Position numbers and translations under genes: made by a program
Source of the DNA: Candidatus Omnitrophota bacterium
GTDB lineage: Bacteria > Omnitrophota > Omnitrophia > Omnitrophales > Aquincolibacteriaceae
Direction: 5' to 3'
DNA length: 64,000 nt
Assembly: GCA_016930235.1 (NCBI GenBank)
Contig: JAFGHI010000030.1
Location: 43,834-107,833 of the forward strand
The notes under the pieces: generated by a model
The model's database searches: none
Told to the model about the DNA's origin: nothing
Seen by the model: only the letters and a program-made list of their open reading frames with translations
In this document: one piece after another, positions 1 to 64,000 of the stretch
Layout of the letters: each line of letters starts with the position of its first letter
How positions within the stretch are numbered: the first letter of the stretch is position 1

Positions 1-769
1 AATTTCGCTGGAAGAGTATAAGAAGATATTGAGCTCCAGGACCAAGATTATTTCGGTTGCGCATATCTCCAATGCCCTTGGGACTATCCATCCTATCCGT
101 GAAATGATACGCTTGGGCCATAACGCAGGGGCGGTCGTTGTGATTGACGGGGCTCAAGGGGCGGCTCATCAGAGAACGGATGTCCAAGAGCTGGATTGTG
201 ATTTTTACTGTTTTTCGGGGCATAAGATCTACGGACCGACCGGTGTCGGTGTCCTTTACGGCAAACGCGAACTCCTTGAAAAAATGGATCCTTATCAGTT
301 CGGCGGCGAGATGATTGAAAGGGTGACATTTGAAAAAACCACTTTTGCCAAGCCTCCGCTCAAATTTGAAGCGGGAACTCCTGCCATTGCTCAGATTGTG
401 GGCTTAGGGCCTGCGCTTGATTATGTTGAGAAAATCGGTTTTGAAAAGATCGCGGCGTATGAAAAAGAACTTCTCACCGAGGCCACAAAGAAGATATCTC
501 AGGTTAAAGGGGTCCGGATTATCGGACAGGCTTCTGAGAAGGCCGCGATTATTTCTTTTGTGATGGAGGATGTGCACCCTCATGATATCGGAACGATTGT
601 CGATCAATCGGGTGTGGCGATCCGAACCGGACATCATTGTGCTCAACCGGCCATGCGGCGTTTCGGCATCCCGGCAACGGCGCGTGCCTCGTTTACCTTT
701 TATAACCTCAAAGAGGAGATTGATGTTTTAATCGGAGCTCTTCATCATGTTTACGAGGTGTTGAAATGA
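1..769 (+). CDS. sufS: Cysteine desulfurase SufS/NifS, C-terminal part (5' end lies outside the window)
   Basis: The translation has the class V aminotransferase C-terminal domain with a GHHCAQP catalytic-Cys motif and HKIYGPTGVGVLYG. The ORF runs to the window edge, and a SUF-type partner gene follows it. Confidence 0.85.
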   Translation, partial: ISLEEYKKILSSRTKIISVAHISNALGTIHPIREMIRLGHNAGAVVVIDGAQGAAHQRTDVQELDCDFYCFSGHKIYGPTGVGVLYGKRELLEKMDPYQFGGEMIERVTFEKTTFAKPPLKFEAGTPAIAQIVGLGPALDYVEKIGFEKIAAYEKELLTEATKKISQVKGVRIIGQASEKAAIISFVMEDVHPHDIGTIVDQSGVAIRTGHHCAQPAMRRFGIPATARASFTFYNLKEEIDVLIGALHHVYEVLK

Positions 770-1203
770 TTCCGGAACCCAAACTTAACGATCTTTATCA
801 GGAAGTGATCTTAGACCACAATCGCCGTCCCAGGAATTTCAAGGAGATCCCAAACCCGAGTCATTATTCTCACGGGTACAATCCACTTTGCGGAGATGAT
901 TTCCATCTTTATCTTCGGGTCGAAGGGGGAATCATCCAGGATGTCGGCTTTAAGGGACAGGGATGTGCTATCTCCAAATCAAGCGCTTCGATTCTGACTT
1001 CGATGATAAAAGGTAAGTCGCTTGAAGATGCAAGAAAACTTGCAGGCGATTTTATTGATTTTATGGTTGAAGAAAACAAGGGTGATTTAAAATCCCGGAT
1101 CGGGCGGCTTTCCATTTATGAAGGGGTTAAAGAGTTTCCGGTCCGCGTCAAATGTACAACCCTTATCTTTCATGCGCTTCAGGATGCAGCGAAGGATTCC
1201 TAA
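766..1203 (+). CDS. sufU: SufU/IscU-like Fe-S cluster assembly scaffold
   Basis: It carries the NPLCGD motif and GCAISKSSAS, and at 145 aa has a typical SufU length. Its start overlaps the sufS stop by 4 bp. Confidence 0.8.
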   Translation: MIPEPKLNDLYQEVILDHNRRPRNFKEIPNPSHYSHGYNPLCGDDFHLYLRVEGGIIQDVGFKGQGCAISKSSASILTSMIKGKSLEDARKLAGDFIDFMVEENKGDLKSRIGRLSIYEGVKEFPVRVKCTTLIFHALQDAAKDS

Positions 1204-1212
1204 GATGAGCTT

Positions 1213-1238
1213 GAATTTTCCGAACGTTCGGAAAATTC
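1213..1238. repeat. Perfect 26-nt palindrome GAATTTTCCGAAC|GTTCGGAAAATTC, 10 bp after the sufU stop
   Basis: The inverted repeat is read directly from the sequence. No U-tract follows it. Confidence 0.5.
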
Positions 1239-1290
1239 AAGGATAGAAAACGTTGATCTTTTATACCATGAAGTTTGCTCCTGAAGAAAT

Positions 1291-2382
1291 GTGAGGTGGA
1301 AAATGAAAAAAAACTTTTTGATTTCGACTTTGTGGATGATTTTGTTGTGTTTTTGTTTCATATTTTCGGGCCAGGCTTATGCGGATGGAGTACCGAATCT
1401 TGCGCATCAATCCCCGACGGGATTGACGGGGATGGAAGACGGTGTCAAGACAACCGCCGAGGGCGGCACGACGACGCAGACACAAACCACGAGTGAAACC
1501 GAAACGCATCCCAGCGGGACGAAGGTCAAAACGACGACGGTCACCAAAGTCAAGGTTACCCATAAGGATGGTTCCAATACGGATACGACAACCACAAAGA
1601 AGGAACTGGAGAATCAAGAGACCACGAAAGACGGTAAAACCTATACGAAAACCAAGACGACGACAATTACCAAAACCGAGCGCGAAACCAGTGCCAACGG
1701 TGAAACGGATACAACAACGACAAAAACGGTTGGCCGTACGACCTATTCGGAGCCCGATCAAGATGGTGTTTCAAAAGCAACCAGCGTGGAGACAAGGCCT
1801 ACGGTAGTCCGGGAAACAGATAGTGAGGGGAATGAATTTACGACTTACACCGATTCCGAAGGCAATCGGGTGACTGTTAAAGAGTGGGCGGATGGGGAAC
1901 AGGTCGATACACATACGGAATATCCGAGTGGGACTCTGCAGTCGCATACGGATTTTAAAGACGGTTCATCGACAACATATACGACATATCCGGATAGCAG
2001 CAGTCACGAATTCAGCACGGATAAAGACGGCAATACGACCGAGGTCGACCGCTATCAGGACGGACGTCAGAAGTGGGAATACCGGGACAAGAATGAAAAG
2101 CTGACCAAAAAAATCCTTGTCTACAAGGACGGCCGGACCAAAGTGATTGAATATGATGAAAATGAAGAGCCGGTCAAGGTCGAGAAGTATGACAAAGACG
2201 GAAAATTGATTAAAACCGAGTACCCCCAAAAGGAAGATGATATCAGTTGGGGGGATTTCGGGGATGATGTGGGACTCGTGGCCGGCGGTGGGGCTGGGGC
2301 ATTGGGCCGTGAGATTGCGGTGATGCCGGACACCTCTGCTGTGGGGGATCACGATCCGTTTCAGGACGACATGATGAGTTGA
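1291..2382 (+). CDS. Secreted low-complexity protein with a signal peptide, a Thr/Lys-rich region and ~11-12-aa Y-x-D/K-D-G repeats
   Basis: The N-terminus is hydrophobic and ends in AYA|DG. It is followed by long TTTT/KT runs and then repeated xYxDGxxxxxx units (TYTDSEGN..., VYKDGRTKVIEY, KYDKDGKLIKTEY). The gene is convergent with metH. Confidence 0.6.
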   Translation: MRWKMKKNFLISTLWMILLCFCFIFSGQAYADGVPNLAHQSPTGLTGMEDGVKTTAEGGTTTQTQTTSETETHPSGTKVKTTTVTKVKVTHKDGSNTDTTTTKKELENQETTKDGKTYTKTKTTTITKTERETSANGETDTTTTKTVGRTTYSEPDQDGVSKATSVETRPTVVRETDSEGNEFTTYTDSEGNRVTVKEWADGEQVDTHTEYPSGTLQSHTDFKDGSSTTYTTYPDSSSHEFSTDKDGNTTEVDRYQDGRQKWEYRDKNEKLTKKILVYKDGRTKVIEYDENEEPVKVEKYDKDGKLIKTEYPQKEDDISWGDFGDDVGLVAGGGAGALGREIAVMPDTSAVGDHDPFQDDMMS

Positions 2383-2400
2383 CTTTTTTCGGGTAACGTT

Positions 2401-5400
2401 CTAAACGGTAAAATATTTTGCTTGGGGATGATAAACAACAATTGCTGAAGTCGATTGTTCGGGGACCAATTGAAATTCTTCGGTGAGGGAAACCCCAATT
2501 TTTTCCGCAGGAAGAATCTGAAATAGTTTCTTCTGATCTTCGAGATTTGGGCACGCCGGATATCCGAAGCTGTAACGCGATCCCTGATAACCCTGCTTAA
2601 AGATTTCCTCTTTGCTTGCTTGATCTAAGGTGTGAATACCCAAGTCACGCCGAATCAGAAAATGGACGTATTCGGCCAGGGCCTCAGCGGTTTCGACCGA
2701 TAATCCGTGAAGATGAAAATATTCCGAATATTGATCCTTGGAAAATTTTTCTCGAGAAAATTCCGATGCGCGCGGACCGATGGTGACGATCTGGAAAGCT
2801 ACGACGTCCGGCTTGCCGGAATCTTTGGAACGGAAAAAGTCCGGAATCGAAAGGTAAGGCGATTTCTTCTGCCGCGGGAATTCAAAACGTATGATTTCTT
2901 TTTTCTTCGATTCATCCAGAATGATAAGACTATTTCCCTCGCTCAAACAGGGGTAAAAGCCATAAATTACGCGCGGCTCCAGGATTTTTTCCTTAATGCA
3001 TTTTCGCTTCAACTCTTCAAAAAGCGGTTCGACCTTCTCTTTAAGCAGCTTTTCGTAATCCGTTTTCGAGGTATTTCCTTGCCGGAACTGCCACTGCCCC
3101 TTAAAAAGCGCAATTTTGTTGATCCAGGGATAAACATCCTCCAAGCGGATATTTTTAAGAATTTGGTAGCCCCAAAAAGGCGGTTTGGGAACCGGATCCC
3201 GGTGAACCATATTTGAGAAAACGCGAGGAGCCTTTGTGCTTTCTAGAATTCCTTCCATTTTTTTCCCGCGGACCCGGATCGTTTTTGTTGCTTTTTCATT
3301 CCAATCGGGATCCGTGATCTGATCCATGATGCGGAGTCCTGAAAAAGCATCCTGGCCGTAAAAGACGTTTCCACGGTAAAGGCCGGCAAGGTCATCCTCG
3401 ACATATTTCTTGGTCAGCGCGGCACCCCCGCAGATGACGGGCAAGGTGATGTTGCGATCATTCATTTCTTCCAGGTCCTGCTTCATGACGAGTGTTGACT
3501 TGACAAGCAGACCCGACAAACCGATGGCATCAGCCTTATGTTCTTCCGCGGCTTTCAAAATGACATCAATGGGCTGTTTGATTCCTAGATTGATGACCCG
3601 GTAACCGTTATTGGTGAGAATAATGTCGACAAGATTTTTTCCGATATCATGGACGTCGCCTTTTACCGTTGCCAAAACCATCGTGCCTTTTTCTTTGCCC
3701 GAGATCTTATCCATGTAAGGTTCAAGATGAGAGACGGCTTTCTTCATGACCTCGGCAGATTTCAGGACAAAGGGAAGCTGCATCTTTCCCGCCCCAAAAA
3801 GTTCACCGACCGTTTTCATAGCAACCAAAAGCAAGTTGTTAATGATCTCAAGGGGTGAATACTTTTTTCTTGCTTCTTCGAGCAGTTTTTCAAGTCCTTG
3901 GGCATCACCATCGATAATTTTGTTTTTAAGTCCGTCTTCCGGGCAGAGGGTTTCTTTTTTCTCTCCGGGGCTTAGAGTTTTTGACTGGACGGCGTCAAAA
4001 TGCTTGATAAGTTCAAGTAAGGGATCCCGTTGGGATGTCCGTTTGTTATGGATCAAGTTCTTTGCCAGTTCCAATGCCGCCGGGTTGATTTTGTAGGGCG
4101 GCAAAATTCGTTTGGCATGTACGATCGCGGCATCCAAGCCCGCCTGAATGGCTTCGTTGAGGAAAACGCTATTGACGGTTTGCCGGGCCAAAGGAGATAA
4201 GCCGAAGGAGATATTGCTGACCCCCAGAATTGTCCGGGCCCCCGGAATTTTGGATTTGATCAGCTTGATGGCTTCAAGTGTTTCAATGGCTGCCCCATAA
4301 AATTCAGGGTCTCCGCTTCCCAAAGTGAATGTCAGTGTGTCAAAGAAAATATCTTCAGGCGAAATTCCGTATTTTTGTGTAGTGAGATCGAAAATCCTTT
4401 TGGCGATCTCGAATTTTTTGTCTTTGGTTTTTGCCATTCCTTCTTCGTCAATCGTGAGAGCAATTAAAGCGGCGCCATATTTTTTGGCGAGCGGGCAGAT
4501 TGCTTCCAGGCGTTTTTCGCCGTCCTCGAGATTGATGGAGTTGATCATGGTCTTGCCGCCGATCAATTTGAGGGCGGCTTCGATTGCAGGAGGTTCTGTC
4601 GAATCAATGACCAGGGGAGCCGTGATCTGCTGTTGAAACCGGAAGATCGTTTCGTGCATATCCTTGATCTCATCGCGGCCGGTCAGGGCGACACAGACAT
4701 CAATCATGTGCGCGCCTTCCTTGACGGCTTCCCGGGCGACGCTGATTAGGTTATCGTAATCATTTCGTTCAAGGATTTGCTTGAATTTTCGGCTTCCATT
4801 TGCATTGGTCTGCTCACCGATTAAAAGAGGGGGCGGTTCCTGCTGGAAGCTGACACTCGTATAAAGGCTTGCGCAGCCGGGTTGAAATATCGGGGCCCGC
4901 TTTTTGGGTTTGAGAGACCGGACACGATTGACAACCTCACGGAGGTGATCGGCTGTTGTCCCACAGCACCCGCCGACAATGTTGACTCCGAATTCTTTGA
5001 CGAAACGCTCATGATAATCGGCGAATTCCTTCGGTGTGAGTTTGTAGTGGGCAACCCCGCCAATATTTTCCGGCAAGCCGGCATTCGGAACAGCTGAAAT
5101 AGGTTTTGTTGAATTGTCACAAAGGAATCGAAGGGGGTCTGCCATTTCTTGAGGTCCCGTTGCGCAATTCATCCCTAAGGTGATTACAGGCAGCATCTCG
5201 AGGGATTGAATGACCGCGCTCATTTCCGTTCCCAGCAGCATCGATCCCGTTTGTTCAAACGTGACTTGCACCATGACGGGAAGTCGTTTGTTCTTTTTCT
5301 TAAAACATTCCTCGGCGGCTAGAACAGCAATTTTTGCTTGAAGAAGATCTTGGCATGTTTCAATGATAAGCGCATCCACACCGCCTTGTATAAGGCCGTC

Positions 5401-5832
5401 GATCTGCTCCTGATAAACAGGCAGGAGTTGATCAAAATGAATGTGTCCGAGGGAGGGAAGTTTCGTTCCGGGACCGATGGAGCCCAGGACAAACCTTGGT
5501 TTGGATTCCGAGCTATATGCGTCAGCCGCTTCTCGTGCCAGCCGGGCGGCTTTTTCGTTGATTTCAAAGGTCCGGTCCTGAAGGCCATATTCTGCGAGTG
5601 TGATGCTGGCGGCTCCAAAGGTGTTTGTCTCAATGGCATCACAACCTGCCTCGAGAAAGCCATTGTGGATATCACGAATGACAGCAGGCTTGGTGATGGC
5701 AAGGTATTCGTTGCAGCCATCCTTATGGCCGTAGTCTTCAGGCCGTAGTTTGAGGCGCTGGATGTTGGTCCCCATCGCTCCGTCAAGAACCACGACTTTT
5801 TCTTTAATCGCATCTAAAAAAGGACATGACAT
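2401..5832 (-). CDS. metH: Cobalamin-dependent methionine synthase MetH (Hcy-binding, pterin-binding, B12-binding and AdoMet-activation modules)
   Basis: It is 1143 aa. The N-terminus LDGAMGTNIQ matches the Hcy S-methyltransferase domain. A GDVHDIGKN B12-binding motif is present. The C-terminal reactivation domain is also present. Confidence 0.9.
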   Translation of the reverse strand: MSCPFLDAIKEKVVVLDGAMGTNIQRLKLRPEDYGHKDGCNEYLAITKPAVIRDIHNGFLEAGCDAIETNTFGAASITLAEYGLQDRTFEINEKAARLAREAADAYSSESKPRFVLGSIGPGTKLPSLGHIHFDQLLPVYQEQIDGLIQGGVDALIIETCQDLLQAKIAVLAAEECFKKKNKRLPVMVQVTFEQTGSMLLGTEMSAVIQSLEMLPVITLGMNCATGPQEMADPLRFLCDNSTKPISAVPNAGLPENIGGVAHYKLTPKEFADYHERFVKEFGVNIVGGCCGTTADHLREVVNRVRSLKPKKRAPIFQPGCASLYTSVSFQQEPPPLLIGEQTNANGSRKFKQILERNDYDNLISVAREAVKEGAHMIDVCVALTGRDEIKDMHETIFRFQQQITAPLVIDSTEPPAIEAALKLIGGKTMINSINLEDGEKRLEAICPLAKKYGAALIALTIDEEGMAKTKDKKFEIAKRIFDLTTQKYGISPEDIFFDTLTFTLGSGDPEFYGAAIETLEAIKLIKSKIPGARTILGVSNISFGLSPLARQTVNSVFLNEAIQAGLDAAIVHAKRILPPYKINPAALELAKNLIHNKRTSQRDPLLELIKHFDAVQSKTLSPGEKKETLCPEDGLKNKIIDGDAQGLEKLLEEARKKYSPLEIINNLLLVAMKTVGELFGAGKMQLPFVLKSAEVMKKAVSHLEPYMDKISGKEKGTMVLATVKGDVHDIGKNLVDIILTNNGYRVINLGIKQPIDVILKAAEEHKADAIGLSGLLVKSTLVMKQDLEEMNDRNITLPVICGGAALTKKYVEDDLAGLYRGNVFYGQDAFSGLRIMDQITDPDWNEKATKTIRVRGKKMEGILESTKAPRVFSNMVHRDPVPKPPFWGYQILKNIRLEDVYPWINKIALFKGQWQFRQGNTSKTDYEKLLKEKVEPLFEELKRKCIKEKILEPRVIYGFYPCLSEGNSLIILDESKKKEIIRFEFPRQKKSPYLSIPDFFRSKDSGKPDVVAFQIVTIGPRASEFSREKFSKDQYSEYFHLHGLSVETAEALAEYVHFLIRRDLGIHTLDQASKEEIFKQGYQGSRYSFGYPACPNLEDQKKLFQILPAEKIGVSLTEEFQLVPEQSTSAIVVYHPQAKYFTV

Positions 5833-5952
5833 AAGTCGTTATTCTAACATAGCATGGGAAATCGAACAGGGGATATTTTATCCCAGCCGGGAGGGAGACG
5901 GACGATATTAAGCTTTGCAAGCTCTTCAAGCTAAGATATTATTCGTGACCAT

Positions 5953-6834
5953 ATGAAGATATCGGAATGTTATCAAACGGCGAAGCCGGCGATTTCATTT
6001 GAGTTATTTCCGCCCAAAACGGAGGAAGGGGAGAAAAAACTCTATGAAACCGTCGCTCAGCTGAAGACCTTAGATCCTGCTTTTGTGTCCGTGACTTACG
6101 GTGCTATGGGAACGACGCGCGTCAATACGCTCAGGATCGTTTCCGCCATCAAGAATAAAATCGGACTCGAAACGGCGGCCCACTTGACCTGTGTCGGCCA
6201 CAGTCAGGACGAGATCGAAAAAATATTAGAGGAGCTCAAAGAAAATCATATCGAAAATATCATGGCCTTACGGGGTGATCCTCCCGAAGGTGAAAAGGAA
6301 TACAAGAGCGTTCAAAACGGTTTTCGTTACGCTTCCGAACTTGTCCGTTTTATCCGCCGGCATCCTGTGTACGGAAAGGTTTTCTCACTCGCTGTAGCAG
6401 GTTATCCGGAAGGTCATTTGGAATGCCGTGACAAAAAAAAGGATCTAGAGCATTTAAAAAAGAAAGTGGATGAGGGCGCGGATGTTATCATCACACAACT
6501 TTTTTTCCAAAACCGGGATTATTTTGATTTTGTTGAGCGCTCACGGAGCGTGGGCATTCACATTCCGATTGTGCCGGGGATTATGCCCGTGACTCACGGT
6601 CCGCAAATTGAAAAATTTGCGTCCATGTGCGGGTCTGCGATTCCTGCTGTCATGAAAGAAGCGATTCTCAAATTCGGAGAAGATCAAACAGCGATCGAAG
6701 CCTTTGGCATTGATTACGCGACCCGGCAATGCGAGGAATTATTAAATCACCAAGTCCCCGGACTTCATTTTTATACCCTCAATAAATCGTGGTCGACTCA
6801 AAAGATCACACGCAACCTGGGTTTGGGACGCTAG
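5953..6834 (+). CDS. metF: 5,10-methylenetetrahydrofolate reductase
   Basis: FELFPPKT...VSVTYGAMGTTR is typical of MetF, and the gene is divergent from metH. Confidence 0.9.
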   Translation: MKISECYQTAKPAISFELFPPKTEEGEKKLYETVAQLKTLDPAFVSVTYGAMGTTRVNTLRIVSAIKNKIGLETAAHLTCVGHSQDEIEKILEELKENHIENIMALRGDPPEGEKEYKSVQNGFRYASELVRFIRRHPVYGKVFSLAVAGYPEGHLECRDKKKDLEHLKKKVDEGADVIITQLFFQNRDYFDFVERSRSVGIHIPIVPGIMPVTHGPQIEKFASMCGSAIPAVMKEAILKFGEDQTAIEAFGIDYATRQCEELLNHQVPGLHFYTLNKSWSTQKITRNLGLGR

Positions 6835-6840
6835 GACTTT

Positions 6841-7302
6841 CTACTTCTTTCCCGATAGGGCTTCAGTCACTTCCACTTGGTGATAGGATTCTTCGATGGC
6901 TTTGCGGATCGCTGTCGGAACGCAGAGGACGGTATCGATTTGGGTGACTTTTGCGAGTTGTTTGATTTCTTCTTCCGGCCAAAGGTGAATCGGATTTCCA
7001 ATACCAAGGGTGAGCTTATCGCGATAAAGTTCAATCGGAAGGATATTATATTTTTGAGCCACACTTTTAGGAATAAGGGCAACCGCCTTAGGATTAATGC
7101 GCGTACGGCTTAAATCCACAAACCGCATGACATATTGTTCTGCAAGTGCTTTGTAGAGAAGATGTTCGTGAACCAGACCTTTACGGATTAGGATCTCACC
7201 GATTAATTCCTTTGTGCGCTCCTGCTCCTCAAGGGCGTCCTTTAATTGATCCCAAGTTAGGAGTTTCTTTTGGATGAGAATTTCACCGATTCGCCATGAC
7301 AT
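6841..7302 (-). CDS. Standalone MshEN / GspE-N-terminal domain protein, a putative c-di-GMP receptor
   Basis: It carries two tandem 24-residue MshEN motifs, RIGEILIQKKLLTWDQLKDALEEQ and LIGEILIRKGLVHEHLLYKALAEQ. The rest of the protein resembles the T2SE N-terminal domain. It has no ATPase domain. Confidence 0.7.
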   Translation of the reverse strand: MSWRIGEILIQKKLLTWDQLKDALEEQERTKELIGEILIRKGLVHEHLLYKALAEQYVMRFVDLSRTRINPKAVALIPKSVAQKYNILPIELYRDKLTLGIGNPIHLWPEEEIKQLAKVTQIDTVLCVPTAIRKAIEESYHQVEVTEALSGKK

Positions 7303-7391
7303 AATGTTAGTAACCTATTTTGCTTGCTGATTTTACGTGGGATATTCATTTTTGGCAAGCTTCTTCATCCGGAGAGGTTCTCTGCCTTTGA

Positions 7392-7421
7392 TTGACACTT
7401 CTGATCTGCCTGTAATATAAT
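7392..7421 (+). promoter_or_regulatory. Sigma70-like promoter upstream of lysS (TTGACA-N18-TATAAT)
   Basis: TTGACA lies at 7392-7397 and TATAAT at 7416-7421, about 45 nt before the lysS start. Confidence 0.4.
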
Positions 7422-7467
7422 TCACGTTTAGTTTATAACCCGTTAAAAATGAACATGTAAGGAAAAA

Positions 7468-8895
7468 ATGAAACATAAAGAATGTGCCTACGGCGGGCGG
7501 TTTCTGCCTATGGAGTCTATTGAGACCCTCAGAAAAGAGTTCAAAGAAGGCCGCCAAGTCAAAATTGCGGGGCGTTTGATGTCCCGGCGGATCATGGGAA
7601 AAAGTACTTTTTCGGACTTAAAGGATCAGAATGGCCGTATTCAAATCTACGCCAAGAAAGATGTGCTCGGGGAAGAACTCTATCATGTCTTCACCTCTTT
7701 GAATATCGGGGATATCCTGGGCATTGAGGGAATTTTGTTCACTTCCAAAACAGGTGAACCTACGGTGCGCATTGAAAATTTCAAGGTCCTCTCGACGATT
7801 GTCCGGACTTTACCTGAAAAATGGCACGGCCTGAAGGATATTGAGACACGCTACCGTCACCGGTATGTTGATTTGATTGTCAATGATGATGTCCGCAAGA
7901 TTTTCAAAAAACGCAGTGATATCATCCGGGGGATACGCCAATTTTTAGACGACCGCGGATTTATGGAAGTGGAAACTCCCATGATGCAGCCGATTCCAGG
8001 CGGCGCTCGAGCAAAACCCTTCGTGACGCATCATAACGCACTTCATACCGATTTATATCTGCGAGTCGCTCCAGAACTTTATCTCAAAAGGCTCTTAGTC
8101 GGCGGGTTTGAGAAAGTCTATGAAATTAACCGGAACTTTCGCAATGAAGGGGTCTCCGTGCGCCATAATCCGGAATTTACGATGCTGGAAGTTTATCAGG
8201 CTTATGCGGATTACACGGACATGATGGAAATCACCGAAGAACTGATTTCCGGTTTGGTCAAGGAATGCTACGGCAAAGAGGAAATTCCTTTCGGTGACAA
8301 GACCCTTAACTTTAAGCGGCCGTGGAAGAGGATCTCTTTCTATGATGCGATTCAAGAAAAAACGGGTATTGATTTCCGCAAGATAAAGATTCGTGAAGGG
8401 GCCAAGAAATTAAAGATCGAAAGGTTGAGCGAGCTCAATGAAATGGAAGAGGTCGACATCTTAAATGAAATCTTTGATGAGGTGCTCCAAGACGAATTGT
8501 GGCATCCGACCTTTGTGATTGATTATCCGACGGTGATGACGCCTTTGGCCAAGGCCAAAGAAGAGGACCCCGATCTTGTTTACCGATTTGAGCTTTTCAT
8601 TGCCAAGATGGAGTTAGCGAATGCCTTTTCGGAACTTAATGACCCGATGATCCAAAGGGAACGTTTGACGGTTCAAAAAGAGATGATCGGAGAACACAAG
8701 GTGATTGATGAGGACTTCCTTATGGCTCTTGAATATGGGATGCCTTCAGCGGGTGGTTTGGGGATCGGAATTGACCGCTTGGTGATGCTGTTGACAAATC
8801 AGCATTCGATCCGGGAAGTGATTTTATTTCCGCAGCTGAAACCGGAAAAACCGGTCGCTGATTTGGACGGTGATGATGACGAAGGAAAAAAATAA
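7468..8895 (+). CDS. lysS: Lysyl-tRNA synthetase, class II
   Basis: It has an OB anticodon-binding domain (GRLMSRRIMGKSTFSDLKDQNGRIQIY) and class II motifs. The N-terminal extension is short. Confidence 0.9.
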   Translation: MKHKECAYGGRFLPMESIETLRKEFKEGRQVKIAGRLMSRRIMGKSTFSDLKDQNGRIQIYAKKDVLGEELYHVFTSLNIGDILGIEGILFTSKTGEPTVRIENFKVLSTIVRTLPEKWHGLKDIETRYRHRYVDLIVNDDVRKIFKKRSDIIRGIRQFLDDRGFMEVETPMMQPIPGGARAKPFVTHHNALHTDLYLRVAPELYLKRLLVGGFEKVYEINRNFRNEGVSVRHNPEFTMLEVYQAYADYTDMMEITEELISGLVKECYGKEEIPFGDKTLNFKRPWKRISFYDAIQEKTGIDFRKIKIREGAKKLKIERLSELNEMEEVDILNEIFDEVLQDELWHPTFVIDYPTVMTPLAKAKEEDPDLVYRFELFIAKMELANAFSELNDPMIQRERLTVQKEMIGEHKVIDEDFLMALEYGMPSAGGLGIGIDRLVMLLTNQHSIREVILFPQLKPEKPVADLDGDDDEGKK

Positions 8896-8928
8896 GAAAA
8901 ACGGGTCAGGGATTTTAAAAGAGGTTTT

Positions 8929-10230
8929 ATGGGGTTCGAAAGCTTTATTGCAAGCAAACATCTGACGCACCGGAGAAAGACGGGTTTTATTTCGCTGATT
9001 TCCGTTATTTCCATGGGGGGTGTGGCGGTCGGTGTGATGGCCCTCATCGTTGTCTTGGCGGTGATGAGCGGTTTTGACCGGGAGTTGAAACAAAAGATTG
9101 TCAACGTCCAGCCGCATATCCGGATCGAAAAAATGGGCGGATTAGACGATTATTGGCAAGTGGCCGAACGCATTGAATCCCTCCGGCTTCCAGGTTTGGA
9201 AAGTCTTTCTCCTTTTATTGAAGGTCAAGCCATTGTTCGTTCAGCGAAGAACGCAACCGGTGTTCTCTTAAAGGGGGTTGATGATACCAGCGAGAATTTG
9301 ACGATCTTTGAAAATCACATGGTCTATGGCAATGCGGATATGAGCGATGAGGTGACGATTAAAGTCAAGAGGAGTTTTCTTTTCCGCAAAAAAGAGATTG
9401 AGGAACGTCAAGGCGGGATTTTAATCGGTGAGGTTTTAGCTGCCCGTTTAGGTGTGCGGGTCGGAGATGATGTCATGCTGATTTCCCCTTTTCAAAAGAA
9501 GACGGGTTCCTTTACCTTTTCTGAAGCCGAAAGCCGGCCGTTTAGAGTCAAAGGCATCTTCCGCGTCGGCATGAGTGATTTTGATTCGACGTTAGCGCTC
9601 ATCAGCCTTGAGCAGGCACAGAACATGTATCATCTCGAAGGCCGTGTGACGGGTTTGAGCCTTCGATTTTTTGATGTGGACGATGCTGAGAAATGGAAAT
9701 GGGTTTTAAGAGGAGAATTTCCAGGCAATTATGTTGTTCGATCGTGGTATGACATGAACCACAATTTTTTTCAGGCGCTCAAGGTTGAGAAATCCGTGAT
9801 GACCATTCTCTTGGCCCTCATTATTTTGGTTGCCGTTTTTAATATCGTTTCGACCCTGACCATGACGGTTATGGAAAAGACCAAGGATATAGGTATTCTT
9901 CGTGCGATTGGTGCGACCAAGGCAAGCATCCGTAAAATATTTGTGATGGAGGGATTCGGAATCGGCTTTGTAGGAATTGCAGCGGGGGCGATTTTGGGGC
10001 TTGCCTTAGCCTTCAATCTGAATGAGGTGTCCGAATTTTTGAAAAGAACGACGGGACTCGAGGTCTTTCCAAGTGATATTTATTACTTTGATAAAATTCC
10101 CGTTGAGATCCATTCTCAAGATGTTTTATGGACGGTGACGCTGGGCTTGATTGCTTCGGTTTTGGCCGGTCTTTATCCTGCTCATCGTGCGGCCAATCTT
10201 AAACCCGTGGAGGCATTACGGTATGAATAA
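8929..10230 (+). CDS. Lipoprotein-releasing system permease, LolC/E (FtsX) family
   Basis: It has an N-terminal TM segment, a periplasmic domain and a C-terminal FtsX-like 3-TM bundle. It overlaps the following lolD by 8 bp. Confidence 0.8.
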   Translation: MGFESFIASKHLTHRRKTGFISLISVISMGGVAVGVMALIVVLAVMSGFDRELKQKIVNVQPHIRIEKMGGLDDYWQVAERIESLRLPGLESLSPFIEGQAIVRSAKNATGVLLKGVDDTSENLTIFENHMVYGNADMSDEVTIKVKRSFLFRKKEIEERQGGILIGEVLAARLGVRVGDDVMLISPFQKKTGSFTFSEAESRPFRVKGIFRVGMSDFDSTLALISLEQAQNMYHLEGRVTGLSLRFFDVDDAEKWKWVLRGEFPGNYVVRSWYDMNHNFFQALKVEKSVMTILLALIILVAVFNIVSTLTMTVMEKTKDIGILRAIGATKASIRKIFVMEGFGIGFVGIAAGAILGLALAFNLNEVSEFLKRTTGLEVFPSDIYYFDKIPVEIHSQDVLWTVTLGLIASVLAGLYPAHRAANLKPVEALRYE

Positions 10231-10936
10231 TTCGACCCATGATCTCCTGAAGGTTTATGATTTACGGAAGAATTATGAAATGCCGAGTGATGTCCTGCAG
10301 GTTTTGAAGGGAGTCGGTTTTTCAATGAAAGCCGGAGAGGTGACTTTTATCGTTGGGCGATCCGGGTCCGGAAAATCGACATTGCTTCATTTAATCGGAG
10401 GATTAGACCAGCCGACCTCCGGCAAGATCCTTTTTGAGGGCGAAGACATCGTTACGATGAAGGAAAAAACGCTCACGAAGATTAGAAACCGGCGTTTGGG
10501 GTATGTCTTTCAGTTTTATCATCTGCTGCCGGAACTGACGGTTTATGAGAATGTTATTCTGCCCAGTATGATTGCGGGCAGGTGCGAAAAGAAATGGGTC
10601 CGTGAAATTTTGAGGCGTGTCAAATTGCTGAGCCGGCAGAATCATTATCCCTCAGAGCTGTCGGGCGGAGAACAGCAGCGTGTTGCGATCGCGAGAGCTT
10701 TAGTCAATCAGCCGGCGCTGGTGTTGTGTGATGAACCGACGGGGAATCTTGATGTTGAAACCTCCGAGGAAGTCTTTTCGTTGATCGGCGATTTGAACCG
10801 GGAACATCACCAGTCTTTTTTGATTATTACGCACGACGAAGCTGTGGCTTGGCGTTACGAGCGGGTTTACCGTTTGGTGGACGGGATTTTGTTGAAGGTT
10901 GACCGGAATCAGGAGCATGCACGTTCAACCGTTTAA
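10223..10936 (+). CDS. lolD: Lipoprotein-releasing system ATP-binding protein LolD
   Basis: It has a Walker A (GRSGSGKST), an LSGGEQQR signature and a Walker B (LVLCDEPTGNLD). The ATG at 10223 is in frame and overlaps the permease stop. Confidence 0.8.
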   Translation: MNNSTHDLLKVYDLRKNYEMPSDVLQVLKGVGFSMKAGEVTFIVGRSGSGKSTLLHLIGGLDQPTSGKILFEGEDIVTMKEKTLTKIRNRRLGYVFQFYHLLPELTVYENVILPSMIAGRCEKKWVREILRRVKLLSRQNHYPSELSGGEQQRVAIARALVNQPALVLCDEPTGNLDVETSEEVFSLIGDLNREHHQSFLIITHDEAVAWRYERVYRLVDGILLKVDRNQEHARSTV

Positions 10937-10952
10937 AGAATAGAATTACGGA

Positions 10953-11891
10953 ATGGGTTTTAAAAAAATATTAAAAGAGGAGAGATCCATGGCGCTTCAA
11001 GTTTATTTGAATGGGAAATGGGTGGCAAAAGAGGAAGCAAAAATATCAGTCTTTGATCATGGGCTTCTTTACGGAGACGGGGTTTTTGAAGGCATACGGT
11101 CTTATCAGGGGTTGGTTTTTAGATTGCAGGAGCATCTTGACCGGTTATGGGAGTCTGCACATACGTTGATGCTCAAAATTCCCATGAGCAAGCGTGAGAT
11201 GGAAAAGGCCATTGTGGAAACCTTGCGCATCAATAAACTTCTTGATGCCTATATTCGTGTTGTGATTACACGGGGTGTCGGGGATCTCGGACTGGACCCT
11301 GACAAGTGTAAGCAACCCACGATTTTTATTATTACGGATAAGATTGTGCTTTATCCGAAGTCTTTTTACCAGAAAGGGCTTGAGATTATTACCGTGCCAA
11401 CAGTGCGGAATTTGCCGGAAGCGGTTAATCCGTCGATTAAGAGCCTAAATTACCTTAATAATATTCTGGCGAAGATCGAAGCGAAGAATTCAGGCTGTGC
11501 GGAAGCCTTGATGCTGAACCACCAGGGATATGTGGCGGAATGTACGGGAGACAATGTTTTTATGGTGAAAGCCCCCAAGTCTTCGAAGGGGATGAGTCAA
11601 GTCGTGACGCCGCCTGTTTATTTAGGGGCCCTCAAAGGGATTACACGCCAAGCGATCATGGATTTAGCGGAGGCCAGGAAATATGAGGTTACGGAAACGA
11701 TTATGACGCGGCATGATCTTTTTAATGCCGATGAGGTTTTTCTGACGGGAACGGCGGCTGAAATTATCCCTGTTGTGAAAATTGACGGGCGTGTGATCGG
11801 GACGGGAAAACCGGGAAAAGTGACCGAAGCGCTTTTACGCGATTTCCATCGTTTAACGCGAACGGACGGAGTCCGGTATAAAATCGGATAA
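10953..11891 (+). CDS. ilvE: Branched-chain amino acid aminotransferase (class IV PLP fold)
   Basis: VYLNGKWV...KISVFDHGLLYGDGVFEGIRSY is typical of class IV BCAT. The true start may be the internal MALQ at ~10989. Confidence 0.7.
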   Translation: MGFKKILKEERSMALQVYLNGKWVAKEEAKISVFDHGLLYGDGVFEGIRSYQGLVFRLQEHLDRLWESAHTLMLKIPMSKREMEKAIVETLRINKLLDAYIRVVITRGVGDLGLDPDKCKQPTIFIITDKIVLYPKSFYQKGLEIITVPTVRNLPEAVNPSIKSLNYLNNILAKIEAKNSGCAEALMLNHQGYVAECTGDNVFMVKAPKSSKGMSQVVTPPVYLGALKGITRQAIMDLAEARKYEVTETIMTRHDLFNADEVFLTGTAAEIIPVVKIDGRVIGTGKPGKVTEALLRDFHRLTRTDGVRYKIG

Positions 11892-11921
11892 CTATTTTTT
11901 GTTTGAAGGAGTCCAAAGAGA

Positions 11922-12440
11922 ATGGTTTGTAATCTTTGCGGGACAAAAGAAGCGACGATCCATTTGACGGAAATCATCAACAATCAAATGATCGAGATCC
12001 ATATTTGTGAAGAGTGCGCAAATGAAAAAGGCACGGATTTTAAGACTCATTTTAGTTTCGGCGATCTTTTAGGGGGAATACCGGAATCCGGAAAGTCGCC
12101 AAAAACCGGCGAGAAGAAACTACCCAACCGGTGCCCTTCCTGCGGCTTGACTTATGAACAGTTCGGGAAAACGGGACGTTTAGGGTGCGGTGCCTGCTAT
12201 GACAGCTTTGCGCGTTTGTTGATCCCTTTGATTAAACGGATTCAGCGCTCGATTCGTCATGTGGGCAAAAAACCCGGTAAGGTCCTGAGCGAGCAAAAAA
12301 GTCCGCAAACTCTCAAAGATTTACAGGAGCGTTTAAGGAAATGCATTCAAGGTGAGGAATTTGAAGAGGCGGCAAGGTTGAGGGATGTGATTCGGCAAGT
12401 GGAAGAGAAACAGAAGAAACCTAAAAGGGGTAAAGAATGA
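11922..12440 (+). CDS. mcsA: Protein-arginine kinase activator McsA (four CxxC zinc fingers plus a UVR motif)
   Basis: It has four CxxC pairs, CNLCG, CEEC, CPSCG and CGAC. A C-terminal UVR motif (EEFEEAARLRDVIRQ) is present. It sits immediately upstream of mcsB and clpC. Confidence 0.75.
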   Translation: MVCNLCGTKEATIHLTEIINNQMIEIHICEECANEKGTDFKTHFSFGDLLGGIPESGKSPKTGEKKLPNRCPSCGLTYEQFGKTGRLGCGACYDSFARLLIPLIKRIQRSIRHVGKKPGKVLSEQKSPQTLKDLQERLRKCIQGEEFEEAARLRDVIRQVEEKQKKPKRGKE

Positions 12441-13501
12441 ATCCGCTGGATGCATTGGTCGAACAACCGGTCGAATGGCTGCGTGTCAGCGGGCCCGAGA
12501 GTGATATTGTCGTCAGTTCCCGTTTGCGGCTGGCCCGGAATCTTTTTGGGGTCCCTTTTTTGCAAAAGCTGGAGAATGAGCAAAAAGTCGAGGTTATTGA
12601 AACCGTCGAAAAGGCCATCCGAAGAAGCCCCCGGATGAAAGATGCACACTATCTTAAACGCGCGCAGTTAAGTGAGTTGGATCTGCAGTTCCTTCTTGAA
12701 CGGCATTTAATCAGCCGGGAACATGTCGAGGAGAAGGGAGAAAAGGCCGTTGCGATTACCTCCAACGAAGTGGTAAGCCTGATGGTGCTTGAAGAGGATC
12801 ATCTGAGACTCCAGGCTTTTCAGGCGGGGTTTAGTCTTATGGATACATGGAGGATTATCAATCAAATCGATGATGATCTGGAAAAAAATTTAAATTATTC
12901 CTTTAGTGCTTCACTGGGTTATTTGACGGCATGTCCGACCAATGTCGGGACGGGATTAAGAGCTTCTTGCATGTTGCATTTACCGGGCCTTGTTTTAACG
13001 AAACAAGTTCACAAGGTCCTTCAAGCGTTAGCTAAATTGAATTTAACAGCGCGCGGTTTATACGGTGAAGGAACTCAAGCCACGGGGAATTTTTTTCAAT
13101 TTTCGAATCAAACAACGCTGGGACAAAACGAGGATGAAATTATTGATAATCTCGCTGCGGTCATCCGGCAGGTCATTGAACATGAAAAGGAAGCACGGCG
13201 TTACTTGGTTGAAAAAAAGAGAGTGAAATTTCAGGATCAAGTCTGGCGTGCTCTGGGAACTTTGAGGTCAGCCCATGTCATTTCATCCACGGAGGCGACA
13301 CAGTTGCTTTCGTTGGTGCAATTGGGCCTCCAATTAGAGATTTTGAAAGGGGCCCTGACGAAACAGGAGTTAAATCTTTTGTTTCTCCTGATTCAGCCTG
13401 CTCATTTGCAGAAATTATCCCGCAAGGCCTTGAGTGCGCCGGAACGGGACATCCGAAGGGCAGAGCTGATTCGTCAGAAATTCCAGAAAATCTCACTTTA
13501 G
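12437..13501 (+). CDS. mcsB: Protein arginine kinase McsB (ATP:guanido phosphotransferase)
   Basis: It carries the CPTNVGTGLRAS phosphagen-kinase active-site motif. It overlaps the mcsA stop by 4 bp. Confidence 0.85.
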   Translation: MNPLDALVEQPVEWLRVSGPESDIVVSSRLRLARNLFGVPFLQKLENEQKVEVIETVEKAIRRSPRMKDAHYLKRAQLSELDLQFLLERHLISREHVEEKGEKAVAITSNEVVSLMVLEEDHLRLQAFQAGFSLMDTWRIINQIDDDLEKNLNYSFSASLGYLTACPTNVGTGLRASCMLHLPGLVLTKQVHKVLQALAKLNLTARGLYGEGTQATGNFFQFSNQTTLGQNEDEIIDNLAAVIRQVIEHEKEARRYLVEKKRVKFQDQVWRALGTLRSAHVISSTEATQLLSLVQLGLQLEILKGALTKQELNLLFLLIQPAHLQKLSRKALSAPERDIRRAELIRQKFQKISL

Positions 13502-13575
13502 TCGATGCATTAAATGATTTGTCAATAGTGTCATCATCAATAGGTCAAGAATAGGCCATAGGAGCCTTTGGGAGG

Positions 13576-16035
13576 TTGAGAATGTTCGATCGTTTTACGG
13601 AAAGAGCAAGGAAAGTCATCATTTTAGCGAAGGAAGAAGCAAAACGGTTTAATCACGATTATATCGGGACTGAACACATCTTGCTGGGATTGATCAAGGA
13701 AGGGGAAAGTGTTGCTGCGGCGGTTTTGCAGAATCTTGGGTTGTCCCTTGATACGATTCGATTGGAAGTCGAAAAACTGGTCCAGTTTGGACCCAGTACC
13801 ATCGTTTCCGGAGATATTCCGTTTACTCCGAAAGCCAAGAAAGTGATTGAACTGGCAATGGATGAGGCGAGACGGCTGGGGCATAACTATATCGGGACAG
13901 AACATCTTTTGCTGGGCTTGATCAAGGAAGGCGAAGGCGTAGCGAGTCATGTTTTAATGAATGTCGGCCTTGATTTAAACAAGGTTCGTGCAGAAGTCAT
14001 TAAGCTTCTGGGTTCGTCAACTCCCAGCGGGTCGGGGGGCGGACCCGGCGGGGGAGGCGGGGTTGGAACGGCGCGCGGCAAGACAAAAACTCCGGCATTG
14101 GATTCCTTCGGTCGTGATTTGTCCACTTTGGCACGGGACGGCAAGCTGGATCCGGTTGTCGGACGTTCGGATGAAATCGAGCGTGTGATTCAAATCCTTG
14201 CGCGCCGTACGAAGAACAATCCGGTCCTTTTAGGCGAGGCAGGTGTGGGAAAGACGGCCATTGTGGAAGGTCTTGCTCAAAAAATTATCGCGGGGGATGT
14301 TCCCGAAATCTTAGCGGACAAGAGGATTGTTGTTTTGGATCTCGCGCTGATGGTTGCCGGAACAAAATACCGTGGTCAATTTGAAGAACGTATTAAAGCC
14401 GTGATGGATGAAATCCGTCGTACAGAGAATGTGATGATTTTTGTCGATGAGATCCATACCTTGGTAGGAGCAGGGGGAGCGGAAGGCGCAATCGATGCTT
14501 CGAATATCCTGAAGCCGGCCCTCGCACGCGGTGAAATACAATGCATTGGTGCAACGACGTTGGATGAATACCGCAAATATATTGAAAAAGATGCGGCGTT
14601 GGCCCGGAGATTTCAAACAATCATGGTGGATCCGCCTTCGGTGGATGAGTCCGTGCAGATTTTGAAGGGTTTGCGGGACCGATACGAAGCGCATCATCGA
14701 GTCAAGATAACCGATGAGGCCATTGAGGCTTCGGTGAAACTTTCGGATCGCTATATTTCGGGGCGTTTTCTGCCGGATAAAGCGATTGATATCATCGATG
14801 AAGCAGCCTCTCGTGCGAGGTTATCCGTAACGACGCTTCCTAAAGATCTCAAAAAGATTGAAACGGAGATCGAGGCCTTCAAAAGAGAAAAAGAAGCTGC
14901 CATTAAAGCACAGGATTTTGAGAAGGCGGCCAAGCTTCGTGATCAAGAGCGTCAGGCCAAAGAAGAATTGACGCGCGTCAAAAAGAATTGGAAAGAATCG
15001 AAATCGGAAGTTGAAGTCCAAGTCACCGAAGAAGACATTTCGCATATCGTATCGAAATGGACAGGGGTTCCTCTGGCCCGGCTGGAAGAAAAGGAAACGG
15101 CGCGGCTCCTCAGGATGGAAGATGAACTCCATCGCCGGATTATCGGCCAGGATGAAGCGATCCGGGTCATTTCCCATGCGGTTCGCCGCTCACGTTCGGG
15201 TTTGAGAAATCCGAGGCGTCCGATCGGTGCGTTTATTTTCCTGGGGCCGACCGGCGTTGGCAAAACGCTTCTCGCACGGGGGCTTGCGGAATTTATGTTT
15301 GGTGACGAGGATGCCATGGTGGCTATTGATTGTTCAGAATATGGAGAGAAGTTTAATGTTTCGCGTTTAGTGGGTGCCCCTCCCGGGTATGTGGGGTATG
15401 AAGAGGGAGGACAATTGACTGAAAAGGTACGTCGGCGGCCTTATTCTGTGGTGTTGTTTGATGAGATTGAGAAAGCCCATCCCGATGTTTTTAACATCAT
15501 GCTTCAAGTGATGGAGGAAGGGCGTCTCACCGATTCTTACGGTCGGAAAGTTGATTTTAGAAATACCATTTTGATCATGACTTCGAACGTAGGGGCGTCT
15601 CTTATCAAACGCGACGGTGATTTAGGGTTCAAACCTCAGATGGAAGATATTAATTATGAATCATTAAAGCGAAAGCTGCTTGATGAGACAAAAAAGGTCT
15701 TCCGTCCTGAATTTTTGAACCGTGTGGATGATACGATCGTTTTTCATCCGCTCACTCGCCAGGATCTCGAGCAGATTATCATGATCGAATTGCGGGAAGT
15801 GACTGACCGGTTGAAAGATAAGAAACTGGACTTGGATCTCTCTCCCGAGGTCATGAAATTCTTGATCGACAAAGGCTATGACCCTATCTTCGGTGCACGA
15901 CCGCTTAGACGTACCATTCAACGGTATATCGAAAATATTTTGGCTGAGGAGATCCTTTCCGGGAAGTTCAAGGAAGGGGATAAAATTCAGGCGGTTTTGC
16001 GGGGAGAGCAGATTCAATTTGAGAAAACATCTTAA
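13576..16035 (+). CDS. clpC: ATP-dependent Clp protease ATP-binding subunit ClpC
   Basis: It has doubled Clp_N repeats, two AAA+ modules ([16 protein letters not shown]) and a UVR linker ([10 protein letters not shown]). Confidence 0.9.
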
Positions 16036-16051
16036 TTCCGAAGAGGGGTTT

Positions 16052-17965
16052 ATGCGGTTTGGTTTTTGGCGTGTCTTCATAGGAAGTTTTTTGCTTCTTT
16101 CATGCCTTGCGGGGATTCCCTACCTTTGGGTGACTTCGGAAGTTCAAAAAGACGAGTTTAAGGCGCTTGCTGAAAAAAAAGCAAGCGAATTTCTAAGCGC
16201 CCATGTCGAGATCGATCGCATTCGTGTCGGGATGATCAACCGTGTGGCCTTGAGCGGGCTTAGGATCCGGTCGCAAGCGAAGGACGATGACGCTTACCGG
16301 ATTCATGTTGATCAAATTGTTTTTCGGTATCATCCCCTTGCGTTTTTAAGCCGCAAGCTGTCGGTTCCCTCGGGGATCATTTTGCAGGCCCCGAAACTGC
16401 TGGTCAAACAGACGGAGTTCTCCTATGACCTGCTTAAGGATTTTAAATTCGGTACGGGTGCGGAAAGTGTCTCGTCGCTTGAGTTTAAAGGGGGCGAGAT
16501 ATTTATCTCGGTTCCGGGATTCCGATCCAATATTCATGTGCAGAATATCAATGGGGTGTTAAGACCGCAAATGAATGGCGAAATTCGTGTGAATTTAAAA
16601 GGCCATTTAAAGGGTTTGCTTAACGGTGAAGCGAAATTGCGCGGGATTGTCGCGCCCTTTGAGAGGCGTCATGATTTGGATCTTGAATTGGATTCAGTCA
16701 GTTTAAATGATGAACTTTCGATCCCGCTCAAGGATATGAAGGGCAAGATTCGATGGGTGAATCAGGAGTTTTATTTTGATGGTGTCCAGGCATCCGTTTA
16801 TGGGTGGGATACCTTGATTAAAGGAGAGCTCAAAAATCTTCGAACGGCACCCGTTCTTGCTTTCAGTTGGTCAGCGGGCAAGAAATATCCGGCTTTGATG
16901 CTGACCTTCTTGGCGGATTTTTCAAATGAATATGTTGAAGGCAGCTTGCAGTGGTTGAAAGAAGACAAGCATGTTTTTCGAGGGAATATCAAGCGAGAAA
17001 AATGGAATTTTATATTTAACGATGTTTTGGTAGATGACCAATATTCAGGTAGCGGCCATCTGGATGTGGAATCCGGATACTCCCGTTTTCAATTTCAAAG
17101 AGGGGCGCAGCGTTTCGCCGCGCAGACAAATTTGCGTGATTTGAACTTCCATCTTGCTTTTAATCTGGAGCACGCCAAAATTTACGGACTCGATTTTGTT
17201 ACCTCAGCCGAGATTGAACTCAAGCCGACGAGATCTTGGGAAGAGGGAAGGCTATGGAGTTTCGACGGTCTTTTCCGAACGGATTATTTTGTCCTGGAGT
17301 ATGCGCCATTTTCGGATCTCCAAGGCCGTTTTCAAATTAACTCGTTTGGGGTTCATGATATTTTTTGTTCTTGGGGGCACGCTTTTGAAATGAACGGTGA
17401 TATTTCATTTACATCAAAACGTCCCGAGGGAAAATTCGTGCTTCAGGTTAATGGGTTTGATTTAGCGGGCGTCAAGAATTTTGCTTCAAAACCTTTACCG
17501 AAAACGTTGGGAGGGTATTTGGAGGGTAAGTTGAAGATGGAAGGTGTTTTATCAAAACCGGAGATCTCCGGTTCTTTCAGTGTCAAAGACGGCGTTCTAG
17601 GAAAACTGGAATACGACCGCGGGATGATTCATTTTCATGGTTTTGCGCCTTATCTGCCGTTAGAAGATTCGCGAATTTTAAGGGGCAGAACCGAGCTTTA
17701 CTTAAGGGGGGCCTTGGATCTTTCGCTTGCCAATATGTTTCACGGCATTAGGATTGAAACGGCCGACCATTTTGTTTTGTGGAAAGGTTGGGAATTTACG
17801 ACCAGTGATACAGAAGGGGATCTTGAAATCGATCATATCATTTCGAGACTTCCCAAGATTGCTGTCAAGGCTGGCCTGACGACCGGAGGGGCTACTTTAG
17901 GCGATACGGATAATATGCAGCAGGATGAGGGGTATGTTGCCATTGGACCGAAGGTCCGGTTCTAA
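16052..17965 (+). CDS. Membrane-anchored periplasmic protein, AsmA/TamB-like (putative)
   Basis: It has a single N-terminal TM segment followed by a long beta-rich region. The C-terminal G-x-L-x-G periodic repeats (GGYLEGKLKMEGVLSKPEISGSFSVKDGVLGKL) are reminiscent of the AsmA_2/DUF490 domain. It sits directly upstream of mlaEFD. Confidence 0.4.
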   Translation: MRFGFWRVFIGSFLLLSCLAGIPYLWVTSEVQKDEFKALAEKKASEFLSAHVEIDRIRVGMINRVALSGLRIRSQAKDDDAYRIHVDQIVFRYHPLAFLSRKLSVPSGIILQAPKLLVKQTEFSYDLLKDFKFGTGAESVSSLEFKGGEIFISVPGFRSNIHVQNINGVLRPQMNGEIRVNLKGHLKGLLNGEAKLRGIVAPFERRHDLDLELDSVSLNDELSIPLKDMKGKIRWVNQEFYFDGVQASVYGWDTLIKGELKNLRTAPVLAFSWSAGKKYPALMLTFLADFSNEYVEGSLQWLKEDKHVFRGNIKREKWNFIFNDVLVDDQYSGSGHLDVESGYSRFQFQRGAQRFAAQTNLRDLNFHLAFNLEHAKIYGLDFVTSAEIELKPTRSWEEGRLWSFDGLFRTDYFVLEYAPFSDLQGRFQINSFGVHDIFCSWGHAFEMNGDISFTSKRPEGKFVLQVNGFDLAGVKNFASKPLPKTLGGYLEGKLKMEGVLSKPEISGSFSVKDGVLGKLEYDRGMIHFHGFAPYLPLEDSRILRGRTELYLRGALDLSLANMFHGIRIETADHFVLWKGWEFTTSDTEGDLEIDHIISRLPKIAVKAGLTTGGATLGDTDNMQQDEGYVAIGPKVRF

Positions 17966-17979
17966 TTGAGGATGATGAT

Positions 17980-18798
17980 GTGGAAAAGGTAAATTTTAAA
18001 ACATTGAAACGACTGATATCCGTAAAACGGTGGCTTCAAGCTATCGGACATCAGTCGATTGTTTTGGCGACGAATGCAGGAGGGATTTCTTACCTTTTTG
18101 TGGACACGGTTAGGACATTCGCCAAAACGCGGTTGCGTTGGAAATCAACGATGGACCAAATGATGAAGATGAGCGTGACTTCTTTGCCTTTGGTTTTCCT
18201 GACAGCGTTATTTACCGGGATGGTTTTGACCCTGCAGTCTGCTTATCAGCTCCGTTTATTTGCCGCAGAACAATTTACATCGGATCTGGTGGCTCTTTCG
18301 ATGACACGCGAATTGGGGCCTGTCTTGACGGCGATGGTAGTTGCGGGCCGGGTTGGGGCCTCCATTGCTGCGGAATTAGGGACCATGAAAGTGACGGAGC
18401 AGATTGATGCCTTGAAGGCATCGGCGGTGGACCCCGTTCGCTATTTGGTGGTTCCGCGTTTCGTGGCGGGTGTCATCGGTCTTTTTGTCTTAACCATCTA
18501 TGCCGATTGCATTGGGATTTTCGGAGGTTACGTCATTGCGGTTTTCAAATTGGGTATCAGCTCGCATCAATACATCAAACGAAGCATTGATGTTTTGATG
18601 ATCAAGGACGTGATTACCGGATTGATTAAAGCTTTTTTCTTTGGAGGCATTATTGCGACGGTTGGCTGTTATTTTGGCTTTAAAGCACAAGGGGGCGCCG
18701 AAGGGGTCGGGAGGGCGACGACCATAGCGGTGGTGACGGCCTTAGTGATGATTATTGCTTCGGATGCCCTTTTCACGGCTATTTTTTACTTTTTCTAA
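17980..18798 (+). CDS. mlaE: Phospholipid ABC transporter permease MlaE
   Basis: Its conserved core (MTRELGPVLTAMVVAGRVGASIAAELGTMKVTEQIDAL) is typical of MlaE. Confidence 0.85.
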   Translation: MEKVNFKTLKRLISVKRWLQAIGHQSIVLATNAGGISYLFVDTVRTFAKTRLRWKSTMDQMMKMSVTSLPLVFLTALFTGMVLTLQSAYQLRLFAAEQFTSDLVALSMTRELGPVLTAMVVAGRVGASIAAELGTMKVTEQIDALKASAVDPVRYLVVPRFVAGVIGLFVLTIYADCIGIFGGYVIAVFKLGISSHQYIKRSIDVLMIKDVITGLIKAFFFGGIIATVGCYFGFKAQGGAEGVGRATTIAVVTALVMIIASDALFTAIFYFF

Positions 18799-18803
18799 AA
18801 AAG

Positions 18804-19556
18804 ATGATTGAGATACGCGGTCTCTTTAAAAGTTTTGGAGTGAGTCCAGTTTTGAAAGGATTAGATTTGTCCATTCGAGACGGGGAGACCCTTGTGATTA
18901 TCGGACGATCGGGTTGCGGAAAGAGTGTCCTTTTGAAGCATATTATGGGACTCTTGGAACCTGATCAGGGGCAGGTCTTAATCGACGATGTCGATATCTT
19001 TTCTCTCGACGATCGCCAGCTTGAAGGGTTCCGGCTCCGGTTGGGCATGCTCTTTCAAGGGGCAGCCCTTTTTGATTCCTTGTCGGTCGAAGAGAATGTC
19101 GGATTTTCGCTTTATGAACATACAAGGCTGCCGATTCCCGTCATTCGAAAGAAAGTGGCGGAGAAGTTGGACTTAGTGAACCTTAGCGGAATCGAAGATC
19201 TAATGCCTTCGGAGCTTTCCGGAGGCATGAAAAAGAGAGTTGGTTTGGCCCGAGCTATTTGTAATGAACCGAAAATTATTCTTTATGATGAGCCCACAAC
19301 GGGGCTGGACCCGATCACGGCGGATGCGATCAACGATTTAATTTTACGCATGCAGGAGAAACTCAAAGTGACCTCGGTGGTTGTGACTCATGATATGACC
19401 AGCGCCTATAAAGTTGCTAACCGGATTGCGATGCTTTATGGTGGGCGGATTGTCGGCATTGGAACGCCCGAGGAAATTCGTCAGACGAATAATCCTATTA
19501 TTAAACAATTTGTGACTGGGTCGGCAGAGGGACCCATTACGGATAAACATAAGTGA
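18804..19556 (+). CDS. mlaF: Phospholipid ABC transporter ATP-binding protein MlaF
   Basis: It has a Walker A (GRSGCGKS), an LSGGMKKRV signature and a Walker B. Confidence 0.85.
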   Translation: MIEIRGLFKSFGVSPVLKGLDLSIRDGETLVIIGRSGCGKSVLLKHIMGLLEPDQGQVLIDDVDIFSLDDRQLEGFRLRLGMLFQGAALFDSLSVEENVGFSLYEHTRLPIPVIRKKVAEKLDLVNLSGIEDLMPSELSGGMKKRVGLARAICNEPKIILYDEPTTGLDPITADAINDLILRMQEKLKVTSVVVTHDMTSAYKVANRIAMLYGGRIVGIGTPEEIRQTNNPIIKQFVTGSAEGPITDKHK

Positions 19557-19562
19557 GGCGTT

Positions 19563-20369
19563 ATGAGAAAATCGAGAAATGAAACCCTCGTGGGTATGTT
19601 TGTTATCTTAGGTTTTATCTTGTTAACAACCGTTGTTTTCTTTGTCAGCGGTGTTTATTTCTTCCGCTCGGGGTATTCGTTGAATGTGATGTACGATTTT
19701 ATCAGTATTCTGGATAAGGGTGCTCCTGTGCGTTTGGCAGGGGTCCGTGTCGGAGAAGTAAGCCGTGTCGATCTTATCTATGATCAAAACAAAGAAAGAT
19801 CGCGGGTCAAAGTAAAACTTTTTATTGAAAAGGGGGTGGAAATTAAAGAAAACTATTTGTTTAAGATTCAAGGGACTCACATTTTAAGTGAGCCGCATAT
19901 TGAAGTCGAACCCCAGCCCGGAAATGCCCCATTGGTTCGTGATGGGCATCTGATGGAGGGGTACGATCCGGTCCCTGTTGAAGCCTTGATTGAGCGCGGG
20001 CATCGAATTGCCGATAATTTTAATGAGATTATTGAGAGGTTACGGGATGCCCTTCGCGATGAGGAAACCGGACGTGCCATGAAAGACATTGTAACTCATC
20101 TGGCGGGCGTGACGGGATCTTTGGATAAGGTTTTAAAGGGATCCGAGGATGATCTAACAGGTGCGGTGAAGGATCTTCAGGCGTCGACAGAGTCCCTTCG
20201 TAACATTCTTGATACGATTGAAAAGGGAGAAGGAACTGCGGGAAAACTTCTCGTCAAAGACGAGCTTTATCAGGAAATCCGAGAATTTGTCGCGGAGATC
20301 AAAGCTCATCCCTGGAAATTAATGAAACGGGATGACAAAGACGATAAGAAAGGGTTCCTCTTTTTTTAA
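19563..20369 (+). CDS. mlaD: MCE-domain protein MlaD
   Basis: It has an N-terminal TM segment followed by an MCE domain, and follows mlaEF. Confidence 0.8.
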   Translation: MRKSRNETLVGMFVILGFILLTTVVFFVSGVYFFRSGYSLNVMYDFISILDKGAPVRLAGVRVGEVSRVDLIYDQNKERSRVKVKLFIEKGVEIKENYLFKIQGTHILSEPHIEVEPQPGNAPLVRDGHLMEGYDPVPVEALIERGHRIADNFNEIIERLRDALRDEETGRAMKDIVTHLAGVTGSLDKVLKGSEDDLTGAVKDLQASTESLRNILDTIEKGEGTAGKLLVKDELYQEIREFVAEIKAHPWKLMKRDDKDDKKGFLFF

Positions 20370-20414
20370 TAAAATTTTAATTTTATTTCATGTGAGCGAT
20401 ATTCAAAAAGGAGT

Positions 20415-21509
20415 TTGATTATGGTAGCGATTATTCGAATTTTATTTGTTCTGGGCTGTGCGGGATATGGTTATGTTGCCAATATCTCGTGGCTCCCGGA
20501 TTTGGGAGATCCCTTCACGGCTTATGCGGGGGCTGGGATTGGATTTTTCATTGGAATGTTGGTGATCTTGATTGATATATTTTTCAAGCAGTTTACGGTT
20601 CGAAATATCTTATCAATCTTGATCGGAGCAGGGCTGGGTCTTTTGGTGCACCGCCTTTTCATGATGGTGATTGTGTACGCGGATTTTCCCCTTGCCTCAG
20701 AAAGGCAACTCGGGATTGCCACGGCGATTATCTTCACCTATCTGGGGGTCATCACGGTTCTAAGAGGCCAGGATGAATTTTCTCTGATGCTTCCGTTTGT
20801 GACCTTAGACAAGAAAGGTGCTAAGGAAGAACTGATTTTGCTTGATACGAGCGTCATTATTGACGGGCGCATTGCGGATATCTGCAAGACCCATTTTCTT
20901 CCGGGTAAACTTATCTTACCCCGTTTTGTTTTAAAAGAGCTTCAATTGATCTCGGATTCTTCGGATCCCTTAAAACGGAACCGGGGGCGGCGGGGATTGG
21001 ATGTTCTCAATAAGATCAAAGAAAATCCGAATTTGATTGTCAAAATCAATGAGATGGATTTCCCTGAATTTTCCACCGTCGATGCCAAACTGGTCAAGAT
21101 GGCTCAGGTTCTGGATGCCAAGATTTTTACCAACGATTTTAACCTGAACAAAGTTGCTGAGCTTCAGGGTGTGAAGGTTCTCAATATTAATGAACTTGCG
21201 AATGCTTTGAAACCGATTGTGATGCCCGGGGAAATGATGCAGGTCAAGATCCTTAAAGAGGGCAAAGAGCATGACCAAGGTGTCGCATACCTGGATGACG
21301 GAACGATGGTGGTCGTTGACAATGGAAGACGCCGAATTGGGCAAACCATGAATGTATCCATCACCAGTGTTCTTCAAACACAAGCAGGCCGAATGATTTT
21401 TGCGAAGATACCTGAAAATGGCGACAGACCGGATCGCAATAATGACCAACGGCGAGACCGGCATCAACGGCATGATCAGCGCCGTTTCGGGCAGGGCGGT
21501 GGGAGGTAA
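20415..21509 (+). CDS. PIN/TRAM domain protein with N-terminal TM segments (YacL-like)
   Basis: It has 3-4 N-terminal TM helices, a PIN domain (LLDTSVIIDGR) and a C-terminal TRAM-like region. It sits upstream of ispDF, as in Bacillus. Confidence 0.7.
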   Translation: MIMVAIIRILFVLGCAGYGYVANISWLPDLGDPFTAYAGAGIGFFIGMLVILIDIFFKQFTVRNILSILIGAGLGLLVHRLFMMVIVYADFPLASERQLGIATAIIFTYLGVITVLRGQDEFSLMLPFVTLDKKGAKEELILLDTSVIIDGRIADICKTHFLPGKLILPRFVLKELQLISDSSDPLKRNRGRRGLDVLNKIKENPNLIVKINEMDFPEFSTVDAKLVKMAQVLDAKIFTNDFNLNKVAELQGVKVLNINELANALKPIVMPGEMMQVKILKEGKEHDQGVAYLDDGTMVVVDNGRRRIGQTMNVSITSVLQTQAGRMIFAKIPENGDRPDRNNDQRRDRHQRHDQRRFGQGGGR

Positions 21510-21514
21510 GGTGG

Positions 21515-22711
21515 ATGCGTGTCAGCCTCATCGTCGCGGCAGGGGGAAGCAGCCTTCGATTCCGTGAAAGTTTAATTCGTCGCGGGACAAAACACGGGAA
21601 GGAATCAGAGGCAGGGAAACTGTTTCAATGGCTCGCAGGTAAACCTGTTCTGGTGCACAGCCTTTTAGCCTTCAAGAAGATACCCCAGATCCAAGAGACC
21701 TTTGTTGCCATTGCTCCGGCCCTCAAGAAGCCGTTGGAGAAGGTGCTTAAGCAAGAAGGGCTTGTTCACGTACGAGTTGTCCGGGGCGGAAAGACGAGGG
21801 CCGAATCTGTTTGGAATGCACTCCGGCGAACGAGAACAAACCATGATTGGGTGATGGTTCATGACGGGGCGAGGCCTCTTGTGAACTCCGAGACTATCCG
21901 GAAGGTTTTACGGGCAGCCAAACACGCAGATGGTGTTGTCTTAGCCAGCAAGGTTGTTCCTACCATTAAGGAAGTGGATTCCGCAGGGACTATACAACAG
22001 ACGGTTGATCGTACGGTTTTGCGTGAAGCCGAAACACCGCAGCTCGTGAAAAGAGATTTATTGATAAGGGCCTACCGGAAGGTGCCAAACGCTATGAAAG
22101 CGACTGACGAAGCCTCTTTGCTTGAATTGATCGGCAGATGCGTCAAAGTCATTACTCATGAGGATTGGAACCCTAAAATTACGACCCTTGCGGATTTGGA
22201 GCGTGCGAAGGGATATATCGAAGGCGAGGAGAACCCGATCTTTTATGGGTTAGGCTTTGACTCCCACAAACTGGCGCTTGGGCGTCCCTTTTATCTTGGA
22301 GGCGTGCGGATCCCATATGCAAAAGGAGCGCTAGGCCATTCCGATGGGGATGCGCTTCTCCATGCGATTACCGATGCAATTTTAGGTGCCATCGGAGAGG
22401 GTGATATCGGAGAATGGTTTTCGGATCGAGATCCCCGCTGGAAGAATGTTCGAAGCGGCCGATTGTTGAGAAAAGTTGTTGCGAGGGCGGATGAAAAAGG
22501 ATGGCGGACAGAGCATGTAGATTCCGTCATTATCCTCCAAAAACCAAAATTAAGTCCCTACAAAGAGAAGATCCGGAAAAAGATTGCATCGGACCTCTCA
22601 ATCCCTCCTGCCCGGGTTTCTGTGAAGGCCAAAACGATGGAAGGCCTTGAGAGCATGGAAGGCGGTGATGTTGTTATTTGCGAGGCCATTGTTTCGATGA
22701 GGAGAAAATAG
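21515..22711 (+). CDS. ispDF: Bifunctional IspD/IspF (MEP cytidylyltransferase / MEcPP synthase)
   Basis: The N-terminus VSLIVAAGGSSLRF matches IspD. The C-terminus YGLGFDSH...GHSDGDALLHAITDAILGA matches IspF. Confidence 0.9.
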   Translation: MRVSLIVAAGGSSLRFRESLIRRGTKHGKESEAGKLFQWLAGKPVLVHSLLAFKKIPQIQETFVAIAPALKKPLEKVLKQEGLVHVRVVRGGKTRAESVWNALRRTRTNHDWVMVHDGARPLVNSETIRKVLRAAKHADGVVLASKVVPTIKEVDSAGTIQQTVDRTVLREAETPQLVKRDLLIRAYRKVPNAMKATDEASLLELIGRCVKVITHEDWNPKITTLADLERAKGYIEGEENPIFYGLGFDSHKLALGRPFYLGGVRIPYAKGALGHSDGDALLHAITDAILGAIGEGDIGEWFSDRDPRWKNVRSGRLLRKVVARADEKGWRTEHVDSVIILQKPKLSPYKEKIRKKIASDLSIPPARVSVKAKTMEGLESMEGGDVVICEAIVSMRRK

Positions 22712-22712
22712 G

Positions 22713-24134
22713 ATGGTTCGAGTTCGGTTTGCACCTTCACCTACGGGGTATCTGCATTTGGGAAATATTCGCACGGCACTTTTTAATTTCCTTTTTGCGC
22801 GGCATCACGGGGGCAAATTTATTTTCCGCGTGGAAGATACGGACCGGGAAAGGTCCCGGCCTGAGTTTGAGAAAGCTCAAATCGACGATCTGTTATGGAT
22901 GGGAGTGGTGCCGGATGAAGGGCCGGGGTTCGGAGGAGATTTTGGGCCTTATCGCCAATCCGAACGGCTTGGGATTTATCGAGACGCGATTCGGAAGCTA
23001 ATCGACCAAGGGCATGCTTATGATTGTTATGTGACCGAAGAAGAAGTTGAAGAGATGAGGCAAAACGCGCGAGCGGAAAAAAGGTCGTTTCATTTCGATA
23101 ATCGGGGAAGGTCTTTCAGTCAGGGAGAGATTGCCCAGAGGAAGGCGAAGGGCATACGGCCTGCCGTGCGTTTCAAGATTGAGAACCCGCACTTGGAAGT
23201 CCATGACCTTATCCGGGGGAAGGTTTCCTTCAACTTAGATGACATGGTTGGGGATTTTATCATTCAGCGTGCTGATGGGATGCCGACCTTCCATTTGGTT
23301 GTTTGTGTCGATGATGCGAGGATGGAGATTACGCATGTTATCCGCGGGGAGGATCATCTTTCCAATACGCCGAAACATTTGCTTCTTTTTCAAGCGTTGG
23401 GGGCCGAATCGCCGCAATTCGGTCATTTGCCGCTCGTTCAAGGCGAGGGGGGGCAAACCCTTTCCAAACGTTTAGACTCCGTATCGATGCGCGCCTTCCG
23501 TGGAAAAGGTTATTTGCCTCACGCGCTTGCCAATTATATGGCGTTGCTGGGGTGGTCCCCGGGAAATGATCAGGAGATTTTTACCTTGGAAGAGCTTCAG
23601 CGGGCGTTTGATTTAGGACGCGTTGGACGGTCTAGCGCCATCTTTGATCCCCAGAAACTTGATTGGATGAATGGGGAACATTTGAGGAGACTGTCGGGGG
23701 AAGAGTTTGCCGAGTCGGCTTTGCGGTATTTGGAGGAGCAAGGTTCCATGGATCTTAATCCCGGTTTGCTGAAGAATGTCCTTGCGATCTTTCAAGATAA
23801 GATTGAACGTTTCGATCAATTGCCCGAGGCCTTAAAGATTCTTCAAGACGAATTTGATTACGAGGATGAAGCCTTGATGAAGGCGGATGAATCCAAGATG
23901 ATTTTTCGTGCTGCACTTGAAATTTTAGACGAATGGTCTAAAGAACCGTCTGATTTATATCAAGGACTCGTTGAGGAATTGAAGAAGAAGGTCCCGGCAA
24001 AAGGCAAGAGCCTCTTTCATCCGATCAGGATGGCGGTAACGGGCAGAGTCCATGGCCCGGAATTAAAACGGGTTATCCCTGTCCTTGGGCGTGATAAAAT
24101 AAAAGGCCGTTTCCGGCGGGCGCTTCAAATCTAA
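22713..24134 (+). CDS. gltX: Glutamyl-tRNA synthetase
   Basis: RFAPSPTGYLHLGN gives the HIGH motif, and LSKR gives the KMSKS motif. Confidence 0.9.
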   Translation: MVRVRFAPSPTGYLHLGNIRTALFNFLFARHHGGKFIFRVEDTDRERSRPEFEKAQIDDLLWMGVVPDEGPGFGGDFGPYRQSERLGIYRDAIRKLIDQGHAYDCYVTEEEVEEMRQNARAEKRSFHFDNRGRSFSQGEIAQRKAKGIRPAVRFKIENPHLEVHDLIRGKVSFNLDDMVGDFIIQRADGMPTFHLVVCVDDARMEITHVIRGEDHLSNTPKHLLLFQALGAESPQFGHLPLVQGEGGQTLSKRLDSVSMRAFRGKGYLPHALANYMALLGWSPGNDQEIFTLEELQRAFDLGRVGRSSAIFDPQKLDWMNGEHLRRLSGEEFAESALRYLEEQGSMDLNPGLLKNVLAIFQDKIERFDQLPEALKILQDEFDYEDEALMKADESKMIFRAALEILDEWSKEPSDLYQGLVEELKKKVPAKGKSLFHPIRMAVTGRVHGPELKRVIPVLGRDKIKGRFRRALQI

Positions 24135-24143
24135 GGAGTCGAT

Positions 24144-25646
24144 GTGACGATTCGGTTAACAAATACCTTAACGGGAGAAATTGAGGAATTTCAGCCTTTA
24201 AAGAAAGGCGAGGTGGGGATCTATACCTGCGGACCCACGGTCTATGATTATGCCCATATCGGCAATTTCAGGACTTTTGTTTTCGAGGATCTTCTCAGGC
24301 GGTTCCTGGAATTTCAGGGGTTTCGGGTCAAACACGTCATGAATGTGACGGATGTCGATGACAAAACCATTGCCGGGGCCGTCCGTGAACATAAAAGCCT
24401 CAAGGAATACACCGAATTTTATACCCGGGCTTTTTTAGAAGACTTGAAGGTGCTGAATATCCTACCTCCGACCCTTCAACCGAAGGCGACCGATGAGATT
24501 CATGGTTCAGGGGGGATGATTGAATTGATCAAGGGACTTGTCGATAAAGGCTTCGCTTATGAAAGTGACGGGTCGGTTTATTACCGCGTTTCAAAATTTT
24601 CCGATTATGGAAAATTGTCCGGTAAGGACATCGACCGGAATATCGTCGGGGCCCGGGTGGATTCCGATGAGTATGAGAAAGAGGCCGGAACCGATTTTGT
24701 GTTATGGAAGAAGTCAAAAGAAGGGGAACCGGGCTGGGATTCTCCCTGGGGCATGGGAAGGCCCGGCTGGCATATTGAGTGCTCGGCGATGAGTATGAAA
24801 TATTTGGGCAAGACGTTTGATATCCATGCAGGGGGCGAAGACCTTATTTTCCCGCATCATGAAAATGAGATTGCCCAGTCCGAGGCCTTCAGCCAAACGA
24901 AACCCTTCGTCCGTTACTGGCTTCATTGCAAGTTTCTTCTCGTGAACGGCGAAAAGATGTCCAAATCGAAAGGGAACTTCTATACTCTGCGTGATTTATT
25001 GAAGCAGGGAGCGGATCCGATGGCCATTCGTTTTGCTCTTTTAGCTGTCAGCTACCGGATGCCGCTTAATTTTACCTTCGAGGGCCTCGAGGCTGTTAGC
25101 GAGATCATTAAGAAGTTGGATGACTGCTATTTTGATTGTCTCTCCAGGTTCTGTGATAAGACCTACGAGCCGCAACGCGAACCTGATGCCCAGGAAAAAG
25201 AGCGCATGCAGGTCAGTTTAAAGAAATCGTTGGAATCTTACATGAATAAAATTATCGGGGCCTTCAGTAATGATCTTGCTATTTCTATTGCCGTTGCCGA
25301 AATCTTGACAGCGGTCAGTCATATCAACAGCGACTTGACCTTGCCGTATTCGACGTCAAGGAATGAGGAGAATGTTCGAGCAGCCATCGGTTTCTTTGGA
25401 GACATTGATCGTCTCTTGGGTCTCGATATTTCTTCTGTGAAAGATATCCCGGCCGATGTTCAAAAACGCGTGATCGAACGTAATAAGGTCAGACAACATT
25501 CTGATTTTAAAAAGGACAAGACATTGCAGGCAAAGTCGGATGTGATGCGTGGTGAGATCGAAAAAATGGGATGGCTCGTGAAGGATTCAAGGCCGGGGGA
25601 AGCATCGCGTTTAAAAAAGAAACGCCGGACGTGGGAGTCTAACTAA
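24144..25646 (+). CDS. cysS: Cysteinyl-tRNA synthetase
   Basis: It has CGPTVYDYAHIGN (HIGH), KMSKS and the CysRS zinc ligands. Confidence 0.9.
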   Translation: MTIRLTNTLTGEIEEFQPLKKGEVGIYTCGPTVYDYAHIGNFRTFVFEDLLRRFLEFQGFRVKHVMNVTDVDDKTIAGAVREHKSLKEYTEFYTRAFLEDLKVLNILPPTLQPKATDEIHGSGGMIELIKGLVDKGFAYESDGSVYYRVSKFSDYGKLSGKDIDRNIVGARVDSDEYEKEAGTDFVLWKKSKEGEPGWDSPWGMGRPGWHIECSAMSMKYLGKTFDIHAGGEDLIFPHHENEIAQSEAFSQTKPFVRYWLHCKFLLVNGEKMSKSKGNFYTLRDLLKQGADPMAIRFALLAVSYRMPLNFTFEGLEAVSEIIKKLDDCYFDCLSRFCDKTYEPQREPDAQEKERMQVSLKKSLESYMNKIIGAFSNDLAISIAVAEILTAVSHINSDLTLPYSTSRNEENVRAAIGFFGDIDRLLGLDISSVKDIPADVQKRVIERNKVRQHSDFKKDKTLQAKSDVMRGEIEKMGWLVKDSRPGEASRLKKKRRTWESN

Positions 25647-26275
25647 TGTCCAAGTCCAAGGGGCTTTTTATTACCTTTGAAGGGACGGAAGGAAGCGGTA
25701 AAAGCACTCAAATCAAGAGGGCTGTTCAATTTCTGAAAAACCGGGGACACCGCGTTTTGATTTTGAGGGAGCCGGGGGGTACGAGGATCAGCGAATCGGT
25801 TCGCAAAGTGATCTTAAATAAGAAATTTCGTGAAATGACTCAGGAAACGGAACTCCTTCTTTATTTGGCTTGCCGGGCCCAAATTTTGCGAGAGAAGATT
25901 TTACCCGCTTTATCTAAAGGAGTGGTCGTTATTTGTGACCGGTTCGAAGATTCCACGCTGGCCTATCAAGGCTATGGGCGCGGGATTCCACTGGCGAAAA
26001 TAAGAGAAGTGAGCCGTTTATTTGTTCGCGGGAATCTCCGTCCGGATCTTATTTTTCTTTTGGACATGGATCCCGTCGAAGGAATGAAACGGGGAGGCCG
26101 CAATGACCGGATCGAAAAAGAATCGATACGGTTTCATCAAAGGGTTCGAAGGGGATACTTGGCCATGGCGAAGAAAGAACGAAACCGGTATGTTGTGTTG
26201 AAAGCGTCTGAATCCAAAGATGCCCTTACGAAGAAAATCAAGGAGCGATTGATCGATGCCGTGGGAAAGTCTTAG
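25646..26275 (+). CDS. tmk: Thymidylate kinase
   Basis: FITFEGTEGSGKSTQ is a P-loop. Its start overlaps the cysS stop by 1 nt (TAATG). Confidence 0.9.
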   Translation: MSKSKGLFITFEGTEGSGKSTQIKRAVQFLKNRGHRVLILREPGGTRISESVRKVILNKKFREMTQETELLLYLACRAQILREKILPALSKGVVVICDRFEDSTLAYQGYGRGIPLAKIREVSRLFVRGNLRPDLIFLLDMDPVEGMKRGGRNDRIEKESIRFHQRVRRGYLAMAKKERNRYVVLKASESKDALTKKIKERLIDAVGKS

Positions 26276-27083
26276 AAATCAGGATTTTGCGGTTCGTGTT
26301 TTGCGCGCTCATTTGGAGGCGAAAAGGATTGCGCCGACTTATTTACTTTCCGGTAAACATTCCTCGGACAAGGAAGCTTTGGCCGAGGCCTTTGCGTCGG
26401 CTTTAAATTGCGAACGGGGGCAATTCTTTTCGGAATGTTCATGCCTGCAATGTCACAAGGTCCAAAGCGGGAATCATCCGGATGTCTTATGGATCGGGTG
26501 GGATCTAAAAGAGCGTTCCATCAAGATTGAGGAGATGCGTCAATTGGTCAGCGGGGCATCGCTCAAGCCTTATGAAGGCAAATGGAAGGTTTTCATCCTT
26601 TGTGGAGCCGAGCGACTTACAACGGATGCGGCTAATTCGCTTCTAAAATCCTTGGAAGAACCTCCGCCCAACTCTGTCTTTCTTTTGCTGGTGGAAAGCA
26701 AGTCCCATCTGATGGAAACGATCCAGTCGCGTGTTTTTGAAATTCGCTTAAAACCATGTGATTCGAAAACAGAGTTTGAGAAGTCCTATCCTCAGGAATG
26801 GCAGAGCGAGGATTGGATCGATATTCTTGAGGCTTATCAAAAGACGCCCCGTGAAGAGTTGAAAGATGTTTTGGACCAACTCATGAGCTACTACCGGGAA
26901 AAGATTCATCAGGGTATCAATTCGAGCCAATTGAGCCATCAACACCTTGAAGCTTGCCTCGATGCAATTGATAAGATCCGCGAAACAAAAGATGCGGTGG
27001 CCGCTAACGTCAATCAAAAATTGGCGCTGACAAGATTAACGATTCATCTCAGAAACAGATTGAAAGAGAAGGTAGCTCCATGA
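26256..27083 (+). CDS. holB: DNA polymerase III delta-prime subunit
   Basis: Its AAA+-like N-terminus contains a zinc module (CLQCHKVQSGNHPD). Confidence 0.8.
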   Translation: MPWESLRNQDFAVRVLRAHLEAKRIAPTYLLSGKHSSDKEALAEAFASALNCERGQFFSECSCLQCHKVQSGNHPDVLWIGWDLKERSIKIEEMRQLVSGASLKPYEGKWKVFILCGAERLTTDAANSLLKSLEEPPPNSVFLLLVESKSHLMETIQSRVFEIRLKPCDSKTEFEKSYPQEWQSEDWIDILEAYQKTPREELKDVLDQLMSYYREKIHQGINSSQLSHQHLEACLDAIDKIRETKDAVAANVNQKLALTRLTIHLRNRLKEKVAP

Positions 27084-28627
27084 GCCGTCAAACGCGTTAT
27101 ATCACTTCTCCCATTTACTATGTGAACGCCAAACCTCATATCGGGCACGCCTATACGAATATTCTTTGCGATACCTTCTCGCGCTATTACCGTTTTCTGG
27201 GAGAGAAGACTTTCTTTATTACGGGGACCGATGAGCACGGTGCCAAGATGGAAAAAACCGCCAAAGAAAAAAATATGGATCCCAAAGCTTATGCCGATCT
27301 TATTTCCCCAACGTTTAAAGAGCTTTGGCGGTTATTGGGGATTCGCTATGATTATTTTATTCGCACCACAGACGACTATCACAAGCAGGTGGTTTGTAAT
27401 ATCCTCAAAAGGCTGGAAGCCAAGGGAGATATTTATCCTTCCAGCTATACTGGCTGGTATTGTGTCCCTTGTGAGACCTTTTGGACGAAGCTTCAATTGA
27501 TCGACGGGAAATGTCCGGAATGTCGCCGGGAAGTTCAGGAATTGAGCGAGGATAATTACTTCTTCCGGTTGTCAAAGTATCAGGACTGGCTTATTCAGTA
27601 TATCGAAGATCATCCGGCGTTTATTCGTCCCGATTTCCGCCGGAATGAAATCCTGTCTTTTTTGAAACAGCCTCTTGAAGATCTGTGCATTACGCGTTCG
27701 AAAAAACGTTTAAGCTGGGGCATTGAATATCCCAATTCGAAGGATCATGTGGTCTATGTGTGGTTTGACGCTCTGATCAATTACCTGAGTGGTATTGGTT
27801 ACACCACGGATGAAAAGAAATTCGAAACGTATTGGCCGGCCGATATCCAATTGATCGGCAAGGACATTTTGAGGCATCATGCGATTTATTGGCCCATTAT
27901 GTTGAAGGCTTGCGATGTCGAACCGCCGGTTGTGATCTTGGCCCATGGATGGTGGACTGTGTCAGGGGCCAAGATGTCCAAGACGGCGGGAAATGTGGTG
28001 GATCCTCTAGAACTTGTTAAAATTTATGGGGTAGATGCTTTCCGCTACTTTCTTTTGCGTGAAGTCACGGTTGGGCATGACGGAGCTTTTTCAGAAGAAC
28101 TATTAAAAGAAAGATATACCAGTGATTTAGCCAATGATTTGGGTAATTTGTGGTTTCGGTTTGCTTCGATGCTGGGGAAATATTTTCATGGAACGATCCC
28201 TAAAGTGCCGGTTAAAATTATGGGGTCGAAATTAATGCAAGAAACATTCCTAACGTGGGATCGTGTTCGGGAATCGATGGAGTGCTATGACCCGCGGGAA
28301 GCCCTGAGTGCAATTTTTCGCGTTATTACACTCGCCAATCAATATGTGGAAGAACAAAAGCCCTGGGTGTTGGCAAAAGATAAAAAGCAAAATGAAAAAC
28401 TTGCCCAAGTCTTGGTGATCCTCGGAGAATGTCTTGCGCATTTGGCGGTACTCCTTCAATCCTTCTTGCCCGATTCGTCCAAAAAGATTCTCGACCGGCT
28501 CAAGATCACGGGTATGGAAATAATTCCCCATAAAGAAGATTTTGAAAAACGGATGATCCGGACGGATACGGGGATCGAACGGGGAGAGGTTCTCTTTCCT
28601 CGTTTGGACGAAAAAAAGACAGACTGA
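27080..28627 (+). CDS. metG: Methionyl-tRNA synthetase (short MetG1 form)
   Basis: It has PHIGH, KMSKT and a CxxC...CxxC zinc knuckle. Confidence 0.9.
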   Translation: MSRQTRYITSPIYYVNAKPHIGHAYTNILCDTFSRYYRFLGEKTFFITGTDEHGAKMEKTAKEKNMDPKAYADLISPTFKELWRLLGIRYDYFIRTTDDYHKQVVCNILKRLEAKGDIYPSSYTGWYCVPCETFWTKLQLIDGKCPECRREVQELSEDNYFFRLSKYQDWLIQYIEDHPAFIRPDFRRNEILSFLKQPLEDLCITRSKKRLSWGIEYPNSKDHVVYVWFDALINYLSGIGYTTDEKKFETYWPADIQLIGKDILRHHAIYWPIMLKACDVEPPVVILAHGWWTVSGAKMSKTAGNVVDPLELVKIYGVDAFRYFLLREVTVGHDGAFSEELLKERYTSDLANDLGNLWFRFASMLGKYFHGTIPKVPVKIMGSKLMQETFLTWDRVRESMECYDPREALSAIFRVITLANQYVEEQKPWVLAKDKKQNEKLAQVLVILGECLAHLAVLLQSFLPDSSKKILDRLKITGMEIIPHKEDFEKRMIRTDTGIERGEVLFPRLDEKKTD

Positions 28628-28662
28628 GAAGCCATGGCTCACAGGAAATCATTAATTCATTC

Positions 28663-29436
28663 ATGATGAACTCTTGGATTGATACCCACACACACCTGGA
28701 TTTTGACGATTTCCGTGATGATTTGAAGGATGTTATCGGGCGTGCCAAGGCGGTTGGCATTCAGTGCATGATTAATGTGGGTGCTGACCTGGCGAGTTCG
28801 GAGAAATCTTTGAGATTAACGCAACTTTATGATTGTCTTTATGCAACGGCCGGTATTCATCCGCACGAAGCCCAAGCGGTGACCCCTGAAGTTATTTTAA
28901 AAATCGAGGAAATATTACAGGAGCGGCATGTCGTAGGGATCGGTGAAGTCGGACTTGATTATTTTCGTGATCATTCTCCCCGTGAAAAACAAAGGGAGGT
29001 CTTCGGCCTATTTCTTGAAATGCATCAAAAATATTCTAAGCCTCTTGTCATCCATTGCCGCGAAGCTTATGAGGATTTACAGGCCATGATGAAGGAGTAC
29101 CTCATGCCTCCTTTTCAGGCAATCAGCCATTGTTTTTCATCCGATAAAGACACCATGAAGGATCTTCTCGATCTCGGATTTTATATCGCTTTCGGAGGGG
29201 CTCTGACTTATAAAAAAAATGATGTGCTTCGAGAAGCCCTCAAGTTTTGTCCGTTGGACCGTCTTTTGCTTGAAACCGATGCTCCGTATTTGCCGCCTCA
29301 AGCCTTTCGGGGGAAAAGGAATGAACCAGCGTATCTGATTGAAACGGCGAAATTGGCTGCCGAGATTAAGAGGATTCATTCCGAAGAACTCGCCCGCCAT
29401 ACAACCGAGAATGCCAAGAAGATTTTTCGGCTATGA
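28663..29436 (+). CDS. tatD: TatD-family metal-dependent hydrolase
   Basis: It has IDTHTHLDFDDF together with conserved His/Asp ligands. Confidence 0.85.
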   Translation: MMNSWIDTHTHLDFDDFRDDLKDVIGRAKAVGIQCMINVGADLASSEKSLRLTQLYDCLYATAGIHPHEAQAVTPEVILKIEEILQERHVVGIGEVGLDYFRDHSPREKQREVFGLFLEMHQKYSKPLVIHCREAYEDLQAMMKEYLMPPFQAISHCFSSDKDTMKDLLDLGFYIAFGGALTYKKNDVLREALKFCPLDRLLLETDAPYLPPQAFRGKRNEPAYLIETAKLAAEIKRIHSEELARHTTENAKKIFRL

Positions 29437-30524
29437 TGCGGGCCCTCCTTGAATGGATCAAGAAAGAAAAGTTTTATGTCATCCTTTTCTTGTTGGTTGG
29501 CGCCTACCTGTTTTACGAAAGGGTTCATTTCGGGAGCGCTCCTTCCGAGATGCCTGTCTCCCAAGAAGTTATTGCTTATCAACAGGCTGAGGGGGAACTT
29601 CAACAAAAGGTTCAGACTTCCGGTTCCCTGGAGGTCTTCTTGAAAGACCGCCCTGATTTAGCCGCGCTTTTTGGTTTTTTTACCTCGTTTATTCTGTTAG
29701 CTCTTTTGATCGGACTCGCGATTGATATTGGCTATTCAATCAATAAGCGTTTTCGCTCCCATCTTGTTTTTCAATTCCACGAACCCAGTTTTTCGGATTG
29801 GCGACTGTCCATGCTTTTTAAGGTTGTCGTTCTTTTTTTTGCTGCCGGACTCATGGCAAGTTTTATCTTGGGTTATTTTAGAAGGGTTGTTTTTGAAGGG
29901 CCTTCCGATAATTTTTATATCTTGATGCACACAACGCTAGTCGACGTTTTATGTTTTCTTTTTATTTGGCACGTCATGAACCGTTCGGGCGGGGGACTCC
30001 GGGACATCGGGTTTAGAGTCCCGGACGGGAAGATCCTGAGGGAGTTGGTGATTGGGTGGTTAGGATATCTTGCAATCCTTCCTGCTTTTGCAATTGTTCT
30101 TATCGCTGTCGTTTTCATTTCGGAGTGGTTGGCCCAGGAGCCGCCGCTTCATCCCATCATCAATGTTTTTTTGGAAGAAGAAAAACGGAATCCGTTTCTG
30201 GTTCAATACTCTGTGTTGCTGGCAGCCGTGATCGGGCCTTTTTTCGAAGAGATATTTTTTCGCGGATTCTGCTATTCGATCATTAAAAAGAAGTGGGGGA
30301 AAATATGGGGAATGCTTGCGAGCTCGGCCCTTTTTGCCTGGATCCATGAAAGCAGTTTCGCCTTCTGGCCCATTTTTGTCTTGGGACTGGGGCTGGCTTA
30401 TCTTTATGAAAAAAGACAGTCCCTGATTGCCCCCATGGTTCTTCATATTACCCACAATAGTGTTTTTCTGGCGTATTTTTTTCTAACCAAGCAGGTCCTA
30501 GCTCAGGAAGCGGGTCTTTTCTGA
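29433..30524 (+). CDS. CPBP-family intramembrane metalloprotease (CAAX protease / Abi)
   Basis: It is multi-TM and carries the motifs EEIFFR, FAWIHE and HITHN. Confidence 0.75.
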   Translation: MMRALLEWIKKEKFYVILFLLVGAYLFYERVHFGSAPSEMPVSQEVIAYQQAEGELQQKVQTSGSLEVFLKDRPDLAALFGFFTSFILLALLIGLAIDIGYSINKRFRSHLVFQFHEPSFSDWRLSMLFKVVVLFFAAGLMASFILGYFRRVVFEGPSDNFYILMHTTLVDVLCFLFIWHVMNRSGGGLRDIGFRVPDGKILRELVIGWLGYLAILPAFAIVLIAVVFISEWLAQEPPLHPIINVFLEEEKRNPFLVQYSVLLAAVIGPFFEEIFFRGFCYSIIKKKWGKIWGMLASSALFAWIHESSFAFWPIFVLGLGLAYLYEKRQSLIAPMVLHITHNSVFLAYFFLTKQVLAQEAGLF

Positions 30525-31132
30525 TGGAGATAGCTCTTCTTATTTTCTTGTTTTTAATGACGATTGTAATTCACGAAGTAAGTCATGGGTATGTGGCCTA
30601 TCGACTGGGGGATCCCACAGCGAAAGCGAGAGGACGGCTGAGTCTTAATCCGCTTAAACACATTGATATGTTTTGGACTGTTCTCTTGCCGGCATTGCTT
30701 TTCATTTCAACGCGCGGGAAATTTGCCATCGGGATGGCCAAACCGGTTCCGGTCAATTTTGCCTTACTTCATCACCCGAAACGGGATATGGTGAAGGTGG
30801 CGGCGGCAGGGCCCTTGGCGAATATCCTTATCTCGATCGTTTTGGCTTTTGTCATCAGGTTTTATCCCCATACGATTATCCTTTATGTGATTTGGTTTAA
30901 CTTGGGCTTGGCGATGTTTAATCTGATACCGATCCCGCCTTTAGACGGGTCGCGTATCCTGGCGGGCCTTTTGCCCATCGCCTTGGCGAGACTCTTCTTT
31001 AAAATCGAACGGTTTGGATTTATGATTATTTTGCTTTTATATTTCACCGGGATGCTTTTTTATCTTATTGTCCCGGGGGTTGATTTCTTTTGTGTTTTGT
31101 TGGGAGTGCCGTCTTTACCCGTTCGTTTTTAA
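30524..31132 (+). CDS. Site-2 protease (M50)-like small intramembrane metalloprotease
   Basis: HEVSHG gives the HExxH motif within a TM segment. It also has LNPLKHID and a PLDGSRIL LDG motif. Confidence 0.7.
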   Translation: MEIALLIFLFLMTIVIHEVSHGYVAYRLGDPTAKARGRLSLNPLKHIDMFWTVLLPALLFISTRGKFAIGMAKPVPVNFALLHHPKRDMVKVAAAGPLANILISIVLAFVIRFYPHTIILYVIWFNLGLAMFNLIPIPPLDGSRILAGLLPIALARLFFKIERFGFMIILLLYFTGMLFYLIVPGVDFFCVLLGVPSLPVRF

Positions 31133-31164
31133 ACAATCGTTAGGTTTCGAAGGAGAGTGTTTCG

Positions 31165-32202
31165 ATGATTTTTGCGCCGATGCGTTTTCGACACAATGTT
31201 TTGGAACTGCTTGATCAGAGAAAATTACCCCTGCAGGAGAAATGGCTGCGCTGCCGGAATTCCAAGGATGTTTATTGGGCGATCAAAAATATGGTGGTAC
31301 GGGGAGCGCCCGCCATCGGTATTGTCGGGGGATACGGCTTGTACCTGGGGATTGCGCGGTATCGGGGATCCCGGAAAGGTTTTTTCGGTTTATTACGAAA
31401 GCAAGCCGTTTATCTAAAGGGTGCGCGTCCTACAGGAGTTAATTTAAGAAACGTGATTGATGAGATTGTCAAGGGAACGGGCAAAAGCAAAGATCGGAAT
31501 ATTTCGATCCTGAAGCGTTTGGTGTTGCGCCAAGCCCAGGCTGCTCATCATCTCGATGAAAAACTTTGCAGACGGATGGGCGCCCATGGGGCAAAACTTT
31601 TGAGATCCGGGGATACGGTTCTCACCCATTGCAATGCAGGAGGACTTGCGACATCGGGCTTTGGAACGGCTCTGGGTGTCTTCTATGCTGCCAAAGGGCA
31701 GGGGAAGAAGATTGCTGTCTTTGCGGATGAAACGAGGCCCCTTTTGCAGGGGGCACGTCTTACAGCCTGGGAGCTTACGAAAAGCAAAATCCCGTGTACG
31801 CTTATCTGCGATAATATGGCGGCGTGTATGATGAAGGCAGGAAGGATCGATGCTGTTATTGTCGGTGCCGACCGTATTGCCGCCAATGGTGATACCGCCA
31901 ATAAAATCGGAACATATAATCTCGCCGTTTTAGCGCGTGCTCATCGGATTCCTTTTTATATTGCGGCACCTGTTACCACCTTCGATTTTTCGATCCGAAA
32001 TGGGAAAGGAATTCCGATTGAATACCGGGACCCTCAGGAAGTGACGGAGGGGCTGGGGAAAAGGATTGCTCCAAGGAGAGTGAAGGTGCTGAATCCGGCC
32101 TTTGACGTGACGCCTCATTTGCTGATCACCTCCTTTATCACCGAAGCGGGAGTGCTCAAGAAACCCTTTCGCCGATCCTTTCTGAAATTGAGGAAGAAGT
32201 AG
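31165..32202 (+). CDS. mtnA: S-methyl-5-thioribose-1-phosphate isomerase (eIF-2B/MtnA family)
   Basis: It has the THCNAGGLATSGFGTALGV and GADRIAANGDTANKIGTY motifs. Confidence 0.75.
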   Translation: MIFAPMRFRHNVLELLDQRKLPLQEKWLRCRNSKDVYWAIKNMVVRGAPAIGIVGGYGLYLGIARYRGSRKGFFGLLRKQAVYLKGARPTGVNLRNVIDEIVKGTGKSKDRNISILKRLVLRQAQAAHHLDEKLCRRMGAHGAKLLRSGDTVLTHCNAGGLATSGFGTALGVFYAAKGQGKKIAVFADETRPLLQGARLTAWELTKSKIPCTLICDNMAACMMKAGRIDAVIVGADRIAANGDTANKIGTYNLAVLARAHRIPFYIAAPVTTFDFSIRNGKGIPIEYRDPQEVTEGLGKRIAPRRVKVLNPAFDVTPHLLITSFITEAGVLKKPFRRSFLKLRKK

Positions 32203-32208
32203 AAGACA

Positions 32209-33141
32209 ATGAGGATTTCAGAGTTTCAATTGATTGAAATGCTTAAAAGGGGAGTTCCTAAATCCCTTCAAGGGGATATTGGACTGGGGGATGATGCTGC
32301 GGTGTTATCTTTTCGCCGCGGACGGAAGGTTTTATTCTCAGCCGATACGGTTGTTGAGGGCGTCGATTTCAAGATGGGGCAAATTCAACCGGAAATGGCA
32401 GGGCGTAAGGCGCTTGCAGTCAATTTGAGTGATATCGCAGCGATGGGAGGTACACCTTTTGCTTTTGTTTCAGCCCTTGGTTTGCCCCGTAAAGTCTCTG
32501 AGCGATGGATAAAAGAATTTCATGTCGGGATGGTGAGGTTGGCAAGACAATTTCAGGTCTCATTTGTCGGGGGCGATGTAACCGCTTCAAAGCAATTTTT
32601 CGCTTCCATTGCCATTTTAGGATATGCCCGCAAAGCCATTCTCAGACGGGGAGCAAAACCGGGTGATCTGATCGGTGTGACAGGGGATCTCGGGGGGTCC
32701 ATCCTCGAACATCATTACCGGTTTATGCCGCGTTTGCGAGAGGGCCAGTATCTCGCCAGACATTTTCATCCGTCTGCGATGATTGATATCTCCGATGGAT
32801 TATGGCAGGATTGCGAACACATGATGAAAGCGTCGGGCGTTTGTGCAAAACTTGATGCCGATAAGGTACCGGTTTCGAAAGCAGCTTTAACGCTTTCGAA
32901 AAATAACCGCAAAAAAGCTTTGGGACATGCCTTGGGCGATGGCGAAGATTTTGAGCTTCTCTTTACCCTTCCGCAGAAATCAGCCCATCGGTTAGACAGG
33001 CATTGGAAAAAGAGGTTCCCGAATGTCAGACTTAGCTGGATTGGCCGAGTCTTGCCTGGCAAGGCTAAACAAGGGATTGTTCAATGCTCGGTTAATGAGT
33101 TCAATCGCAAGACAATCAGGAAAGGTTACAGCCATTTTTGA
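32209..33141 (+). CDS. thiL: Thiamine-monophosphate kinase
   Basis: It shows the AIR-synthase-related fold, with LGDDAAVL and FSADTVVEGVDF. Confidence 0.85.
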   Translation: MRISEFQLIEMLKRGVPKSLQGDIGLGDDAAVLSFRRGRKVLFSADTVVEGVDFKMGQIQPEMAGRKALAVNLSDIAAMGGTPFAFVSALGLPRKVSERWIKEFHVGMVRLARQFQVSFVGGDVTASKQFFASIAILGYARKAILRRGAKPGDLIGVTGDLGGSILEHHYRFMPRLREGQYLARHFHPSAMIDISDGLWQDCEHMMKASGVCAKLDADKVPVSKAALTLSKNNRKKALGHALGDGEDFELLFTLPQKSAHRLDRHWKKRFPNVRLSWIGRVLPGKAKQGIVQCSVNEFNRKTIRKGYSHF

Positions 33142-33142
33142 G

Positions 33143-33595
33143 ATGATGACGCAAAAAGAGTACCTCAGTCAGTCGACCGAAGAAACTTTAGAGTTTGCCA
33201 GCCGGTTAGCCAAGCAGCTCAAGCCCGGAAGTGTGATCGGCCTTGTGGGGGACTTGGGTTCCGGGAAGACAACTTTCATCAAGGGAATTGCCCATGGACT
33301 TGGTTTAGCCAATGCCGATGAGGTCAAAAGTCCGACATTTGTACTGATGCATATCTATAAAACGACGATTCCGCTTTATCATTTTGACTTGTACCGCTTG
33401 GAAAGCGCTGAGGATTTTCAAGCGATCGGTTTTGAAGAATTTACAGCCGATTCAAAGGCGATATCATGTATCGAATGGGCCGATAAGGCGGGTTCTCTTT
33501 TGCCCGCGCATACGGTTTTTGTCCATCTGGAGCATCTGGGGCTGGATCGCCGCCGGATCATCATCATACCCCGTCATTCTGCTAAGCCCTACTGA
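33143..33595 (+). CDS. tsaE: tRNA t6A biosynthesis ATPase TsaE (YjeE)
   Basis: It has GDLGSGKTTF and VKSPTFVLMHIY. The in-frame ATG lies 2 nt after the thiL stop. Confidence 0.8.
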   Translation: MMTQKEYLSQSTEETLEFASRLAKQLKPGSVIGLVGDLGSGKTTFIKGIAHGLGLANADEVKSPTFVLMHIYKTTIPLYHFDLYRLESAEDFQAIGFEEFTADSKAISCIEWADKAGSLLPAHTVFVHLEHLGLDRRRIIIIPRHSAKPY

Positions 33596-33621
33596 GACTC
33601 TTCCGAACCTATTGCCTTGCA

Positions 33622-33630
33622 TGGTACAAT
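33622..33630 (+). promoter_or_regulatory. Extended -10 element (TGgTACAAT) upstream of the ClpX-like gene
   Basis: This is a sequence motif only. Confidence 0.3.
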
Positions 33631-33664
33631 ACACTTCTTTTATACAATTAAATGAGGGGGCGTT

Positions 33665-35221
33665 ATGGCTGAACCCAGGGATCCGAATCAGGCACAGAGG
33701 GATATGATGGAAAACATGAGGAGGATGATGAGCCAATTTGGCACACGTCCGGATCCTCAGGCTGAACGGGTCAGGGAACAAGAGGAAGAGAAACAGAGGC
33801 AGAAACGCAAAGAAGTCCTTTCCTTTGATCTCAAACCCAAAGATGTCAAAAAGTATTTGGATCGGTACGTCATCAAGCAAGAAGATGCCAAACGGGTTTT
33901 GGCCACGGCGGTTTGTGACCATTACAACCATGTCAAACGCCAGCGGGAGAAAGGCAAAAGCCGGCACTATGTCAAACAAAACGTTTTGATGCTGGGTAAG
34001 ACGGGGGTTGGGAAGACTTTCCTTATTCGGAGTTTATCCGAACTTATCGGTGTCCCTTTTATAAAAGCGGATGCGACGAAATTCAGCGAAACGGGTTATG
34101 TCGGAGGTGACGTTGATGATCTTGTGCGGGACCTAGTTCACAAGGCCGATGGGGATATGGAGCTTGCCGAATGCGGTATGATCTATATCGACGAAATCGA
34201 TAAGATTGCAGCTCCCTCGAATGTTCAGGGGCGTGATGTCAGCGGGAGCGGTGTTCAAAGGGGACTTTTGAAAATTATGGAGGAAACCGAAGTGCCGCTT
34301 CGTAATCCCCAGGACATTCAATCTCAGATTCAATCGCTTGTTGAGTTCCAACAAAAAGGCAAAACGACACGCCCGATGATTAATACGCGGAATATCCTTT
34401 TCATTGTCAGCGGTGCCTTTGAGGGGCTTGCGGCCATTACGGAGAAAAGAGTCAAATCTTTAGAGATCGGTTTTTCGTCATCGGCCCCGAAACATATCCC
34501 CAAAGAGGACCTTTTCAGGGCATCGAAAACGGAAGATTTTATACAGTTTGGGTTTGAACCGGAATTTATCGGCCGCCTTCCTGTCCGTGTGATCTGTGAT
34601 CCATTGAGTGCACAGGACCTTTATACTATTTTGACCGTCTCGGAAGGCTCCATTTTGAGGCAATACGAGGAATCTTTCCGCGCGTACGGCATTGAAATCC
34701 AGTTCAATGATGATGCCTTATGGGAAATCGCCAAAAGGGCCTCAAATGAAGGAACGGGTGCACGGGGTTTGGTCACGATCTGCGAAAAGATCTTCCGGGA
34801 CTTGAAATATGAGCTTCCTTCCAGCAGGCTGAAGTCGTTCCGGCTCACCCGCGAGATGGTGGCTTCGCCGAAGAAAGGAATGGAGGAATTGCTCCAGGAG
34901 GAAAGGGAGGAAAAGATTCGAGAAATAGAGCTTGAGATTACCGAATTCGAAAAGATTTTTTCCGACAAAAATGGCATTGCTATTGAGTTCGATCCAAAAG
35001 GGCGTCGAGCCATTCAAGAACACGTGTTAGAAGAGAGTGTTCAAGTGAAACCTTTCTTAGAAAATCTGCTTTCAAATTATCCCCATGGTTTAGAGCTAAT
35101 TCGCAAAAAGGAGCCGCGTCATAAGTATGTGTTAAATCAGGACGTGGTTAAGGACCCCAACCATTTTCTGGAAGAGTGGATTAAGAATACTTATGAAACC
35201 GGGCCTATAAAGCAGCGGTAG
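33665..35221 (+). CDS. ClpX-like AAA+ ATPase lacking the N-terminal zinc-binding domain, with a ~140-aa C-terminal extension
   Basis: It has a Walker A (LGKTGVGKTF), a Walker B (MIYIDEIDKIA), a VQRGLLKIMEET box, an IGF-like loop (SLEIGFSS) and a sensor-2 (GARGL). The first 70 aa contain no Cys. Confidence 0.7.
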   Translation: MAEPRDPNQAQRDMMENMRRMMSQFGTRPDPQAERVREQEEEKQRQKRKEVLSFDLKPKDVKKYLDRYVIKQEDAKRVLATAVCDHYNHVKRQREKGKSRHYVKQNVLMLGKTGVGKTFLIRSLSELIGVPFIKADATKFSETGYVGGDVDDLVRDLVHKADGDMELAECGMIYIDEIDKIAAPSNVQGRDVSGSGVQRGLLKIMEETEVPLRNPQDIQSQIQSLVEFQQKGKTTRPMINTRNILFIVSGAFEGLAAITEKRVKSLEIGFSSSAPKHIPKEDLFRASKTEDFIQFGFEPEFIGRLPVRVICDPLSAQDLYTILTVSEGSILRQYEESFRAYGIEIQFNDDALWEIAKRASNEGTGARGLVTICEKIFRDLKYELPSSRLKSFRLTREMVASPKKGMEELLQEEREEKIREIELEITEFEKIFSDKNGIAIEFDPKGRRAIQEHVLEESVQVKPFLENLLSNYPHGLELIRKKEPRHKYVLNQDVVKDPNHFLEEWIKNTYETGPIKQR

Positions 35222-35249
35222 CGGTTCATAACAGTAAATGTGAAGACAG

Positions 35250-36371
35250 ATGAAAACGGGTATTGCGCATTTGCCGCTCCACGGCGGAAAAGCACCGCGC
35301 TGGCTTTTTGACAGAATGACAAAATTGGCCCGTGGAATGGTCATGGTCATTATCGAAGAATATGGCCCTGAAGAGATGCTCAAACGGTTATCGGACCCTT
35401 ATTGGTTTCAGGCGTTCGGGTGTGTGCTGGGTTTCGACTGGCATTCAAGCGGTTTGACGACGACCGTCGGAGGTGCTTTGAAGGAGGGCCTCCGTGATGT
35501 CGAGCTTGAGATTGGCTTCTTTGTGGCGGGCGGAAAAGGGGGAACGTCGAGAAAGACACCTCAGGAAATCGAAACGGTGTCAGAAAGAACAGGGATCGAT
35601 GCGAAACCTTTGGTCTATGCAAGCCGGATGGCGGCTAAAGTCGATTCCGCGGCTTTACAGGATGGTTTCGAGTTGTACCACCATAATTTCTTTCACACAT
35701 CGAGCGGCCGGTGGTGTGTTGTTCAGCAGGGAATGAATAAAGAAAACCGTTATGCGAGGCGATATCATTGGCTCGGGGATAAGGTTTCTGATTTCGTTTG
35801 TGAACCTCACGCAGCGGTTTGTTGTGATTTCCAGACCGCGGTCTTGAATATGGTTCACCGCGAGAGTGAAAAAGCCAGACAGAGGTCGGTTGTGATTTCA
35901 AGACATGATCCCGACAGAACATTCCATGAGCTTGAGGCCATAGTTCGTTTGGATATGCCCAGACGCCATGGGATTCGGGAGGAATTCGATATCGACCCTA
36001 AACGATTTCATAAGGTCTTGCTCAAAACCTATGAATATCAGCCGAATGGTTTTGAGACATTATTAAGTATGCAGGGGATAGGACCGAAAACAATACGGGC
36101 GCTGACCTTGATGAGCGAACTTATTTACGGGGAACGGCCGAGTTATCAAGATCCGGTCCGCTATAGTTATGCCCATGGGGGAAAAGACGGGTTTCCCTAT
36201 CCCGTTGATCGTAAAACTTATGATCAATCGATTGATTGTCTTCGATTGGCCCTTGATCGGTCAAAAATCGACCGATCCGAACGCATTCATGCTCTTAAAC
36301 GTTTAGTCGCATTTTATGACAGCAGATCACCCCAACGAAATCAGAATAGGGTGACGGGAGGATTGCCATGA
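35250..36371 (+). CDS. Conserved hypothetical protein (possibly the DUF763 family)
   Basis: It has a conserved-looking N-terminus (LPLHGGKAPRWL...DWHSSGLTT). No catalytic motif was recognised. Confidence 0.4.
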   Translation: MKTGIAHLPLHGGKAPRWLFDRMTKLARGMVMVIIEEYGPEEMLKRLSDPYWFQAFGCVLGFDWHSSGLTTTVGGALKEGLRDVELEIGFFVAGGKGGTSRKTPQEIETVSERTGIDAKPLVYASRMAAKVDSAALQDGFELYHHNFFHTSSGRWCVVQQGMNKENRYARRYHWLGDKVSDFVCEPHAAVCCDFQTAVLNMVHRESEKARQRSVVISRHDPDRTFHELEAIVRLDMPRRHGIREEFDIDPKRFHKVLLKTYEYQPNGFETLLSMQGIGPKTIRALTLMSELIYGERPSYQDPVRYSYAHGGKDGFPYPVDRKTYDQSIDCLRLALDRSKIDRSERIHALKRLVAFYDSRSPQRNQNRVTGGLP

Positions 36372-36760
36372 AAAAAGAAGGTCCTTTTTCGTTTCTTGAA
36401 TGGTTTAAATCATTTCGTTATGCAGCGGTCGGGATGTGGGATATGTTGCGGACTGAACATAACGCATGGGTGCATGCCATTGTGACCGTGTTTGTCTTGG
36501 GCTTTTCAGTGTGGTTGCGGATTAGCGGTTTGGAATTTAGCATGATCGTCATGGCGGTTGTCGGGGTATGGGCCGCTGAAGCTTTCAACACGGTTCTGGA
36601 AATTGTGATGAATATGATCTCACCGGAGTATTCGCGGGCGGCGCAGAGAGCAAAAGATATTGCTGCTGGCGGAGTTTTGATCGCATCGATCGGTTCTGCT
36701 ATTATTGGGCTCTTTATTTTGGGACCTCCGCTTTGGGCGAAATTGCAAATATTATTCTAA
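36368..36760 (+). CDS. dgkA: Diacylglycerol kinase / undecaprenol kinase (DgkA family)
   Basis: It is 130 aa with 3 TM segments, and has NTVLE and AKDIAAGGVL motifs. Confidence 0.8.
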   Translation: MKKEGPFSFLEWFKSFRYAAVGMWDMLRTEHNAWVHAIVTVFVLGFSVWLRISGLEFSMIVMAVVGVWAAEAFNTVLEIVMNMISPEYSRAAQRAKDIAAGGVLIASIGSAIIGLFILGPPLWAKLQILF

Positions 36761-36784
36761 GTCAAACAGGAAAACTAAAGGGTC

Positions 36785-38533
36785 ATGAATCCTGAAGAAT
36801 TTGAATCCCTCAGCTCTGAAGAGCAAATTAAAATTTTTCATAAGAGCTCGTTTAAAGAAAAAGGAGAGCTTATCCTGCATTCCCATCATCCGGAGGCTTT
36901 GACTCATTCCCTGTCTCAGGAAGAACTTTATCTGACGACTCGCGAAATGGATATTGAGGAAAGAAGCGAGATCATCCGTTTTGCTTCAAGACCTCAACTG
37001 TATTTTGTTACGGATGTTGATTGCTGGGAAAAAGACAGGATTAGTACGAGCGGATTTACCACATGGATGGAGATTCTCCTGAAATCCGGGGATCATCAGC
37101 TCTTGGCATGGCTGACAGGGATGGATTACGAGACGATCGTTGCGGGTTTGAAACGGATGATTCGGGTTGAGAAACCCGAGCGCGAATATGCGATGGATGA
37201 TGTTTTGGGGGATGTGCCCTATTTTACAATCGATAACTATTATTTTATTTTTGTGAAAGAGGAACAGCTTGAAACCATGCGGAGGACCTTTGAGATTTTG
37301 TTCGAAAATTACCGGGGGCGGTATGTGGCGCTTTTAGAAGGCGTTCTTAGCGAGATTGAGGATGACCTGGAGGAAGAGGCGTATCAGAAACGTGAGCAGC
37401 GTTTAGCCGAGAGGGGATTCCCGGAACCTGAAATTGCTCACCGGATTTACCGGCCGATGACACCCGAGGAATTTCGTGAGTCTCCGCTTAAATCAAAGGA
37501 AGGCGATAAAGCCGAAGGGGCTATCGTCTCGGAAGTTTCATTGCCTCCCAATTATCTGCGCATGTGGTCGGAGAACAGGCTCTTTCTGGATGATGTTTTG
37601 TTGTCTCTCAGAGGCGAGGAGATAGAAATTCAGGAGGGTATTCAGGAAGAATTGGCCTGGCTGTCCAATAAAACCATTGCTTGCGAGGGGTTGGTCTTTT
37701 CTTCAGAAGAAAATGTGAAGCGGGGAGTTGAAAGGGCGCGGAATTTTGTGAATTTGGGGCTTGAGATAGTAAGCGGGAAGGATCTTGAGGTTGCCAAAAA
37801 AATTGTGAAAACAAGGTGGCTTGAAAACATCTTCCGTGTAGGGGCCGGGGCCCTTATCCCATTACGCGAAAAGAGCATGAAATTAGTCCGCATACTATGG
37901 AAAGGTGACCAGGAGGGTTTTCTGAGATTTCTTGACTCTCCGTATGGATCGATTTTGAAGGGATTGCTTTTGCGTGTTCCCGATCATTACGATGATCAAG
38001 AAAAAAACAACCTGGATCATTTGCGTGATTTTCGGACGGCTGAAGATATTCAAAAGGATGAGCATAGTCTTGAACAGATTCGGTTGGTTATGACGTTTTT
38101 ATCCAAGCGTTTTCCTGTGTTATGGAATGATGTTTTGAACGGGCGAGGTCCAGAATCCCTGTTTCAATTATTGGGAACACTTTATGCGCAGTTTGTGCTC
38201 TGGGGGCAAGTCAAGAATCATGTTCTAAGCTCTCAGGAAGTGATTCAATTTATCCGGTCAGCCTTTGACCCAGAAGGAGCTCGAAGAGTATTGAAGCATG
38301 AGATGAAAAAGAAATTCATGGATACCTTTTTTAATGAGGAGGATCAAAATTCCTTAAAGTCGTTTTGGGGGATCATTTTCAGTGAGATGGAAGATGAATT
38401 AGGCAGATTAAATATCGAGAAGGGTTTGCGGCCTGAATATATCGGGATTCTATCGGTGGCTTCGGGGACGAAACCGGCAACAAAAAAAATCGAAAAGAGA
38501 AAAAAGAAAAAACTCTCGGGGAGCACGAATTAG
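36785..38533 (+). CDS. Hypothetical 582-aa soluble protein with a Lys-rich C-terminal tail
   Basis: It is a long ORF with coding-like composition. No domain was recognised. Confidence 0.5.
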   Translation: MNPEEFESLSSEEQIKIFHKSSFKEKGELILHSHHPEALTHSLSQEELYLTTREMDIEERSEIIRFASRPQLYFVTDVDCWEKDRISTSGFTTWMEILLKSGDHQLLAWLTGMDYETIVAGLKRMIRVEKPEREYAMDDVLGDVPYFTIDNYYFIFVKEEQLETMRRTFEILFENYRGRYVALLEGVLSEIEDDLEEEAYQKREQRLAERGFPEPEIAHRIYRPMTPEEFRESPLKSKEGDKAEGAIVSEVSLPPNYLRMWSENRLFLDDVLLSLRGEEIEIQEGIQEELAWLSNKTIACEGLVFSSEENVKRGVERARNFVNLGLEIVSGKDLEVAKKIVKTRWLENIFRVGAGALIPLREKSMKLVRILWKGDQEGFLRFLDSPYGSILKGLLLRVPDHYDDQEKNNLDHLRDFRTAEDIQKDEHSLEQIRLVMTFLSKRFPVLWNDVLNGRGPESLFQLLGTLYAQFVLWGQVKNHVLSSQEVIQFIRSAFDPEGARRVLKHEMKKKFMDTFFNEEDQNSLKSFWGIIFSEMEDELGRLNIEKGLRPEYIGILSVASGTKPATKKIEKRKKKKLSGSTN

Positions 38534-38536
38534 CTT

Positions 38537-38905
38537 ATGTCTGATTTTGAAATCCGTTTTTTTGAAAAGATTATTAAAGAGAAACCCGATCATATCGATG
38601 CGCTTAAGTTATTAGCGGAGGCCTATACAAGAAAGAAACACTATAGCGAAGGGCTGGACATGGATCAACGGTTGTCTGTATTGTGTCCGGAAGACCCCGT
38701 CGTCCATTATAACTTAGCCTGCAGTCTGGCCTTGGTGGGTAAAAAAGAACAGGCCATTCAAGCTTTAAAGCTAAGCATGAAAATGGGTTATGTCGATCTC
38801 GAACACCTCAAAAAGGACCCCGATCTGGATGTTTTGCGGGAGGACCCCTCCTTTCACGAATTGATCAAATCTTTAGAGAAATCAAAAAATTCTAACTCGC
38901 GATGA
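38537..38905 (+). CDS. Small TPR-like repeat protein
   Basis: It has helical TPR-like repeats (ALKLLAEAY..., VHYNLACSLALVGKKEQAIQAL). It is spaced 3 bp from the upstream ORF. Confidence 0.55.
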   Translation: MSDFEIRFFEKIIKEKPDHIDALKLLAEAYTRKKHYSEGLDMDQRLSVLCPEDPVVHYNLACSLALVGKKEQAIQALKLSMKMGYVDLEHLKKDPDLDVLREDPSFHELIKSLEKSKNSNSR

Positions 38906-39016
38906 CATCTAGGGGATCAGTAGAATTATTTGTTCATGGTTTCAAGAAATTATGCCGTTAGGTAAATTGGTACTCTGCGAATGGGGGTATCTATCTCATA
39001 AGCTCAAAGGGGAATA

Positions 39017-40633
39017 ATGACGACTTATTCGTATGATGCAGTCATATTTGATTTAGATGGTGTGATCACAAAAACGGCCCGCGTTCATGCTCAGTCGTGG
39101 AAGGTTGTTTTTGACGATTACTTGCTCTACCGATCGAAACGATACAAGGAGCCGCTCCGGGAATTCGATATAAGTTCTGATTACCTGACTTATGTCGATG
39201 GGAAACCTAGGTATCAGGGCGTTAAGAGTTACCTTCAGTCGATCGATATCGAAGTCCCTTTTGGAGATCCTTCAGATCCGCCTGATAAAGAGACGATTTG
39301 CGGGATCGGTAACCGTAAAAACTCGATCTTCAGTGAGGTTTTAAGGAAACGCGGCGTTGAAGTTTTTCCCAAGACGATAGAGCTGGTCAAAGCCCTTCAT
39401 GAGAAGAAGATTCGCGTGGGTGTCGCGTCATCATCAAAGAATTGCCAGCTCATCTTAAAGTCGGCCAATATCGACCATTTATTTGAGACGCGTGTGGACG
39501 GAGAGGTTTCCATGGAACTGGGGCTTACGGGAAAACCCGAAGGCGATATCTTTGTGAAGGCAGCAGAAAATTTGGGGGTCTTGCCGGCGAGGTCGGTTGT
39601 GGTGGAGGACGCCACCTCAGGTGTTCAGGCCGGACGAAACGGCGGATTCGGTTTTGTTCTGGGTGTTGCAAGAAAAGAAAATGAAAATGAGCTGCTCGCC
39701 AATGGTGCCGACATCGTGGTGAAGGATTTGGGTGATATCAATATGGAAATCATCGAGCAATGGTTTCAAAAGAAAGCGCGGCCGCTTTTTCAGGAATGGG
39801 AGCACCCAACATCGAAATCGGATTCTCTGCCACCGAAAGGGCCTGCCGGAGGGGAGATTTTTATCAACCCGTGCCAATTAAGAGCAGGCAAAGACCTTTT
39901 TTCTTCCGGGAAAAAATTTGTTTTCTTTTTAGATTATGATGGGACCTTGACCCCGATTGTCTCAAGGCCTGATCTGGCGGTTTTATCCCCTTCGATGAAA
40001 GAAGTCCTGGAGCGTTTGATGAAGAAACATATGGTATCGATTGTGAGCGGCCGGATGAGAGAGGATGTCCAAAAACTTGTTGGGATTCAGGGTATTTTTT
40101 ATGCAGGGAGTCACGGATTTGATATTTTGGGGCCGGGTTTCTCGATGATCCAGCCGAAAGCAAAAGAGACCATCCCGGTTATTTCTACGATCATCAAGAA
40201 GCTTCATAAAGAATTAGGCGATATTCCGGGGGCCTTGATTGAAGAAAAGAAATTTAGTGTGGCTGTTCATTACAGACTGGTAGAAGGGCAATCCCTTGCG
40301 CGCATTCAAACAACGGTGGAGCGGATCGTCAGCAAACACGAGAATGTACGCATGATGAGCGGGAAGAAGGTATATGAAATCTTACCCAATATTGAATGGA
40401 ACAAAGGCAAGGCGATTCGGTGGATCATGAAGGCGCTCAAGTTATCTTGGGAAGAATGCTCCGTTTTTTACATCGGGGATGATGTAACCGATGAATTTGC
40501 CTTCAGAACAATACGGACACGCGGAACCGGAATTTTGGTTTCGGACGAATCGAAACCATCTTCAGCCGATTTTCAAATCCAGACACCTGATGATGTCAAA
40601 AAACTCTTCGAGAAAATCATTGCGGCGGCATAA
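39017..40633 (+). CDS. Fusion of a beta-phosphoglucomutase-like HAD domain with a trehalose-6-phosphate phosphatase (OtsB-like) domain
   Basis: The N-terminal domain has VIFDLDGVIT and KPEGDIF, consistent with beta-PGM. The C-terminal domain has FFLDYDGTLTP and GDDVTDE, the trehalose_PPase motifs. Confidence 0.75.
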   Translation: MTTYSYDAVIFDLDGVITKTARVHAQSWKVVFDDYLLYRSKRYKEPLREFDISSDYLTYVDGKPRYQGVKSYLQSIDIEVPFGDPSDPPDKETICGIGNRKNSIFSEVLRKRGVEVFPKTIELVKALHEKKIRVGVASSSKNCQLILKSANIDHLFETRVDGEVSMELGLTGKPEGDIFVKAAENLGVLPARSVVVEDATSGVQAGRNGGFGFVLGVARKENENELLANGADIVVKDLGDINMEIIEQWFQKKARPLFQEWEHPTSKSDSLPPKGPAGGEIFINPCQLRAGKDLFSSGKKFVFFLDYDGTLTPIVSRPDLAVLSPSMKEVLERLMKKHMVSIVSGRMREDVQKLVGIQGIFYAGSHGFDILGPGFSMIQPKAKETIPVISTIIKKLHKELGDIPGALIEEKKFSVAVHYRLVEGQSLARIQTTVERIVSKHENVRMMSGKKVYEILPNIEWNKGKAIRWIMKALKLSWEECSVFYIGDDVTDEFAFRTIRTRGTGILVSDESKPSSADFQIQTPDDVKKLFEKIIAAA

Positions 40634-43082
40634 AAAGAAAAAGTCAAAAGGGGAAGTCCTTTCTCCGTGGTCGATTACCTATTTAGGGTTTGATCCTTGC
40701 CAAGAAGGATTGAGGGAAGCCCTTTGTACTTTGGGTAACGGGTACATGGGGGTTCGTGGGGCCTCACCGCAGGTGGATGCTTCGGATGATCACTATCCGG
40801 GCATGTATTTGGCGGGACTTTACAATAAGACACCTACCAAGATTGCAGGGCGGACCATTTACAATGAAGATATGGTGAATTGTCCGAATTGGATCCATAT
40901 TACGTTTCGGATTGGTGAGGGGGAGTGGTTTACTCCGAAATCCGAGAATATTCTTGAATATTCCCAGGAACTTGACATGCGCGCGGGGTGTTTGAAAAGG
41001 AAAATGCGGGTCAAGGATAGTCGCGGACGGATTACGCTTGTTGAAACGGAGCGGATTGTTTCGATGAAGGATCCCCATCTTGCGGCCATCCGCCATCGAA
41101 TGACACCCCTTAATTATGATGGCTATCTGAGTATCAAGTCGACCCTTGACGGGACCGTCAAGAATTGGGGGGTTAAGCGATACCGGGAGCTCAATTGCCA
41201 ACATCTCAAACACAAACGGGCTAAACGAATCGGCAGGGATGGCATTGCTCTTTCTGTCATGACGACTCAATCCAAGGTCGAGATTGCCGAGGCATCTGTC
41301 CTGCGATGTTTTTCGAACGGAAGAGAAATTAAGCCAAAGTTTAAATTTTCGCTCGATAGAAAAGCGCCGATCTCACAGGAGTTGTGGGTTCGCGCTAAGC
41401 GCAAGAAGAAGTACGATTTTGAAAAGGTCGTAGCGGTTTATACTTCGAGAGATGCCGGCGTCCAAGACCCGTTCCGCGCGGCTATTAGGGCCGTCCGTCA
41501 AGGAAATCGTTTCGAGACCTTGAAAAAAGAGCACGCTGAATGCTGGAATGAATTATGGCGGAAGTTTGACGTCGAAATTGAGGGGGACCTTTTTTCTCAA
41601 GCCGTTCTTCGTTTACATATTTTCCATTTACTCCAGACCGCATCTTTGCATAATTCAAAGATCGATGCAGGATTACCTGCAAGAGGACTGCATGGTGAGG
41701 CCTATCGAGGGCATGTCTTTTGGGATGAGCTTTTTGTGATGTCTCTCTTTGACCTTCATGCCCCCGAAATTTCGAAGGCGTTGTTGAGGTATCGCTACGA
41801 AAGGCTGCCCAAATCCAGGAAATATGCTACCCAAAACGGGTATCGCGGCGCGATGTTTGCTTGGCAGAGCGGCTCGACAGGTGTGGAGGAAACACAGATT
41901 GTTCATCTTAATCCTATGTCGGGTGAGTGGGGACCGGACGCCAGCCGGATTCAACGACATGTTTCGTTCGCGATTGCTTACAACATGTGGGCTTATTGGC
42001 AAAGGACGGGTGATCTTAAGTTTTTTTCTTCCTGCGGCGCAGAGGTATTGTTGTCCATTGCTCAATTTGGGGCGAGTCTGGCGAAGTTCGACAAAGGTGA
42101 CCGCCGTTATCATACCGACGGCATTATGGGGCCCGATGAATTTCATGAGTACCTCCCCGGGGCTAAAAAGCCCGGTTTTCGTGATAATGCCTACACAAAT
42201 TTAATGATTGTATGGACGCTTTTGCGTTCAAGGGAAGCCTTGGAGATTCTCCCGGCATCTGATCGCAAACGTTTAATTAAAAAACTCGGGATTACCCGCA
42301 AGGAATTAACGCGGTGGGATAACATTATACATCAAATGAATGTTTATGTTGCCTCCGACGGCGTTATTAGCCAGTTTGACGGTTATTTCCGGTTAAAGGA
42401 ATTAAACTGGGATGCTTACCGGAAGAAGTACGGCAAGATCGGACGGCTGGATCGCATCTTGAAAGCTGAGGGCAAATCGCCGGATGATTATAAGGTGTCA
42501 AAACAGGCCGATCTCTTAATGCTTTTTTATATCCTGCCCATCGGTGAGATTGAAGAATTGTTTAATCGATTGGGATATGTCTTTGATCCAAAGTTGCTTA
42601 CGATCAATTATCATTATTATGAACCCCGGACCTCCCACGGTTCAACGCTCAGCAAAGTGGTTCACGGGTATTGTGCGCATTTGATGGGAAAATCCAAGGT
42701 TTCGTGGGATTGGTTTCTTGAAGTTTGCCGCTCCGATATCCATGACACACAGGGCGGAACAACCCCCGAAGGTATTCACTGCGGGGTGATGGGAGGATCG
42801 CTGGATATGGTTCAGCGGGCATTTGCAGGTGTCCATATTTTAAGCGACCGGGTCAAGATTAATCCAAGATTGCCGAAAGCCTGGCGCAAACTGCATCTGA
42901 AGCTCTTCTGCCGCGGGCATTGGATGGAATTTTGGATCAACCATCATCGGATCACTTGTGTGTTGGAGAGTTCTCCTCAGAAACCTTTTCCTCTTCCTGT
43001 GGAAATTGGTGGAAAGCGCGTGGATGGAATAGGGAATCAAAAGAGATCTTTTTCCTACCGCTCGCATATTGAGTCGATTTAA
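40590..43082 (+). CDS. Glycoside hydrolase family 65 disaccharide phosphorylase (trehalose, trehalose-6-P or kojibiose phosphorylase type)
   Basis: The N-terminus WSITYLGFDP...LGNGYMGVRG is typical of GH65, as is the (alpha/alpha)6 core. The start is uncertain: the ORF opens at 40491, 40590 is the likelier start, and either way it overlaps the upstream gene. Confidence 0.8.
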   Translation: MMSKNSSRKSLRRHKKKKSKGEVLSPWSITYLGFDPCQEGLREALCTLGNGYMGVRGASPQVDASDDHYPGMYLAGLYNKTPTKIAGRTIYNEDMVNCPNWIHITFRIGEGEWFTPKSENILEYSQELDMRAGCLKRKMRVKDSRGRITLVETERIVSMKDPHLAAIRHRMTPLNYDGYLSIKSTLDGTVKNWGVKRYRELNCQHLKHKRAKRIGRDGIALSVMTTQSKVEIAEASVLRCFSNGREIKPKFKFSLDRKAPISQELWVRAKRKKKYDFEKVVAVYTSRDAGVQDPFRAAIRAVRQGNRFETLKKEHAECWNELWRKFDVEIEGDLFSQAVLRLHIFHLLQTASLHNSKIDAGLPARGLHGEAYRGHVFWDELFVMSLFDLHAPEISKALLRYRYERLPKSRKYATQNGYRGAMFAWQSGSTGVEETQIVHLNPMSGEWGPDASRIQRHVSFAIAYNMWAYWQRTGDLKFFSSCGAEVLLSIAQFGASLAKFDKGDRRYHTDGIMGPDEFHEYLPGAKKPGFRDNAYTNLMIVWTLLRSREALEILPASDRKRLIKKLGITRKELTRWDNIIHQMNVYVASDGVISQFDGYFRLKELNWDAYRKKYGKIGRLDRILKAEGKSPDDYKVSKQADLLMLFYILPIGEIEELFNRLGYVFDPKLLTINYHYYEPRTSHGSTLSKVVHGYCAHLMGKSKVSWDWFLEVCRSDIHDTQGGTTPEGIHCGVMGGSLDMVQRAFAGVHILSDRVKINPRLPKAWRKLHLKLFCRGHWMEFWINHHRITCVLESSPQKPFPLPVEIGGKRVDGIGNQKRSFSYRSHIESI

Positions 43083-43159
43083 CGTAAAATACCCCCTTTC
43101 GACATCGGTTGGTACAAAATCATGGATCTGGATAAGATGAAGGAGAAGAGTTAAATTTT

Positions 43160-43765
43160 ATGGATGAACCATCGGAGTTAAGACAAAAGACAATCGCAAT
43201 TGCCAAAAAACATAAGGCGTCCTGGATCGAGCTGGGGCAGTATCTTTATACCATCCATAAGGATAAGCACTATAAAAGTTGGGGCTATCTTAGTTTCCAA
43301 ACTTATTGCAAGAAGGAGCTCAGCATCAAAGAAACCACGGCGGCAAAACTTATGAAGTCCTATCATTTTTTGGAAAAGGAAGAACCCAGAATGGTTTCCC
43401 CGACTTTTCTGGAAAAGGAGGAATCGGCCAAGATCCCTGATTATGAAGCCGTGAACGTCCTAAGATTGGCTAAGCAGAATCAGAAAATTAACACGGGCGA
43501 TTTTTCGGATTTGCGGGAAGCCGTTTTAAACGCTGCCAAAGAACCCCAGGAGATTCGGGCCCAAATCAAACAGATTCTTGAGGATCGCGATGAGAGGGAA
43601 CCCGATGAGATTCAGAGGTCCAAAAGAAATGCTTCGATTAAACGTTTGGTGACGATGCTGTCCTCGATGAAAAAGCAGATGGAAAGCGAAAAACTTTTGC
43701 CCGCTTATTTGATTAAGCAGATGGCCGATTTGGCGGGGAAACTTGAAGATCAGCTGGAGGAATAA
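43160..43765 (+). CDS. Hypothetical 201-aa charged helical protein
   Basis: It is an ORF only, located upstream of the histidine kinase. Confidence 0.45.
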   Translation: MDEPSELRQKTIAIAKKHKASWIELGQYLYTIHKDKHYKSWGYLSFQTYCKKELSIKETTAAKLMKSYHFLEKEEPRMVSPTFLEKEESAKIPDYEAVNVLRLAKQNQKINTGDFSDLREAVLNAAKEPQEIRAQIKQILEDRDEREPDEIQRSKRNASIKRLVTMLSSMKKQMESEKLLPAYLIKQMADLAGKLEDQLEE

Positions 43766-43779
43766 AGGCGGGTTGGACC

Positions 43780-45156
43780 GTGGATGATAGGCTCAAAAAG
43801 ATACTGGAAGCGATGAAAGCGATTGAGGTCGGAAATTTTCATTCGGTGAAGCCGGTGGAAGGGTCGGACGAACTCGCGAAGATTTCCAGAAAACTTTGTG
43901 AATTAGGACGACATTTTGATGTGAAGCTTCAGGGATTCCAAAAGATTGCCAGGATCACTGAAGAGATCAATCAAGGGCTTACCTTGGAAGAAATCCTGAA
44001 CCATGTTTATGATTCTTTCAGGACGATGATTCCTTATGATCGGATCGGGTTTGCGCTCCTTGAAGATCATGAGACAATCGTCAGATCCAAATGGCAGCGT
44101 TCCGAGGCTCCGGATTTGCGTATTACGGCAGGTTATTCGGCAAGACTTGAAGGGAGCAGCCTTGAGAAGATCATACGGACAAACCGTCCAAGGATCTTAA
44201 ATGACTTAGAGGACTATCTTAAAAATCATCCCAAGTCGGATTCGACCCAACGCATTGTTGAGGAGGGGATGAGGTCAAGCCTGACTTGTCCTTTGATTGC
44301 TTTGGGAAAACCGCTTGGTTTCATCTTTTTTTCAAGCATGAAGAAAAAGACGTATCAGGATATTCATGTGGATTTATTTATGCAGATTGCGGGGCAGCTG
44401 GCCGTGATCGCCGAGAAGGGCAAACTCTATGAAGAACTCGTGATCTTAAATGAGCAAAAGAACCGGTTTCTCGGTATTGTGGCACATGATTTGCGCGCCC
44501 CTTTGGCTACCATCAAAGGGTACTTGGGAATCCTGTTGGGTGGATTACTGGGTGAGATCCCGGATAATCAAAAGCACCCCTTGGAAAAGATGACGATCAC
44601 ATCGGACAAAATGCTTTCTTTGATCAAGAATCTTTTGGATGTCAGCGTGATTGAGTCCGGGGTATTGAATTTGGATAAGAAGACGGTTGATTTGACGGAA
44701 TATCTCAACGAAAGCCTTTCGTTTAATACCTTGATTGCGAAGGGCAGAAATTTCTCGCTACGGGCAGACATCGGCCCGGATCTTCCGAAGGTTGTGATCG
44801 ATCCGGATAAAATGGACCAGGTCATCAATAATCTGGTTGGGAATGCCATCAAATTTTCGAAACCGGGGACGGCGATTACCTTAAGGGCCAGGGTGGAAGG
44901 GCAAGAGGTGCATATTTCTGTTCAGGATGAGGGGCAGGGGATACCTCCGGGTGAGATTGCGAAACTTTTCAAGGATTTCGGCAAGACAATCATTAAACCG
45001 ACCACTCGCGAAGCCAGCACGGGTTTGGGATTGGCGATAGCCAAAAAGATGGTTGAAGCCCATCATGGACGAATTTGGGTTGAAAGTGTTCCCGGGAAAG
45101 GCTCTACCTTTACTTTCTCAATTCCCTTAGAGCAAGTTGCAGAAAAGGCAATTTAA
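43780..45156 (+). CDS. Cytoplasmic GAF-domain sensor histidine kinase
   Basis: The H-box is VAHDLRAPL. The N and G boxes (NLVGNAIKFS, GTGLGLAI) are present. It has no TM segment. Confidence 0.8.
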   Translation: MDDRLKKILEAMKAIEVGNFHSVKPVEGSDELAKISRKLCELGRHFDVKLQGFQKIARITEEINQGLTLEEILNHVYDSFRTMIPYDRIGFALLEDHETIVRSKWQRSEAPDLRITAGYSARLEGSSLEKIIRTNRPRILNDLEDYLKNHPKSDSTQRIVEEGMRSSLTCPLIALGKPLGFIFFSSMKKKTYQDIHVDLFMQIAGQLAVIAEKGKLYEELVILNEQKNRFLGIVAHDLRAPLATIKGYLGILLGGLLGEIPDNQKHPLEKMTITSDKMLSLIKNLLDVSVIESGVLNLDKKTVDLTEYLNESLSFNTLIAKGRNFSLRADIGPDLPKVVIDPDKMDQVINNLVGNAIKFSKPGTAITLRARVEGQEVHISVQDEGQGIPPGEIAKLFKDFGKTIIKPTTREASTGLGLAIAKKMVEAHHGRIWVESVPGKGSTFTFSIPLEQVAEKAI

Positions 45157-45184
45157 GACCGGATCTTGCCTCAGAGAGGATATT

Positions 45185-45898
45185 CTATCCTGAGGGTTTT
45201 TCCTGAAAACGAAAACCGTAGCCGTGCACGGTTTCGATGTTCATCCCATAAGGTCCCAATTCCTTGCGAAGCCTTTGGATGGCCGAATCAATCGCCCGTG
45301 ATTGGGAGGACCCTCTTTTTTTCCAGACGGCCTTTCCCAGGTCTTCCTTGGTGAAGGTCTTACCTTTCTCTTCGAGGAAGAGTTTCAGTAAGGCGAATTC
45401 TTTCGGTCGTAGATTCATCACCTGGCCGTCAATCCGGCATTCGTGCTTGGGCAAATCTAACTCCAAGGTTTCGAATTTCAGGACGGACGGTAGAGCGGTA
45501 TCAGGTTTGCTGACATCTTGCCGGCGTCTTAAGAGAGCTTCAATTCGAGCAACAAGTTCATTGGTTGCAAATGGCTTTGGCAAATAGTCATCCCCCCCAA
45601 GTTTTAATCCTAAGACCTTGTCTTCAATCTCCTGTTTTGAGGAAAGGAAGAGAATTGGGATTAATTTCGTGCGGTCTTGGTTTCTCAACTCATGGCAGAG
45701 CTCGAGGCCGTCTCCGTCCGGTAAAACACGGTCCAAGAGGATAAGATCGGGTATTGTCTTCGTCAGGGTTTCTCTTGCTTCAGCAAGATTGAATGCCGAA
45801 ATAGCACGGTATTTTTGAAAGGTCAGGATATCGTTCAGAAGGGATTGTATCCCCGGCTCATCGTCAACGACCAGAACGACTGATGCTTTGGATGTCAT
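45185..45898 (-). CDS. OmpR-family response regulator (REC plus winged helix)
   Basis: The REC domain has VVDDE...D...K. The C-terminus (YGFRF) is an OmpR/PhoB-type DNA-binding domain. Confidence 0.85.
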   Translation of the reverse strand: MTSKASVVLVVDDEPGIQSLLNDILTFQKYRAISAFNLAEARETLTKTIPDLILLDRVLPDGDGLELCHELRNQDRTKLIPILFLSSKQEIEDKVLGLKLGGDDYLPKPFATNELVARIEALLRRRQDVSKPDTALPSVLKFETLELDLPKHECRIDGQVMNLRPKEFALLKLFLEEKGKTFTKEDLGKAVWKKRGSSQSRAIDSAIQRLRKELGPYGMNIETVHGYGFRFQEKPSG

Positions 45899-45954
45899 GA
45901 TTTGATTTGTCTCCCGCTTATTTTGACCTTGATTCTAGGGGAACGCTTGATATT

Positions 45955-46518
45955 TTAAAACAGATATTTTTTGTAGTAGCGGAGCTCTTCAATGGATTCA
46001 AGGATGTCGGTTTTTGCGCGGTGGGCTTCCTTTTTTGATGGATGAGAGGGCAGAGATATTGCCCATCGGGAGCAAAGTTCTTTTAATGTGCTGACATCGA
46101 TAAGGCGGTAGTGCAAGTACCGATGAATGAGGGGCATGTGTTTTGCCAAAAATCTCCGGTCATGGTGGATGGAATTACCGCAGAGGGGGGATTGCCCTTG
46201 CGGAGTGTAAGACTTGAGAAATCGCAAGATGGCCTGTTCGGCTTTTTTGACCGATAACCGGGATCTTTTGACTTCTTGAAGAAGTCCCGATGTCTGATGA
46301 TGTTGTCGATTCCAGGCGTCCATTTTTCTGAGGACACTTTCTGGATGATGAATCACGAGTTCGGGGCCTTCGGCGATGATCGTGAGCTGGTTATCCGTGA
46401 TCAAAACGGCAATCTCGAGGATCTTGTCTTGATCGGGATCGAGTCCCGTCATTTCCATATCGATCCAGACGAGATATTTCGAAGGTTTATTTTTTTTCCG
46501 GTGATGTTTCGGCATCAT
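45955..46518 (-). CDS. orn: Oligoribonuclease (DEDDh 3'-5' exonuclease)
   Basis: It has LVWIDMEMTGLDP, and the DEDDh residues are present. Confidence 0.85.
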   Translation of the reverse strand: MMPKHHRKKNKPSKYLVWIDMEMTGLDPDQDKILEIAVLITDNQLTIIAEGPELVIHHPESVLRKMDAWNRQHHQTSGLLQEVKRSRLSVKKAEQAILRFLKSYTPQGQSPLCGNSIHHDRRFLAKHMPLIHRYLHYRLIDVSTLKELCSRWAISLPSHPSKKEAHRAKTDILESIEELRYYKKYLF

Positions 46519-46641
46519 GATTTTATAGCGCCAATGAACGGGAATTGCAAGCTTTGTCCTTGCACGGCTAATTTTTTGTTGGAAAGTGGGGGCATAAATG
46601 CTTTATGATAGAAGCCTTTACGGTCAATAAGCGGGGAATCC

Positions 46642-47874
46642 ATGGGACAAAAGGGAAAACAAAAAGCACTTATCGGGAAGGCCGTTGTGGGGCAGTCCGG
46701 TGGCTGTACGGCTGTCATCAACCAAAGTTTGGCTGGGGTGATTGACGGCGCCTGCGGGCGCTCATGTATTACGGATCTTTGGGGCACCCGGCATGGGGTG
46801 ATGGGCATTTTGAAAGGCGAGTATATTGACCTCCAATGCCAACCCAAAGGTATTGTCAAAGCCGTTGCCAATCAACCCTCGTCCGCTCTAGGGTCGGCGC
46901 GGTACAAACTTGGCGAAGGTGAAGAATACCGGGTCATCCGGAATTTTTCGAAATCGAATATCCGGTATGTCTTTTTTATCGGGGGCAATGACACGGCAGA
47001 GACCATTCTTAGGATTGCTCATGCGGCAAAAAAGGAAAAATATGAGTTGCGAGCCATCCACATCCCAAAAACGATTGACAATGATTTGATGGAAACGGAC
47101 CATTGCCCTGGGTACGGGTCCGTTGCACGTTTTGTGGCCATTACGACCCAAGAGGCTGGTTTGGATACAAGGGCGATGCGCCATGTGGATCCGGTCAAAA
47201 TTATCGAAGTGATGGGAAGAAATTCGGGTTGGATTACCGCTGCTTCGGCACTGCTCAAGCAAAGCGAATTGGATCCTCCGCATCTTCTTTTAGTCCCCGA
47301 GATTCCATTCGTCGAGGCGAGATTTATTCAGCAAGTCCGGGAAACCATTCAAAAAGCGGGATATTGCGTTGTGGTGATCTCAGAAACAATCAGAAATGAA
47401 CAGGGTGAAAAAATTGGAGCACGCAAAGAAGGAATCCTTAAAGACTCCTTTGGTCACCAATATGTTGAAGGCGCATCCAGCGTTTTAGTCCGTCTGATTG
47501 AAAACAATCTGAAGATCCGGGCACGCTATGATAAACCGGGGACCATCCAGAGAATGTCGATGCCATACGTTTCGGAAGTGGATCAGCGTGAAGCCTACGA
47601 AGCTGGAGTTTATGCGGTGAAATGGGCTTGCGAAGGGGTGAGCGAAGTCATGGTCTCTTTTGCCCGGGTTCCGGGAAAACGTTACAGGATTCAATGCCGG
47701 ATGGTCCCTCTTAAAAATATTCCTCACCGTGAACGATATTTGCCCAACAACTTTCTCAACAAAGAGAAAACGAATGTGAGCAAGGCTTTTATGAAGTATG
47801 CTTTGCCCTTAATCGGAAAAAATCTTCCTCAATTTCCATTTCTGAGATCGGTGCAGCCACGCATCGTTGAATGA
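46642..47874 (+). CDS. Phosphofructokinase, likely pyrophosphate-dependent type
   Basis: The PFK fold is present. PKTIDND has K in place of the G found in ATP-PFKs, and GGNDT replaces GGDGS. Confidence 0.75.
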   Translation: MGQKGKQKALIGKAVVGQSGGCTAVINQSLAGVIDGACGRSCITDLWGTRHGVMGILKGEYIDLQCQPKGIVKAVANQPSSALGSARYKLGEGEEYRVIRNFSKSNIRYVFFIGGNDTAETILRIAHAAKKEKYELRAIHIPKTIDNDLMETDHCPGYGSVARFVAITTQEAGLDTRAMRHVDPVKIIEVMGRNSGWITAASALLKQSELDPPHLLLVPEIPFVEARFIQQVRETIQKAGYCVVVISETIRNEQGEKIGARKEGILKDSFGHQYVEGASSVLVRLIENNLKIRARYDKPGTIQRMSMPYVSEVDQREAYEAGVYAVKWACEGVSEVMVSFARVPGKRYRIQCRMVPLKNIPHRERYLPNNFLNKEKTNVSKAFMKYALPLIGKNLPQFPFLRSVQPRIVE

Positions 47875-47919
47875 TAGCGGGGGCTGCCGGCCGACGGTCA
47901 GAAATTTGAAAGGTGGGGC

Positions 47920-48570
47920 GTGGATAAAGAGTTTTATCAAGCCGTTCCGGGGACTTCCTACGATGATTTGTTGAAAAGCCGAAATCCTTTTCGAAGGTGG
48001 TTTCATGTCAGTCGCTACCGCAATATTCAAAACCTTGTGGACACATGTCCTAAGCCTCATGGCAGGATTCTTGATTTGGGCTCCGCCAGTTGCTGCTGGA
48101 ATACAAAAAAATTACCGGTGGTCGGGCTTGATTTTAATGAGGCCTTATTGAAACAAGGAAAACAATGCGGCCGGTTGGTGGATTATCGGGTGGCCGATGC
48201 GGCCCATACGGGATTTGAGGACAAGAGTTTTGATGTGGTCGTCGGTGCTGAAGTTTTAGAGCACATGAAGAGTCCAGACTTGATACTCCGGGAAGTCCAT
48301 CGCGTTCTCAAAGATGACGGACGTTTTGTCATTTCGGTTCCTGATGACGGTTCTTGGACCGCTTGGAAGGCGCTCTTTTCCTTGGTGACTTTTTACTACG
48401 GGTATCTTTTAGGAGACCCGTATATGAAAAGTCAATGCGGCCACATTCATCATTTTTCCGCCAAAGATTTAAAAAAAATTTTAGTGCATAATGGATTTGA
48501 GATCGAAAAATATTTTACTTTTTGGACCCTGACGTTGTATTGTGTCGTGCGTAAATCCCCAAATTCTTAA
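47920..48570 (+). CDS. Class I SAM-dependent methyltransferase
   Basis: Motif I is ILDLGSASC. The VVVGAEVLEHM post-II motif is present. Confidence 0.75.
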   Translation: MDKEFYQAVPGTSYDDLLKSRNPFRRWFHVSRYRNIQNLVDTCPKPHGRILDLGSASCCWNTKKLPVVGLDFNEALLKQGKQCGRLVDYRVADAAHTGFEDKSFDVVVGAEVLEHMKSPDLILREVHRVLKDDGRFVISVPDDGSWTAWKALFSLVTFYYGYLLGDPYMKSQCGHIHHFSAKDLKKILVHNGFEIEKYFTFWTLTLYCVVRKSPNS

Positions 48571-48571
48571 G

Positions 48572-49555
48572 ATGATGTCTAAAATAATTTCGAATCTCCA
48601 GTATGTCCCGGCCAAGCCAATGCTGCTCGGCCGTATCTTTGTCAACTATCTTTCTCAGATAGTTCTCAGAAGGCCTCTTTTGCGAGTGGTCAATTTTGCT
48701 GTCAATTATGCCTGCCAATTGTCCTGTCAACACTGCTCGGCCGAAGGGATCAAGGATCAGAACGAGGGTCAGGGGAAGTTGACCTTAGACGAGATCAAGA
48801 AATTCTTTAAAGAAGCCGAACAGTGCGGGACAATCAATTATCATTTCACGGGAGGGGAACCTCTGCTTGAGAAGCGGTTTTATGATATTGTTTTACTCAT
48901 CCGAAAAGACAGGAATATCCTGAGTATGGTGACGAATGGTCTATTACTGGCCGAAGAAGCGGGTCGTCTGAAAGATGCAGGTTTTGATTTGATTCAAGTG
49001 AGTATTGACAGCCCTGATCCGGATGTCCATGACAAGATCCGAGGTTATCCAGGGGCTCATCAAAAGTCCTGGGAAGGTGTCGAAGCTGCGCTTGACCAGA
49101 AATTAAAAGTAATGCTTTGCATGGTGGCCACCAATGAGAACCTTGAAAACGGTGAAGTCGAAAAGCAAATTGAGATATGCCGCAAGAAGGGCATTGTCCT
49201 TCAAATTCTTCCGGCCAGGAATGTCGGAAAGTGGGAAGGCGAATCTTCGGCCCTACTTAGCGAAGAAAATAAAACTAAATTTTACAGGCTTGTCCAAGGT
49301 TTTTATGCCCGGTGGGACGGGCAGTCCAGTTATTTTCCTCCCTGCTGTTTGGCCGGAAGAGAGCGTCTCTACATTAGTCCGACAGGCGATGTCTATCCTT
49401 GCGATTTTATCCAGGAATCTTATGGAAATGTCCGAGAAGAAAGTTTGAAAAAGATATGGGAACGCATTTTAAGTACCCATCCTTATCAACAAAAAAACAG
49501 AGAATGCCTAACGGCTTTCAATGAGGAATTCATTCGACGTCCTAAACAATCTTAG
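48572..49555 (+). CDS. Radical SAM enzyme with a C-terminal SPASM/twitch-like Cys cluster
   Basis: CQLSCQHC gives the CxxxCxxC motif. The C-terminus has CCLAGRER...YPCDF. Confidence 0.75.
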   Translation: MMSKIISNLQYVPAKPMLLGRIFVNYLSQIVLRRPLLRVVNFAVNYACQLSCQHCSAEGIKDQNEGQGKLTLDEIKKFFKEAEQCGTINYHFTGGEPLLEKRFYDIVLLIRKDRNILSMVTNGLLLAEEAGRLKDAGFDLIQVSIDSPDPDVHDKIRGYPGAHQKSWEGVEAALDQKLKVMLCMVATNENLENGEVEKQIEICRKKGIVLQILPARNVGKWEGESSALLSEENKTKFYRLVQGFYARWDGQSSYFPPCCLAGRERLYISPTGDVYPCDFIQESYGNVREESLKKIWERILSTHPYQQKNRECLTAFNEEFIRRPKQS

Positions 49556-49563
49556 CCGGCATT

Positions 49564-50667
49564 TTGTCCGTTGAAAGAGAACCCTTGATGCTGAAATATG
49601 CCTTTGGAGCGTTACGAACGCTCCTTTTTCGAACTCCTTTAAATGTTCGCCTATGGGTGACGATGCGGTGTAATTACCGCTGTCAGACCTGCGGAATTCC
49701 AGAGGTCAAACCAATACCTGAAATGGGGCTAGACGAGTTTGATCAAGTTGCAGCCAATTTATCCCGCCTGGGTGTCAGCCAAGTTGTCCTCACAGGCGGC
49801 GAGGCTTTTTTAAGGAGTGATATTGTCGAAATTATTCGTTTGTTCGCGGATCGTCATTTTATTGTCCGGATTCAAACGAACGGAGGAGCGCATGTGACCG
49901 AAGATCTGCTCCGCAGAAGTTATAAGGCCGGTCTTCAGGACATCGGGATTTCGCTGGATACTTTGGATGAAGAGGCCTATGACAAATTTTGTGGGACAAA
50001 AGATGCGGTGAAAAACGCTTTACGTGTCCTCAGGTTATGTTTATCAAAATACCCCAGCCGTGGCGTCATCAGCGCCAATGTTGTCATCTCGAAAAAGAAT
50101 TTCTATGATTTACCCGCCATGATGGATTTTGTCCAGGATTTGGGGGCCTGTTTTGTGCCTTGTATCATGACCGGAAAATTCTCCGAGCTTGGGAAAAGTG
50201 AGCCAGATTATTTTCAGAGTTTTGGCCTACCTGATTTATATCAAGCAGATCCGAGTCGAGCGGAACAAATCTTTGCCGAAATCGATACACGGGTCCAGAA
50301 AGGTTATCGGATCTTGACGACCTCCCGGATTTGGGATGACCTAAGACGCTATATGAGGACAGGAGATTGCCGATGGCGTTGTTTAGCAGGAGAGATTTCT
50401 TTTGATATTACTCCGGACGGAGCCATTGCACCTTGCAGTGATACCCTTCAGGCCGCTTATGAACAGCCTGTCCTGAATGCTAAAAGCAGTGATTTTATTG
50501 AACGATTTAAGGGTTCCGGATATAGGGAGAAATGCCGGTCCTACCAGAATGAATGCCAGGGATGCCTCTACGGCTGTTACCGGGATCCTTTTTATTTAGT
50601 GACTGATCTTCGCATCCCTTTTGAGGTTTTTTTAAAATCCATTCGGTTTAAAAAGTTTCTTCATTGA
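49564..50667 (+). CDS. Radical SAM enzyme with a C-terminal SPASM domain (second copy)
   Basis: It has CNYRCQTC. The C-terminal Cys cluster is CRWRC...APCSD...CRSYQNECQGCLYGC. Confidence 0.75.
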   Translation: MSVEREPLMLKYAFGALRTLLFRTPLNVRLWVTMRCNYRCQTCGIPEVKPIPEMGLDEFDQVAANLSRLGVSQVVLTGGEAFLRSDIVEIIRLFADRHFIVRIQTNGGAHVTEDLLRRSYKAGLQDIGISLDTLDEEAYDKFCGTKDAVKNALRVLRLCLSKYPSRGVISANVVISKKNFYDLPAMMDFVQDLGACFVPCIMTGKFSELGKSEPDYFQSFGLPDLYQADPSRAEQIFAEIDTRVQKGYRILTTSRIWDDLRRYMRTGDCRWRCLAGEISFDITPDGAIAPCSDTLQAAYEQPVLNAKSSDFIERFKGSGYREKCRSYQNECQGCLYGCYRDPFYLVTDLRIPFEVFLKSIRFKKFLH

Positions 50668-50668
50668 T

Positions 50669-50851
50669 ATGAGAAAAACTTTTTTGGGGCTCCTTTTCAT
50701 TGTCGCGCTGCACGCGGTTTACACGTTTCGCGCCTTTCCTGTCTTGGATTTGGCGTTTTCGACGCCCCTCCTGAGCATTGATTACGGAACTCATTATTTT
50801 CAAACTCGGCAAACCTTAGGATTCGAGAAGATACGAATTTATCTCTCATGA
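50669..50851 (+). pseudogene. Decayed N-terminal remnant (~50 aa) of a third paralog of the downstream membrane-protein genes
   Basis: FRAFPVLDLAFSTPLLSIDYGTHYFQTRQTL aligns to the N-termini of the two downstream proteins (VFPVYQLDPGTPILINDFSIHHYQTEQML and VFPVQKLDLQTPILTHDMAFHHYQTQQAL). It then diverges and stops. Its stop overlaps the next ATG (ATGA). Confidence 0.45.
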
Positions 50852-52722
50852 AAAAAACGATTCTTTTGCTGCTTTTACTCGTTCTTGCGCAAGGATTATT
50901 TATTTATCGAGTATTTCCCGTTTATCAATTGGATCCCGGGACGCCGATTTTGATTAATGACTTTTCGATTCATCATTATCAAACCGAGCAGATGCTCTAT
51001 TTATTGAAACATTTCGGCAAGGTTTCGGGGTACGATCCTTTCTTTATGGCGGGTTATCCCGGCGTTGTGGTGAATTTGACGGATAATTACGGAGTGGCTT
51101 TCACCCTTGGTTTGTTGTCGATGTGGCTTCCTTTGGCGATTGCCGAAAAGTTATTTCTTATCGGCATGCTGTTCCTATTTCCCATTATTATTTATCTGGC
51201 AGCCGTTTGCTTAGGGCTGAGCCGGTCTCAGAGTTTTTTAGCCGGGATCCTGTTAGTCGTGGTGATGCAATATCATGAGTATTACCGGTCTTTGATGAAC
51301 TGGGGGCTTTATAGCTTTGTGATCTCTATCTTTCTATCGATCCTTTGGTTTTCGCTGATTGTCCGGTATTTTAAAGAACGAAGTCGGAGAAAATGGCTGG
51401 CCGCGCTTCTGGTGGGGGCTTATACCGTATCGGTTCATCCGCTTTCGGTGCCCATGTTTTTGAGCTTCCTTGGACCGTATCTTATCTTCGATGCCAAGAA
51501 ATTGACACGCCGCTTCTTTAACGGTCTTTTGGTGATGATGCTGTTAATCGTTCTGGCCAACAGTTATTGGATCGTCCCGTTATTGCTTCACAGCGGTTAT
51601 TATCATCAGGAAGCGATCTATCAAAAGGCGTTTGGGTTTGAAAAATTCATCAAAGATTTAATGAGTGTTGACCAAGCCATCTTTCATATCCTGATGGTCC
51701 TATCCGTGATCGGAACGCTTATTTCATTGCGAAAGAAAAAAATAGAAGCTCCGGTCGTCCTGGCTCTTTGGTGTGCCTTTTTTATTTTCTACGGCATCAG
51801 TTATTTCGGGGAACATTCGCTGGTTCAGAATTACTTTTCACATATCGAACCCGCAAGGTTTATCACCGCGGCTGTTTTTTTGATCCCGCTCTTGACGGTT
51901 TATGGGATCTCCGGTTGGGGGGAGGAGCGGATCCGGAATCTAGCTGTTCTCTTGATCTTCTCGATGATCGCGATGCAGGCATATTGCTTAAGTTCGATTC
52001 AACATCAGGATAACTGTACGGCAAGTCGTATCAAGAGGGTTCTGTGCGGGAACATGTGCCAACCGACGGAATGGGGAAAGGATATTATGGCTGAAGGAGG
52101 AGACAGGCTCGTGCGTCGAATTCGCGAGGTCACAGATCCGAGTGCGCGAATCTTATTGGAAGATCACATTTGGGACTTTGTGTATTGGGATTCACGTTTA
52201 CCGGCTTTAATGTCGATGCTAACAGAGCGAAGCTATATCGGGGGCCCTTTCCCGCACTTGTCGACAAAATATAATTTTGCGAACTTCTCAAGCGGGATGA
52301 TCTTTGGAAGGGCCATCCAGGAGATCCCGATCGGTGAGTTGATGGAGTATATGAAGCTCTACAATGTCGGATGGGCTGTTATTCATAGCCCCGAGGCCAC
52401 TCGATATTTTCAAATGCATGGAGTTCGATTCCGGTTTCTCGGCAAGGTACCGGGCCCCGAGGGGTGGGAGTTTAGATTTTATCGAGTAGCCTCTGAGAGG
52501 AATTATTTTGTTCGAGGCAAGGGCAAGGTTACGATGGAATGGAACGAATTAAAATTATCCGGATTAAGTGAGGGTGAAATTATTTTAAAGTTTCATTACG
52601 CAAGGGACCTTCGGACGAAGCCGCCCGTTTTAATCCAAAAGGTCGATTATTTGGATGATCCCATGGGGTTTATCAGATTGGAGAACCGTGAGGGCTATGA
52701 CACGATCCGGATTACTCAATGA
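50848..52722 (+). CDS. Large polytopic membrane protein with a C-terminal soluble domain (unknown family, GT-C-like architecture)
   Basis: It has ~9-10 predicted TM helices in the first ~370 aa, followed by a ~250-aa hydrophilic domain. Confidence 0.6.
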   Translation: MKKTILLLLLLVLAQGLFIYRVFPVYQLDPGTPILINDFSIHHYQTEQMLYLLKHFGKVSGYDPFFMAGYPGVVVNLTDNYGVAFTLGLLSMWLPLAIAEKLFLIGMLFLFPIIIYLAAVCLGLSRSQSFLAGILLVVVMQYHEYYRSLMNWGLYSFVISIFLSILWFSLIVRYFKERSRRKWLAALLVGAYTVSVHPLSVPMFLSFLGPYLIFDAKKLTRRFFNGLLVMMLLIVLANSYWIVPLLLHSGYYHQEAIYQKAFGFEKFIKDLMSVDQAIFHILMVLSVIGTLISLRKKKIEAPVVLALWCAFFIFYGISYFGEHSLVQNYFSHIEPARFITAAVFLIPLLTVYGISGWGEERIRNLAVLLIFSMIAMQAYCLSSIQHQDNCTASRIKRVLCGNMCQPTEWGKDIMAEGGDRLVRRIREVTDPSARILLEDHIWDFVYWDSRLPALMSMLTERSYIGGPFPHLSTKYNFANFSSGMIFGRAIQEIPIGELMEYMKLYNVGWAVIHSPEATRYFQMHGVRFRFLGKVPGPEGWEFRFYRVASERNYFVRGKGKVTMEWNELKLSGLSEGEIILKFHYARDLRTKPPVLIQKVDYLDDPMGFIRLENREGYDTIRITQ

Positions 52723-54616
52723 AATAAAACCGCCTAAAGTGTCAGCGATCTTCATGATCGTTCTCCTGATGGGTTTGCAGATTATCTTTGTGGTGAAGGT
52801 TTTCCCGGTGCAGAAACTTGATCTTCAAACGCCGATCTTAACCCATGACATGGCTTTCCATCATTATCAGACGCAACAGGCACTTTATTTGCTGAAACAT
52901 TTCGGCAAAACTTGGGGATATGATCCTTTTTACATGGCCGGTTATCCCACGGCGGTCGTGAATATGACGGATAATTTCGGGGCTGCCTTTGCGGTCGGAT
53001 TTCTTGCGTTTTTTCTGCCCTTGGCTTTGGCCGAAAAGGTTTTTCTGTTGGGGATAATGATTTTATTTCCCGTATGGATCTTTTGGGCAGCTAAAAATTT
53101 CGGATGCAGCGACCAGGAATCCTTCCTTTCAGGAATAATAGTGACATTGGTTTTACAACATCATCCTTTCTATGTCAGCATGATGAACTGGGGACTCTAT
53201 AGTTTTGTGCTTGCGGCGGCATTCTCGGTATGTTGTTTTTCGCTCATCGTTCGTTTTGTTGAAAGGCAGGATAATAGGGCTTGGTTATGGATGACCATCC
53301 TCGGGAGCTATCTGGTGTCGGTTCATCCGCTTTCGGTGCCGCTCCTTTTTTTGTTTCTCATACCGTATCTTATTCTTTCGAAAGAGGCTTGCCAGTTTAA
53401 TAATTTGATTCGAATAACGGCATCTTTTCTCGTGATGTTTTTCATGAACTTATACTGGATCTTGCCCCTTCTAAAGGCAAGCCCTCTGTACAAGCATGTC
53501 CCGACATATGTTCAGGCATTCGGAATAGAACAGTGGATGGCGGATGTCAAAGATTTGAAGCTTGTCCTCTTCCATGTATTTGCCCTCATCGGTGTCATGG
53601 CACCTATTTTTGTGTGCAAATCAGAAAAAACAAGCCGAAATTGGGTCTTATCGCTGGGGACGGCCTTCATGATCTTTTATGGTTTATCTTATTTTGGGTT
53701 TTACGGGCCTTTCAAATATTCATTAGCCCATATTGAACCGGGGCGGTTCATCGTTGTCGCCATATTTGTGATTCCCTTGCTATCGGCTGTGACCCTAAGC
53801 GAAATTGCCCGGAGCCATATTCGGAAAATGAATATATTGTTAATTGCTTTTGTTTTTTTGTCCCAACTGTTTTGTCTTTATTCCGCGGGAAAGATCAAGA
53901 AAGGGGATTTTATTTATCAAAAATGCGATCTATTGTTTTGTTCGAGTTATCGTGAGCATTCAAGATGGGGAGACGATGTCATGGCCGAGGGCGGCCAGGC
54001 TTTAGTGGATGCGATTAAACAATACACCGATTCTTCTGCCCGTATCTTATTGGAAGATCACACATGGGCTTGGGCTTATTGGGAATCGAGATTGCCGGCA
54101 TTGTTGGCGGGATTGACCGGACGGGAGTATATCGGAGGCCCGCTTAATCTTAGGATCCAACATCAGTTCGCGCATTTTGAAATCGGGAAATTATTTGGCC
54201 GATCTATTTTAAGTCTTCCGGTTGCGAAATTCTTAGATTATGTAAGGCTCTATAATATCGGCTGGGCTGTCATCCATAGTGATGAAGCCAAAATGTATGT
54301 CAGGCGGCATCCGAAAAGGTTTACCTACTTAACAAGTCTACAAGGCGCTTACGGTATAAGATTTGATCTTTATCGGATCGCAAATCATGAATCTTATTTT
54401 GTTAAGGGTGAAGGTAAAATCGAGCGTGTCGGATGGAACGAGATTGTCCTGAGCAATCTATCCAAGGGACCCGTAGTCATCAAGTATCACTACTTTGAGG
54501 GTTTGAAGACGGATCCAAAGGTGGAAATATCCCGAGTAGAAGTTTTGGATGACCCTATAGGATTTATCTCATTAGATAATTCGAAAGGGTATGCCCGGAT
54601 TCGTATAACCACATAA
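52697..54616 (+). CDS. Paralog of the preceding polytopic membrane protein
   Basis: It is collinear with the upstream protein at ~45% identity across both the TM and C-terminal domains. The start is uncertain (52655, 52697 or 52739). Confidence 0.6.
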   Translation: MTRSGLLNEIKPPKVSAIFMIVLLMGLQIIFVVKVFPVQKLDLQTPILTHDMAFHHYQTQQALYLLKHFGKTWGYDPFYMAGYPTAVVNMTDNFGAAFAVGFLAFFLPLALAEKVFLLGIMILFPVWIFWAAKNFGCSDQESFLSGIIVTLVLQHHPFYVSMMNWGLYSFVLAAAFSVCCFSLIVRFVERQDNRAWLWMTILGSYLVSVHPLSVPLLFLFLIPYLILSKEACQFNNLIRITASFLVMFFMNLYWILPLLKASPLYKHVPTYVQAFGIEQWMADVKDLKLVLFHVFALIGVMAPIFVCKSEKTSRNWVLSLGTAFMIFYGLSYFGFYGPFKYSLAHIEPGRFIVVAIFVIPLLSAVTLSEIARSHIRKMNILLIAFVFLSQLFCLYSAGKIKKGDFIYQKCDLLFCSSYREHSRWGDDVMAEGGQALVDAIKQYTDSSARILLEDHTWAWAYWESRLPALLAGLTGREYIGGPLNLRIQHQFAHFEIGKLFGRSILSLPVAKFLDYVRLYNIGWAVIHSDEAKMYVRRHPKRFTYLTSLQGAYGIRFDLYRIANHESYFVKGEGKIERVGWNEIVLSNLSKGPVVIKYHYFEGLKTDPKVEISRVEVLDDPIGFISLDNSKGYARIRITT

Positions 54617-54713
54617 AATTAAGGTATCAGTTCAAAATCGCGACAATAAGTAACATTCCTATCATCGACACCTGAATCATCCAATGCCCAAAGAAAAAAC
54701 GAATGGACGATTA

Positions 54714-54742
54714 TTGACATTTCAAACATCGTATGGTATATT
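54714..54742 (+). promoter_or_regulatory. Near-consensus sigma70 promoter, TTGACA-N17-(TGg)TATATT
   Basis: TTGACA lies at 54714-54719 and TATATT at 54737-54742, with an extended -10 TG at 54734-54735. It sits in a 300-bp AT-rich gap. Confidence 0.5.
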
Positions 54743-54754
54743 TTAAGCATTATA

Positions 54755-54784
54755 AATGTATTATAAAGTAATTTATAATACATT
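54755..54784. promoter_or_regulatory. Perfect 13-bp inverted repeat AATGTATTATAAA-gtaa-TTTATAATACATT just downstream of the predicted TSS
   Basis: It is read directly from the sequence, at about +6 to +35 relative to the predicted TSS. Confidence 0.45.
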
Positions 54785-54910
54785 GTGTCGATCGTAAAGT
54801 TGAAAATTTAGAGTTTTCCTCCGCGGGTGAGGGAGTGCTGAAGACTAAAGATCATCTCTTTAGAGGAAGGCATTTCCTCTCCCCTTTTTAGAGTGTAGTC
54901 GGATCTTTGC

Positions 54911-55138
54911 ATGAAGGCCGACTGTTGCCGGTTGAAAAGAAGTGGAGAGGGAATTCAAAGAATGGGGTTAACGGCAATGTCACGAAATATCAGAAAAGTC
55001 ATCTCATTGATTTCGAATCTGTATCGATTGGAAAAGAAACTCACCGAGATAAAGTCCAAATGCGTCAATAAAAAAGAAGGCAAATGCACGATGGAATTTC
55101 TCGGCGATAACTATCCCGTCTTCGGTCATCTATCATAG
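54911..55138 (+). CDS. Putative small Cys-containing peptide of 75 aa, or 58 aa from the internal ATG at ~54962 which has a GGAGAGGG RBS
   Basis: The ORF is bracketed by the strong promoter and a strong terminator. A helical region is followed by ...SKCVNKKEGKCTMEF... The RBS for the first ATG is weak. Confidence 0.25.
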   Translation: MKADCCRLKRSGEGIQRMGLTAMSRNIRKVISLISNLYRLEKKLTEIKSKCVNKKEGKCTMEFLGDNYPVFGHLS

Positions 55139-55161
55139 TTTAAAATTGGGACGGCAATCCG

Positions 55162-55210
55162 GGGTTAGAAATCGATGGAGTATAGGCCTTGATTTCTAAC
55201 CCTTTTTCTT
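55162..55210 (+). terminator. Rho-independent terminator (12-bp stem GGGTTAGAAATC/GATTTCTAACCC followed by TTTTTCTTT)
   Basis: A perfect 12-bp inverted repeat is followed immediately by a T-tract. Confidence 0.6.
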
Positions 55211-55463
55211 TGCAGCCCCAAAAGTTATCCGAAGATATCATCCCGATAGGACCGAGGATGCTATGGCCGAGAGTGACGGCATCTATGGGTTCTATTCTGT
55301 AAACCCCTGAGAGAGTAAGGGATTGAGAAGAAAGTCTCGATGAGTCAATAAAATACTGAATAAGTCGATGATATAGAGGATAGATTCGAAGCATTGATGG
55401 GGAGGAAAAGAAGTTTAAACCGCAAGAGTATGAACAAAGTGTCCGGACGAAAGGGGGATCTCA

Positions 55464-55646
55464 TTGCTTGAATCGGTTACGGATTCCATAGGGCAAATAG
55501 TCAATCAGCTGACGGAAATATTCAGAAGTACCGTTAGTTACCTGGGATATAACTATGGGTTAACAGAGGGGCAAAGCAACGCTTTGATAATGGGAATCCT
55601 GGGGATTTTGATCTTTATCATTCTCAGGAGCTTTTGGGGGAAATAG
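55464..55646 (+). CDS. Putative small membrane peptide of 60 aa with a TTG start
   Basis: An RBS-like AAGGGGGA lies 5 nt upstream. The C-terminus is a hydrophobic helix. Confidence 0.25.
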   Translation: MLESVTDSIGQIVNQLTEIFRSTVSYLGYNYGLTEGQSNALIMGILGILIFIILRSFWGK

Positions 55647-55767
55647 CCTGCTATTTCCCTGGGGTGCGCCGCTCTTTCCCTAGATTCAGAAAATTCCTTC
55701 CGCAGTCGGGTTAAACTAGCCAATTCATTCCTAACATGTTACAATGCAATTCTTTAAGGAGGAAATT

Positions 55768-56049
55768 GTGCCTACCTACGAATATATTTGCGATCATTGC
55801 GAACATGAATTCGAGCTGTTTCAATCGATGAAAGATAAGCCGGTTAAGAAATGCCCTTCTTGCGGGAATCTAAAGGCAAGAAGACTGATCGGACGGGGAG
55901 CCGGGATTCTATTTAAGGGAAGCGGTTTTTACCAAACGGATTATCGATCCAAAGGTTATCGTGAAAAATCAAAGGAGGAAAAATCCGGAAAGAGCCCTTC
56001 GAAGTGTTCTCCGGACTCATGTCCTTCATGTCCTCATGCGAAATCCTGA
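55768..56049 (+). CDS. FmdB-family zinc-ribbon protein
   Basis: A GTG start is preceded by AAGGAGG. The sequence is (M)PTYEYICDHCEHEFE...CPSCG. The Cys-rich tail is CSPDSCPSCPH. Confidence 0.7.
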   Translation: MPTYEYICDHCEHEFELFQSMKDKPVKKCPSCGNLKARRLIGRGAGILFKGSGFYQTDYRSKGYREKSKEEKSGKSPSKCSPDSCPSCPHAKS

Positions 56050-56100
56050 GGGATTCAATTTTCTCCATTTGAATCCAACGATGCTTATAAGGAAAACAAG

Positions 56101-56637
56101 ATGAAACCAGGAATTTATATCCCCATCGTATTTATTGCCTTTTCATTCATCATTCCAGAGTCCAGAGGAGAAACGGCTATGAAGATTACGAGCACGGCAT
56201 TTCAAGACGGAGAAATGATTCCGGTTCAATATACCTGCGATGGCGAGGATGTATCACCTCCGCTTGAGTGGCAGGATATTCCGTACGGGACTGAAAGTTT
56301 GGCCTTAATCTCGGATGATCCTGATGCCCCCATGGGGACTTGGGTCCACTGGGTGATTTATAATATTCCCGCATCCGTGGCCAATCTGCCCAAGGGAATG
56401 CCCCGGACAGGTAAATTGATGAACGGTGAAAGGCAGGGAACGACCGATTTCGGCCGCGTTGGATATGGGGGGCCGTGTCCTCCCGGAGGTACCCATCGTT
56501 ACTATTTTAAACTTTACGCCTTAGACCGGGGGTTGGATCTTAAACCCGGAATTACCAAGGAAGAACTTTTGAAGGCGATGGACGGTCATATTTTAGCCGA
56601 GGCCCAGTTGATGGGCCGATACGAGCGGTCACGATAA
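56101..56637 (+). CDS. YbhB/YbcL-family PEBP (Raf-kinase-inhibitor-like) protein with a signal peptide
   Basis: DDPDAP...WVHWVIYNIP is the PEBP signature. Confidence 0.8.
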   Translation: MKPGIYIPIVFIAFSFIIPESRGETAMKITSTAFQDGEMIPVQYTCDGEDVSPPLEWQDIPYGTESLALISDDPDAPMGTWVHWVIYNIPASVANLPKGMPRTGKLMNGERQGTTDFGRVGYGGPCPPGGTHRYYFKLYALDRGLDLKPGITKEELLKAMDGHILAEAQLMGRYERSR

Positions 56638-56644
56638 GATTTTA

Positions 56645-59290
56645 ATGGCAAAGACGACAGAAGAAGTCCCAAAGTACACACCGATGATGGAACAGTACCG
56701 TTCCATCAAACGCACACTACCCCGTGACACAATTCTCTTTTTCCGCTTAGGGGATTTTTATGAGATGTTCTTTGAGGATGCGCTGAAGGCCTCAGAAATT
56801 TTAAACATCACGTTGACCGGGAGAGAAGCCGGGGTCGGTCGGGTTCCCATGTGCGGCATCCCTCATCATGCCTTCCAAGGTTATGTCCGGACCTTAATCG
56901 AAAATAATTTAAAGGTTGCCATCTGTGAGCAAATCGGAGATCCCAAAGCGGCGAAAGGAATTGTTGAGCGAAAGATCACCCGTATCATTTCCCCGGCGAC
57001 CTATTTGGATGATCAAGAACCCAAAGGCCGAAGTTTGGAATATATGGTTGCCGTGGCCCAGGACAAGGGGGACTGTGCCCTTTCATATCTGGAATTGAGT
57101 ACGGGCGAATTTTTTGTGCGGGAGGTTGACCGCAACCGGTTGCTTGGGGAACTTTCCCTTTTGGCCCCCCGGGAAGTGATCCTCCCGAAAGAATTAGCGG
57201 AGGACGAGGATTTTGTTTCCTTTGTACGCGATAATCTTAAGGCGGCTTTGACCGTTTATGAAGATTGGGTGTTTGAATATGAAGAAGCGTTGAGGCTTCT
57301 TATCGAAAATTTTAAACTCGGGTCTCCGAAAGGGATTGCCTTTCACGAACGGACGCTGGCCATTCAAGCCTCGGGGGCTGTTCTTTATTACCTCAGGGAT
57401 CACTTACACTCGGCCCTGGGGCATATCCGTTTACCCCACTTGCTGGATGCCAGTGAATTTATGATCCTGGACCGTCAAACCCAGCGGAGTCTTGAACTTG
57501 TCGAGACCATGAGCGGACAAAAAGAGAGCGGGACACTTTTGAGCTGTCTGGACGAAACGCTGACGTCGATGGGAGCAAGGACACTATATCAATGGATCAC
57601 GCATCCTCTTTTGTCCATCCCCGATATTGAGAAGCGGTTGGCAAGCGTTGAAGAGCTTGTCCGGAATACTGAAATGTCGCAAACCTTGCGCGGACTCTTC
57701 AAAGGTGTCAAAGATATGGAACGCACGCTCAGCCGTCTCAATTACGGCGTCGCCAATGCCCGGGACTTGGTCAATCTCGGGATCTTTCTTTCCCGTGTTC
57801 CTGAAATACAAAAAACGCTTTCCCTGGCGAAGAACAAATTACTCAAAGAAAATTTAGCGGATCTCAAACCGTTTCCTGAAATCAAAGATCTGGTCTCAAC
57901 GGCCATTGTTGAAACACCGCCCCTCGGCTTAAAGGACGGCGGCATGATCCGGACAGGCTATTCGCCTGAATTGGATGAATTGCGCGAGATCTCGAAGAAG
58001 GGCAAGACGTGGATTTTGGAATTTGAAAAAAAAGAGATCGAAAGGACCGGGATCAGATCCCTCAAAATCAAATATTCCCAGGTTTTCGGATATACGATCG
58101 ATATCAGCAAGGCCAACCTCCATCTTGTGCCGGAAGATTATATCCGCCGCCAGACTTTGGCGAATGCCGAACGTTTTATCGTTCCGGAACTGAAGGAATG
58201 GGATGAAAAGATCTCCGGCGCTCAGGACAAGATTAAGGCGATGGAATATGATCTTTTCAACGATGTGCGCGAACAGGTTTTGAAAGAATTGATGCCTCTT
58301 CAGACGATGGCGAGGGCCATTGGGATTCTGGATGCGTTGCGCTCGCTTGCTTCCCAGGCGGTCAAAAGGAACTGGGTGAGACCGACGGTTGACGATGGAA
58401 ATATCCTCCAGATCAAGGAAGGACGGCACCCGGTGGTCGAGGCCATGCTTTCCGCCGGACAGTTTGTCGAGAATGATGTCTCGATCGGAGGCGATACGCA
58501 GCTGATTGTCTTAACGGGACCGAATATGGCGGGTAAATCTACCTATATCCGCCAAGTTGCCCACATTGTCCTTCTGGCTCAAATGGGTTCCTTTGTGCCC
58601 GCGGCCTCGGCACGCATCGGGCTCGTTGATCGTATCTTCACACGGATTGGAGCGACCGATGACCTTGCGCGCGGGGAAAGTACTTTTATGGTGGAGATGC
58701 TCGAGACCGCCCATATTCTGCAGCGTGCTACCGGCCGGAGCCTTCTCATTTTGGATGAGGTCGGGCGGGGGACATCGACCTTTGACGGAGTCAGTATTGC
58801 GTGGGCCATTTGCGAATATCTCGTGAGCGCTCGTGAGAAGCCAAGGACCCTTTTCGCAACGCATTATCATGAGCTGACCCAACTGGAAGAGCATTTTCCC
58901 CCGATCAAGAATTTTAATATCAAGGTGCGTGAAACCAAGGAAGGCATTATTTTCTTAAGAAAAGTCGTGCCCGGCGGGTCGGATCGAAGTTACGGGATTC
59001 ATGTGGCGAAGCTGGCGGGGATCCCCGAAAGGGTTCTCCAAAGGGCCCACGAGATCCTGGCGATTTTGGAAAACGAAAGCACGGAAGCCACGCAAATCAT
59101 TGAAGGCAAGGGACGGGAAAAGAAAAAAGAGAAGGTTTCGCCTTTACAGCAGAACCTCTTTGAGATCCGCGAGGTCCGGCACCCGCTCCTGGATGAAGTC
59201 CGTGCCCTCGTGGTCGAAAACCTGAAACCCTTGGAAGCGCTCAATAAAATTGCCGAGTGGAAGGAAAGACTTAAGAAAGAAGGAGACTAG
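56645..59290 (+). CDS. mutS: DNA mismatch repair protein MutS
   Basis: It has the mismatch-binding N-terminus and a Walker A (GPNMAGKST), and is 881 aa. Confidence 0.9.
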   Translation: MAKTTEEVPKYTPMMEQYRSIKRTLPRDTILFFRLGDFYEMFFEDALKASEILNITLTGREAGVGRVPMCGIPHHAFQGYVRTLIENNLKVAICEQIGDPKAAKGIVERKITRIISPATYLDDQEPKGRSLEYMVAVAQDKGDCALSYLELSTGEFFVREVDRNRLLGELSLLAPREVILPKELAEDEDFVSFVRDNLKAALTVYEDWVFEYEEALRLLIENFKLGSPKGIAFHERTLAIQASGAVLYYLRDHLHSALGHIRLPHLLDASEFMILDRQTQRSLELVETMSGQKESGTLLSCLDETLTSMGARTLYQWITHPLLSIPDIEKRLASVEELVRNTEMSQTLRGLFKGVKDMERTLSRLNYGVANARDLVNLGIFLSRVPEIQKTLSLAKNKLLKENLADLKPFPEIKDLVSTAIVETPPLGLKDGGMIRTGYSPELDELREISKKGKTWILEFEKKEIERTGIRSLKIKYSQVFGYTIDISKANLHLVPEDYIRRQTLANAERFIVPELKEWDEKISGAQDKIKAMEYDLFNDVREQVLKELMPLQTMARAIGILDALRSLASQAVKRNWVRPTVDDGNILQIKEGRHPVVEAMLSAGQFVENDVSIGGDTQLIVLTGPNMAGKSTYIRQVAHIVLLAQMGSFVPAASARIGLVDRIFTRIGATDDLARGESTFMVEMLETAHILQRATGRSLLILDEVGRGTSTFDGVSIAWAICEYLVSAREKPRTLFATHYHELTQLEEHFPPIKNFNIKVRETKEGIIFLRKVVPGGSDRSYGIHVAKLAGIPERVLQRAHEILAILENESTEATQIIEGKGREKKKEKVSPLQQNLFEIREVRHPLLDEVRALVVENLKPLEALNKIAEWKERLKKEGD

Positions 59291-59293
59291 GTT

Positions 59294-61054
59294 GTGGGAG
59301 TGATCAAGGTTCTTCCGGAAAATATTGCCAACCGCATCGCCGCCGGGGAAGTGATTGAACGTCCGGGTTCCATCGCCAAAGAATTAATCGAAAATTCATT
59401 GGATGCCGGAGCCAGAACAATCGAAATCGACATCCGCCACGGCGGGAAGAGCCTGATCCGTGTTTCCGATGACGGTTGCGGGATGAGTGCGGAGGATGCG
59501 GAGCTTGCGTTTAGCCGGCATGCCACAAGCAAGATTTCAGACGTCGAAGATTTGAACAAAATTGCGACCTATGGATTTCGAGGGGAAGCCCTGCCCAGTA
59601 TCGCCGCTGTTTCAAGGACCAAAGTTTTAACGCGGCCGGAGAATCCATCAAACGGGATCGAGATGAGTATCGAAGGCGGGAAGCTCAAATCGGCCAAGGA
59701 AGCCCCGTGCGCCAAGGGGACAACCGTGGAGGTCCGCGATCTTTTTTTTAATACTCCGGCGCGCAGAAAGTTTCTTAAGGCGGACACGACCGAGATGGGA
59801 CATATCCTGGATGTGGTGACGAACATGGCCTTTTCCCGTCTGGATGTCCGGTTCATTTTGAAATCACTCGATAAAGTTTTGCTGGATTTGCCGCAAGCAT
59901 CCTCCGTCAGGGAACGGGCGGTGCTTGTTTATGGAGATAACATCGCAAAACAACTCATCGATATTGAGGGTGAGACCCAAAATCTCAAGGTGAAAGGTGT
60001 GGTGGGGAAACCTGCCATTGCGCGGTCGAACCGCGCGTCCCAAAGTTTTTTTATTAATAAGCGCTGGATCAAGGCTTTTCCTTTTAGTTACGCGCTCCAA
60101 GCGGCCTATCACGGACTCCTGATGCAGGGACAATACCCGTTTGCAATTCTTCACCTGGAAATGGATTTGGAACGTGTGGACGTCAATGTTCATCCCACCA
60201 AACAGGAAGTCCGGATCTCAAGTGAGGCTGCGATTAAATCGTTCTTGAAGGAACTTGTTGCCGGGGCCATTTCCAAAGAAAGAGACAGGGCTCCCCGCTG
60301 GGGGGTTATCGACACGAAAGGCCAGTCCGGGGCCATCCAGCGCGAATCGATTATTTCCTCCGACAGCTTAGGCATCAAACAGGAAGATCTTGTGACCGTA
60401 GCGGAACCCGTGGTTTCTTATACCTCCCGGGAAGCGGCCGAGGGACAGAAACCCATCCGTTTCTCTGATAGGCTCAAGATTACCAAGATACTGGGTCAGA
60501 TTCATCAGACATTTATCGTTGCGGAAACCGAAGAGGGAATGGTTTTGGTGGATCAGCACGCGGCCCACGAGCGTGTCATGTTTGAAGTCCTGATGAAAAA
60601 TTTCGAGTCGGGAAAACCCGCCAAACAGGGGCTTTTGATGGATGAAATACTCGAAGTGAAACCGAAACACCGTGAGTTTTTTGACCAATCACGGCCAACC
60701 CTTGAAGCCATCGGTTTTGAGATCGAAACCTTCGGCGAGGGGAGCTTTGTGATCCGGTCGGTCCCGGCGATCTTGGGAGACGTCCAGCCTTCCGGGCTGC
60801 TCGAGGCATTTTTGGAAGAAAAAGAAGAAGGCAAGGTGCGGACGAGTTTGGAAAATCAAAAAGAAGAGGTGGCTGCTTTGATTGCCTGTAAGCGAAAGTC
60901 CGTCAAGGCGCACGAGGCGATGTCATTGGCTGCGATGGAATCCTTATTGAAGCAGCTTGGGCAGTGTGACAATCCTTTTAATTGTCCTCACGGCCGGCCG
61001 ACCCTGATCAAATATTCTTTCGGGGAAATGGAAAAGCAGTTTAAACGCAAATAG
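59294..61054 (+). CDS. mutL: DNA mismatch repair protein MutL (with the endonuclease motif)
   Basis: It has the GHKL ATPase N-terminus. DQHAAHERV in the C-terminal domain is the endonuclease motif. Confidence 0.9.
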   Translation: MGVIKVLPENIANRIAAGEVIERPGSIAKELIENSLDAGARTIEIDIRHGGKSLIRVSDDGCGMSAEDAELAFSRHATSKISDVEDLNKIATYGFRGEALPSIAAVSRTKVLTRPENPSNGIEMSIEGGKLKSAKEAPCAKGTTVEVRDLFFNTPARRKFLKADTTEMGHILDVVTNMAFSRLDVRFILKSLDKVLLDLPQASSVRERAVLVYGDNIAKQLIDIEGETQNLKVKGVVGKPAIARSNRASQSFFINKRWIKAFPFSYALQAAYHGLLMQGQYPFAILHLEMDLERVDVNVHPTKQEVRISSEAAIKSFLKELVAGAISKERDRAPRWGVIDTKGQSGAIQRESIISSDSLGIKQEDLVTVAEPVVSYTSREAAEGQKPIRFSDRLKITKILGQIHQTFIVAETEEGMVLVDQHAAHERVMFEVLMKNFESGKPAKQGLLMDEILEVKPKHREFFDQSRPTLEAIGFEIETFGEGSFVIRSVPAILGDVQPSGLLEAFLEEKEEGKVRTSLENQKEEVAALIACKRKSVKAHEAMSLAAMESLLKQLGQCDNPFNCPHGRPTLIKYSFGEMEKQFKRK

Positions 61055-61074
61055 TTGCCGGGATAGGTATAGAA

Positions 61075-62664
61075 ATGAAATCTCCGATGAACGCCAAGAA
61101 AGTATCGAAAAAAGTGATGCAAGTTTTGACGCGATGTTCCAAAAGCGTCCGTCAGGGAACGAAGCTGTTTTCGGATTGGGCCCTTGAAAAAGGAATCAGG
61201 AAAACAACCTCCACTTATTTTCTTTCCCGCTGGTTATTCCTGCGTTTATTAGGGCTCATTTACTTCATTGCTTTTGTCTCTCTAGGGGTTCAAATCCTGG
61301 GTCTTTTGGGATCCAACGGCATTCTTCCGGTCGAAAAATTTTTGGAAGTTCTCAAAGAACAGGCGGGGTGGAAGCGTTTCTGGATTGCGCCGAGCCTTCT
61401 TTGGATTTATCCGGGGGATATGGCCTTGCAGCTATTATGCTGGGCCGGTGCAATTCTCTCCGTAGTTCTCATGATCGGTTTCGCTCAAGGTCCGGTGCTT
61501 GCACTCTTATGGTTCCTTTATCTGTCCCTGATCAGTTCCGGGCAGGATTTTCTTTCTTTTCAATGGGACGTTCTTTTATTGGAGGCCGGATTCTTGGCGA
61601 TATGGATTGCCCCCAGCGGTTTTTGGCCCCGTTCGGCATGGAAGACGCCTGTTCCCGACGGGATCCGCCGGTTATTTTATTGGCTGATTTTTCGGGTCAT
61701 CTTTTCTGCCGGTTATGTCAAACTTATCAGTCAAGACCCTTTCTGGGCCAACCTTACGGCGGTGAAATATCATTACCAGTCACAGCCGCTCCCGACCCTT
61801 TTTGCATGGTATCTGTATCAGCTTCCGCTTGGGTTTCACAAAATGACTGTCGTTGCGATTTATCTTTTCGAGCTGGCCGTGCCCTTTCTTATTTTTACCC
61901 CGCGGCGTTTAAGAAGAATCGGGGCTTTGCTTTTGATGCTGTATCAGGTCTTGATCGCACTTACCGGCAATTTTGGTTTTTTCAATTGTCTGATTATTTG
62001 TCTTTGCGTCCTTCTTTTCGATGATGCCGTTTGGCCGCGTGCCTTGGTCAAACAAATCGTCAAGAGACGTTCGCGAGCGGAGGCGAAAAGCGTTTGGTCC
62101 GTCTGGGTTTTAAAGCCTCTTGTCGGGACATTGGTCTTTCTTTCTGCGGTTTCATTTCTGCAGACGGGAAAAAAAGAGAGTATTTTATTTCAGCCTCTTA
62201 AGGGAATTTATAATTTCTTTAAGCCGTTTCGTTCGGTCAATACCTACGGAATTTTTTCGATTATCATTGAACGCCGGCATGAATTAATTTTAGAGGGCTC
62301 CAACAACGGTGAAGTTTGGCGGGCGTATACCTTCCGGTATAAACCCGATGATTTAAAGACGCCGCCCAAATGGATTTCACCCTATCACCCGCGGCTGGAT
62401 TGGCAGATGTGGATCGCCGCTCAAGGGAATCTTCAGCAGAATCCTTGGCTCATCAATTTTTGTGTCCGTTTGCTGGAGGACTCTAAGGACGTCCTCCGGT
62501 TAATTGAAGGGAGCCCCTTTGACGAATGGCCGCCGAGATACATCCGTCCTGTTCTCTATGAGTATGAATTTACGGACGAGGACACGAAGGAAAAGACGGG
62601 AATGTGGTGGGAAAGAAGACGTTTAGGGCTTTACAGTCCGGTGATTTCTCTTCCGGATAAATAA
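61075..62664 (+). CDS. Lipase maturation factor (LMF1)-family polytopic membrane protein
   Basis: It is multi-TM. FQWDVLLLEAGFLAIW is an LMF-like motif. Confidence 0.55.
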   Translation: MKSPMNAKKVSKKVMQVLTRCSKSVRQGTKLFSDWALEKGIRKTTSTYFLSRWLFLRLLGLIYFIAFVSLGVQILGLLGSNGILPVEKFLEVLKEQAGWKRFWIAPSLLWIYPGDMALQLLCWAGAILSVVLMIGFAQGPVLALLWFLYLSLISSGQDFLSFQWDVLLLEAGFLAIWIAPSGFWPRSAWKTPVPDGIRRLFYWLIFRVIFSAGYVKLISQDPFWANLTAVKYHYQSQPLPTLFAWYLYQLPLGFHKMTVVAIYLFELAVPFLIFTPRRLRRIGALLLMLYQVLIALTGNFGFFNCLIICLCVLLFDDAVWPRALVKQIVKRRSRAEAKSVWSVWVLKPLVGTLVFLSAVSFLQTGKKESILFQPLKGIYNFFKPFRSVNTYGIFSIIIERRHELILEGSNNGEVWRAYTFRYKPDDLKTPPKWISPYHPRLDWQMWIAAQGNLQQNPWLINFCVRLLEDSKDVLRLIEGSPFDEWPPRYIRPVLYEYEFTDEDTKEKTGMWWERRRLGLYSPVISLPDK

Positions 62665-62685
62665 TCGCAAGGAGTTTGAGAGACC

Positions 62686-63999
62686 ATGAAGATTCGAAAG
62701 TTGATCTTAATATTTTCCGGCGTTTTTTTATGTTACTCGCTCGGATATGCCGCTTCGCCCAGTGAGGTTCGTGAACCCGCCGTGGCCGGTGCTTTTTATC
62801 CGAAAGACCCCAAGGCCTTAACGGACATGATTGATGGGTTTCTTAAGAATGCCGGCACCGTATCGGTTCACGGTCATATTATCGGGATCATCGTTCCTCA
62901 TGCGGGGTATGTTTACTCCGGCCAGGTGGCCGCTCATGCGTTTAAATTATTGGAAGGAAAAAAATTCGATACGGTGATCTTAATCGGAGGAAGCCACCGT
63001 TTCCAATACGATGGTGCCTCGATTTGGCCGAAGGGCGCTTGGAAAACTCCTTTGGGGACCGTTGAAATTGACGAAGAGCTTGCCGGTCTTATTATCGGAG
63101 AGAATCCGAAGCTGCAATTTCAAAGAGAAAGCCATATCCCCGAACATTCTCTTGAAGTGGAAGTCCCTTTTCTCCAGCGTGTTCTTGGGGATTTCAAATT
63201 GGTCCCGATCTTAATGGGGCATGTTGCCGAAGAAAATGCAACGCTGCTTGCCGAGGCGATCGTCAAGCACAGGAAGGGCCGAAGGGTTCTTATCGTGATC
63301 TCGACGGATATGAGCCATTATCATCCCGCAGACGTTGCTGAGAAAATGGACGCGAAGGCTTTGGAGGCGGTCCAGGAGGGCGATGCCGGTGCGTTTTTAG
63401 AAGCTATCCAAGCGAAAAAATGTGAGTTATGCGGTGTCGCGGCCGTGATGACCATGATGGAAATTGCAAGGCTTGTGGGAAATACCGAACTCGAAATCCT
63501 CAATTACCATCATAGCGGGGATGTAACGGGGGACCGTTCTCAAGTTGTCGGTTATTTTTCGGCTGTTTATGAACAAAAAAATGTTCCACCGGAAGACCCG
63601 GTTGAGAAAGGAGACGATGCCATGTCGTCACTTTTAACTAAGGACCAACAAAAGGAATTATTGAAGATTGCCCGCAAGACCATAGAGACTTATGTCAAAA
63701 CGGGGAAGGTTTTGGACGTGAAGACCCTGGACCCTGTCCTCCAGGAAGAAAAGGCGGCTTTTGTGACGCTCAAAGAGCGCGGAAGATTACGAGGGTGCAT
63801 TGGGCATACGCTTCCGGTCGAGCCACTTTATTTGTCGGTCAGGAATAATGCGATTTCGGCGGCTTCCCGGGACCCGCGATTCCGGCCGGTCGGTGAAAAT
63901 GAATTAGGCGATATCGATCTTGAAATTTCTGTTTTGAGCGTTCCGGAACTTGTGCCCTCAGCGGACCAAGTGGAAATTCCCAAGCACGGGGTCATTATC
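62686..63999 (+). CDS. Fusion of MEMO1-family protein (AmmeMemoRadiSam system protein B) with an AMMECR1 domain (protein A); the 3' end lies outside the window
   Basis: It has a signal peptide. The Memo motifs IVPHAGYVYSG and ISTDMSHYH are present. The C-terminal AMMECR1 core is AAFVTLKERGRLRGCIGH. The ATG at 62686 is preceded by AGGAG. Confidence 0.75.
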   Translation, partial: MKIRKLILIFSGVFLCYSLGYAASPSEVREPAVAGAFYPKDPKALTDMIDGFLKNAGTVSVHGHIIGIIVPHAGYVYSGQVAAHAFKLLEGKKFDTVILIGGSHRFQYDGASIWPKGAWKTPLGTVEIDEELAGLIIGENPKLQFQRESHIPEHSLEVEVPFLQRVLGDFKLVPILMGHVAEENATLLAEAIVKHRKGRRVLIVISTDMSHYHPADVAEKMDAKALEAVQEGDAGAFLEAIQAKKCELCGVAAVMTMMEIARLVGNTELEILNYHHSGDVTGDRSQVVGYFSAVYEQKNVPPEDPVEKGDDAMSSLLTKDQQKELLKIARKTIETYVKTGKVLDVKTLDPVLQEEKAAFVTLKERGRLRGCIGHTLPVEPLYLSVRNNAISAASRDPRFRPVGENELGDIDLEISVLSVPELVPSADQVEIPKHGVII

Positions 64000-64000
64000 A

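Follow-up and report, generated by a model that had tools for sequence, protein, structure and literature searches.

What does a c-di-GMP receptor domain do when it is encoded on its own, with no output domain attached? [quoted passage not shown] Signalling by free-standing copies has received little study. The question is raised by a short gene, here called mshEN, in a 64-kb stretch of DNA (the window) from the Omnitrophota, an uncultured phylum of ultra-small and probably predatory or host-dependent bacteria. Is its product a complete MshEN protein? Does it retain a site for c-di-GMP? And which partner would it then address?

The gene and its immediate surroundings comprise the following features:
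5953 to 6834, plus strand: metF, methylenetetrahydrofolate reductase (TIGR00676, 347 bits against a cutoff of 293.7).
6841 to 7302, minus strand: the mshEN gene, encoding 153 aa from an ATG start (ORF list and sequence); MBN1688324.1, JW893_04425.
7330 to 7358, minus strand: sigma-70-like promoter candidate, TTGCCA-17-TAAAAT, agreeing with the consensus at 10 of 12 positions (pattern match only).
7468 to 8895, plus strand: lysS (NF001756, 640 bits).

A first-pass annotation, made from the letters of the sequence, had described here a minus-strand protein of 153 residues between metF and lysS. The ORF list and the sequence bear this out: the reading frame is real and ATG-started, and both flanking genes are identified by their profile matches (TIGR00676, 347 bits; NF001756, 640 bits). 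The product is 100% identical to MBN1688324.1 (P0001 in our numbering), which begins with MSWRIGEILIQKKLL and derives from a Candidatus Omnitrophica/Omnitrophota MAG; its homologues begin at the same methionine. The record labels it 'hypothetical protein JW893_04425'. Several JGI records misannotate such proteins of about 150 aa as 'type IV pilus assembly protein PilB'. In the window metF and mshEN are convergent, with stop codons 6 bp apart. On its other side mshEN is divergent from lysS, and the 165-bp spacer common to the two genes holds a sigma-70-like match for each, the mshEN candidate lying 28 bp upstream of the ATG.

Does the protein carry the tandem motif by which MshEN domains are known? 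Three elements of its N-terminal part were assigned from the translation:
7222 to 7293, minus strand: predicted c-di-GMP-binding motif I, residues 4–27, RIGEILIQKKLLTWDQLKDALEEQ.
7207 to 7221, minus strand: the five-residue linker ERTKE between motifs I and II, with the same spacing as in MshE.
7135 to 7206, minus strand: predicted c-di-GMP-binding motif II, residues 33–56, LIGEILIRKGLVHEHLLYKALAEQ.

Arranged as 24+5+24 residues, the two motifs and the linker make up the 53-residue MshEN module. The two copies that had been claimed are indeed present, at residues 4–27 and 33–56, far beyond what chance would produce by HMM E-values and by shuffling of the protein, in which only 1 of 20,000 shuffles gave even one match at 9 of 11 positions. 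The assertion that the second copy matches at every defined position was wrong, however. The strict motif, RLGxx(L/V/I)(L/V/I)xxG(L/V/I)(L/V/I)xxxxLxxxLxxQ, has 11 defined positions, and neither copy reproduces it in full: both agree at 9 of 11, position 2 being Ile and not Leu in each; motif I further has Lys in place of Gly at position 10, and motif II has Leu in place of Arg at position 1 (L33). Scored by the relaxed motif of Wang et al. (2016), both reach 10 of 11, as does motif II by the consensus (R/K/L)LG... in the form extended by Neissner et al. (2024).

How damaging are these deviations? In the mode of binding described by Wang et al. (2016), backbone amides of the motif glycine and of the residue after it recognise the guanines, which stack on two leucine triads and are held by two glutamines; MshEN_N alone binds c-di-GMP. 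Many MshEN domains have become non-binders after few substitutions, XpsE having lost binding through G11V, G40L, L54H, L58C and Q61V (Wang et al. 2016). At the positions where such a loss inactivates XpsE, MBN1688324.1 has kept its residues throughout, namely G6, G35, L20, L24, L49, L53, Q27 and Q56. [quoted passage not shown] (2024) admit (R/K/L) at position 1 in a wider consensus and proposed hydrophobicity there as a predictor of very high affinity. Myxococcus xanthus PilB, reported to bind c-di-GMP, has Asn at motif I position 10 in a sequence alignment. Judged by such alignments, the motif deviations of MBN1688324.1 are conservative or have precedent in proven binders, and the hydrophobic L33 at position 1 of motif II suggests a high affinity like that of PilF GSPII-B, possibly in the nanomolar range.

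Profile searches and structure prediction extended the assignment beyond the motifs, to a second subdomain:
6874 to 7128, minus strand: alpha/beta subdomain of MshEN_C / T2SSE_N1 type, residues 59–143 (PF05157 and AF2), the probable partner-binding surface.

The NCBIfam model NF053729 ('cyclic di-GMP-binding domain, MshE-related'; 'c-di-GMP_motif') matches residues 4–56 with an E-value of 7.9e-17 (60.8 bits, cutoff 38). The T2SSE_N/MshEN identity put forward in the annotation also holds up, the Pfam model PF05157 (MshEN) matching residues 59–143 above its curated cutoff (E 1.2e-12; 48 bits, cutoff 23.1). TIGR02538 (PilB) aligns through the first 141 positions of the model only, at 59.9 bits against a cutoff of 675, and the NfrB model NF008411 matches residues 5–106 with an E-value of 1e-15. 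The closest solved sequences are those of Thermus thermophilus PilF GSPII-B (56 bits), the N-termini of M. xanthus and Geobacter PilB, and Vibrio cholerae MshE (E 5.7e-12). An AlphaFold2 (AF2) model built with 26 homologues (pLDDT 93.1, pTM 0.81) contains a four-helix bundle (helices 5–11, 17–30, 34–40 and 46–56) followed by an alpha/beta unit with strands at 87–93, 96–101 and 121–126. Its best Foldseek match in the PDB is c-di-GMP-bound PilF GSPII-B (8pfa, 8pdk; E 7e-11, TM 0.72/0.78, 33–34% identity); MshE with c-di-GMP (5htl) is matched with TM 0.75/0.81, and the non-binding Xanthomonas citri PilB-N/PilZ complex 7lkm with a TM of about 0.7. In the C-terminal subdomain, N103 falls, by alignment, on the Asp that contacts guanine in PilF and MshE, opposite 'SDPR' of PilF.

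The absence of a GspE/PilB ATPase domain, claimed at the outset, is confirmed: PF05157 is the sole Pfam match, a Pfam scan of the 153-aa protein found no PF00437 (T2SSE ATPase), and no ATPase ORF was found near mshEN in the window. From the HMM coverage, the AF2 fold, the Foldseek matches and the absent T2SSE ATPase domain it follows that MBN1688324.1 is one complete MshEN domain and nothing else. Might the ORF nevertheless be a truncated remnant, or a mis-called N-terminal fragment, of pilB or gspE? The PilB label that JGI pipelines attach to several members of about 150 aa would fit such an origin. More than 100 clusters, however, share the length of 140–165 aa with conserved start and stop, and at the family's loci a T2SSE-type ATPase match occurs only in L031, where it is partial and about 6 kb away. 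As metF abuts the stop codon of mshEN, there is no ATPase remnant downstream. Conserved length, start and stop together with this missing remnant effectively refute truncation, to which we assign a negligible probability.

Is such a protein peculiar to this genome? A word-indexed search returned about 100 single-domain homologues of 140–165 aa with 45–69% identity, and those labelled by organism are all from Omnitrophota. An exhaustive profile search put the MshEN superfamily at 37,833 representatives at E-values up to 1e-3; its top scores belong to multi-domain PilB-type proteins, and many single-domain representatives are present as well. Scanning the GTDB species genomes, we found stand-alone genes at 29 Omnitrophota loci. 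The matches outside Omnitrophota for which an ORF could be called were all N-termini of proteins of 555–1066 aa, most of which carry a PilB/GspE-type ATPase domain. MBN1688324.1 has the family signature W[HR]IGEIL[IV]QK[KR]L, the single-domain length of 140–165 aa and the adjacency to metF described below; it belongs to a conserved, phylum-wide Omnitrophota family of single-domain MshEN proteins.

Conservation within the family was counted in an alignment of 101 members. In motif I, G6, L20 and L24 are found in all 101 and Q27 in 100; position 10 is Lys or Arg in 99 and the turn glycine in none, and at position 1 His replaces Arg in two thirds of the members. In motif II, G35, L38 and L53 are invariant, L49 is kept by 81 of the 101 members, and position 24 is Gln in 32 and Arg in 66. 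The inter-motif linker measures five residues in every member (101/101). Position 103 is Asp in 60 and Asn in 35, hence one or the other in 95 of 101. The N-terminal bundle is much more conserved across the family than the C-terminal subdomain, although the latter keeps its full length and some invariant positions (Pro, Glu and Tyr). Two subtypes can be told apart by positions 1 and 10 of motif I and positions 1, 10 and 24 of motif II. The majority subtype reads H-K-F-Q-R; that of the window reads R-K-[F/L]-G-Q (R-K-L-G-Q in the window protein) and is the more canonical of the two. With the His of motif I and the Arg of motif II each present in two thirds of the family, affinity could be low or absent in part of it. 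Since the contact residues are conserved and the deviations are precedented in proven binders, c-di-GMP binding is likely for the Omnitrophota stand-alone MshEN proteins, especially for the subtype of the window.

Could the family have dispensed with its ligand altogether and act as an interaction module, a scaffold or competitor for secretion-ATPase partners? Losses of this kind are on record, as the N-domains of XpsE/GspE and of Xanthomonas PilB no longer bind c-di-GMP and many MshEN domains are non-binders. Four motif positions deviate here, the family showing Lys or Arg at position 10 of motif I, His or Phe at position 1 and, in 66 of 101 members, Arg at position 24 of motif II; the AF2 model also resembles the non-binding 7lkm, and no cyclase was found nearby, either in the window or at the family's genome-derived loci. 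We nonetheless consider ligand independence unlikely. The substitutions that inactivated XpsE are absent, the equivalent Gly, Leu and Gln residues being invariant or nearly so; conservation along the protein is highest in the ligand-binding bundle; and the window's R-K-L-G-Q protein falls into the more canonical subtype.

The same conservation pattern bears on a second alternative, that an abundant, high-affinity binder merely buffers c-di-GMP and sets the threshold for its free form, with no specific partner. An output domain is indeed missing, the hydrophobic residue at position 1 predicts a high affinity, and the gene is small, single-copy and phylum-wide, among housekeeping genes. A pure sink, however, would have no need of a C-terminal subdomain, since MshEN_N alone binds the ligand, and this subdomain is retained, unshortened and with Pro, Glu and Tyr positions that are invariant. 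A role as a sink therefore seems very improbable to us.

If the protein senses c-di-GMP, where do the signal and its target reside? The first-pass annotation had advised looking for diguanylate cyclases and for type IV pilus or T2SS genes elsewhere in the genome. Within the 64-kb window, Pfam searches of the 40 ORFs without an orthologue-based name gave no GGDEF, EAL, HD-GYP, PilZ, pilus or T2SS gene. A GG[DE]EF motif is likewise absent from all six frames of the window and from the ORFs called at the family's genome-derived loci, and an Rfam scan of the window for c-di-GMP riboswitches and other RNAs gave no match at gathering thresholds. The sole signalling genes in the window encode a GAF histidine kinase and an OmpR-type regulator, at 43.8–45.9 kb. 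In relatives, a histidine kinase encoded upstream of mshEN had been labelled 'GGDEF' by precomputed Pfam and was considered as a local cyclase. We rejected this candidate, as 21 of 21 orthologues lack the GG[DE]EF signature; they keep a conserved RR..D (RxxD-like) element, and the kinase with its degenerate GGDEF domain could itself be a receptor.

At the level of the phylum, GGDEF domains have been reported inside giant Omnitrophota proteins, with small PilZ genes downstream, and type IVa pilus clusters have been reported as near-universal in Omnitrophota, often beside unusual F-type ATPases. Two stand-alone homologues connect the domain to pilus genes. P0109, a paralogue with 36% identity and the family signature, is encoded in the order 6823-aa ORF, F-ATPase genes, stand-alone MshEN, pilB, pilC, pilins and pilMNO, that is, in a type IVa pilus/F-ATPase cluster as described for Omnitrophota. 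P0113, at locus L061, lies directly upstream of two pilB genes. The N-domains of the two pilB products are degenerate (6 of 11 motif positions), whereas motif I of P0113 is preserved at 10 of 11, which suggests, as far as the motifs can tell, that a small, separately encoded protein can take over the sensing. Members of the metF-linked family do not have pilus genes as neighbours; the exceptions are a 354-aa ORF with a partial match to a PilB-type ATPase domain about 6 kb from mshEN (L031) and two pilin genes (L006). A pilus output for the metF-linked family thus rests on the paralogues and on the ancestry of the domain.

On this basis we propose, with confidence somewhat above even, that the mshEN product is a cytoplasmic single-MshEN-domain protein, a c-di-GMP receptor and adaptor whose partner is a pilus or secretion motor. 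Within this proposal, c-di-GMP binding is held more confidently than the pilus output. One molecule of c-di-GMP would bind the N-terminal bundle, its guanines read by the backbone amides at G6/E7 and G35/E36 and sandwiched between the leucine triads (L20, L24 and I34; I5, L49 and L53) and the position-1 residues (R4; L33), with Q27 and Q56 holding the ribose-phosphate. Binding would reorient the C-terminal T2SSE_N1-like subdomain, as in PilF, and the reoriented subdomain would in turn bind or release a partner protein. The likeliest class of partner would be a type IVa pilus or type II secretion-like motor (PilB, PilM or PilC), favoured because of domain ancestry, the paralogues in pilus clusters and the wide occurrence of type IVa pili among Omnitrophota. 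MBN1688324.1 would do in trans, as a separate protein, what the N-terminal sensor domain does within PilB-type ATPases.

Why, then, is the gene found next to metF? The first-pass annotation had called the protein an orphan. The stand-alone architecture stands and is conserved in more than 100 homologues; the orphan label is misleading, since metF is the neighbour in nearly every assessable relative and a paralogue is encoded among type IVa pilus genes. In the GTDB genome scan, metF is the immediate neighbour at all 28 assessable Omnitrophota species loci, and in an independent metagenome scan at 42 of 43, L066 being the sole assessable exception. The commonest order, all on one strand and with metF->mshEN->aspA as an operon, is methyltransferase, PAS-histidine kinase, receiver, (amidotransferase), metF, mshEN, aspartate ammonia-lyase (aspA), rpsB and tsf, with gaps of 27–150 bp or an 11-bp overlap. 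The arrangement of the window, lolD-lolC-lysS <- / mshEN -> / <- metF / metH ->, is common to L004, L008 and L023. Further contexts are found at L002 (beside a 10,411-aa ORF), L064 (metH->metF->mshEN), L010, L016 and L031. In at least five contexts and in both orientations the pairing is kept, and no other neighbour is as constant. That the two genes stay together while both flanks are rearranged and their relative orientation changes suggests that the pair is under selection; as all loci come from one phylum, the synteny may also be simply inherited. Adjacency this close to universal suggests that mshEN is co-expressed with genes of methionine and one-carbon metabolism or is tied to that metabolism in some further way. 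It is a new and unexplained observation: in the literature searched, there was no paper on the Omnitrophota stand-alone MshEN family or on any link between MshEN and metF.

Could the protein, then, be a regulatory partner of MetF or of one-carbon/methionine metabolism, or be co-regulated with it, rather than act on pili? Its ligand would be c-di-GMP or a guanine-like molecule such as a pterin or folate. The adjacency at 28 of 28 species loci and 42 of 43 metagenome loci, preserved through at least five contexts with a constancy that no neighbour equals, is the one argument for it. Several observations weigh on the other side. The loci stem from a single phylum, which leaves room for inherited synteny, and the adjacency is lost at L066; the two genes are convergent in the window and so cannot be co-transcribed there; an MshEN-MetF interaction is without precedent in the literature searched; and the twofold-symmetric site looks made for a symmetric dinucleotide. 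We think a metabolic role of this kind rather unlikely. That the strict pairing is itself functional, with MshEN as a small-molecule-sensing regulatory subunit of methylenetetrahydrofolate reductase or of the methionine/SAM cycle, we regard as improbable. Were it so, c-di-GMP would be coupled to one-carbon flux, or folate or pterin would be sensed instead; the latter is conceivable because the 4-oxo/N5 edge of a pterin resembles the guanine O6/N7 edge that is read by the backbone amides.

What would these proteins add to present knowledge? The MshEN domain family is already well known, and new here are the family-specific signature and the metF adjacency. Being small, highly conserved and phylum-wide, in a phylum where type IVa pili, giant GGDEF proteins and PilZ are prominent, the stand-alone family is a tractable candidate for a link between c-di-GMP and attachment or predation in Omnitrophota. 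Its hydrophobic and aromatic residues at position 1 offer a natural test of the proposal on nanomolar affinity. The metF adjacency, if functional, would connect second-messenger signalling to one-carbon metabolism, and regulation of MetF, if true, would give the MshEN fold a new class of output or a new ligand.

How does the receptor-adaptor that we favour compare with characterised MshEN proteins? PilF GSPII-B of T. thermophilus (8pdk, 8pfa) is the best match in both sequence and structure and has the same two-subdomain fold. The two proteins share Leu instead of Arg at position 1 of motif II, a feature that goes with nanomolar affinity in PilF, and are similar in the 'QK' that precedes position 10 of motif I and in the 'ALAEQ' ending of motif II. 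They differ at positions 1 and 10 of motif I, which are Lys and Gly in PilF GSPII-B and Arg and Lys in MBN1688324.1, and the salt-bridge partner Arg268 of PilF is replaced by Ile. Moreover, MBN1688324.1 is free-standing, while GSPII-B belongs to a tandem of three domains that is fused to a type IV pilus ATPase. V. cholerae MshE (MshEN, 5htl), the founding family member, has the same 24+5+24 module and fold as MBN1688324.1, but is fused to the MSHA pilus ATPase and has Arg at position 1 and Gly at position 10 in both motifs; its KD for c-di-GMP is about 0.5 uM.

Proteins without an ATPase have been listed before, namely PA3740 and (MshEN_N)2 proteins (Wang et al. 2016). [quoted passage not shown] 2016). 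By its published description, it comes closest among characterised proteins to being a precedent for a stand-alone receptor. Unlike MBN1688324.1, it belongs to a beta-/gamma-proteobacterial lineage, its C-terminal subdomain is described as highly divergent, and no linkage to metF is reported. CdgR was also considered as the closest stand-alone receptor and was rejected, as it belongs to the ComFB family and not to MshEN. The pilus-operon paralogues P0109 and P0113 have the same size and single-domain architecture as MBN1688324.1, at 34–36% identity, and P0109 shares with it the RIG...KKKL / FLGEILIR signature; the genes of these paralogues lie immediately upstream of pilB, whereas those of the window's family lie beside metF. 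[quoted passage not shown]

Could the metF-mshEN pair, mshEN being the gene for the stand-alone MshEN protein, lie beside a further candidate for c-di-GMP sensing? A histidine kinase gene, with orthologues in about 20 Omnitrophota loci, is exemplified in one relative:

L006:4440-5975, plus strand, PAS-HisKA-HATPase kinase with a C-terminal 'GGDEF' domain

This C-terminal domain lacks GG[DE]EF in all orthologues (21/21). Close to the I-site position, each of the 18 distinct full-length orthologues aligned retains RR..D, an RxxD-like element. The next gene encodes a single-domain receiver. The kinase itself may sense c-di-GMP, and its gene shares an operon-like block with metF-mshEN.

Among the assessable loci of the family, metF does not adjoin the MshEN gene only at L066:1528-1953. 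There, lysS is retained upstream, and the downstream place is taken by an ORF of 238 aa whose C-terminus is rich in Cys. In two other relatives, giant ORFs adjoin the MshEN-metF pair or lie close by:

L002:1-7751, minus strand, 10,411-aa giant ORF, divergent from mshEN
L004:13894-16426, minus strand, giant ORF for a 4,047-aa WD40/FHA protein

Past lysS-lolC-lolD, the window has a gene order common to its closest relatives, with identities assigned by orthology with L004:

10953-16035, plus strand, Aminotran_4 gene, 172-aa ORF (no Pfam match), McsB-type arginine kinase gene and clpC-like gene, in this order

Other window genes are uncharacterised or unannotated:

1291-2382, plus strand, 363-aa ORF
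15878-17965, plus strand, 695-aa ORF
35250-38533, plus strand, DUF763 match, 130-aa ORF, DUF6178 match
43160-43765, plus strand, 201-aa ORF
50848-54616, plus strand, two ORFs of 624 and 653 aa, overlapping by 68 bp

The 363-, 695-, 201-, 624- and 653-aa ORFs have no Pfam match at E up to 1e-5, and none of the listed ORFs of at least 120 aa falls within 54617-56100. The DUF763 gene, the 130-aa ORF and the DUF6178 gene are an uncharacterised trio, just preceded by a ClpB-like AAA protein (33665-35221); both DUF matches are strong and full-length (455 bits for DUF763, 369 bits for DUF6178). An Rfam scan of the whole 64-kb window (1-64000) returned no family at gathering score, tRNAs and riboswitches included.

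Stand-alone MshEN genes also accompany pilus genes:

L061:7001-10936, stand-alone MshEN gene directly upstream of two pilB paralogues

Motif I of this MshEN protein is near-canonical (10/11 defined positions), and the N-terminal motifs of the two PilB paralogues are degenerate (6/11, Gly3 replaced). Sensor and motor may here be divided between separate proteins. On another contig (JGI 3300071358), the gene for the MshEN paralogue P0109 is flanked by F-type ATPase genes, with a receiver gene inserted among them, and by pilB-pilC-pilins-pilMNO; a 6823-aa ORF adjoins the cluster. This gene order agrees with a cluster already described in Omnitrophota, the 'symbiotic' F-ATPase/T4aP cluster.

Follow-up and report, generated by a model that had tools for sequence, protein, structure and literature searches.

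The phospho-arginine (pArg)-ClpC pathway is consistently called Gram-positive in the literature we surveyed (PMC11046695, PMC8370763), and homologues in some Gram-negative bacteria have been noted (PMC11046695). The 64-kb stretch of DNA analysed here, called the window below, belongs to a Candidatus Omnitrophota MAG with a diderm-type genome, and its first-pass annotation reported a Firmicutes-style mcsA-mcsB-clpC module at 11922-16035. Is this module complete, how might it be expressed, and is it out of place in such a genome? Our data indicate that McsA, McsB and ClpC form a complete module in a diderm-type genome, that the module is a member of an already known system, and that mcsAB-clpC is the normal inherited state across Omnitrophota and the neighbouring phyla, i.e. 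real but ordinary.

All three reading frames were found where the annotation had put them, as real genes in the order mcsA, mcsB and clpC (Table 1). Each of the encoded proteins is collinear over its full length with its solved B. subtilis counterpart. Conservation extends to the cysteines of the zinc fingers, the catalytic residues, the pArg pockets and the loop that docks ClpP. The genes had been described as contiguous and overlapping, which is true for mcsA and mcsB (4 bp, ATGA) but not for mcsB and clpC, which lie 80 bp apart. The McsB protein already carries its name at NCBI, and the module genes are likewise named there.

Table 1. Features of the module and its surroundings, in window coordinates.
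Feature	Position	Strand	Basis
sigma-70-type promoter TTGACA-18-TATAAT upstream of lysS	7392..7421	+	12/12 consensus positions
lysS (lysine--tRNA ligase), first gene of conserved block	7468..8895	+	NF001756, 640.5 bits vs cutoff 468
lolC/E-type lipoprotein-release permease	8929..10230	+	TIGR02212, 378.6 bits vs 362.45; Pfam MacB_PCD, FtsX
lolD-like ABC ATPase	10223..10936	+	best NCBIfam match LolD TIGR02211, 269.4 bits, under cutoff 307.75
ilvE, 30 bp 5' of mcsA	10953..11891	+	NF006185, 459.4 bits vs cutoff 363
mcsA, zinc-finger activator of McsB	11922..12440	+	4 CxxC + UVR, homology to McsA
mcsB, protein arginine kinase (predicted)	12437..13501	+	PF00217, NF002194, alignment to 6TV6
mcsB-clpC spacer, RBS GGGAGG, no conserved element	13502..13581	+	locus comparison, RNA fold, promoter scan
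clpC, AAA+ unfoldase	13582..16035	+	Pfam domains, alignment to 3J3S
637-aa membrane-anchored all-beta protein	16052..17965	+	position conserved in L001, L003, L005
mlaE-mlaF-mlaD lipid-transport genes	17980..20369	+	MlaE TIGR00056, 255.9 bits vs 212.2; MlaD Pfam; MlaF best match
yacL-like PIN/TRAM gene, ispDF fusion, gltX, cysS	20415..25646	+	downstream half of block common to Firmicutes clpC region

McsA has 172 aa. Its four CxxC pairs can be read directly off the sequence (C3/C6, C29/C32, C71/C74 and C89/C92) and Pfam places a UVR motif at residues 131-162 (E 2e-6), as the annotation had claimed. Residues 1-166 align with B. subtilis McsA (8WTB_B, E 1.3e-29), the Z2 region also matches 8GQD_E, and the protein has the make-up of an McsA, i.e. 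two zinc-coordinating modules and a C-terminal UVR-like helix. It scores 148 bits against the Bacillus-type NCBIfam equivalog NF053706, under the cutoff of 210, which is expected because it is a distant orthologue.

McsB has 354 aa, of which residues 52-252 match PF00217 (E 8e-65); this is the only domain found by Pfam, with no match to the N-terminal phosphagen-kinase domain. The NCBIfam model for protein arginine kinase (NF002194) gives 428.8 bits, over its cutoff of 385, and the Bacillus-type model NF053707 gives 381 bits, with its cutoff of 500 not reached. Residues 13-349 align with B. subtilis McsB 6TV6 (E 7e-86) at ~43% identity, and the C-terminal dimerisation domain McsB_C (PF27454) is annotated for the protein. 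The EEDH motif at residues 119-122 includes the catalytic E120 and D121, and the signature CPTNVGTGLRAS previously noted in McsB was located at residues 166-177, C166 being the Cys of the CPTNVGTG motif. The pArg receptor pocket is intact, with S284, R337, D338 and R341 at the positions of S285, R337, D338 and R341 in B. subtilis. Among 83 McsBs the E121, D122, C167 and R341 columns are invariant, the R337 column is Arg in 82 and the S285 column is Ser or Thr in 79, and the window McsB conforms at all of these. We predict that the Omnitrophota McsB has protein-arginine kinase activity.

A departure from B. subtilis lies elsewhere in the kinase. In B. subtilis McsB an auto-phosphorylated Arg194 clamp stabilises a closed octameric chamber, whereas the window McsB has Lys193 and Lys189 at the Arg194 and Arg190 positions. 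The former position is Arg in 7/7 Firmicutes sequences, and Lys in the window and mostly Lys in the PVC and Omnitrophota sequences; the clamp is a feature of the Firmicutes enzyme and not part of the McsB family definition. The phenotype of R194K in B. subtilis has been described (PMC8370763). Since the window McsB lacks the clamp yet keeps the pArg receptor pocket, the oligomeric gating of the Omnitrophota McsB probably differs from that in B. subtilis.

ClpC has 817 aa and runs collinear with its B. subtilis counterpart of 810 aa (residues 1-803 against 3J3S, 1083 bits); its matches to ClpB break into two stretches. Pfam recognizes two Clp_N repeats, a UVR-type M-domain and two AAA modules, in agreement with the UVR linker described by the annotation; the M-domain is short, unlike the long one of ClpB, and carries FEKAAKLRD at 446-454. 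The GTEH pArg-pocket motifs lie at residues 29-32 and 105-108, and MFDRFTER also aligns to B. subtilis ClpC. Residues equivalent to T7, E32 and E106 of the pArg pockets and to K85 and F436 are retained in the alignment to B. subtilis ClpC; the roles of these residues are given in PMC12583610. The ClpP-docking tripeptide LGF at 681-683 is aligned with VGF of B. subtilis ClpC. The likely start of clpC is the ATG at 13582, behind the RBS, and not the TTG at 13576. GTCA repeats in the spacer before it were considered as an element and judged to be chance.

Could these homologues nevertheless have another job, McsB being a small-molecule (phosphagen) kinase or ClpC a ClpP-independent chaperone only, with no pArg degron? 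PMC11046695 states that the activity of such homologues in Gram-negative bacteria "has never been identified", the Arg194 clamp is replaced by Lys, and no clpP was seen in the window. Among the flanks of relatives examined, clpP is near mcsAB/clpC in one related locus (L027) only, and a YwlE-type pArg phosphatase was found neither as an LMW-PTP match in the window nor by tblastn in the related loci with an approximate YwlE query. We nonetheless regard this alternative as very unlikely. McsB combines the lack of the N-terminal phosphagen-kinase domain with the McsB-specific dimerisation domain and the intact pocket, the translation of mcsB is coupled to that of a full-length mcsA, and in ClpC the LGF loop and both pArg pockets are preserved. 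A ClpX-like ATPase in the window also has an IGF loop, which implies a ClpP partner, and the chlamydial ClpC degrades only pArg-casein (PMC10128030). The coupling of the window ClpC to ClpP is a prediction, under which ClpP must be encoded outside the 64-kb window.

As a protein-quality-control pathway the module would work as follows. McsA, with its two zinc modules, would bind the McsB kinase and activate it, and McsB would phosphorylate arginines on proteins that are unfolded or unwanted. The tag would be read by the pair of pArg pockets in the N-domain of ClpC, and ClpC would then unfold the tagged substrate and pass it to ClpP via the LGF loop. The CtsR repressor/operator loop of the Firmicutes version would have no part in it.

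The annotation had stated that ctsR and its heptad operator are missing, and our searches agree. Pfam and NCBIfam detect no CtsR, ClpP, LMW-PTP or HrcA family among all the major ORFs of the window, and tblastn with CtsR queries found no ctsR in it. With a query confirmed as CtsR by Pfam, tblastn hit only six Firmicutes loci, directly 5' of mcsA, and 0/75 distinct non-Firmicutes loci. The tandem heptad operator RGTCAAANANRGTCAAA has no match in the window at 0-1 mismatch, and the eight matches at 2-3 mismatches (8.7 expected by chance) include none near the operon. As a positive control, boxes at 0-1 mismatch were detected 5' of ctsR in 5/6 Firmicutes loci; none was found in 1.17 Mb of the other loci. 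The gene upstream of mcsA is ilvE, a branched-chain aminotransferase, as the annotation had said. The 30-bp ilvE-mcsA spacer (11892-11921), which it had proposed to search, has the RBS GAAGGAG but no recognisable sigma-70 promoter and no CtsR box.

Our promoter scan, which covered the sigma-70 consensus only, points to the perfect match upstream of lysS as the proposed start of a long co-directional unit that would hold the module. Of 20 non-Firmicutes loci, 14 have an equivalent promoter (>=11/12) within 250 bp 5' of lysS, and nine of these promoters are perfect. At the same threshold there is no match 5' of lolC, ilvE, mcsB or clpC in the loci compared, nor 5' of mcsA where ilvE or lolD precedes it, and the counts are 0/30 for the mcsA and 0/32 for the clpC upstream regions. 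The stand-alone mcsAB operons of Planctomycetota have their own strong promoter, TTGACA-16-TAGAAT, so the scan is able to find one where it is present. Taken over the whole 11-kb region, promoters and terminators are about as numerous as expected by chance. The consensus promoter scan and the tight co-directional packing suggest an operon lysS-lolC-lolD-ilvE-mcsA-mcsB-clpC. Since the module has neither a nearby ctsR and operator nor a recognisable promoter of its own, and the only conserved sigma-70 promoter is at lysS, it is probably expressed by housekeeping read-through rather than by CtsR-type stress derepression.

It is also conceivable that the module is stress-regulated after all, whether by a repressor (CtsR-like or another, such as HrcA) whose gene lies elsewhere, by an alternative sigma factor, for instance a heat-shock one, or from a promoter within ilvE or mcsB, in which case constitutive read-through would be wrong. 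B. subtilis McsB targets HrcA as well (PMC11046695), 80 bp between mcsB and clpC is a comparatively large gap for the array, the scan had the scope given above, and the sequence covered is the 64-kb window of the genome. We consider such regulation unlikely, as besides the CtsR box the CIRCE element is missing (<=3 mismatches) in both the window and 81 distinct related loci, and the mcsA and clpC promoter counts above are zero. Across loci, neither the spacer before mcsA nor the one before clpC is conserved, and both are short; the one between mcsB and clpC is conserved in neither sequence nor length (L001, L003-L005), its RNA is unstructured (fold z = -0.03), and the sigma-70 scan found no promoter-like site in it.

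The surroundings of the module match those of a diderm. LolCDE and MlaEFD had been taken as signs of an outer membrane; MlaEFD and lolD are there, but the lol genes are one LolC/E-type permease gene and lolD, not three. The diderm envelope itself stands, with LolCE and MlaE over curated cutoffs and MlaD, MlaF and LolD present. The 637-aa protein behind clpC has no Pfam or NCBIfam family match, and its AF2 model is unusable (pLDDT 44.6).

The order lysS-lolC-lolD-ilvE-mcsA-mcsB-clpC…mlaEFD-yacL-ispDF is found again in Omnitrophota relatives with McsB identities as low as ~45-50%, with lysS keeping its position. Verrucomicrobiota loci have ilvE-mcsAB-clpC, and in both these and the Omnitrophota loci ilvE stays next to mcsA (median gap ~26 bp). 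In Planctomycetota, in anammox bacteria and in Binatia mcsAB is present, sometimes together with clpC. Of the 80 GTDB loci nearest to the window McsB, at least 67 carry the label of a diderm phylum (Omnitrophota, Planctomycetota with the anammox bacteria, Verrucomicrobiota or Binatia); CtsR is missing from the flanks of all of these, and the Arg194 clamp from most. The oddity implied by calling the module Firmicutes-style thus disappears. The first-pass annotation itself had allowed that the arrangement would be unremarkable if relatives commonly carried mcsAB with ctsR elsewhere; it is unremarkable because the relatives do commonly carry mcsAB, though no ctsR was seen in the flanks examined.

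The same comparison bears on whether the module was recently acquired from a Firmicutes donor with ctsR left behind. The system is textbook Firmicutes, the McsB identity to Firmicutes (43-48%) is little below that to Planctomycetota and Verrucomicrobiota (45-52%), and horizontal transfer of the chlamydial mcsAB was suggested by the Chlamydia authors (PMC10128030). Yet divergent Omnitrophota share the flanks lysS-lolCD-ilvE upstream and mlaEFD-yacL-ispDF downstream, and Verrucomicrobiota and Binatia share part of them. The McsB phylogeny, which the annotation had called for, follows the phyla and splits Firmicutes, represented by seven sequences preselected by similarity to the query, from the non-Firmicutes clades at 99% bootstrap. 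The window subclade has 95%, and the wider Omnitrophota-type clade is weak at 36%. The module GC content (0.477) agrees with that of the window (0.469) and of the flanks, and the family searches of the window ORFs detected no mobile-element genes nearby. Such a recent transfer is already largely refuted and, in our view, extremely improbable. Read from the gene identities, the residue conservation, the local lack of ctsR and its box, the synteny and the phylogenetic pattern, the module is quite likely a bona fide pArg protein-quality-control module, vertically inherited within Omnitrophota and not imported from Firmicutes.

Compared with the ctsR-mcsA-mcsB-clpC operon of B. subtilis and other Firmicutes, the window has the three structural genes in identical order and keeps the residues described above, including the M-domain Phe of ClpC. 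It differs in having no ctsR, heptad operator or dedicated promoter, in the lysS-lolCD-ilvE genes upstream and in its diderm host. Chlamydia trachomatis, from published descriptions, is likewise a PVC-group diderm with McsA, McsB and ClpC but no CtsR. It has McsAB (CT675/CT676), and its ClpC with ClpP1P2 degrades pArg-casein in vitro (PMC10128030, PMC11708050). Its mcsAB operon is tRNA-flanked and apart from clpC, whereas the window genes are contiguous inside a housekeeping array. The stand-alone mcsA-mcsB of Planctomycetota encode homologous McsA and McsB (45-52% McsB identity), also without ctsR and, in most cases, with Lys at the Arg194 position; they differ by the lack of an adjacent clpC, their own promoter and, in some, a tandem mcsA duplicate. 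The window by itself matters little: its genes are already named at NCBI, the biochemistry is known from Firmicutes, and Chlamydia has set a precedent among diderms. More is gained from the comparison across phyla. It gives those who study Chlamydia and planctomycetes grounds for regarding McsAB as part of the inherited core of proteostasis, and it offers research on McsB natural "R194K" kinases that may be gated with neither the octamer clamp nor transcriptional feedback.

The gene block around the module is syntenic with the clpC region of Firmicutes. The Paenibacillus locus L075 reads ctsR-mcsA-mcsB-clpC-radA-disA-…-PIN/TRAM-ispD-ispF; the downstream PIN/TRAM yacL, ispD/F, gltX and cysS genes are common to the window, which has the beta-rich 637-aa protein and mlaEFD instead of radA-disA. 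We speculate, as a serious but tentative possibility, that the CtsR-less and promoter-less mcsA-mcsB-clpC is near the ancestral form of the pArg system, vertical in Omnitrophota, PVC and Binatia within an ancient lysS…clpC…yacL-ispDF-gltX/cysS block, and that the CtsR loop and the pArg194-gated octameric chamber are later Firmicutes additions. If so, the arginine-phosphate tag would be an old and widespread bacterial degron rather than a Gram-positive speciality, and McsAB would have come to Chlamydia by vertical descent within PVC and not by horizontal transfer.

The three co-directional genes mcsA, mcsB and clpC are found in the ORF list where the first-pass annotation had placed them (see the table below). 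They had been described as contiguous and overlapping, which holds for mcsA and mcsB with an overlap of 4 bp (ATGA) but not for mcsB and clpC, which are 80 bp apart. McsA carries the reported four CxxC pairs (C3/6, C29/32, C71/74 and C89/92) and UVR motif, and its residues 1-166 align with B. subtilis McsA as crystallised together with McsB (8WTB_B, E 1.3e-29). The only domains of McsB are the catalytic phosphagen-kinase domain (PF00217, E 8e-65) and the McsB C-terminal domain (PF27454, precomputed); the protein scores above the cutoff of the NCBI 'protein arginine kinase' model (428.8 bits vs 385), and residues 13-349 align with B. subtilis McsB (6TV6, E 7e-86). ClpC matches B. subtilis ClpC over its full length with 1083 bits, and is built of two Clp_N repeats, an M-domain of the UVR type and a pair of AAA+ modules. 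The gene 5' of mcsA indeed encodes a branched-chain aminotransferase (ilvE) and not CtsR, and MlaE, MlaF and MlaD are encoded shortly 3' of clpC. As for the claimed LolCDE, a LolC/E-type permease and a LolD-like ATPase are encoded just before the aminotransferase gene, but only a single permease was found. At 0.477 the GC content of the module matches the window (0.469), and no mobile elements were found near the module.

Coordinates of the features discussed in the text (L handles denote related McsB loci from GTDB genomes)
Feature	Location	Strand	Remarks
lysS promoter-like site	window 7392-7421		TTGACA-18-TATAAT
Genes on one strand	window 7468-45156		~38 kb
Hairpin at ilvE end	window 11871-11889		rejected as terminator
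mcsA	window 11922-12440	+	172 aa
mcsB	window 12437-13501	+	354 aa
clpC	window 13576-16035 (long ORF)	+	817 aa from plausible start ATG 13582 behind GGGAGG ribosome-binding site
637-aa protein	window 16052-17965	+	N-terminal membrane helix, ~35 beta strands
637-aa protein orthologues	L001 13615-15525, L003 9267-11135, L005 13597-15390
tmk-holB-metG-tatD	window 25646-29436
ClpX-like AAA+ ATPase	window 33665-35221	+	518 aa
ORF-poor stretch	window 54617-55743		~1.1 kb
FmdB-type zinc-ribbon ORF	window 55744-56049
LMF1 homologue	window 61075-62664	+
Tandem mcsA paralogues	L032 4588-5780, L036 8931-9986, L039 8931-9987, L045 8950-9959, L065 9009-9987
ctsR locus lacking a CtsR box at <=1 mismatch	L069 8909-9331
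TTGACA-16-TAGAAT-type sites	L039 8847, L032 4510, L020 9430, L015 5319, L040 9067, others

In the phospho-arginine (pArg) pathway, established for both B. subtilis and S. aureus (PMC8370763, PMC11046695, PMC12583610), McsB activated by McsA tags proteins, and ClpC-ClpP reads the tag and degrades the tagged proteins. We aligned 83 McsBs using MAFFT, with B. subtilis numbering for the pArg receptor site. All 83 have the catalytic Glu/Asp of EEDH and the Cys of CPTNVGTG, and the receptor site is nearly invariant, with R341 in 83/83, R337 in 82/83 and Ser/Thr at position 285 in 79/83; the window McsB keeps every one of these residues plus Asp338. The window ClpC keeps the two GTEH pockets, equivalent to Glu32 and Glu106, and the counterparts of Thr7, Lys85 and the M-domain Phe436, and carries an LGF ClpP-docking tripeptide; work on S. 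aureus ClpC has documented how these residues act in pArg sensing and in control of the resting state (PMC12583610). In B. subtilis McsB the phosphorylated Arg194 closes the octameric kinase chamber, and the R194K mutant is as heat sensitive as the deletion (PMC8370763). The window McsB has Lys193 at this position, and the Arg190 position is likewise Lys. Across the alignment the Arg194 position is Arg in 7/7 Firmicutes McsBs. Lys predominates there in Omnitrophota and Planctomycetota, and most Verrucomicrobiota have Gln or Pro.

We confirm that the window module belongs to the known pArg system, is genuine and encoded in a diderm, and has no ctsR in the window; it differs from the known system in lacking a local CtsR loop, a recognisable promoter dedicated to it and the Arg194 clamp. 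A diderm precedent is Chlamydia trachomatis, which has McsAB and ClpC, and whose ClpCP2P1 degrades casein only if it is arginine-phosphorylated (PMC10128030; PMC11708050). Homologues are also present in some Gram-negative Proteobacteria, where 'activity has never been identified' (PMC11046695). Our literature search found no paper tying McsB to Planctomycetes, Verrucomicrobia or Omnitrophota.

The first-pass annotation was right that ctsR and its operator are missing at the module. Pfam or NCBIfam searches with every substantial window ORF turned up no CtsR, ClpP, LMW-PTP or HrcA; the CtsR heptad operator has 8 matches in the window at 2-3 mismatches vs 8.7 expected by chance, none of them near the operon. 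As a positive control we used CtsR queries from two loci, L075 of Paenibacillus (Pfam-verified, PF05848 1e-37) and L034. By tblastn these place ctsR immediately 5' of mcsA in 6/6 Firmicutes loci, and find it neither in the 75 other distinct loci nor in the window. CtsR boxes with 0-1 mismatch lie 5' of ctsR in 5/6 Firmicutes loci, and are absent from both the window and 1.17 Mb of non-Firmicutes loci. The Firmicutes-like locus L069 has ctsR 5' of mcsA, yet no CtsR box at <=1 mismatch. The GTCA repeats in the mcsB-clpC spacer (TGTCAAT..TGTCATC..GGTCAAG) were considered as a CtsR box and rejected, since they differ from the consensus by at least 3 mismatches and lie in a spacer that is conserved neither in sequence nor in length among the close relatives L001 and L003-L005, and is unstructured (fold z = -0.03). 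The CIRCE/HrcA operator has no match at <=3 mismatches anywhere searched. Among the partner genes, a tblastn search of the loci matched ClpP only in L027 and YwlE in none, a weak negative. The window encodes a ClpX-like AAA+ ATPase scoring 343 bits, just below the NCBIfam ClpX cutoff of 359, which has no N-terminal zinc-finger domain, a C-terminal extension of ~100 aa and an IGF ClpP-docking loop (LEIGFSS).

The module would be transcribed within a long housekeeping unit that begins with lysS, as we infer from consensus matching. The ilvE-mcsA spacer is 30 bp long and holds a ribosome-binding site only. The sole strong promoter-like site in the region of 7-18 kb is a perfect one 5' of lysS, and the genes that follow share a single strand over ~38 kb, most of them <50 bp apart. 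A promoter matching at least 11/12 lies within 250 bp 5' of lysS in 14/20 non-Firmicutes loci, 9 of them perfect. At the same threshold no promoter was found upstream of lolC (0/22), ilvE (0/29), mcsB (0/72), clpC (0/32) or mcsA preceded by ilvE or lolD (0/30). The stand-alone mcsAB of Planctomycetota have a conserved TTGACA-16-TAGAAT-type promoter at 11/12 before mcsA in 13/37 loci, and the scan therefore picks up a dedicated promoter where one is present. In several of these promoters the spacer includes a homopolymeric stretch of ~7-9 C or G bases. The terminator-like hairpin at the ilvE end was rejected, since its stem lies within conserved coding sequence, that for the DGVRY C-terminus, and terminator-like hairpins are no more numerous in the region than chance predicts. 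The GC skew is positive over the whole window, and its tmk-holB-metG-tatD order resembles the origin-proximal order of B. subtilis.

The module had also been called Firmicutes-style and, by implication, an oddity; the observation itself is confirmed, but this part of its interpretation does not stand, as a CtsR-less module in a diderm is the rule in this lineage and is already annotated. An identical McsB is at NCBI under the name 'protein arginine kinase [Candidatus Omnitrophica bacterium]', and over 120 McsB clusters are 64-75% identical to it, the named ones nearly all from Omnitrophica/Omnitrophota. Scanning one genome per GTDB species gave 600 or more McsB loci. We kept the best 80 of these, which are spread over Omnitrophota, Planctomycetota (Pirellulales, Gemmataceae, Isosphaeraceae, Phycisphaerae and anammox genera), Verrucomicrobiota and Binatia, with only 6 from Firmicutes.

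Gene orders were derived by tblastn with the window proteins and one Pfam-annotated relative. The Omnitrophota-type order, lysS-lolC-lolD-ilvE-mcsA-mcsB-clpC-(637-aa-type protein)-mlaE-mlaF-mlaD-PIN/TRAM-ispDF-gltX/cysS, extends to ~45-50% McsB identity. We found ilvE-mcsA-mcsB-clpC in Verrucomicrobiota, with lolC-lolD 5' in one case, lysS-lolC-lolD-mcsA-mcsB-clpC in Binatia and two further MAGs, mcsA-mcsB-clpC in anammox bacteria, and mcsA-mcsB alone in most other Planctomycetota. Comparison with the Paenibacillus order, ctsR-mcsA-mcsB-clpC-radA-disA-…-PIN/TRAM-ispD-ispF, shows that synteny between the window block and the Firmicutes clpC region holds on either side of a swapped middle, which is radA-disA in Firmicutes but the 637-aa protein and mlaEFD in the window. 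In a neighbour-joining tree the McsBs cluster by phylum, with bootstrap values of 99% for the Firmicutes split, 100% for Verrucomicrobiota and 95% for the window subclade, and only 36% for the wider Omnitrophota-type clade. Distribution, synteny and the McsB tree taken together argue for vertical inheritance of the module, and a recent import from Firmicutes is disfavoured by these sequence comparisons. We speculate that an ancient and widespread pArg system was CtsR-less, and that CtsR and the octamer gating were added by Firmicutes, a scenario we consider plausible but somewhat short of probable.

Six MAGs labelled Planctomycetales/Planctomycetia at ENA (L006, L007, L010, L012, L018 and L021) have the full Omnitrophota gene order, and their McsBs nest among Omnitrophota-labelled sequences in the tree; their taxonomic labels may be wrong. 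Two tandem mcsA paralogues are encoded 5' of mcsB in Gemmataceae and Isosphaeraceae genomes.

The 637-aa protein is fast evolving (25-38% identity among orthologues), and its placement between clpC and mlaE is kept in Omnitrophota. It has no Pfam/NCBIfam family and only two word-index homologues, and its AF2 model is unreliable (pLDDT 44.6). It is possibly a lipid-transport partner of MlaEFD of the AsmA/TamB type. Elsewhere in the window, an ORF-poor stretch has no ORF >84 aa and lies within the lowest-GC part (0.417); neither this stretch nor the rest of the window had a match in Rfam, tRNA or tandem-repeat scans. It is directly followed by a small FmdB-type zinc-ribbon ORF. The window also encodes a bacterial homologue of the lipase maturation factor LMF1 (PF06762 3e-53, PF25179 3e-49), a family mainly known from eukaryotes.

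Follow-up and report, generated by a model that had tools for sequence, protein, structure and literature searches.

The window, by which we mean the whole 64,000-nucleotide stretch of Candidatus Omnitrophota DNA analysed here, contains a complete coding sequence for a ClpX-like unfoldase at 33665..35221 on the plus strand. The ORF list gave, at the position predicted, an uninterrupted reading frame of 518 amino acids plus a stop codon, and the product was 100% identical to an NCBI protein that derives from a Candidatus Omnitrophota MAG and is annotated as "AAA family ATPase" [Ca. Omnitrophica]. The ORF at 33665-35221 is a real and intact gene. A Shine-Dalgarno-like GAGGGGG, read from the sequence, is situated 4 nt 5′ of the ATG (33654..33660, plus strand), and an extended −10-like element, TGGTACAAT, lies within the 69-nt gap that follows tsaE (33622-33630, plus strand); both assignments represent resemblance to a consensus only. 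A scan for promoters and terminators detected no more sites than were present in shuffled sequence.

The AAA+ large domain (residues 57-311; 33833..34597, plus strand) was delimited by the Pfam AAA_2/AAA models and by alignment to ClpX structures, and is followed by an AAA+ small, or lid, domain (residues 312-400; 34598..34864, plus strand); the Pfam matches themselves spanned residues 105-307 for AAA_2 and 314-375 for ClpB_D2-small. All of the motifs named in the original prediction were present and aligned to their E. coli ClpX counterparts, these being, on the plus strand, Walker A GKTGVGKT (residues 111-118; 33995..34018), the pore-1 loop GYVG (residues 144-147; 34094..34105), Walker B YIDEID (residues 174-179; 34184..34201), SLEIGFSS (residues 265-272), the Arg-finger box GFEPEFIGRLPV (residues 296-307; 34550..34585) and sensor-2 TGARGL (residues 364-369; 34754-34771). 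Column counts were obtained from 130 non-redundant members of the family to which this protein belongs, and the ATPase motifs were essentially invariant. The four positions of the pore-1 loop were conserved in 130, 129, 127 and 130 members, respectively, while D176, E177 and D179 of Walker B, R304 of the Arg-finger box and T364, G365, A366 and R367 of sensor-2 were each found in 130/130. This conservation indicates that the ATPase engine, together with the docking loop described below, is under purifying selection. The window protein is atypical at K112 of Walker A, a position occupied by P in 127 of the 130 members, and this residue was counted against a reading of the protein as a ClpP partner.

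ClpX is among the best-understood AAA+ machines, and its choice of substrates derives largely from the zinc domain, which binds adaptors and substrates and dimerises, and from the RKH loops, which lie on the entry face and recognise the ssrA tag. In place of the zinc-binding domain, the window protein has an N-terminal leader (residues 1-56; 33665..33832, plus strand). Absence of the zinc domain, as originally predicted, was borne out on three counts: no Pfam match to zf-C4_ClpX (PF06689) was obtained with the ORF protein, there was no Cys before residue 84 of this protein, and two CxxC pairs were present in the leader of 0 of the 130 family members. The leader was also found to be Cys-free and strongly charged (12 K+R and 12 D+E), as claimed, but comprises ~56 residues before the AAA+ core and not 70. 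It contains two helices of low confidence (AF2 pLDDT of 48-68), with a weakly conserved helix motif, 'P.PEE.Q....EF'.

No family member had RKH at the corresponding site in the alignment of 130 members. This site (residues 212-240; 34298..34384, plus strand), as defined by alignments, column counts and secondary structure, is occupied by LRNPQDIQSQIQSLVEFQQKGKTTRP, a family-specific segment that is 15 residues longer than that of ClpX. D217 and Q221 were invariant, G232 was present in 129/130 members and residues 218-231 were predicted to be helical. Loss of the RKH loop had been missed in the original prediction.

A C-terminal module (residues 401-512; 34865..35200, plus strand) follows the lid and was defined by hhalign, AF2 and Foldseek. 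The layout consists of a long helix and then strand-helix-helix-helix-strand-helix-helix, with a conserved core of 'Y..GL.LI ... F.I ... P...L..W...Y'. Alignment of this module to the protein's own lid by hhalign gave a probability of 96.4% (E = 1.3e-9) and a score of 52.5, as compared to control scores of 10.3 for the reversed and 9.9-14.9 for shuffled sequences, while alignment to the lid of canonical ClpX gave a score of 41.6 over 84 columns. The AF2 pLDDT was about 90 for the module in context and 88 for the module in isolation, and when the isolated module was used as a Foldseek query, each of the top 50 matches was a ClpX chain. The protein's own AAA+ small domain is present twice, the C-terminal module being a degenerate duplicate without sensor-2. 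The extension, originally described as novel and ~140 amino acids in length, has no equivalent in ClpX; it is, however, a duplicated lid rather than a new fold, as indicated by hhalign and Foldseek, and extends for 104-126 amino acids beyond the ClpX homology. We know of no tandem-lid counterpart in ClpX or HslU. A phmmer search of 1.84 billion representatives detected the module at C-terminal ends only, mostly in metagenomic fragments, and not in other architectures. Long, multi-stretch matches to the module in P0157 and P0205 were rejected as spurious, these being TPR repeat proteins.

With a family-specific peptide, at least 595 species-representative genomes were found to encode relatives. 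Members were found in the Omnitrophota, Verrucomicrobiota, Acidobacteriota, Poribacteria and Eiseniibacteriota, and across these five phyla the architecture was retained from end to end (median length of 517 amino acids; 47-63% identity), with both terminal modules conserved in sequence. The ORF protein is a member of a very large, widespread and unnamed family and is not peculiar to one genome. A frameshift or misassembly, originally considered as a potential explanation for the missing zinc domain, is not the cause, as the same architecture without this domain is retained at full length by 130 non-redundant members that span several phyla. No description of this family was found in the full text of open-access papers, and a search of a plasmid collection detected only canonical ClpX, matching residues 56-405.

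The NCBIfam ClpX models were the best matches for the ORF protein, yet the scores fell below both equivalog cut-offs (343 bits against 359 for NF003745 and 305.7 bits against 370.75 for TIGR00382); the HslU model, TIGR00390, scored 208.6 bits against a cut-off of 362.45. A PDB ClpX was matched at 1.8e-71 and mitochondrial ClpX homologues at 1e-53 to 6e-54. With the whole protein, the top 50 Foldseek matches were all ClpX (TM of 0.76-0.88) and HslU was not among them. Comparisons by hhalign gave a score of 666 for the family with ClpX versus 416 with HslU, while in the shared core columns the family was 38.5% identical to HslU and 37.4% identical to ClpX. Neighbour-joining trees were generated with 200 bootstraps and, as canonical representatives, seven ClpX sequences from six phyla. 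Within this limited sampling, 179-194/200 bootstraps recovered canonical ClpX as monophyletic to the exclusion of the family, and 164-193/200 recovered the family as a clade of its own. The family grouped with HslU in only 5-38/200, while a ClpX/HslU superclade containing the family was recovered in 199-200/200. The family is, hence, not simply ClpX, as it falls below both cut-offs and as its clade, separate from canonical ClpX, is nested within neither ClpX nor HslU.

The family and canonical E. coli ClpX share the fold of the large and small domains (35-40% identity), the Walker A and B motifs, GYVG, the Arg finger, sensor-2, the IGF-loop insertion and the lack of an I-domain. The family differs in having neither the C4 zinc domain nor the RKH loop, in the other, longer segment at the latter site and in the addition of the ~56-residue leader and a C-terminal lid copy of about 110-125 residues. 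HslU belongs to the same superclade, is also devoid of a zinc domain and has the motifs ATKF.E.GYVG and GVQR.LL in common with the family. Two features of HslU, a ~130-amino-acid I-domain after the pore-1 loop and adjacency to hslV, are absent from the family, in which no insertion was detected between the pore-1 loop and Walker B. Furthermore, HslU has no IGF loop and a short link between sensor-1 and the Arg finger, whereas the family has an IGF loop of ~40 amino acids.

ClpX3 of Myxococcus xanthus (MXAN_2743, WP_026113955.1) shares about 43% identity with E. coli ClpX, is the product of an isolated, deletable gene that is not in a tig-clpP-clpX operon, is accessory to a canonical ClpXP and is required for growth at elevated temperature alongside canonical ClpX1P1 (PMC11423568). 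This protein was the only characterised bacterial ClpX without a zinc domain to be found and is the closest characterised analogue of the family. Both lack the zinc domain and the RKH motif, and both are encoded by genes isolated from clpP, but ClpX3 is a bare core of 356 amino acids whereas the family proteins are of ~517 amino acids with a leader and a duplicated lid. Given this difference in architecture, ClpX3 was not taken as a member of the family, although the two may belong to the same clade. Human CLPX and yeast Mcx1 also have a lineage-specific insertion on the substrate-entry face of ClpX, and Mcx1 has also lost the zinc domain (bioRxiv 10.64898/2026.02.23.707539). These mitochondrial homologues are, however, more distant from the family than bacterial ClpX, have a different insertion element and contain no duplicated lid.

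The presumed ClpP-docking element of the window protein is the IGF loop, RVKSLEIGFSS (residues 262-272; 34448..34480, plus strand), which aligns with I268-G269-F270 of E. coli ClpX. In the 130 members, from several phyla, I was present in 114 and G and F in all 130, while the flanking residues were variable. A partnership with ClpP is plausible because this tripeptide is under strong constraint. A loop of ~40 amino acids with [I/L]GF occurs in the family as well as in ClpX and ClpC-D2, has been lost by deletion from HslU and is probably an ancestral ClpP-docking feature. ClpP is likely to be present in this organism, as another gene of the window specifies a ClpC that has an LGF loop. No clpP gene was detected within 10 kb of the unfoldase gene in the window or at 84 other loci, and the genomic context therefore provides no link to ClpP; in M. 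xanthus, the accessory clpX copies likewise lie apart from clpP. The second lid could hinder docking onto ClpP.

The downstream gene, originally described as DUF763-like, is a bona fide DUF763 gene (E = 1.9e-136). Neither this gene nor tsaE, thiL, dgkA, DUF6178 or mtnA was found within 10 kb at any of the 84 other loci, and the operon context was rejected as a functional clue. Unbiased clustering of flanking ORFs from 83 loci detected no conserved partner gene; an adenylate/guanylate cyclase occurred at 22-23 of these loci, representing lineage-level synteny only. No hslV gene was present in the window or at the 84 loci.

Loss of two substrate-recognition elements, retention of the docking loop and gain of a second lid indicate that the protein is probably a ClpP partner of alternative specificity, and an accessory ClpP-docking unfoldase with its own range of substrates is the interpretation towards which we lean on the basis of these sequence comparisons. 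The protein would be a hexameric AAA+ unfoldase from a distinct and widespread lineage of the ClpX/HslU superclade. The ring would dock on the ClpP peptidase via the IGF loops, as ClpX does, and feed unfolded substrates into it. Three elements peculiar to the family, namely the charged, helical leader, the conserved helical segment inserted where ClpX has its RKH loop, on the face by which substrates enter, and the catalytically dead C-terminal lid, may select different substrates or adaptors. Such an unfoldase would work alongside the ClpC encoded in the window and, presumably, canonical ClpX.

ClpX in its chaperone mode also unfolds proteins and disassembles complexes without hand-over to a peptidase. 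A ClpP-independent unfoldase or remodelling chaperone, in which hand-over would not occur and the duplicated lid and leader would be client-binding modules, is a rather improbable account of the family. The gene never adjoins clpP in the window or at the 84 loci, the canonical recognition elements of ClpX have been lost, no conserved partner gene was found and zinc-domain-less ClpX homologues that act alone have a precedent in yeast Mcx1, all of which fit such a chaperone. A near-invariant IGF tripeptide between freely varying flanks in 130 members would, however, be hard to explain without a ClpP-type partner, and HslU, which is not a user of ClpP, has deleted the IGF loop entirely.

An activator of HslU type or another non-Clp kind, with HslV or another self-compartmentalising peptidase (e.g., Anbu or BPH) as the partner, is very unlikely. 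The core identity to HslU, which is on a par with that to ClpX, the shared ATKF.E.GYVG and GVQR.LL motifs and the common lack of a zinc domain are in accord with this type of activator but are countered by the absence of an I-domain and the presence of an IGF loop, by the low score with the HslU model (209 bits against a cut-off of 362), by the few bootstraps in which the family joins HslU and by the absence both of hslV from all of the loci and of HslU from the top 50 structures. The lack of an I-domain, the IGF loop, the 343 versus 209 bits obtained with the ClpX and HslU models and the top 50 structural matches, all of them ClpX, upheld the original assignment as ClpX-like and not HslU. That the gene is a decaying pseudogene, or a canonical clpX altered by truncation, frameshift or chimerism, could be argued only from the K112 in Walker A of this copy. 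The reading frame is unbroken and is preceded by a good ribosome-binding site, the same end-to-end architecture recurs in five phyla, and the two terminal modules show sequence conservation as well as confident folding; an artefact has a negligible probability and is already refuted by the conservation data.

A more speculative evolutionary proposal is that, within the ClpX/HslU superclade, the family represents an ancient third class distinct from both ClpX and HslU, possibly a branch that predates the split, which would have kept the ancestral ClpP-docking loop and acquired its own substrate-selection apparatus in the form of the RKH-site insert, the N-terminal helix and the tandem lid. If so, the family would represent an unrecognised type of Clp unfoldase and a distinct branch of regulated proteolysis in the Omnitrophota, Verrucomicrobiota, Acidobacteriota, Poribacteria and other phyla. 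The carrier phyla, in which the family is common, are abundant in soil, freshwater and sponges and, to our knowledge, their proteostasis is essentially unstudied. The family may be viewed as a natural experiment in the re-targeting of a Clp unfoldase, with the motor and docking loop kept and both specificity elements replaced. Should the family turn out to be a ClpP activator in its own right, with a distinct degron code, it would join ClpA, ClpC, ClpE and ClpX as a further class among the few known for Clp unfoldases. Family members are labelled inconsistently in databases, as either "ClpX" or "AAA family ATPase," and due to this labelling the numbers of ClpX genes in the carrier phyla are probably inflated.

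The open reading frame at positions 33665 to 35221 (+ strand) was located exactly where the original prediction had placed it and encodes a ClpX-like protein of 518 aa, preceded by a GAGGGGG ribosome-binding site read from the sequence 4 nt 5′ of the ATG. A protein search found 100% identity to the NCBI entry "AAA family ATPase [Candidatus Omnitrophica bacterium]," encoded on a 126.8-kb contig. Pfam matches were obtained for AAA_2 (residues 105 to 307) and ClpB_D2-small (residues 314 to 375). All of the predicted AAA+ motifs were present, each aligned to its counterpart in E. coli ClpX, with SLEIGFSS lying over the IGF tripeptide; the E. coli ClpX and ClpP reference sequences were identical to the MG1655 record. 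The predicted absence of the N-terminal zinc ribbon was also upheld, as no Pfam match to the ClpX zinc-finger domain was detected anywhere in the 518 aa and the earliest Cys is residue 84. The leader ahead of the AAA+ core is Cys free as described, with a length of ∼56 aa rather than 70 aa, and the stretch past the ClpX homology spans 104 to 126 aa rather than ∼140 aa. Furthermore, the RKH loop of ClpX is missing, an absence that had been overlooked, and a different segment, 15 residues longer, occupies this site.

Conservation was counted in 130 nonredundant members of the family, that is, the full-length relatives of this protein. Walker A, Walker B, the GYVG pore-1 loop, the Arg finger (R304) and the sensor-2 TGAR were essentially invariant. 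In the IGF loop, G269 and F270 were present in 130/130 members and I268 in 114/130, the others having M or V, and the residues flanking the tripeptide were free to vary. Near invariance amid variable flanks is what a docking tripeptide under functional constraint would show, and the IGF residues are read here as a putative element of this type. The segment replacing the RKH loop is predicted to be helical and has conserved positions of its own (D217 and Q221, 130/130 each; G232, 129/130). The Walker A box of the window copy is GKTGVGKT, with K112 (codon 33998 to 34000) at a position occupied by proline in 127 of the 130 members (GPTGVGKT), and still fits GxxxxGK[ST].

The C-terminal extension had been described as novel; it proved to be a duplicate of the lid, the AAA+ small domain that precedes it. 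An AlphaFold2 model built with a 55-sequence family alignment had a mean pLDDT of 82, and of the two termini proposed for modeling, the extension was confident (∼90) and the leader was low (48 to 68). The order of elements in the extension repeats that in the small domain. Profile-profile comparison of the small domain (residues 312 to 400) with the extension (residues 401 to 518) gave a probability of 96.4%, an E value of 1.3e-9 and a score of 52.5, compared with 10.3 for a reversed control and 9.9 to 14.9 for ten column-shuffled controls. Against the canonical ClpX lid, the extension scored 41.6 over 84 columns covering the whole domain, with weaker matches to the lid of HslU (28.7) and to the D2-small domain of ClpA/B/C (27.6). 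Modeled alone, the extension folded confidently (pLDDT of 88), and ClpX chains made up all of the top 50 matches found for it by Foldseek in the PDB (69 to 77 aligned columns; rmsd, 2.6 to 3.4 Å; probability, 0.94 to 1.00), with modest E values of 0.02 to 0.25 due to the shortness of the domain. The sensor-2 TGARGL has been lost from the second lid, a loss predicting that this copy is not catalytic. When 1.84 billion representative proteins were searched, the extension was seen only at protein C-terminal ends; two long hits were TPR repeat proteins and were rejected as spurious.

Among 5.8 billion proteins, many full-length relatives were found in Omnitrophota, Acidobacteriota and Poribacteria (coverage, 97 to 99%; identity, 47 to 63%; 502 to 556 aa, median 517). 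Genomes, one for each species, were also scanned with the family-specific peptides DATKFSET and [GN]LLK[LI]ME[ED]T, and at least 595 of them encoded a relative. The best 80 of these all matched to the C-terminal end (residue 510 or beyond), most also matched from near residue 1, and they spanned Omnitrophota, Verrucomicrobiota (Chthoniobacterales, Pedosphaerales and Limisphaerales), Acidobacteriota, Poribacteria and Eiseniibacteriota. A zinc-ribbon Cys pattern was present in the leader of 0/130 nonredundant members. A frameshift or misassembly, which the original prediction had named as another possible source of the missing zinc domain, is excluded, as is a truncation, by this conserved full-length architecture across phyla, and the notion that the gene is an artefact can practically be dismissed.

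The family is ClpX-like in architecture. NCBIfam scores were 343 and 306 bits for ClpX, both under the curated cutoffs of 359 and 371, and 209 bits for HslU, and the top 50 structural matches of the full-length model were all ClpX. Profile-profile scores were 666 for family-ClpX, 416 for family-HslU and 418 for ClpX-HslU. The HslU I-domain is absent from both the family and ClpX. A ∼40-aa loop with [I/L]GF is common to the family, ClpX and the ClpC-D2 outgroup and is deleted in HslU, suggesting that it is an ancestral ClpP-docking feature kept by the family. Over shared core columns, the family showed nearly the same identity to ClpX (37.4%) as to HslU (38.5%), and ATKF.E.GYVG and GVQR.LL are common to HslU and the family. 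Bootstrapped neighbor-joining trees were constructed with 21 family members, 7 canonical ClpX proteins from six phyla, 5 HslU proteins and Lon, ClpA-D2, ClpB-D2 and ClpC-D2 outgroups under four sampling/trimming schemes. The family, ClpX and HslU formed a superclade (199 to 200 of 200 bootstraps) in which the family (183 to 193), canonical ClpX without the family (179 to 194) and HslU (200) were each monophyletic. ClpX grouped with HslU in 118 to 176 replicates and the family with ClpX in 12 to 76; the firm clustering with HslU that would have told against a ClpX-like protein was not seen (5 to 29). These supports point to a separate deep lineage nested in neither ClpX nor HslU, within the limits of a simple distance method, restricted sampling and possible long-branch effects. 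Canonical ClpX genes in a plasmid collection aligned only to residues 56 to 405. PLSDB records H2, H3, H7 and H10 (e.g., NZ_LT559118.1, 11.85 Mb) are megabase replicons with housekeeping clpX or hslU and appear to be chromosomes labeled as plasmids.

The gene starts 69 nt past tsaE and ends 28 nt ahead of a DUF763 gene; DUF763 and dgkA overlap by 4 nt. The gap after tsaE contains TGGTACAAT, which resembles an extended −10 element; promoter- and terminator-like sites near the gene were no commoner than in shuffled sequence. The downstream gene, predicted to be DUF763-like, is a bona fide full-length DUF763 (35250 to 36371, +; E = 1.9e-136) with a C-terminal GIGPKT stretch that looks helix-hairpin-helix-like, and a full-length DUF6178 gene follows (36785 to 38533, +; E = 4.5e-110); both are conserved, have no known function and lack an NCBIfam model. 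The operon context, offered as a clue to function, was uninformative: tsaE, thiL, DUF763, dgkA, DUF6178 and mtnA were found within 10 kb at 0/84 other loci, those of other Omnitrophota included. The neighbors are not conserved, so that the gene behaves as an independent unit. The commonest real neighbor was a membrane adenylate/guanylate cyclase, at just 22 to 23 of 83 loci. In Verrucomicrobiota, the gene is often followed by such a cyclase with TPR (e.g., L007:9718-10989), probably reflecting lineage-level synteny.

We consider it somewhat probable that the protein is a ClpP-docking unfoldase whose substrates are selected by the new elements of the family. The AAA+ motor is complete, the fold is of the ClpX type and the IGF loop is conserved; the zinc domain and RKH loop have been lost, and family-specific replacements and an inactive duplicated lid are present. 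The hexamer would dock on ClpP via the IGF loops and degrade substrates picked by the leader, the entry-face insert at the RKH site and the second lid at the periphery. This lid may brace the ring or serve as a platform for adaptors or substrates. If the protein behaves like E. coli ClpX mutated in the RKH loop (cited in PMC11423568), ssrA-type tags should not be recognized in the canonical manner. The suggestion of a specialised ClpP partner is plausible with respect to docking, given the IGF loop; against it, clpP was never adjacent (0/84 other loci within 10 kb, as for a second clpX), and a ClpP-independent remodeller is conceivable, if rather doubtful. An HslV-type or other peptidase partner is very improbable, as hslV was likewise found at 0/84 loci. 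Neither clpP, hslV nor a canonical clpX is present in the 64-kb window. The window does encode a double-ring ClpC (13576 to 16035, +; 819 aa; two Clp_N, AAA, AAA_lid_9 with a UVR motif, AAA_2 and ClpB_D2-small) with an LGF ClpP-docking tripeptide at residues 683 to 685, which implies that ClpP would be encoded elsewhere in the genome.

The original observation was thus confirmed with corrections, and its interpretation held in part, in that the protein resembles ClpX, has no zinc domain and plausibly uses ClpP as a docking partner. The interpretation requires revision in light of the duplicated lid, the uninformative operon context and apparent membership in an unnamed lineage that is both large and deep. 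Full-text searches of the open-access literature found no account of this family. The sole characterised bacterial analogue found is M. xanthus ClpX3, which also lacks the zinc domain and RKH motif but differs in architecture, being a 356-aa bare core; its gene is isolated, deletable and induced in stationary phase, the mutant is heat sensitive and the protein is insoluble (PMC11423568). The yeast ClpX homologue Mcx1 has lost the zinc domain, and mitochondrial ClpX carries, on its substrate face, an insertion specific to its lineage (bioRxiv 10.64898/2026.02.23.707539).

Elsewhere in the window, three + strand reading frames had no Pfam match at E ≤ 1e-5: 15878 to 17965 (695 aa), overlapping the clpC end by ∼158 nt, and 50848 to 52722 (624 aa) and 52655 to 54616 (653 aa), overlapping each other by ∼68 nt as listed. 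The real starts probably lie farther downstream. At 39017 to 43082 (+), a HAD-hydrolase/trehalose-phosphatase fusion (538 aa) precedes a GH65 glycoside phosphorylase (863 aa), an arrangement suggestive of a module for the phosphorolysis of trehalose or maltose. The reading frame at 61075 to 62664 (+) matched LMF1 and LMF1_C (E = 3e-53 and 3e-49), of the lipase maturation factor family best known from eukaryotes. In positions 1 to 64000, the + strand carries nearly all long reading frames and every 2-kb bin has a positive GC skew, so that cumulative skew climbs monotonically, a pattern consistent with a single leading-strand replichore spanning the entire window.

Follow-up and report, generated by a model that had tools for sequence, protein, structure and literature searches.

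Two overlapping genes on the plus strand of a 64,000-nucleotide stretch of a Candidatus Omnitrophota genome (hereafter the window) may form a self-contained cassette of three activities that makes trehalose from G6P without nucleotide sugars. The first gene joins a beta-phosphoglucomutase (beta-PGM)-type domain to a trehalose-6-phosphate phosphatase (T6PP) domain in a single protein, and the second encodes a GH65 protein predicted to be a trehalose-6-phosphate (Tre6P) phosphorylase. We assign this reading a probability of about one half.

The beta-PGM/T6PP fusion gene

The fusion gene (39017-40633, plus strand) follows a Shine-Dalgarno-like AAAGGGGA (39006-39013), read from the sequence, that lies 3 nt 5′ of its ATG, and it ends with a TAA codon at 40631-40633. 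A search for promoter and terminator signals between 35000 and 46000 returned none that were significant beyond chance. The encoded protein of 538 aa matches P0001 (‘MAG: trehalose-phosphatase [Candidatus Omnitrophica bacterium]’) with 100% identity. It consists of a beta-PGM-type HAD-IA domain (residues 6-241; 39032-39739), a variable linker at approximately residues 250-297, and an OtsB-type HAD-IIB T6PP domain (residues 298-536; 39908-40624). Pfam places HAD_2/Hydrolase at 6-213 and Trehalose_PPase at 304-522; among the NCBIfam models, TIGR02009 (beta-PGM family) scores 165.9 bits against a cutoff of 153.35, and TIGR00685 (T6PP equivalog) scores 175 bits against 68.05, which clears the cutoff by more than 100 bits. 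Pfam, TIGR02009 and TIGR00685 thus bear out the initial annotation of this gene as a beta-PGM and T6PP fusion, and both motifs that it named are there (DYDGTLTP, residues 306-313; GDDVTDE, residues 487-493).

Both HAD domains have their full set of catalytic residues. Across 22 orthologues, the beta-PGM half is invariant at D12, D14, S138-S140, K173, E197 and D198 as well as at the cap residues H24 and W28; within the RKN motif (100-102), K101 is invariant and N102 near-invariant, as is the cap residue R65, and R100 is in neither list. In the T6PP half, D306, D308, S344-G345-R346, K450 and D488-D489-D492 are invariant in the same 22 orthologues, and the C-terminal HAD domain, which without these residues would have counted as a pseudo-phosphatase, keeps every catalytic Asp. 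Its best alignment is to OtsB2 of M. tuberculosis (5gvx; E 2.9e-44).

The beta-PGM half can be aligned to the beta-PGM of Lactococcus lactis with matching catalytic and cap residues. D12/D14, S138, K173 and E197-D198 align with D8/D10, S114, K145 and E169-D170 of that enzyme, and H24, W28, R65, R100-K101-N102 and S140-K141-N142 with its cap/core set His20, Trp24, Arg49, RKN and Ser116-Lys117-Asn118, which would hold the hexose and the distal phosphate. Because the score for TIGR01990, the beta-PGM equivalog, is below its cutoff (112.1 bits against 189.4), it is these conserved residues and the closest solved relative, 8h5s (‘Beta-phosphoglucomutase’; E 7e-57), that speak for mutase and not phosphatase chemistry. 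This structure has the same long cap insertion and is probably of the Rv3400 type; Rv3400 is a beta-PGM in vivo.

The gene junction and the type of the GH65 phosphorylase

The GH65 reading frame is open from 40491 to its stop at 43082, which leaves 143 nt open 5′ of the upstream stop. Its canonical in-frame starts (ATG 40491, TTG 40497, ATG 40590, ATG 40593 and TTG 40620) all lie inside the fusion gene, as initially annotated, and none was found between the upstream stop and a conserved Trp codon at 40668. Of the overlap of 44-143 bp given earlier, the upper end stands, but the lower end drops to 14 nt, the overlap from TTG 40620, since only ATG had been counted. The last three of these candidate starts fall into the overlap zone proper (40590-40633). 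An independent gene call chose TTG 40620, which yields a gene at 40620-43082 and a product of 820 aa (829/830 aa from the ATGs 40590 and 40593) that is on record in exactly this form. Relatives usually start their GH65 gene at a TTG that spans Phe (TTT) and Glu (GAA) within ‘KKLFEKI’ at the upstream C-terminus; in the window, this start is destroyed by TTC GAG, giving TCG at 40608. We infer that translation of the two genes is coupled through the overlap.

All members of the GH65 Pfam trio, PF03636, PF03632 and PF03633, were found in the ORF ending at 43082, with the catalytic (alpha/alpha)6 domain at 41610-42803 according to Pfam and the alignment to CsKP. Numbered from ATG 40590, the catalytic acid is E517 in GPDEFHE (CsKP E483), the same residue in all 121 sequences. 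A phosphate site made up of R365, Y372, S685, T686 and H730 (CsKP K330, Y337, S631, S632 and H675), likewise conserved in 121/121 homologues, replaces the catalytic-base Glu of hydrolases, and W378, D379, K638 and Q639 line the -1 subsite. Judged by these active-site residues, the protein is a phosphorylase and not a hydrolase. Its best solved relative, 9lb6 (E 4e-147), was deposited as ‘Trehalose-6-phosphate hydrolase’ and probably belongs to a published TrePP structure paper.

The specificity positions were mapped through the CsKP alignment (positions 64, 392, 394, 402, 416 and 585) and checked by script; D94, which lies in the N-terminal domain, Q426, G428, Q436, D450 and E627 spell DQGQDE. 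This is the motif of the Tre6P phosphorylases (EC 2.4.1.216), subgroup 22 of GH65 according to De Beul et al. 2021, and the Caldithrix abyssi enzyme, which had been predicted from it, proved to form Tre6P when given beta-G1P and G6P. The signature is shared by Ca. Kuenenia stuttgartiensis CAJ75349.1, Caldithrix abyssi APF18594.1 and PDB 9lb6/9lb7, with the six positions common to 9lb6 and the window protein in the alignment. Loops like those of kojibiose phosphorylase, long at positions 3 and 7 and short at 11, are further criteria for this subgroup; compared by eye with CsKP, loop 3 (398-421) is undeleted, the loop 7 region is not shorter and loop 11 has one additional residue. We predict from the signature that the GH65 protein is of the Tre6P phosphorylase type. 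The exact DQGQDE rules out the maltose, kojibiose and trehalose phosphorylase types, the first of which had been raised as a grouping that would take trehalose out of the picture.

Distribution of the cassette

A scan of species genomes returned 548 relatives of the fusion protein, and 80 loci were kept. A GH65 gene lies directly downstream of the fusion gene in 75 of these 80 loci, usually overlapping it or less than 30 nt away. Recurrence of one gene order in so many related loci, drawn from many phyla, goes far beyond chance, and the cassette is widespread rather than a rarity of one Omnitrophota genome. The junctions include 39 forced overlaps, 23 gaps of less than 30 nt and 1 fused ORF; their form varies freely, from a shared frame with a stop to 4-nt ATGA overlaps and gaps of up to 274 nt. 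The genes flanking the cassette are not conserved across loci.

Single-chain triple fusions are abundant (locus L060 and the best 120 matches of a protein search), and in these best 120 the HAD catalytic residues are invariant in 119-120 and the signature is retained as xQGQDE. OtsB1 of M. tuberculosis (Rv2006) is presumably also such a chain, with HAD/beta-PGM-like, Tre6P phosphatase and GH65 parts in the same order over 1327 aa. Compared to this presumed OtsB1 architecture, the window cassette is a split form, two ORFs in different frames with the stop at 40631-40633 between them and no fusion. It counts against the synthetic reading that deletion of otsB1 in M. tuberculosis caused no phenotype and that Tre6P phosphatase activity was attributed to OtsB2 only; according to a later paper, the claim that OtsB1 is without phosphatase activity was published without data.

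The predicted route to trehalose and its alternatives

In the synthetic reading, the beta-PGM domain would convert G6P to beta-G1P, the GH65 protein, acting as a Tre6P phosphorylase in its favoured direction, would combine beta-G1P with a second G6P to give Tre6P and Pi, and the T6PP domain would irreversibly hydrolyse Tre6P to trehalose and Pi, pulling the chain. The net reaction would be 2 G6P + H2O → trehalose + 2 Pi. Because the equilibrium of beta-PGM lies towards G6P, the supply of beta-G1P would be small and would need the pull of the later steps; a further GH65 phosphorylase that uses alpha-glucans or kojibiose could, where present, be another source. The formation of Tre6P by this type of phosphorylase has been reported to be strongly favourable (Keq ~760), and the L. 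lactis TrePP reverses in vivo upon accumulation of beta-G1P. Reverse phosphorolysis followed by dephosphorylation, as put forward in the initial annotation, is the best-supported reading, now specified as acting on Tre6P, but the direction of flux through the cassette, like the substrates that it uses, is one that we infer.

The same annotation regarded the route as not previously described, which does not hold: Carvalho et al. (2011), as cited in other work, deliberately brought trePP, pgmB and otsB together in L. lactis so that it would produce trehalose. One-pot synthesis of Tre6P with GH65 phosphorylases and beta-PGM has also been reported (Taguchi et al. 2020; PMC13121652). In these engineered routes, all three activities, or two of them, run towards synthesis, which shows that the pathway is feasible and thermodynamically favourable. 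They are man-made from genes of different organisms, whereas the window cassette is a natural one with fused domains and overlapping genes, and it is conserved in many phyla. With the classical OtsA-OtsB (TPS/TPP) system, the cassette has in common the last step, an OtsB-family Tre6P phosphatase; the GT20 synthase of that system uses UDP- or ADP-glucose, whereas here Tre6P is predicted to be formed from beta-G1P by an inverting GH65 phosphorylase.

No match to a GT20 Tre6P synthase (PF00982) was obtained in the 64-kb window, the region to which this search applies; OtsA, a PTS or a phosphorylase supplying beta-G1P may be encoded elsewhere in the genome. Among the related loci, OtsA (GT20), TreT, HSP20 and Usp are recurrent neighbours, a setting that would suit the synthetic reading. 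OtsA adjoins the cassette in at least four confirmed loci, upstream in L012, L046 and L051 and downstream in L068; in such loci, the T6PP domain may do no more than serve OtsA as its OtsB. Read as a device for Tre6P homeostasis or overflow, the cassette would receive Tre6P made by OtsA encoded elsewhere, with the T6PP domain as its OtsB and with GH65 and beta-PGM returning excess toxic Tre6P to G6P, and it would set the Tre6P level rather than supply the carbon of trehalose. The phosphorylase can run both ways, and the receiver domains, CBS proteins and kinases that recur beside or fused to GH65 suggest regulated switching. However, approximately 70 of 76 loci have no adjacent OtsA, nor does the window. 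An equilibrium towards Tre6P would make the phosphorylase a poor drain at physiological G6P and Pi, and running OtsA together with phosphorolysis would waste a nucleotide sugar. We regard this explanation as doubtful.

Catabolism of the L. lactis type would turn the middle step around: GH65 would split imported Tre6P into beta-G1P and G6P, beta-PGM would convert the former to G6P, and the phosphatase would be accessory. The L. lactis trePP-pgmB pair (EC 2.4.1.216 and EC 5.4.2.6) encodes the same two enzyme families together, with the same GH65 signature, and no TrePP pathway other than the one formed by these two enzymes is physiologically established; M. tuberculosis, moreover, requires an Rv3400-type beta-PGM to grow on trehalose. 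That pair is catabolic, fed by a trehalose PTS and without a Tre6P phosphatase, whereas the window cassette, from an uncultured Omnitrophota host, has overlapping genes, a phosphatase fused to beta-PGM and no PTS nearby, and so lacks both the PTS association and the phosphatase-free make-up of the L. lactis system. Among ORFs of at least 150 aa in the 64-kb window, we found neither a PTS nor any other sugar transporter, and no such family is among the 25 commonest in 232 neighbouring ORFs from 76 loci. If the phosphatase attached to beta-PGM is active on Tre6P, breakdown by way of Tre6P would amount to a futile cycle, the strictly conserved and catalytically intact domain undoing the PTS phosphorylation. 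The degradation of trehalose, offered initially as the other direction of the module, is the weaker reading, and we consider it improbable.

The chemistry could also serve a different sugar if GH65 transferred glucose to some other phosphorylated acceptor and the phosphate were then removed by the OtsB-like domain, leaving another alpha-glucoside compatible solute. The acceptor scope of GH65 phosphorylases is often relaxed, substrate identity was derived here from sequence only, and in about one-third of the close GH65 homologues one letter of the signature is changed, as in DQAQDE or SQGQDE. The window protein nevertheless carries the exact DQGQDE of proven Tre6P phosphorylases, and its partner domain passes TIGR00685 by the wide margin given above and aligns best with OtsB2, which makes this explanation quite improbable. 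Finally, a programmed +1 frameshift within the overlap, for example, at the A6 run 40599-40604, that would create a single three-domain chain is highly unlikely: the long open stretch ahead of the stop, the +1 offset between the frames, the AAA AAA Lys-Lys pair inside the overlap and the fused versions in other lineages would suit it, but frame relation and junction type vary freely among relatives, the overlap showed neither a known frameshift signal nor a downstream structure, and the shift would cost the phosphatase domain its conserved C-terminal helix.

Because of the thermodynamics of Tre6P formation and the neighbourhoods without transporters, we favour the synthetic reading. If it is true, trehalose, a stress protectant, would be made from G6P independently of nucleotide sugars.

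Domain composition and catalytic residues

The 538-aa product of 39017-40633 (+ strand) is 100% identical to a protein deposited as 'MAG: trehalose-phosphatase [Candidatus Omnitrophica bacterium]'. Its N-terminal half (Pfam HAD_2/Hydrolase, residues 6-213) scores 165.9 bits with the beta-phosphoglucomutase (beta-PGM) family model TIGR02009 (cutoff 153.35) and 112 bits with the stricter beta-PGM equivalog TIGR01990, which is below the cutoff of 189.4. The Trehalose_PPase domain (residues 298-536) reaches 175 bits with the trehalose-6-phosphate (Tre6P) phosphatase equivalog TIGR00685 (cutoff 68.05). With TIGR02009 and TIGR00685 both above cutoff on a single protein, the fusion of two HAD-superfamily domains proposed in the initial annotation is borne out.

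An alignment of 22 orthologues showed that D12, D14, S138-S140, K173, E197 and D198 of the beta-PGM half are invariant, as are D306, D308, S344-G345-R346, K450, D488, D489 and D492 of the phosphatase half. Lactococcus lactis beta-PGM can be aligned to the N-terminal half over the DxD motif, cap His/Trp, Arg, 'RKN' and core 'SKN', cap and core residues that we take to be functional in the L. lactis enzyme. A much better alignment was obtained with 8h5s (E 7e-57), a 260-aa structure named 'Beta-phosphoglucomutase' that shares a long cap insertion with this half and whose DxD is located at positions 27/29. We infer that 8h5s is Mycobacterium tuberculosis Rv3400, because the position of the DxD fits the reported Rv3400 D29A mutant, which, like the deletion, builds up beta-G1P about 30-fold. 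For the C-terminal half, an alignment was obtained with the M. tuberculosis OtsB2 catalytic domain (5gvx, E 2.9e-44). Because its catalytic residues are invariant, in the single-chain proteins described below as well as in the 22 orthologues, and because it aligns to OtsB2, the possibility raised earlier that this half is a pseudo-phosphatase is ruled out.

The next gene on the same strand, which ends at 43082, contains three GH65 domains according to Pfam. In a review of the GH65 family, the catalytic acid is E483 of the kojibiose phosphorylase CsKP, the -1 subsite comprises W343, D344, K596 and Q597, and a phosphate site (K330, Y337, S631, S632 and H675) takes the place of the hydrolase base. 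We mapped these residues through the CsKP alignment and compared them by script across 121 sequences. The window enzyme (numbered from ATG 40590) has the acid E517, the -1 subsite W378, D379, K638 and Q639, and the phosphate site R365, Y372, S685, T686 and H730, and these positions are kept in all homologues. Because acid, -1 subsite and phosphate site are all present, the enzyme is, as judged from its sequence, a phosphorylase, and the complete phosphate site rules out a hydrolase.

De Beul et al. described six specificity positions in GH65 (CsKP 64, 392, 394, 402, 416 and 585), with the motifs KV[MF]NES for maltose, EEAPxx for kojibiose and TRIGPP for trehalose phosphorylases. The same authors predicted a Caldithrix abyssi enzyme to be a Tre6P phosphorylase (TrePP) from its DQGQDE motif and went on to demonstrate Tre6P formation from beta-G1P and G6P by this enzyme. 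The window enzyme carries an exact DQGQDE (D94, Q426, G428, Q436, D450 and E627), as do 76 of the 121 close homologues, the remainder deviating at one or two positions. Its closest solved structure is 9lb6 (E 4e-147), followed by kojibiose phosphorylase (2e-110) and maltose phosphorylase (3e-57). The specificity residues of 9lb6, whose deposited name 'Trehalose-6-phosphate hydrolase' would point to the hydrolase identity rejected above, match those of the window enzyme in the alignment; a literature search for 9LB6 found no paper, and the structure probably stems from a 2025 study of Tre6P phosphorylase. Maltose, kojibiose and trehalose phosphorylase motifs are all unlike DQGQDE, which rules out these three identities, and with 9lb6 as the best solved relative the enzyme does not group with maltose phosphorylases, the outcome that had been named as speaking against an involvement of trehalose.

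Gene junction and spread of the cassette

The fusion gene ends with TAA at 40631-40633, and the conserved Trp codon of the GH65 gene is located at 40668. No in-frame ATG, GTG or TTG lies between the two, and the Shine-Dalgarno-like AAAGGGGAAG at 40647-40656 is likewise followed by none ahead of the Trp codon. The canonical starts in the GH65 frame are ATG 40491, TTG 40497, ATG 40590, ATG 40593 and TTG 40620. The initial annotation had placed all starts inside the fusion gene, which holds, and had derived an overlap of 44-143 bp, whose lower end falls to 14 nt if TTG 40620 is allowed. This TTG was chosen by an independent gene call in a Logan assembly, giving 820 aa, and the same product is on record. 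In Omnitrophota and Atribacterota relatives, the sole available GH65 start is often a TTG within TTT GAA, the Phe-Glu codons of the conserved upstream C-terminus 'KKLFEKI', resulting in overlaps of 23-35 nt. The window has TTC in place of TTT, a synonymous change that converted this TTG into TCG (40608) and left an ATG pair 15-18 nt upstream and a TTG 12 nt downstream. A promoter and terminator scan of 35000-46000 gave no signal better than shuffled sequences.

In the NCBI annotation of this Omnitrophota metagenome-assembled genome, the GH65 gene is seen only as the 97-aa 'hypothetical protein' MBN1688355.1 (JW893_04585, window 42792-43082), which corresponds to its C-terminal 97 codons; the overlapping start without a ribosome-binding site probably made the gene caller miss the gene. 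Because the full 820-aa product exists solely as a Logan gene call that clusters under this fragment, the homologue search returned no match near 100% identity. A pseudogene or assembly artefact is ruled out by the intact ORF, the presence of every functional residue and the 820 aa found in the independent assembly.

A search for relatives of the fusion protein in one genome per species yielded 548 stretches, of which the best 80 were analysed. These 80 belong to Omnitrophota, Atribacterota, Thermodesulfobacteriota, Gemmatimonadota, Binatia, Alpha- and Gammaproteobacteria, Verrucomicrobiota, Nitrospiraceae, Ignavibacteriales, Elusimicrobia, a cyanobacterium and others. In 75 of the 80 loci, the fusion gene is followed immediately, on the same strand, by a GH65 gene of the type seen in the window, and in three of the remaining five the sequence runs out with the fusion gene or shortly behind it, owing to a short contig or a truncated match. 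Complete genomes that contain the cassette include CP070684.1, CP070797.1, CP070807.1 and Nitrosococcus halophilus CP001798.1. The junctions of the 75 loci and of one further locus, L002 (n=76), comprise a single ORF (L060), 39 forced overlaps of 1-41 nt, 23 gaps below 30 nt and 13 larger gaps. Because none of the flanking genes of the window (DUF763, DAGK, ClpX-like, DUF6178, TPR, a 201-aa ORF and a kinase) is conserved beside the cassette in the related loci, we regard the fusion gene and the GH65 gene as the unit.

Single-chain proteins of about 1320 aa with HAD, Tre6P phosphatase and GH65 parts are abundant (Chloroflexota, Nitrosococcus halophilus Nc4, Opitutales, an archaeon), with every catalytic residue and an xQGQDE motif retained. 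Fused and split forms are named 'trehalose-phosphatase', 'beta-phosphoglucomutase family hydrolase' or 'alpha,alpha-trehalase' in the databases. We take M. tuberculosis OtsB1 (Rv2006, 1327 aa) to combine the same three parts in one chain, of which the window cassette would be the split form. Two proteins have a variant architecture. One of 1094 aa (P0347) joins HAD/beta-PGM to a GH65 with DQGQDE and has no Tre6P phosphatase domain, which would make it suitable as a natural control for what that domain does. In the other (P0002, 871 aa), a PF19796 domain is fused to a beta-PGM half with 56% identity to that of the window.

Genomic neighbourhoods

The 232 ORFs flanking the cassette at the 76 loci are mostly regulators where they recur, and genes for trehalose synthesis or stress are rarer. 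Among 115 downstream ORFs, 14 encode CBS proteins and 10 Response_reg receiver domains; DUF5752 occurs downstream (n=6) and PilZ upstream (n=5). Family counts gave five GT20/OtsA (Tre6P synthase) genes upstream and one downstream, of which four were confirmed individually (L012, L046, L051 and L068), and TreT, alpha-amylase/CBM48, HSP20 and Usp also recur. A C-terminal receiver domain is present on 13 of the 120 closest GH65 homologues, and stand-alone receiver and CBS genes come after GH65 in several loci. An association with two-component genes was seen at window 43160-45898, L085:6994-7859, L002:7436-7819 and L075:4020-5549 and in proteins P0137, P0141, P0143 and others. In the window, GH65 is followed by the 201-aa ORF without a family and a GAF-HisKA-HATPase kinase, with an OmpR-type regulator convergent to both, and a GAF kinase adjoins the cassette in a cyanobacterial locus.

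Beside the cassette, some loci carry a second, only distantly related GH65 gene with the kojibiose phosphorylase motif EEAPxx or DEAPxx and 27-31% identity (L012:10019-12335, L034:2305-4683, L046:841-3192, L051:948-3302, L084:12136-14472; also L015 and L023). In L084, genes for a GT4 glycosyltransferase and PEPCK come after it, and in L012, L046 and L051 OtsA is present as well, neighbourhoods that look like an extended alpha-glucoside/trehalose cluster.

Elsewhere in the window, 11922-16035 encodes in a row a UVR-motif protein (172 aa), a McsB-like ATP:guanido phosphotransferase (354 aa) and a ClpC-like double AAA+ ATPase (819 aa), an arrangement that resembles the mcsA-mcsB-clpC arginine-phosphorylation protein quality-control trio best known from Firmicutes, here in an Omnitrophota genome. 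A 518-aa ClpX-like ATPase (33665-35221) scores just under the ClpX equivalog cutoffs, and a DUF6178 protein (582 aa) and, after it, a small TPR protein (together 36785-38905) directly precede the cassette. Four large ORFs matched no Pfam family at E <= 1e-4: 1291-2382 (363 aa), 15878-17965 (695 aa) and the adjacent, slightly overlapping 50848-52722 (624 aa) and 52655-54616 (653 aa).

A putative trehalose route

We give about even odds to the reading, predicted from these domains and residues, that the cassette is a nucleotide-sugar-independent trehalose route (2 G6P -> trehalose + 2 Pi). The three activities would converge on Tre6P (G6P -> beta-G1P -> Tre6P -> trehalose), with an active phosphatase draining Tre6P to trehalose. 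Where a genome has neighbouring phosphorylases, such as the EEAPxx GH65 beside the cassette in several loci, these could also supply beta-G1P, a possible role for the second GH65. The beta-PGM equilibrium lies roughly 28:1 towards G6P. Formation of Tre6P from beta-G1P and G6P has been reported as strongly favourable (Keq about 760, eQuilibrator-based), and L. lactis TrePP forms Tre6P in vivo once beta-G1P accumulates. With the 28:1 ratio, 1 mM G6P and 10 mM Pi, we infer that the two reversible enzymes alone would hold Tre6P at 0.1-3 mM. As cited in later papers, Carvalho 2011 brought trePP, pgmB and otsB together in L. lactis as an engineered pathway to trehalose. Because of these thermodynamics, the reversal of TrePP in L. 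lactis, the engineered precedent and the poor fit of catabolism, we favour reverse phosphorolysis followed by dephosphorylation, the first of two directions considered in the initial annotation.

The data also allow a reading in which the phosphatase domain acts as the OtsB while phosphorylase and mutase buffer Tre6P, as the OtsA genes beside a few cassettes would suggest. Catabolism, the second direction considered initially, fits poorly. In L. lactis, Tre6P comes from a PTS and is cleaved by TrePP, after which beta-PGM turns beta-G1P into G6P. This is the sole physiologically established TrePP pathway, and a 2025 review lists TrePP only under Tre6P degradation. In contrast to this PTS-fed system, the cassette has a strictly conserved Tre6P phosphatase fused to beta-PGM that would undo the PTS step, and no PTS or sugar-transporter families occur in the 64-kb window or among the 25 most frequent families of the 232 flanking ORFs. 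A different phosphorylated acceptor for GH65 and a frameshift product across the gene overlap are minor possibilities.

Our confidence in the synthesis route is only near one half because OtsA adjoins the cassette in a few loci, which allows the Tre6P-buffering reading, and because deletion of M. tuberculosis OtsB1 had no phenotype and its phosphatase activity was reported as absent, without published data. OtsB1 has further been reported to be DosR-regulated and was detected only under carbon starvation. With slightly less confidence, we suggest that the split and single-chain forms, which would include OtsB1, may constitute a natural, widespread sixth trehalose route that uses G6P alone, without a nucleotide sugar and with one NTP fewer per trehalose, and that in many lineages may be switched by two-component systems via receiver domains fused to or encoded beside the phosphorylase.

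The searchable literature, whose coverage is incomplete, contained no description of a natural cassette as a trehalose synthesis route and nothing on Omnitrophota trehalose phosphorylases or OtsB1 in such a role. Each enzyme family is familiar, both architectures, fused and split, had already been deposited and the chemistry is not surprising; the cassette does, however, suggest a specific function that can be tested for a widespread family of proteins, to which OtsB1 would belong. Should the synthesis reading be wrong, the cassette remains a conserved control point for Tre6P. If it is true, naturally fused enzymes would be available for making Tre6P and trehalose in cell-free systems. Among microbial stress protectants, trehalose is a major one, and mycobacteria also use it as a cell-envelope precursor. 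The route would give M. tuberculosis OtsB1 a concrete, testable role and would offer a cheaper, nucleotide-free synthesis suited to anaerobes with a limited energy supply, for example Omnitrophota, Atribacterota and Chloroflexota.
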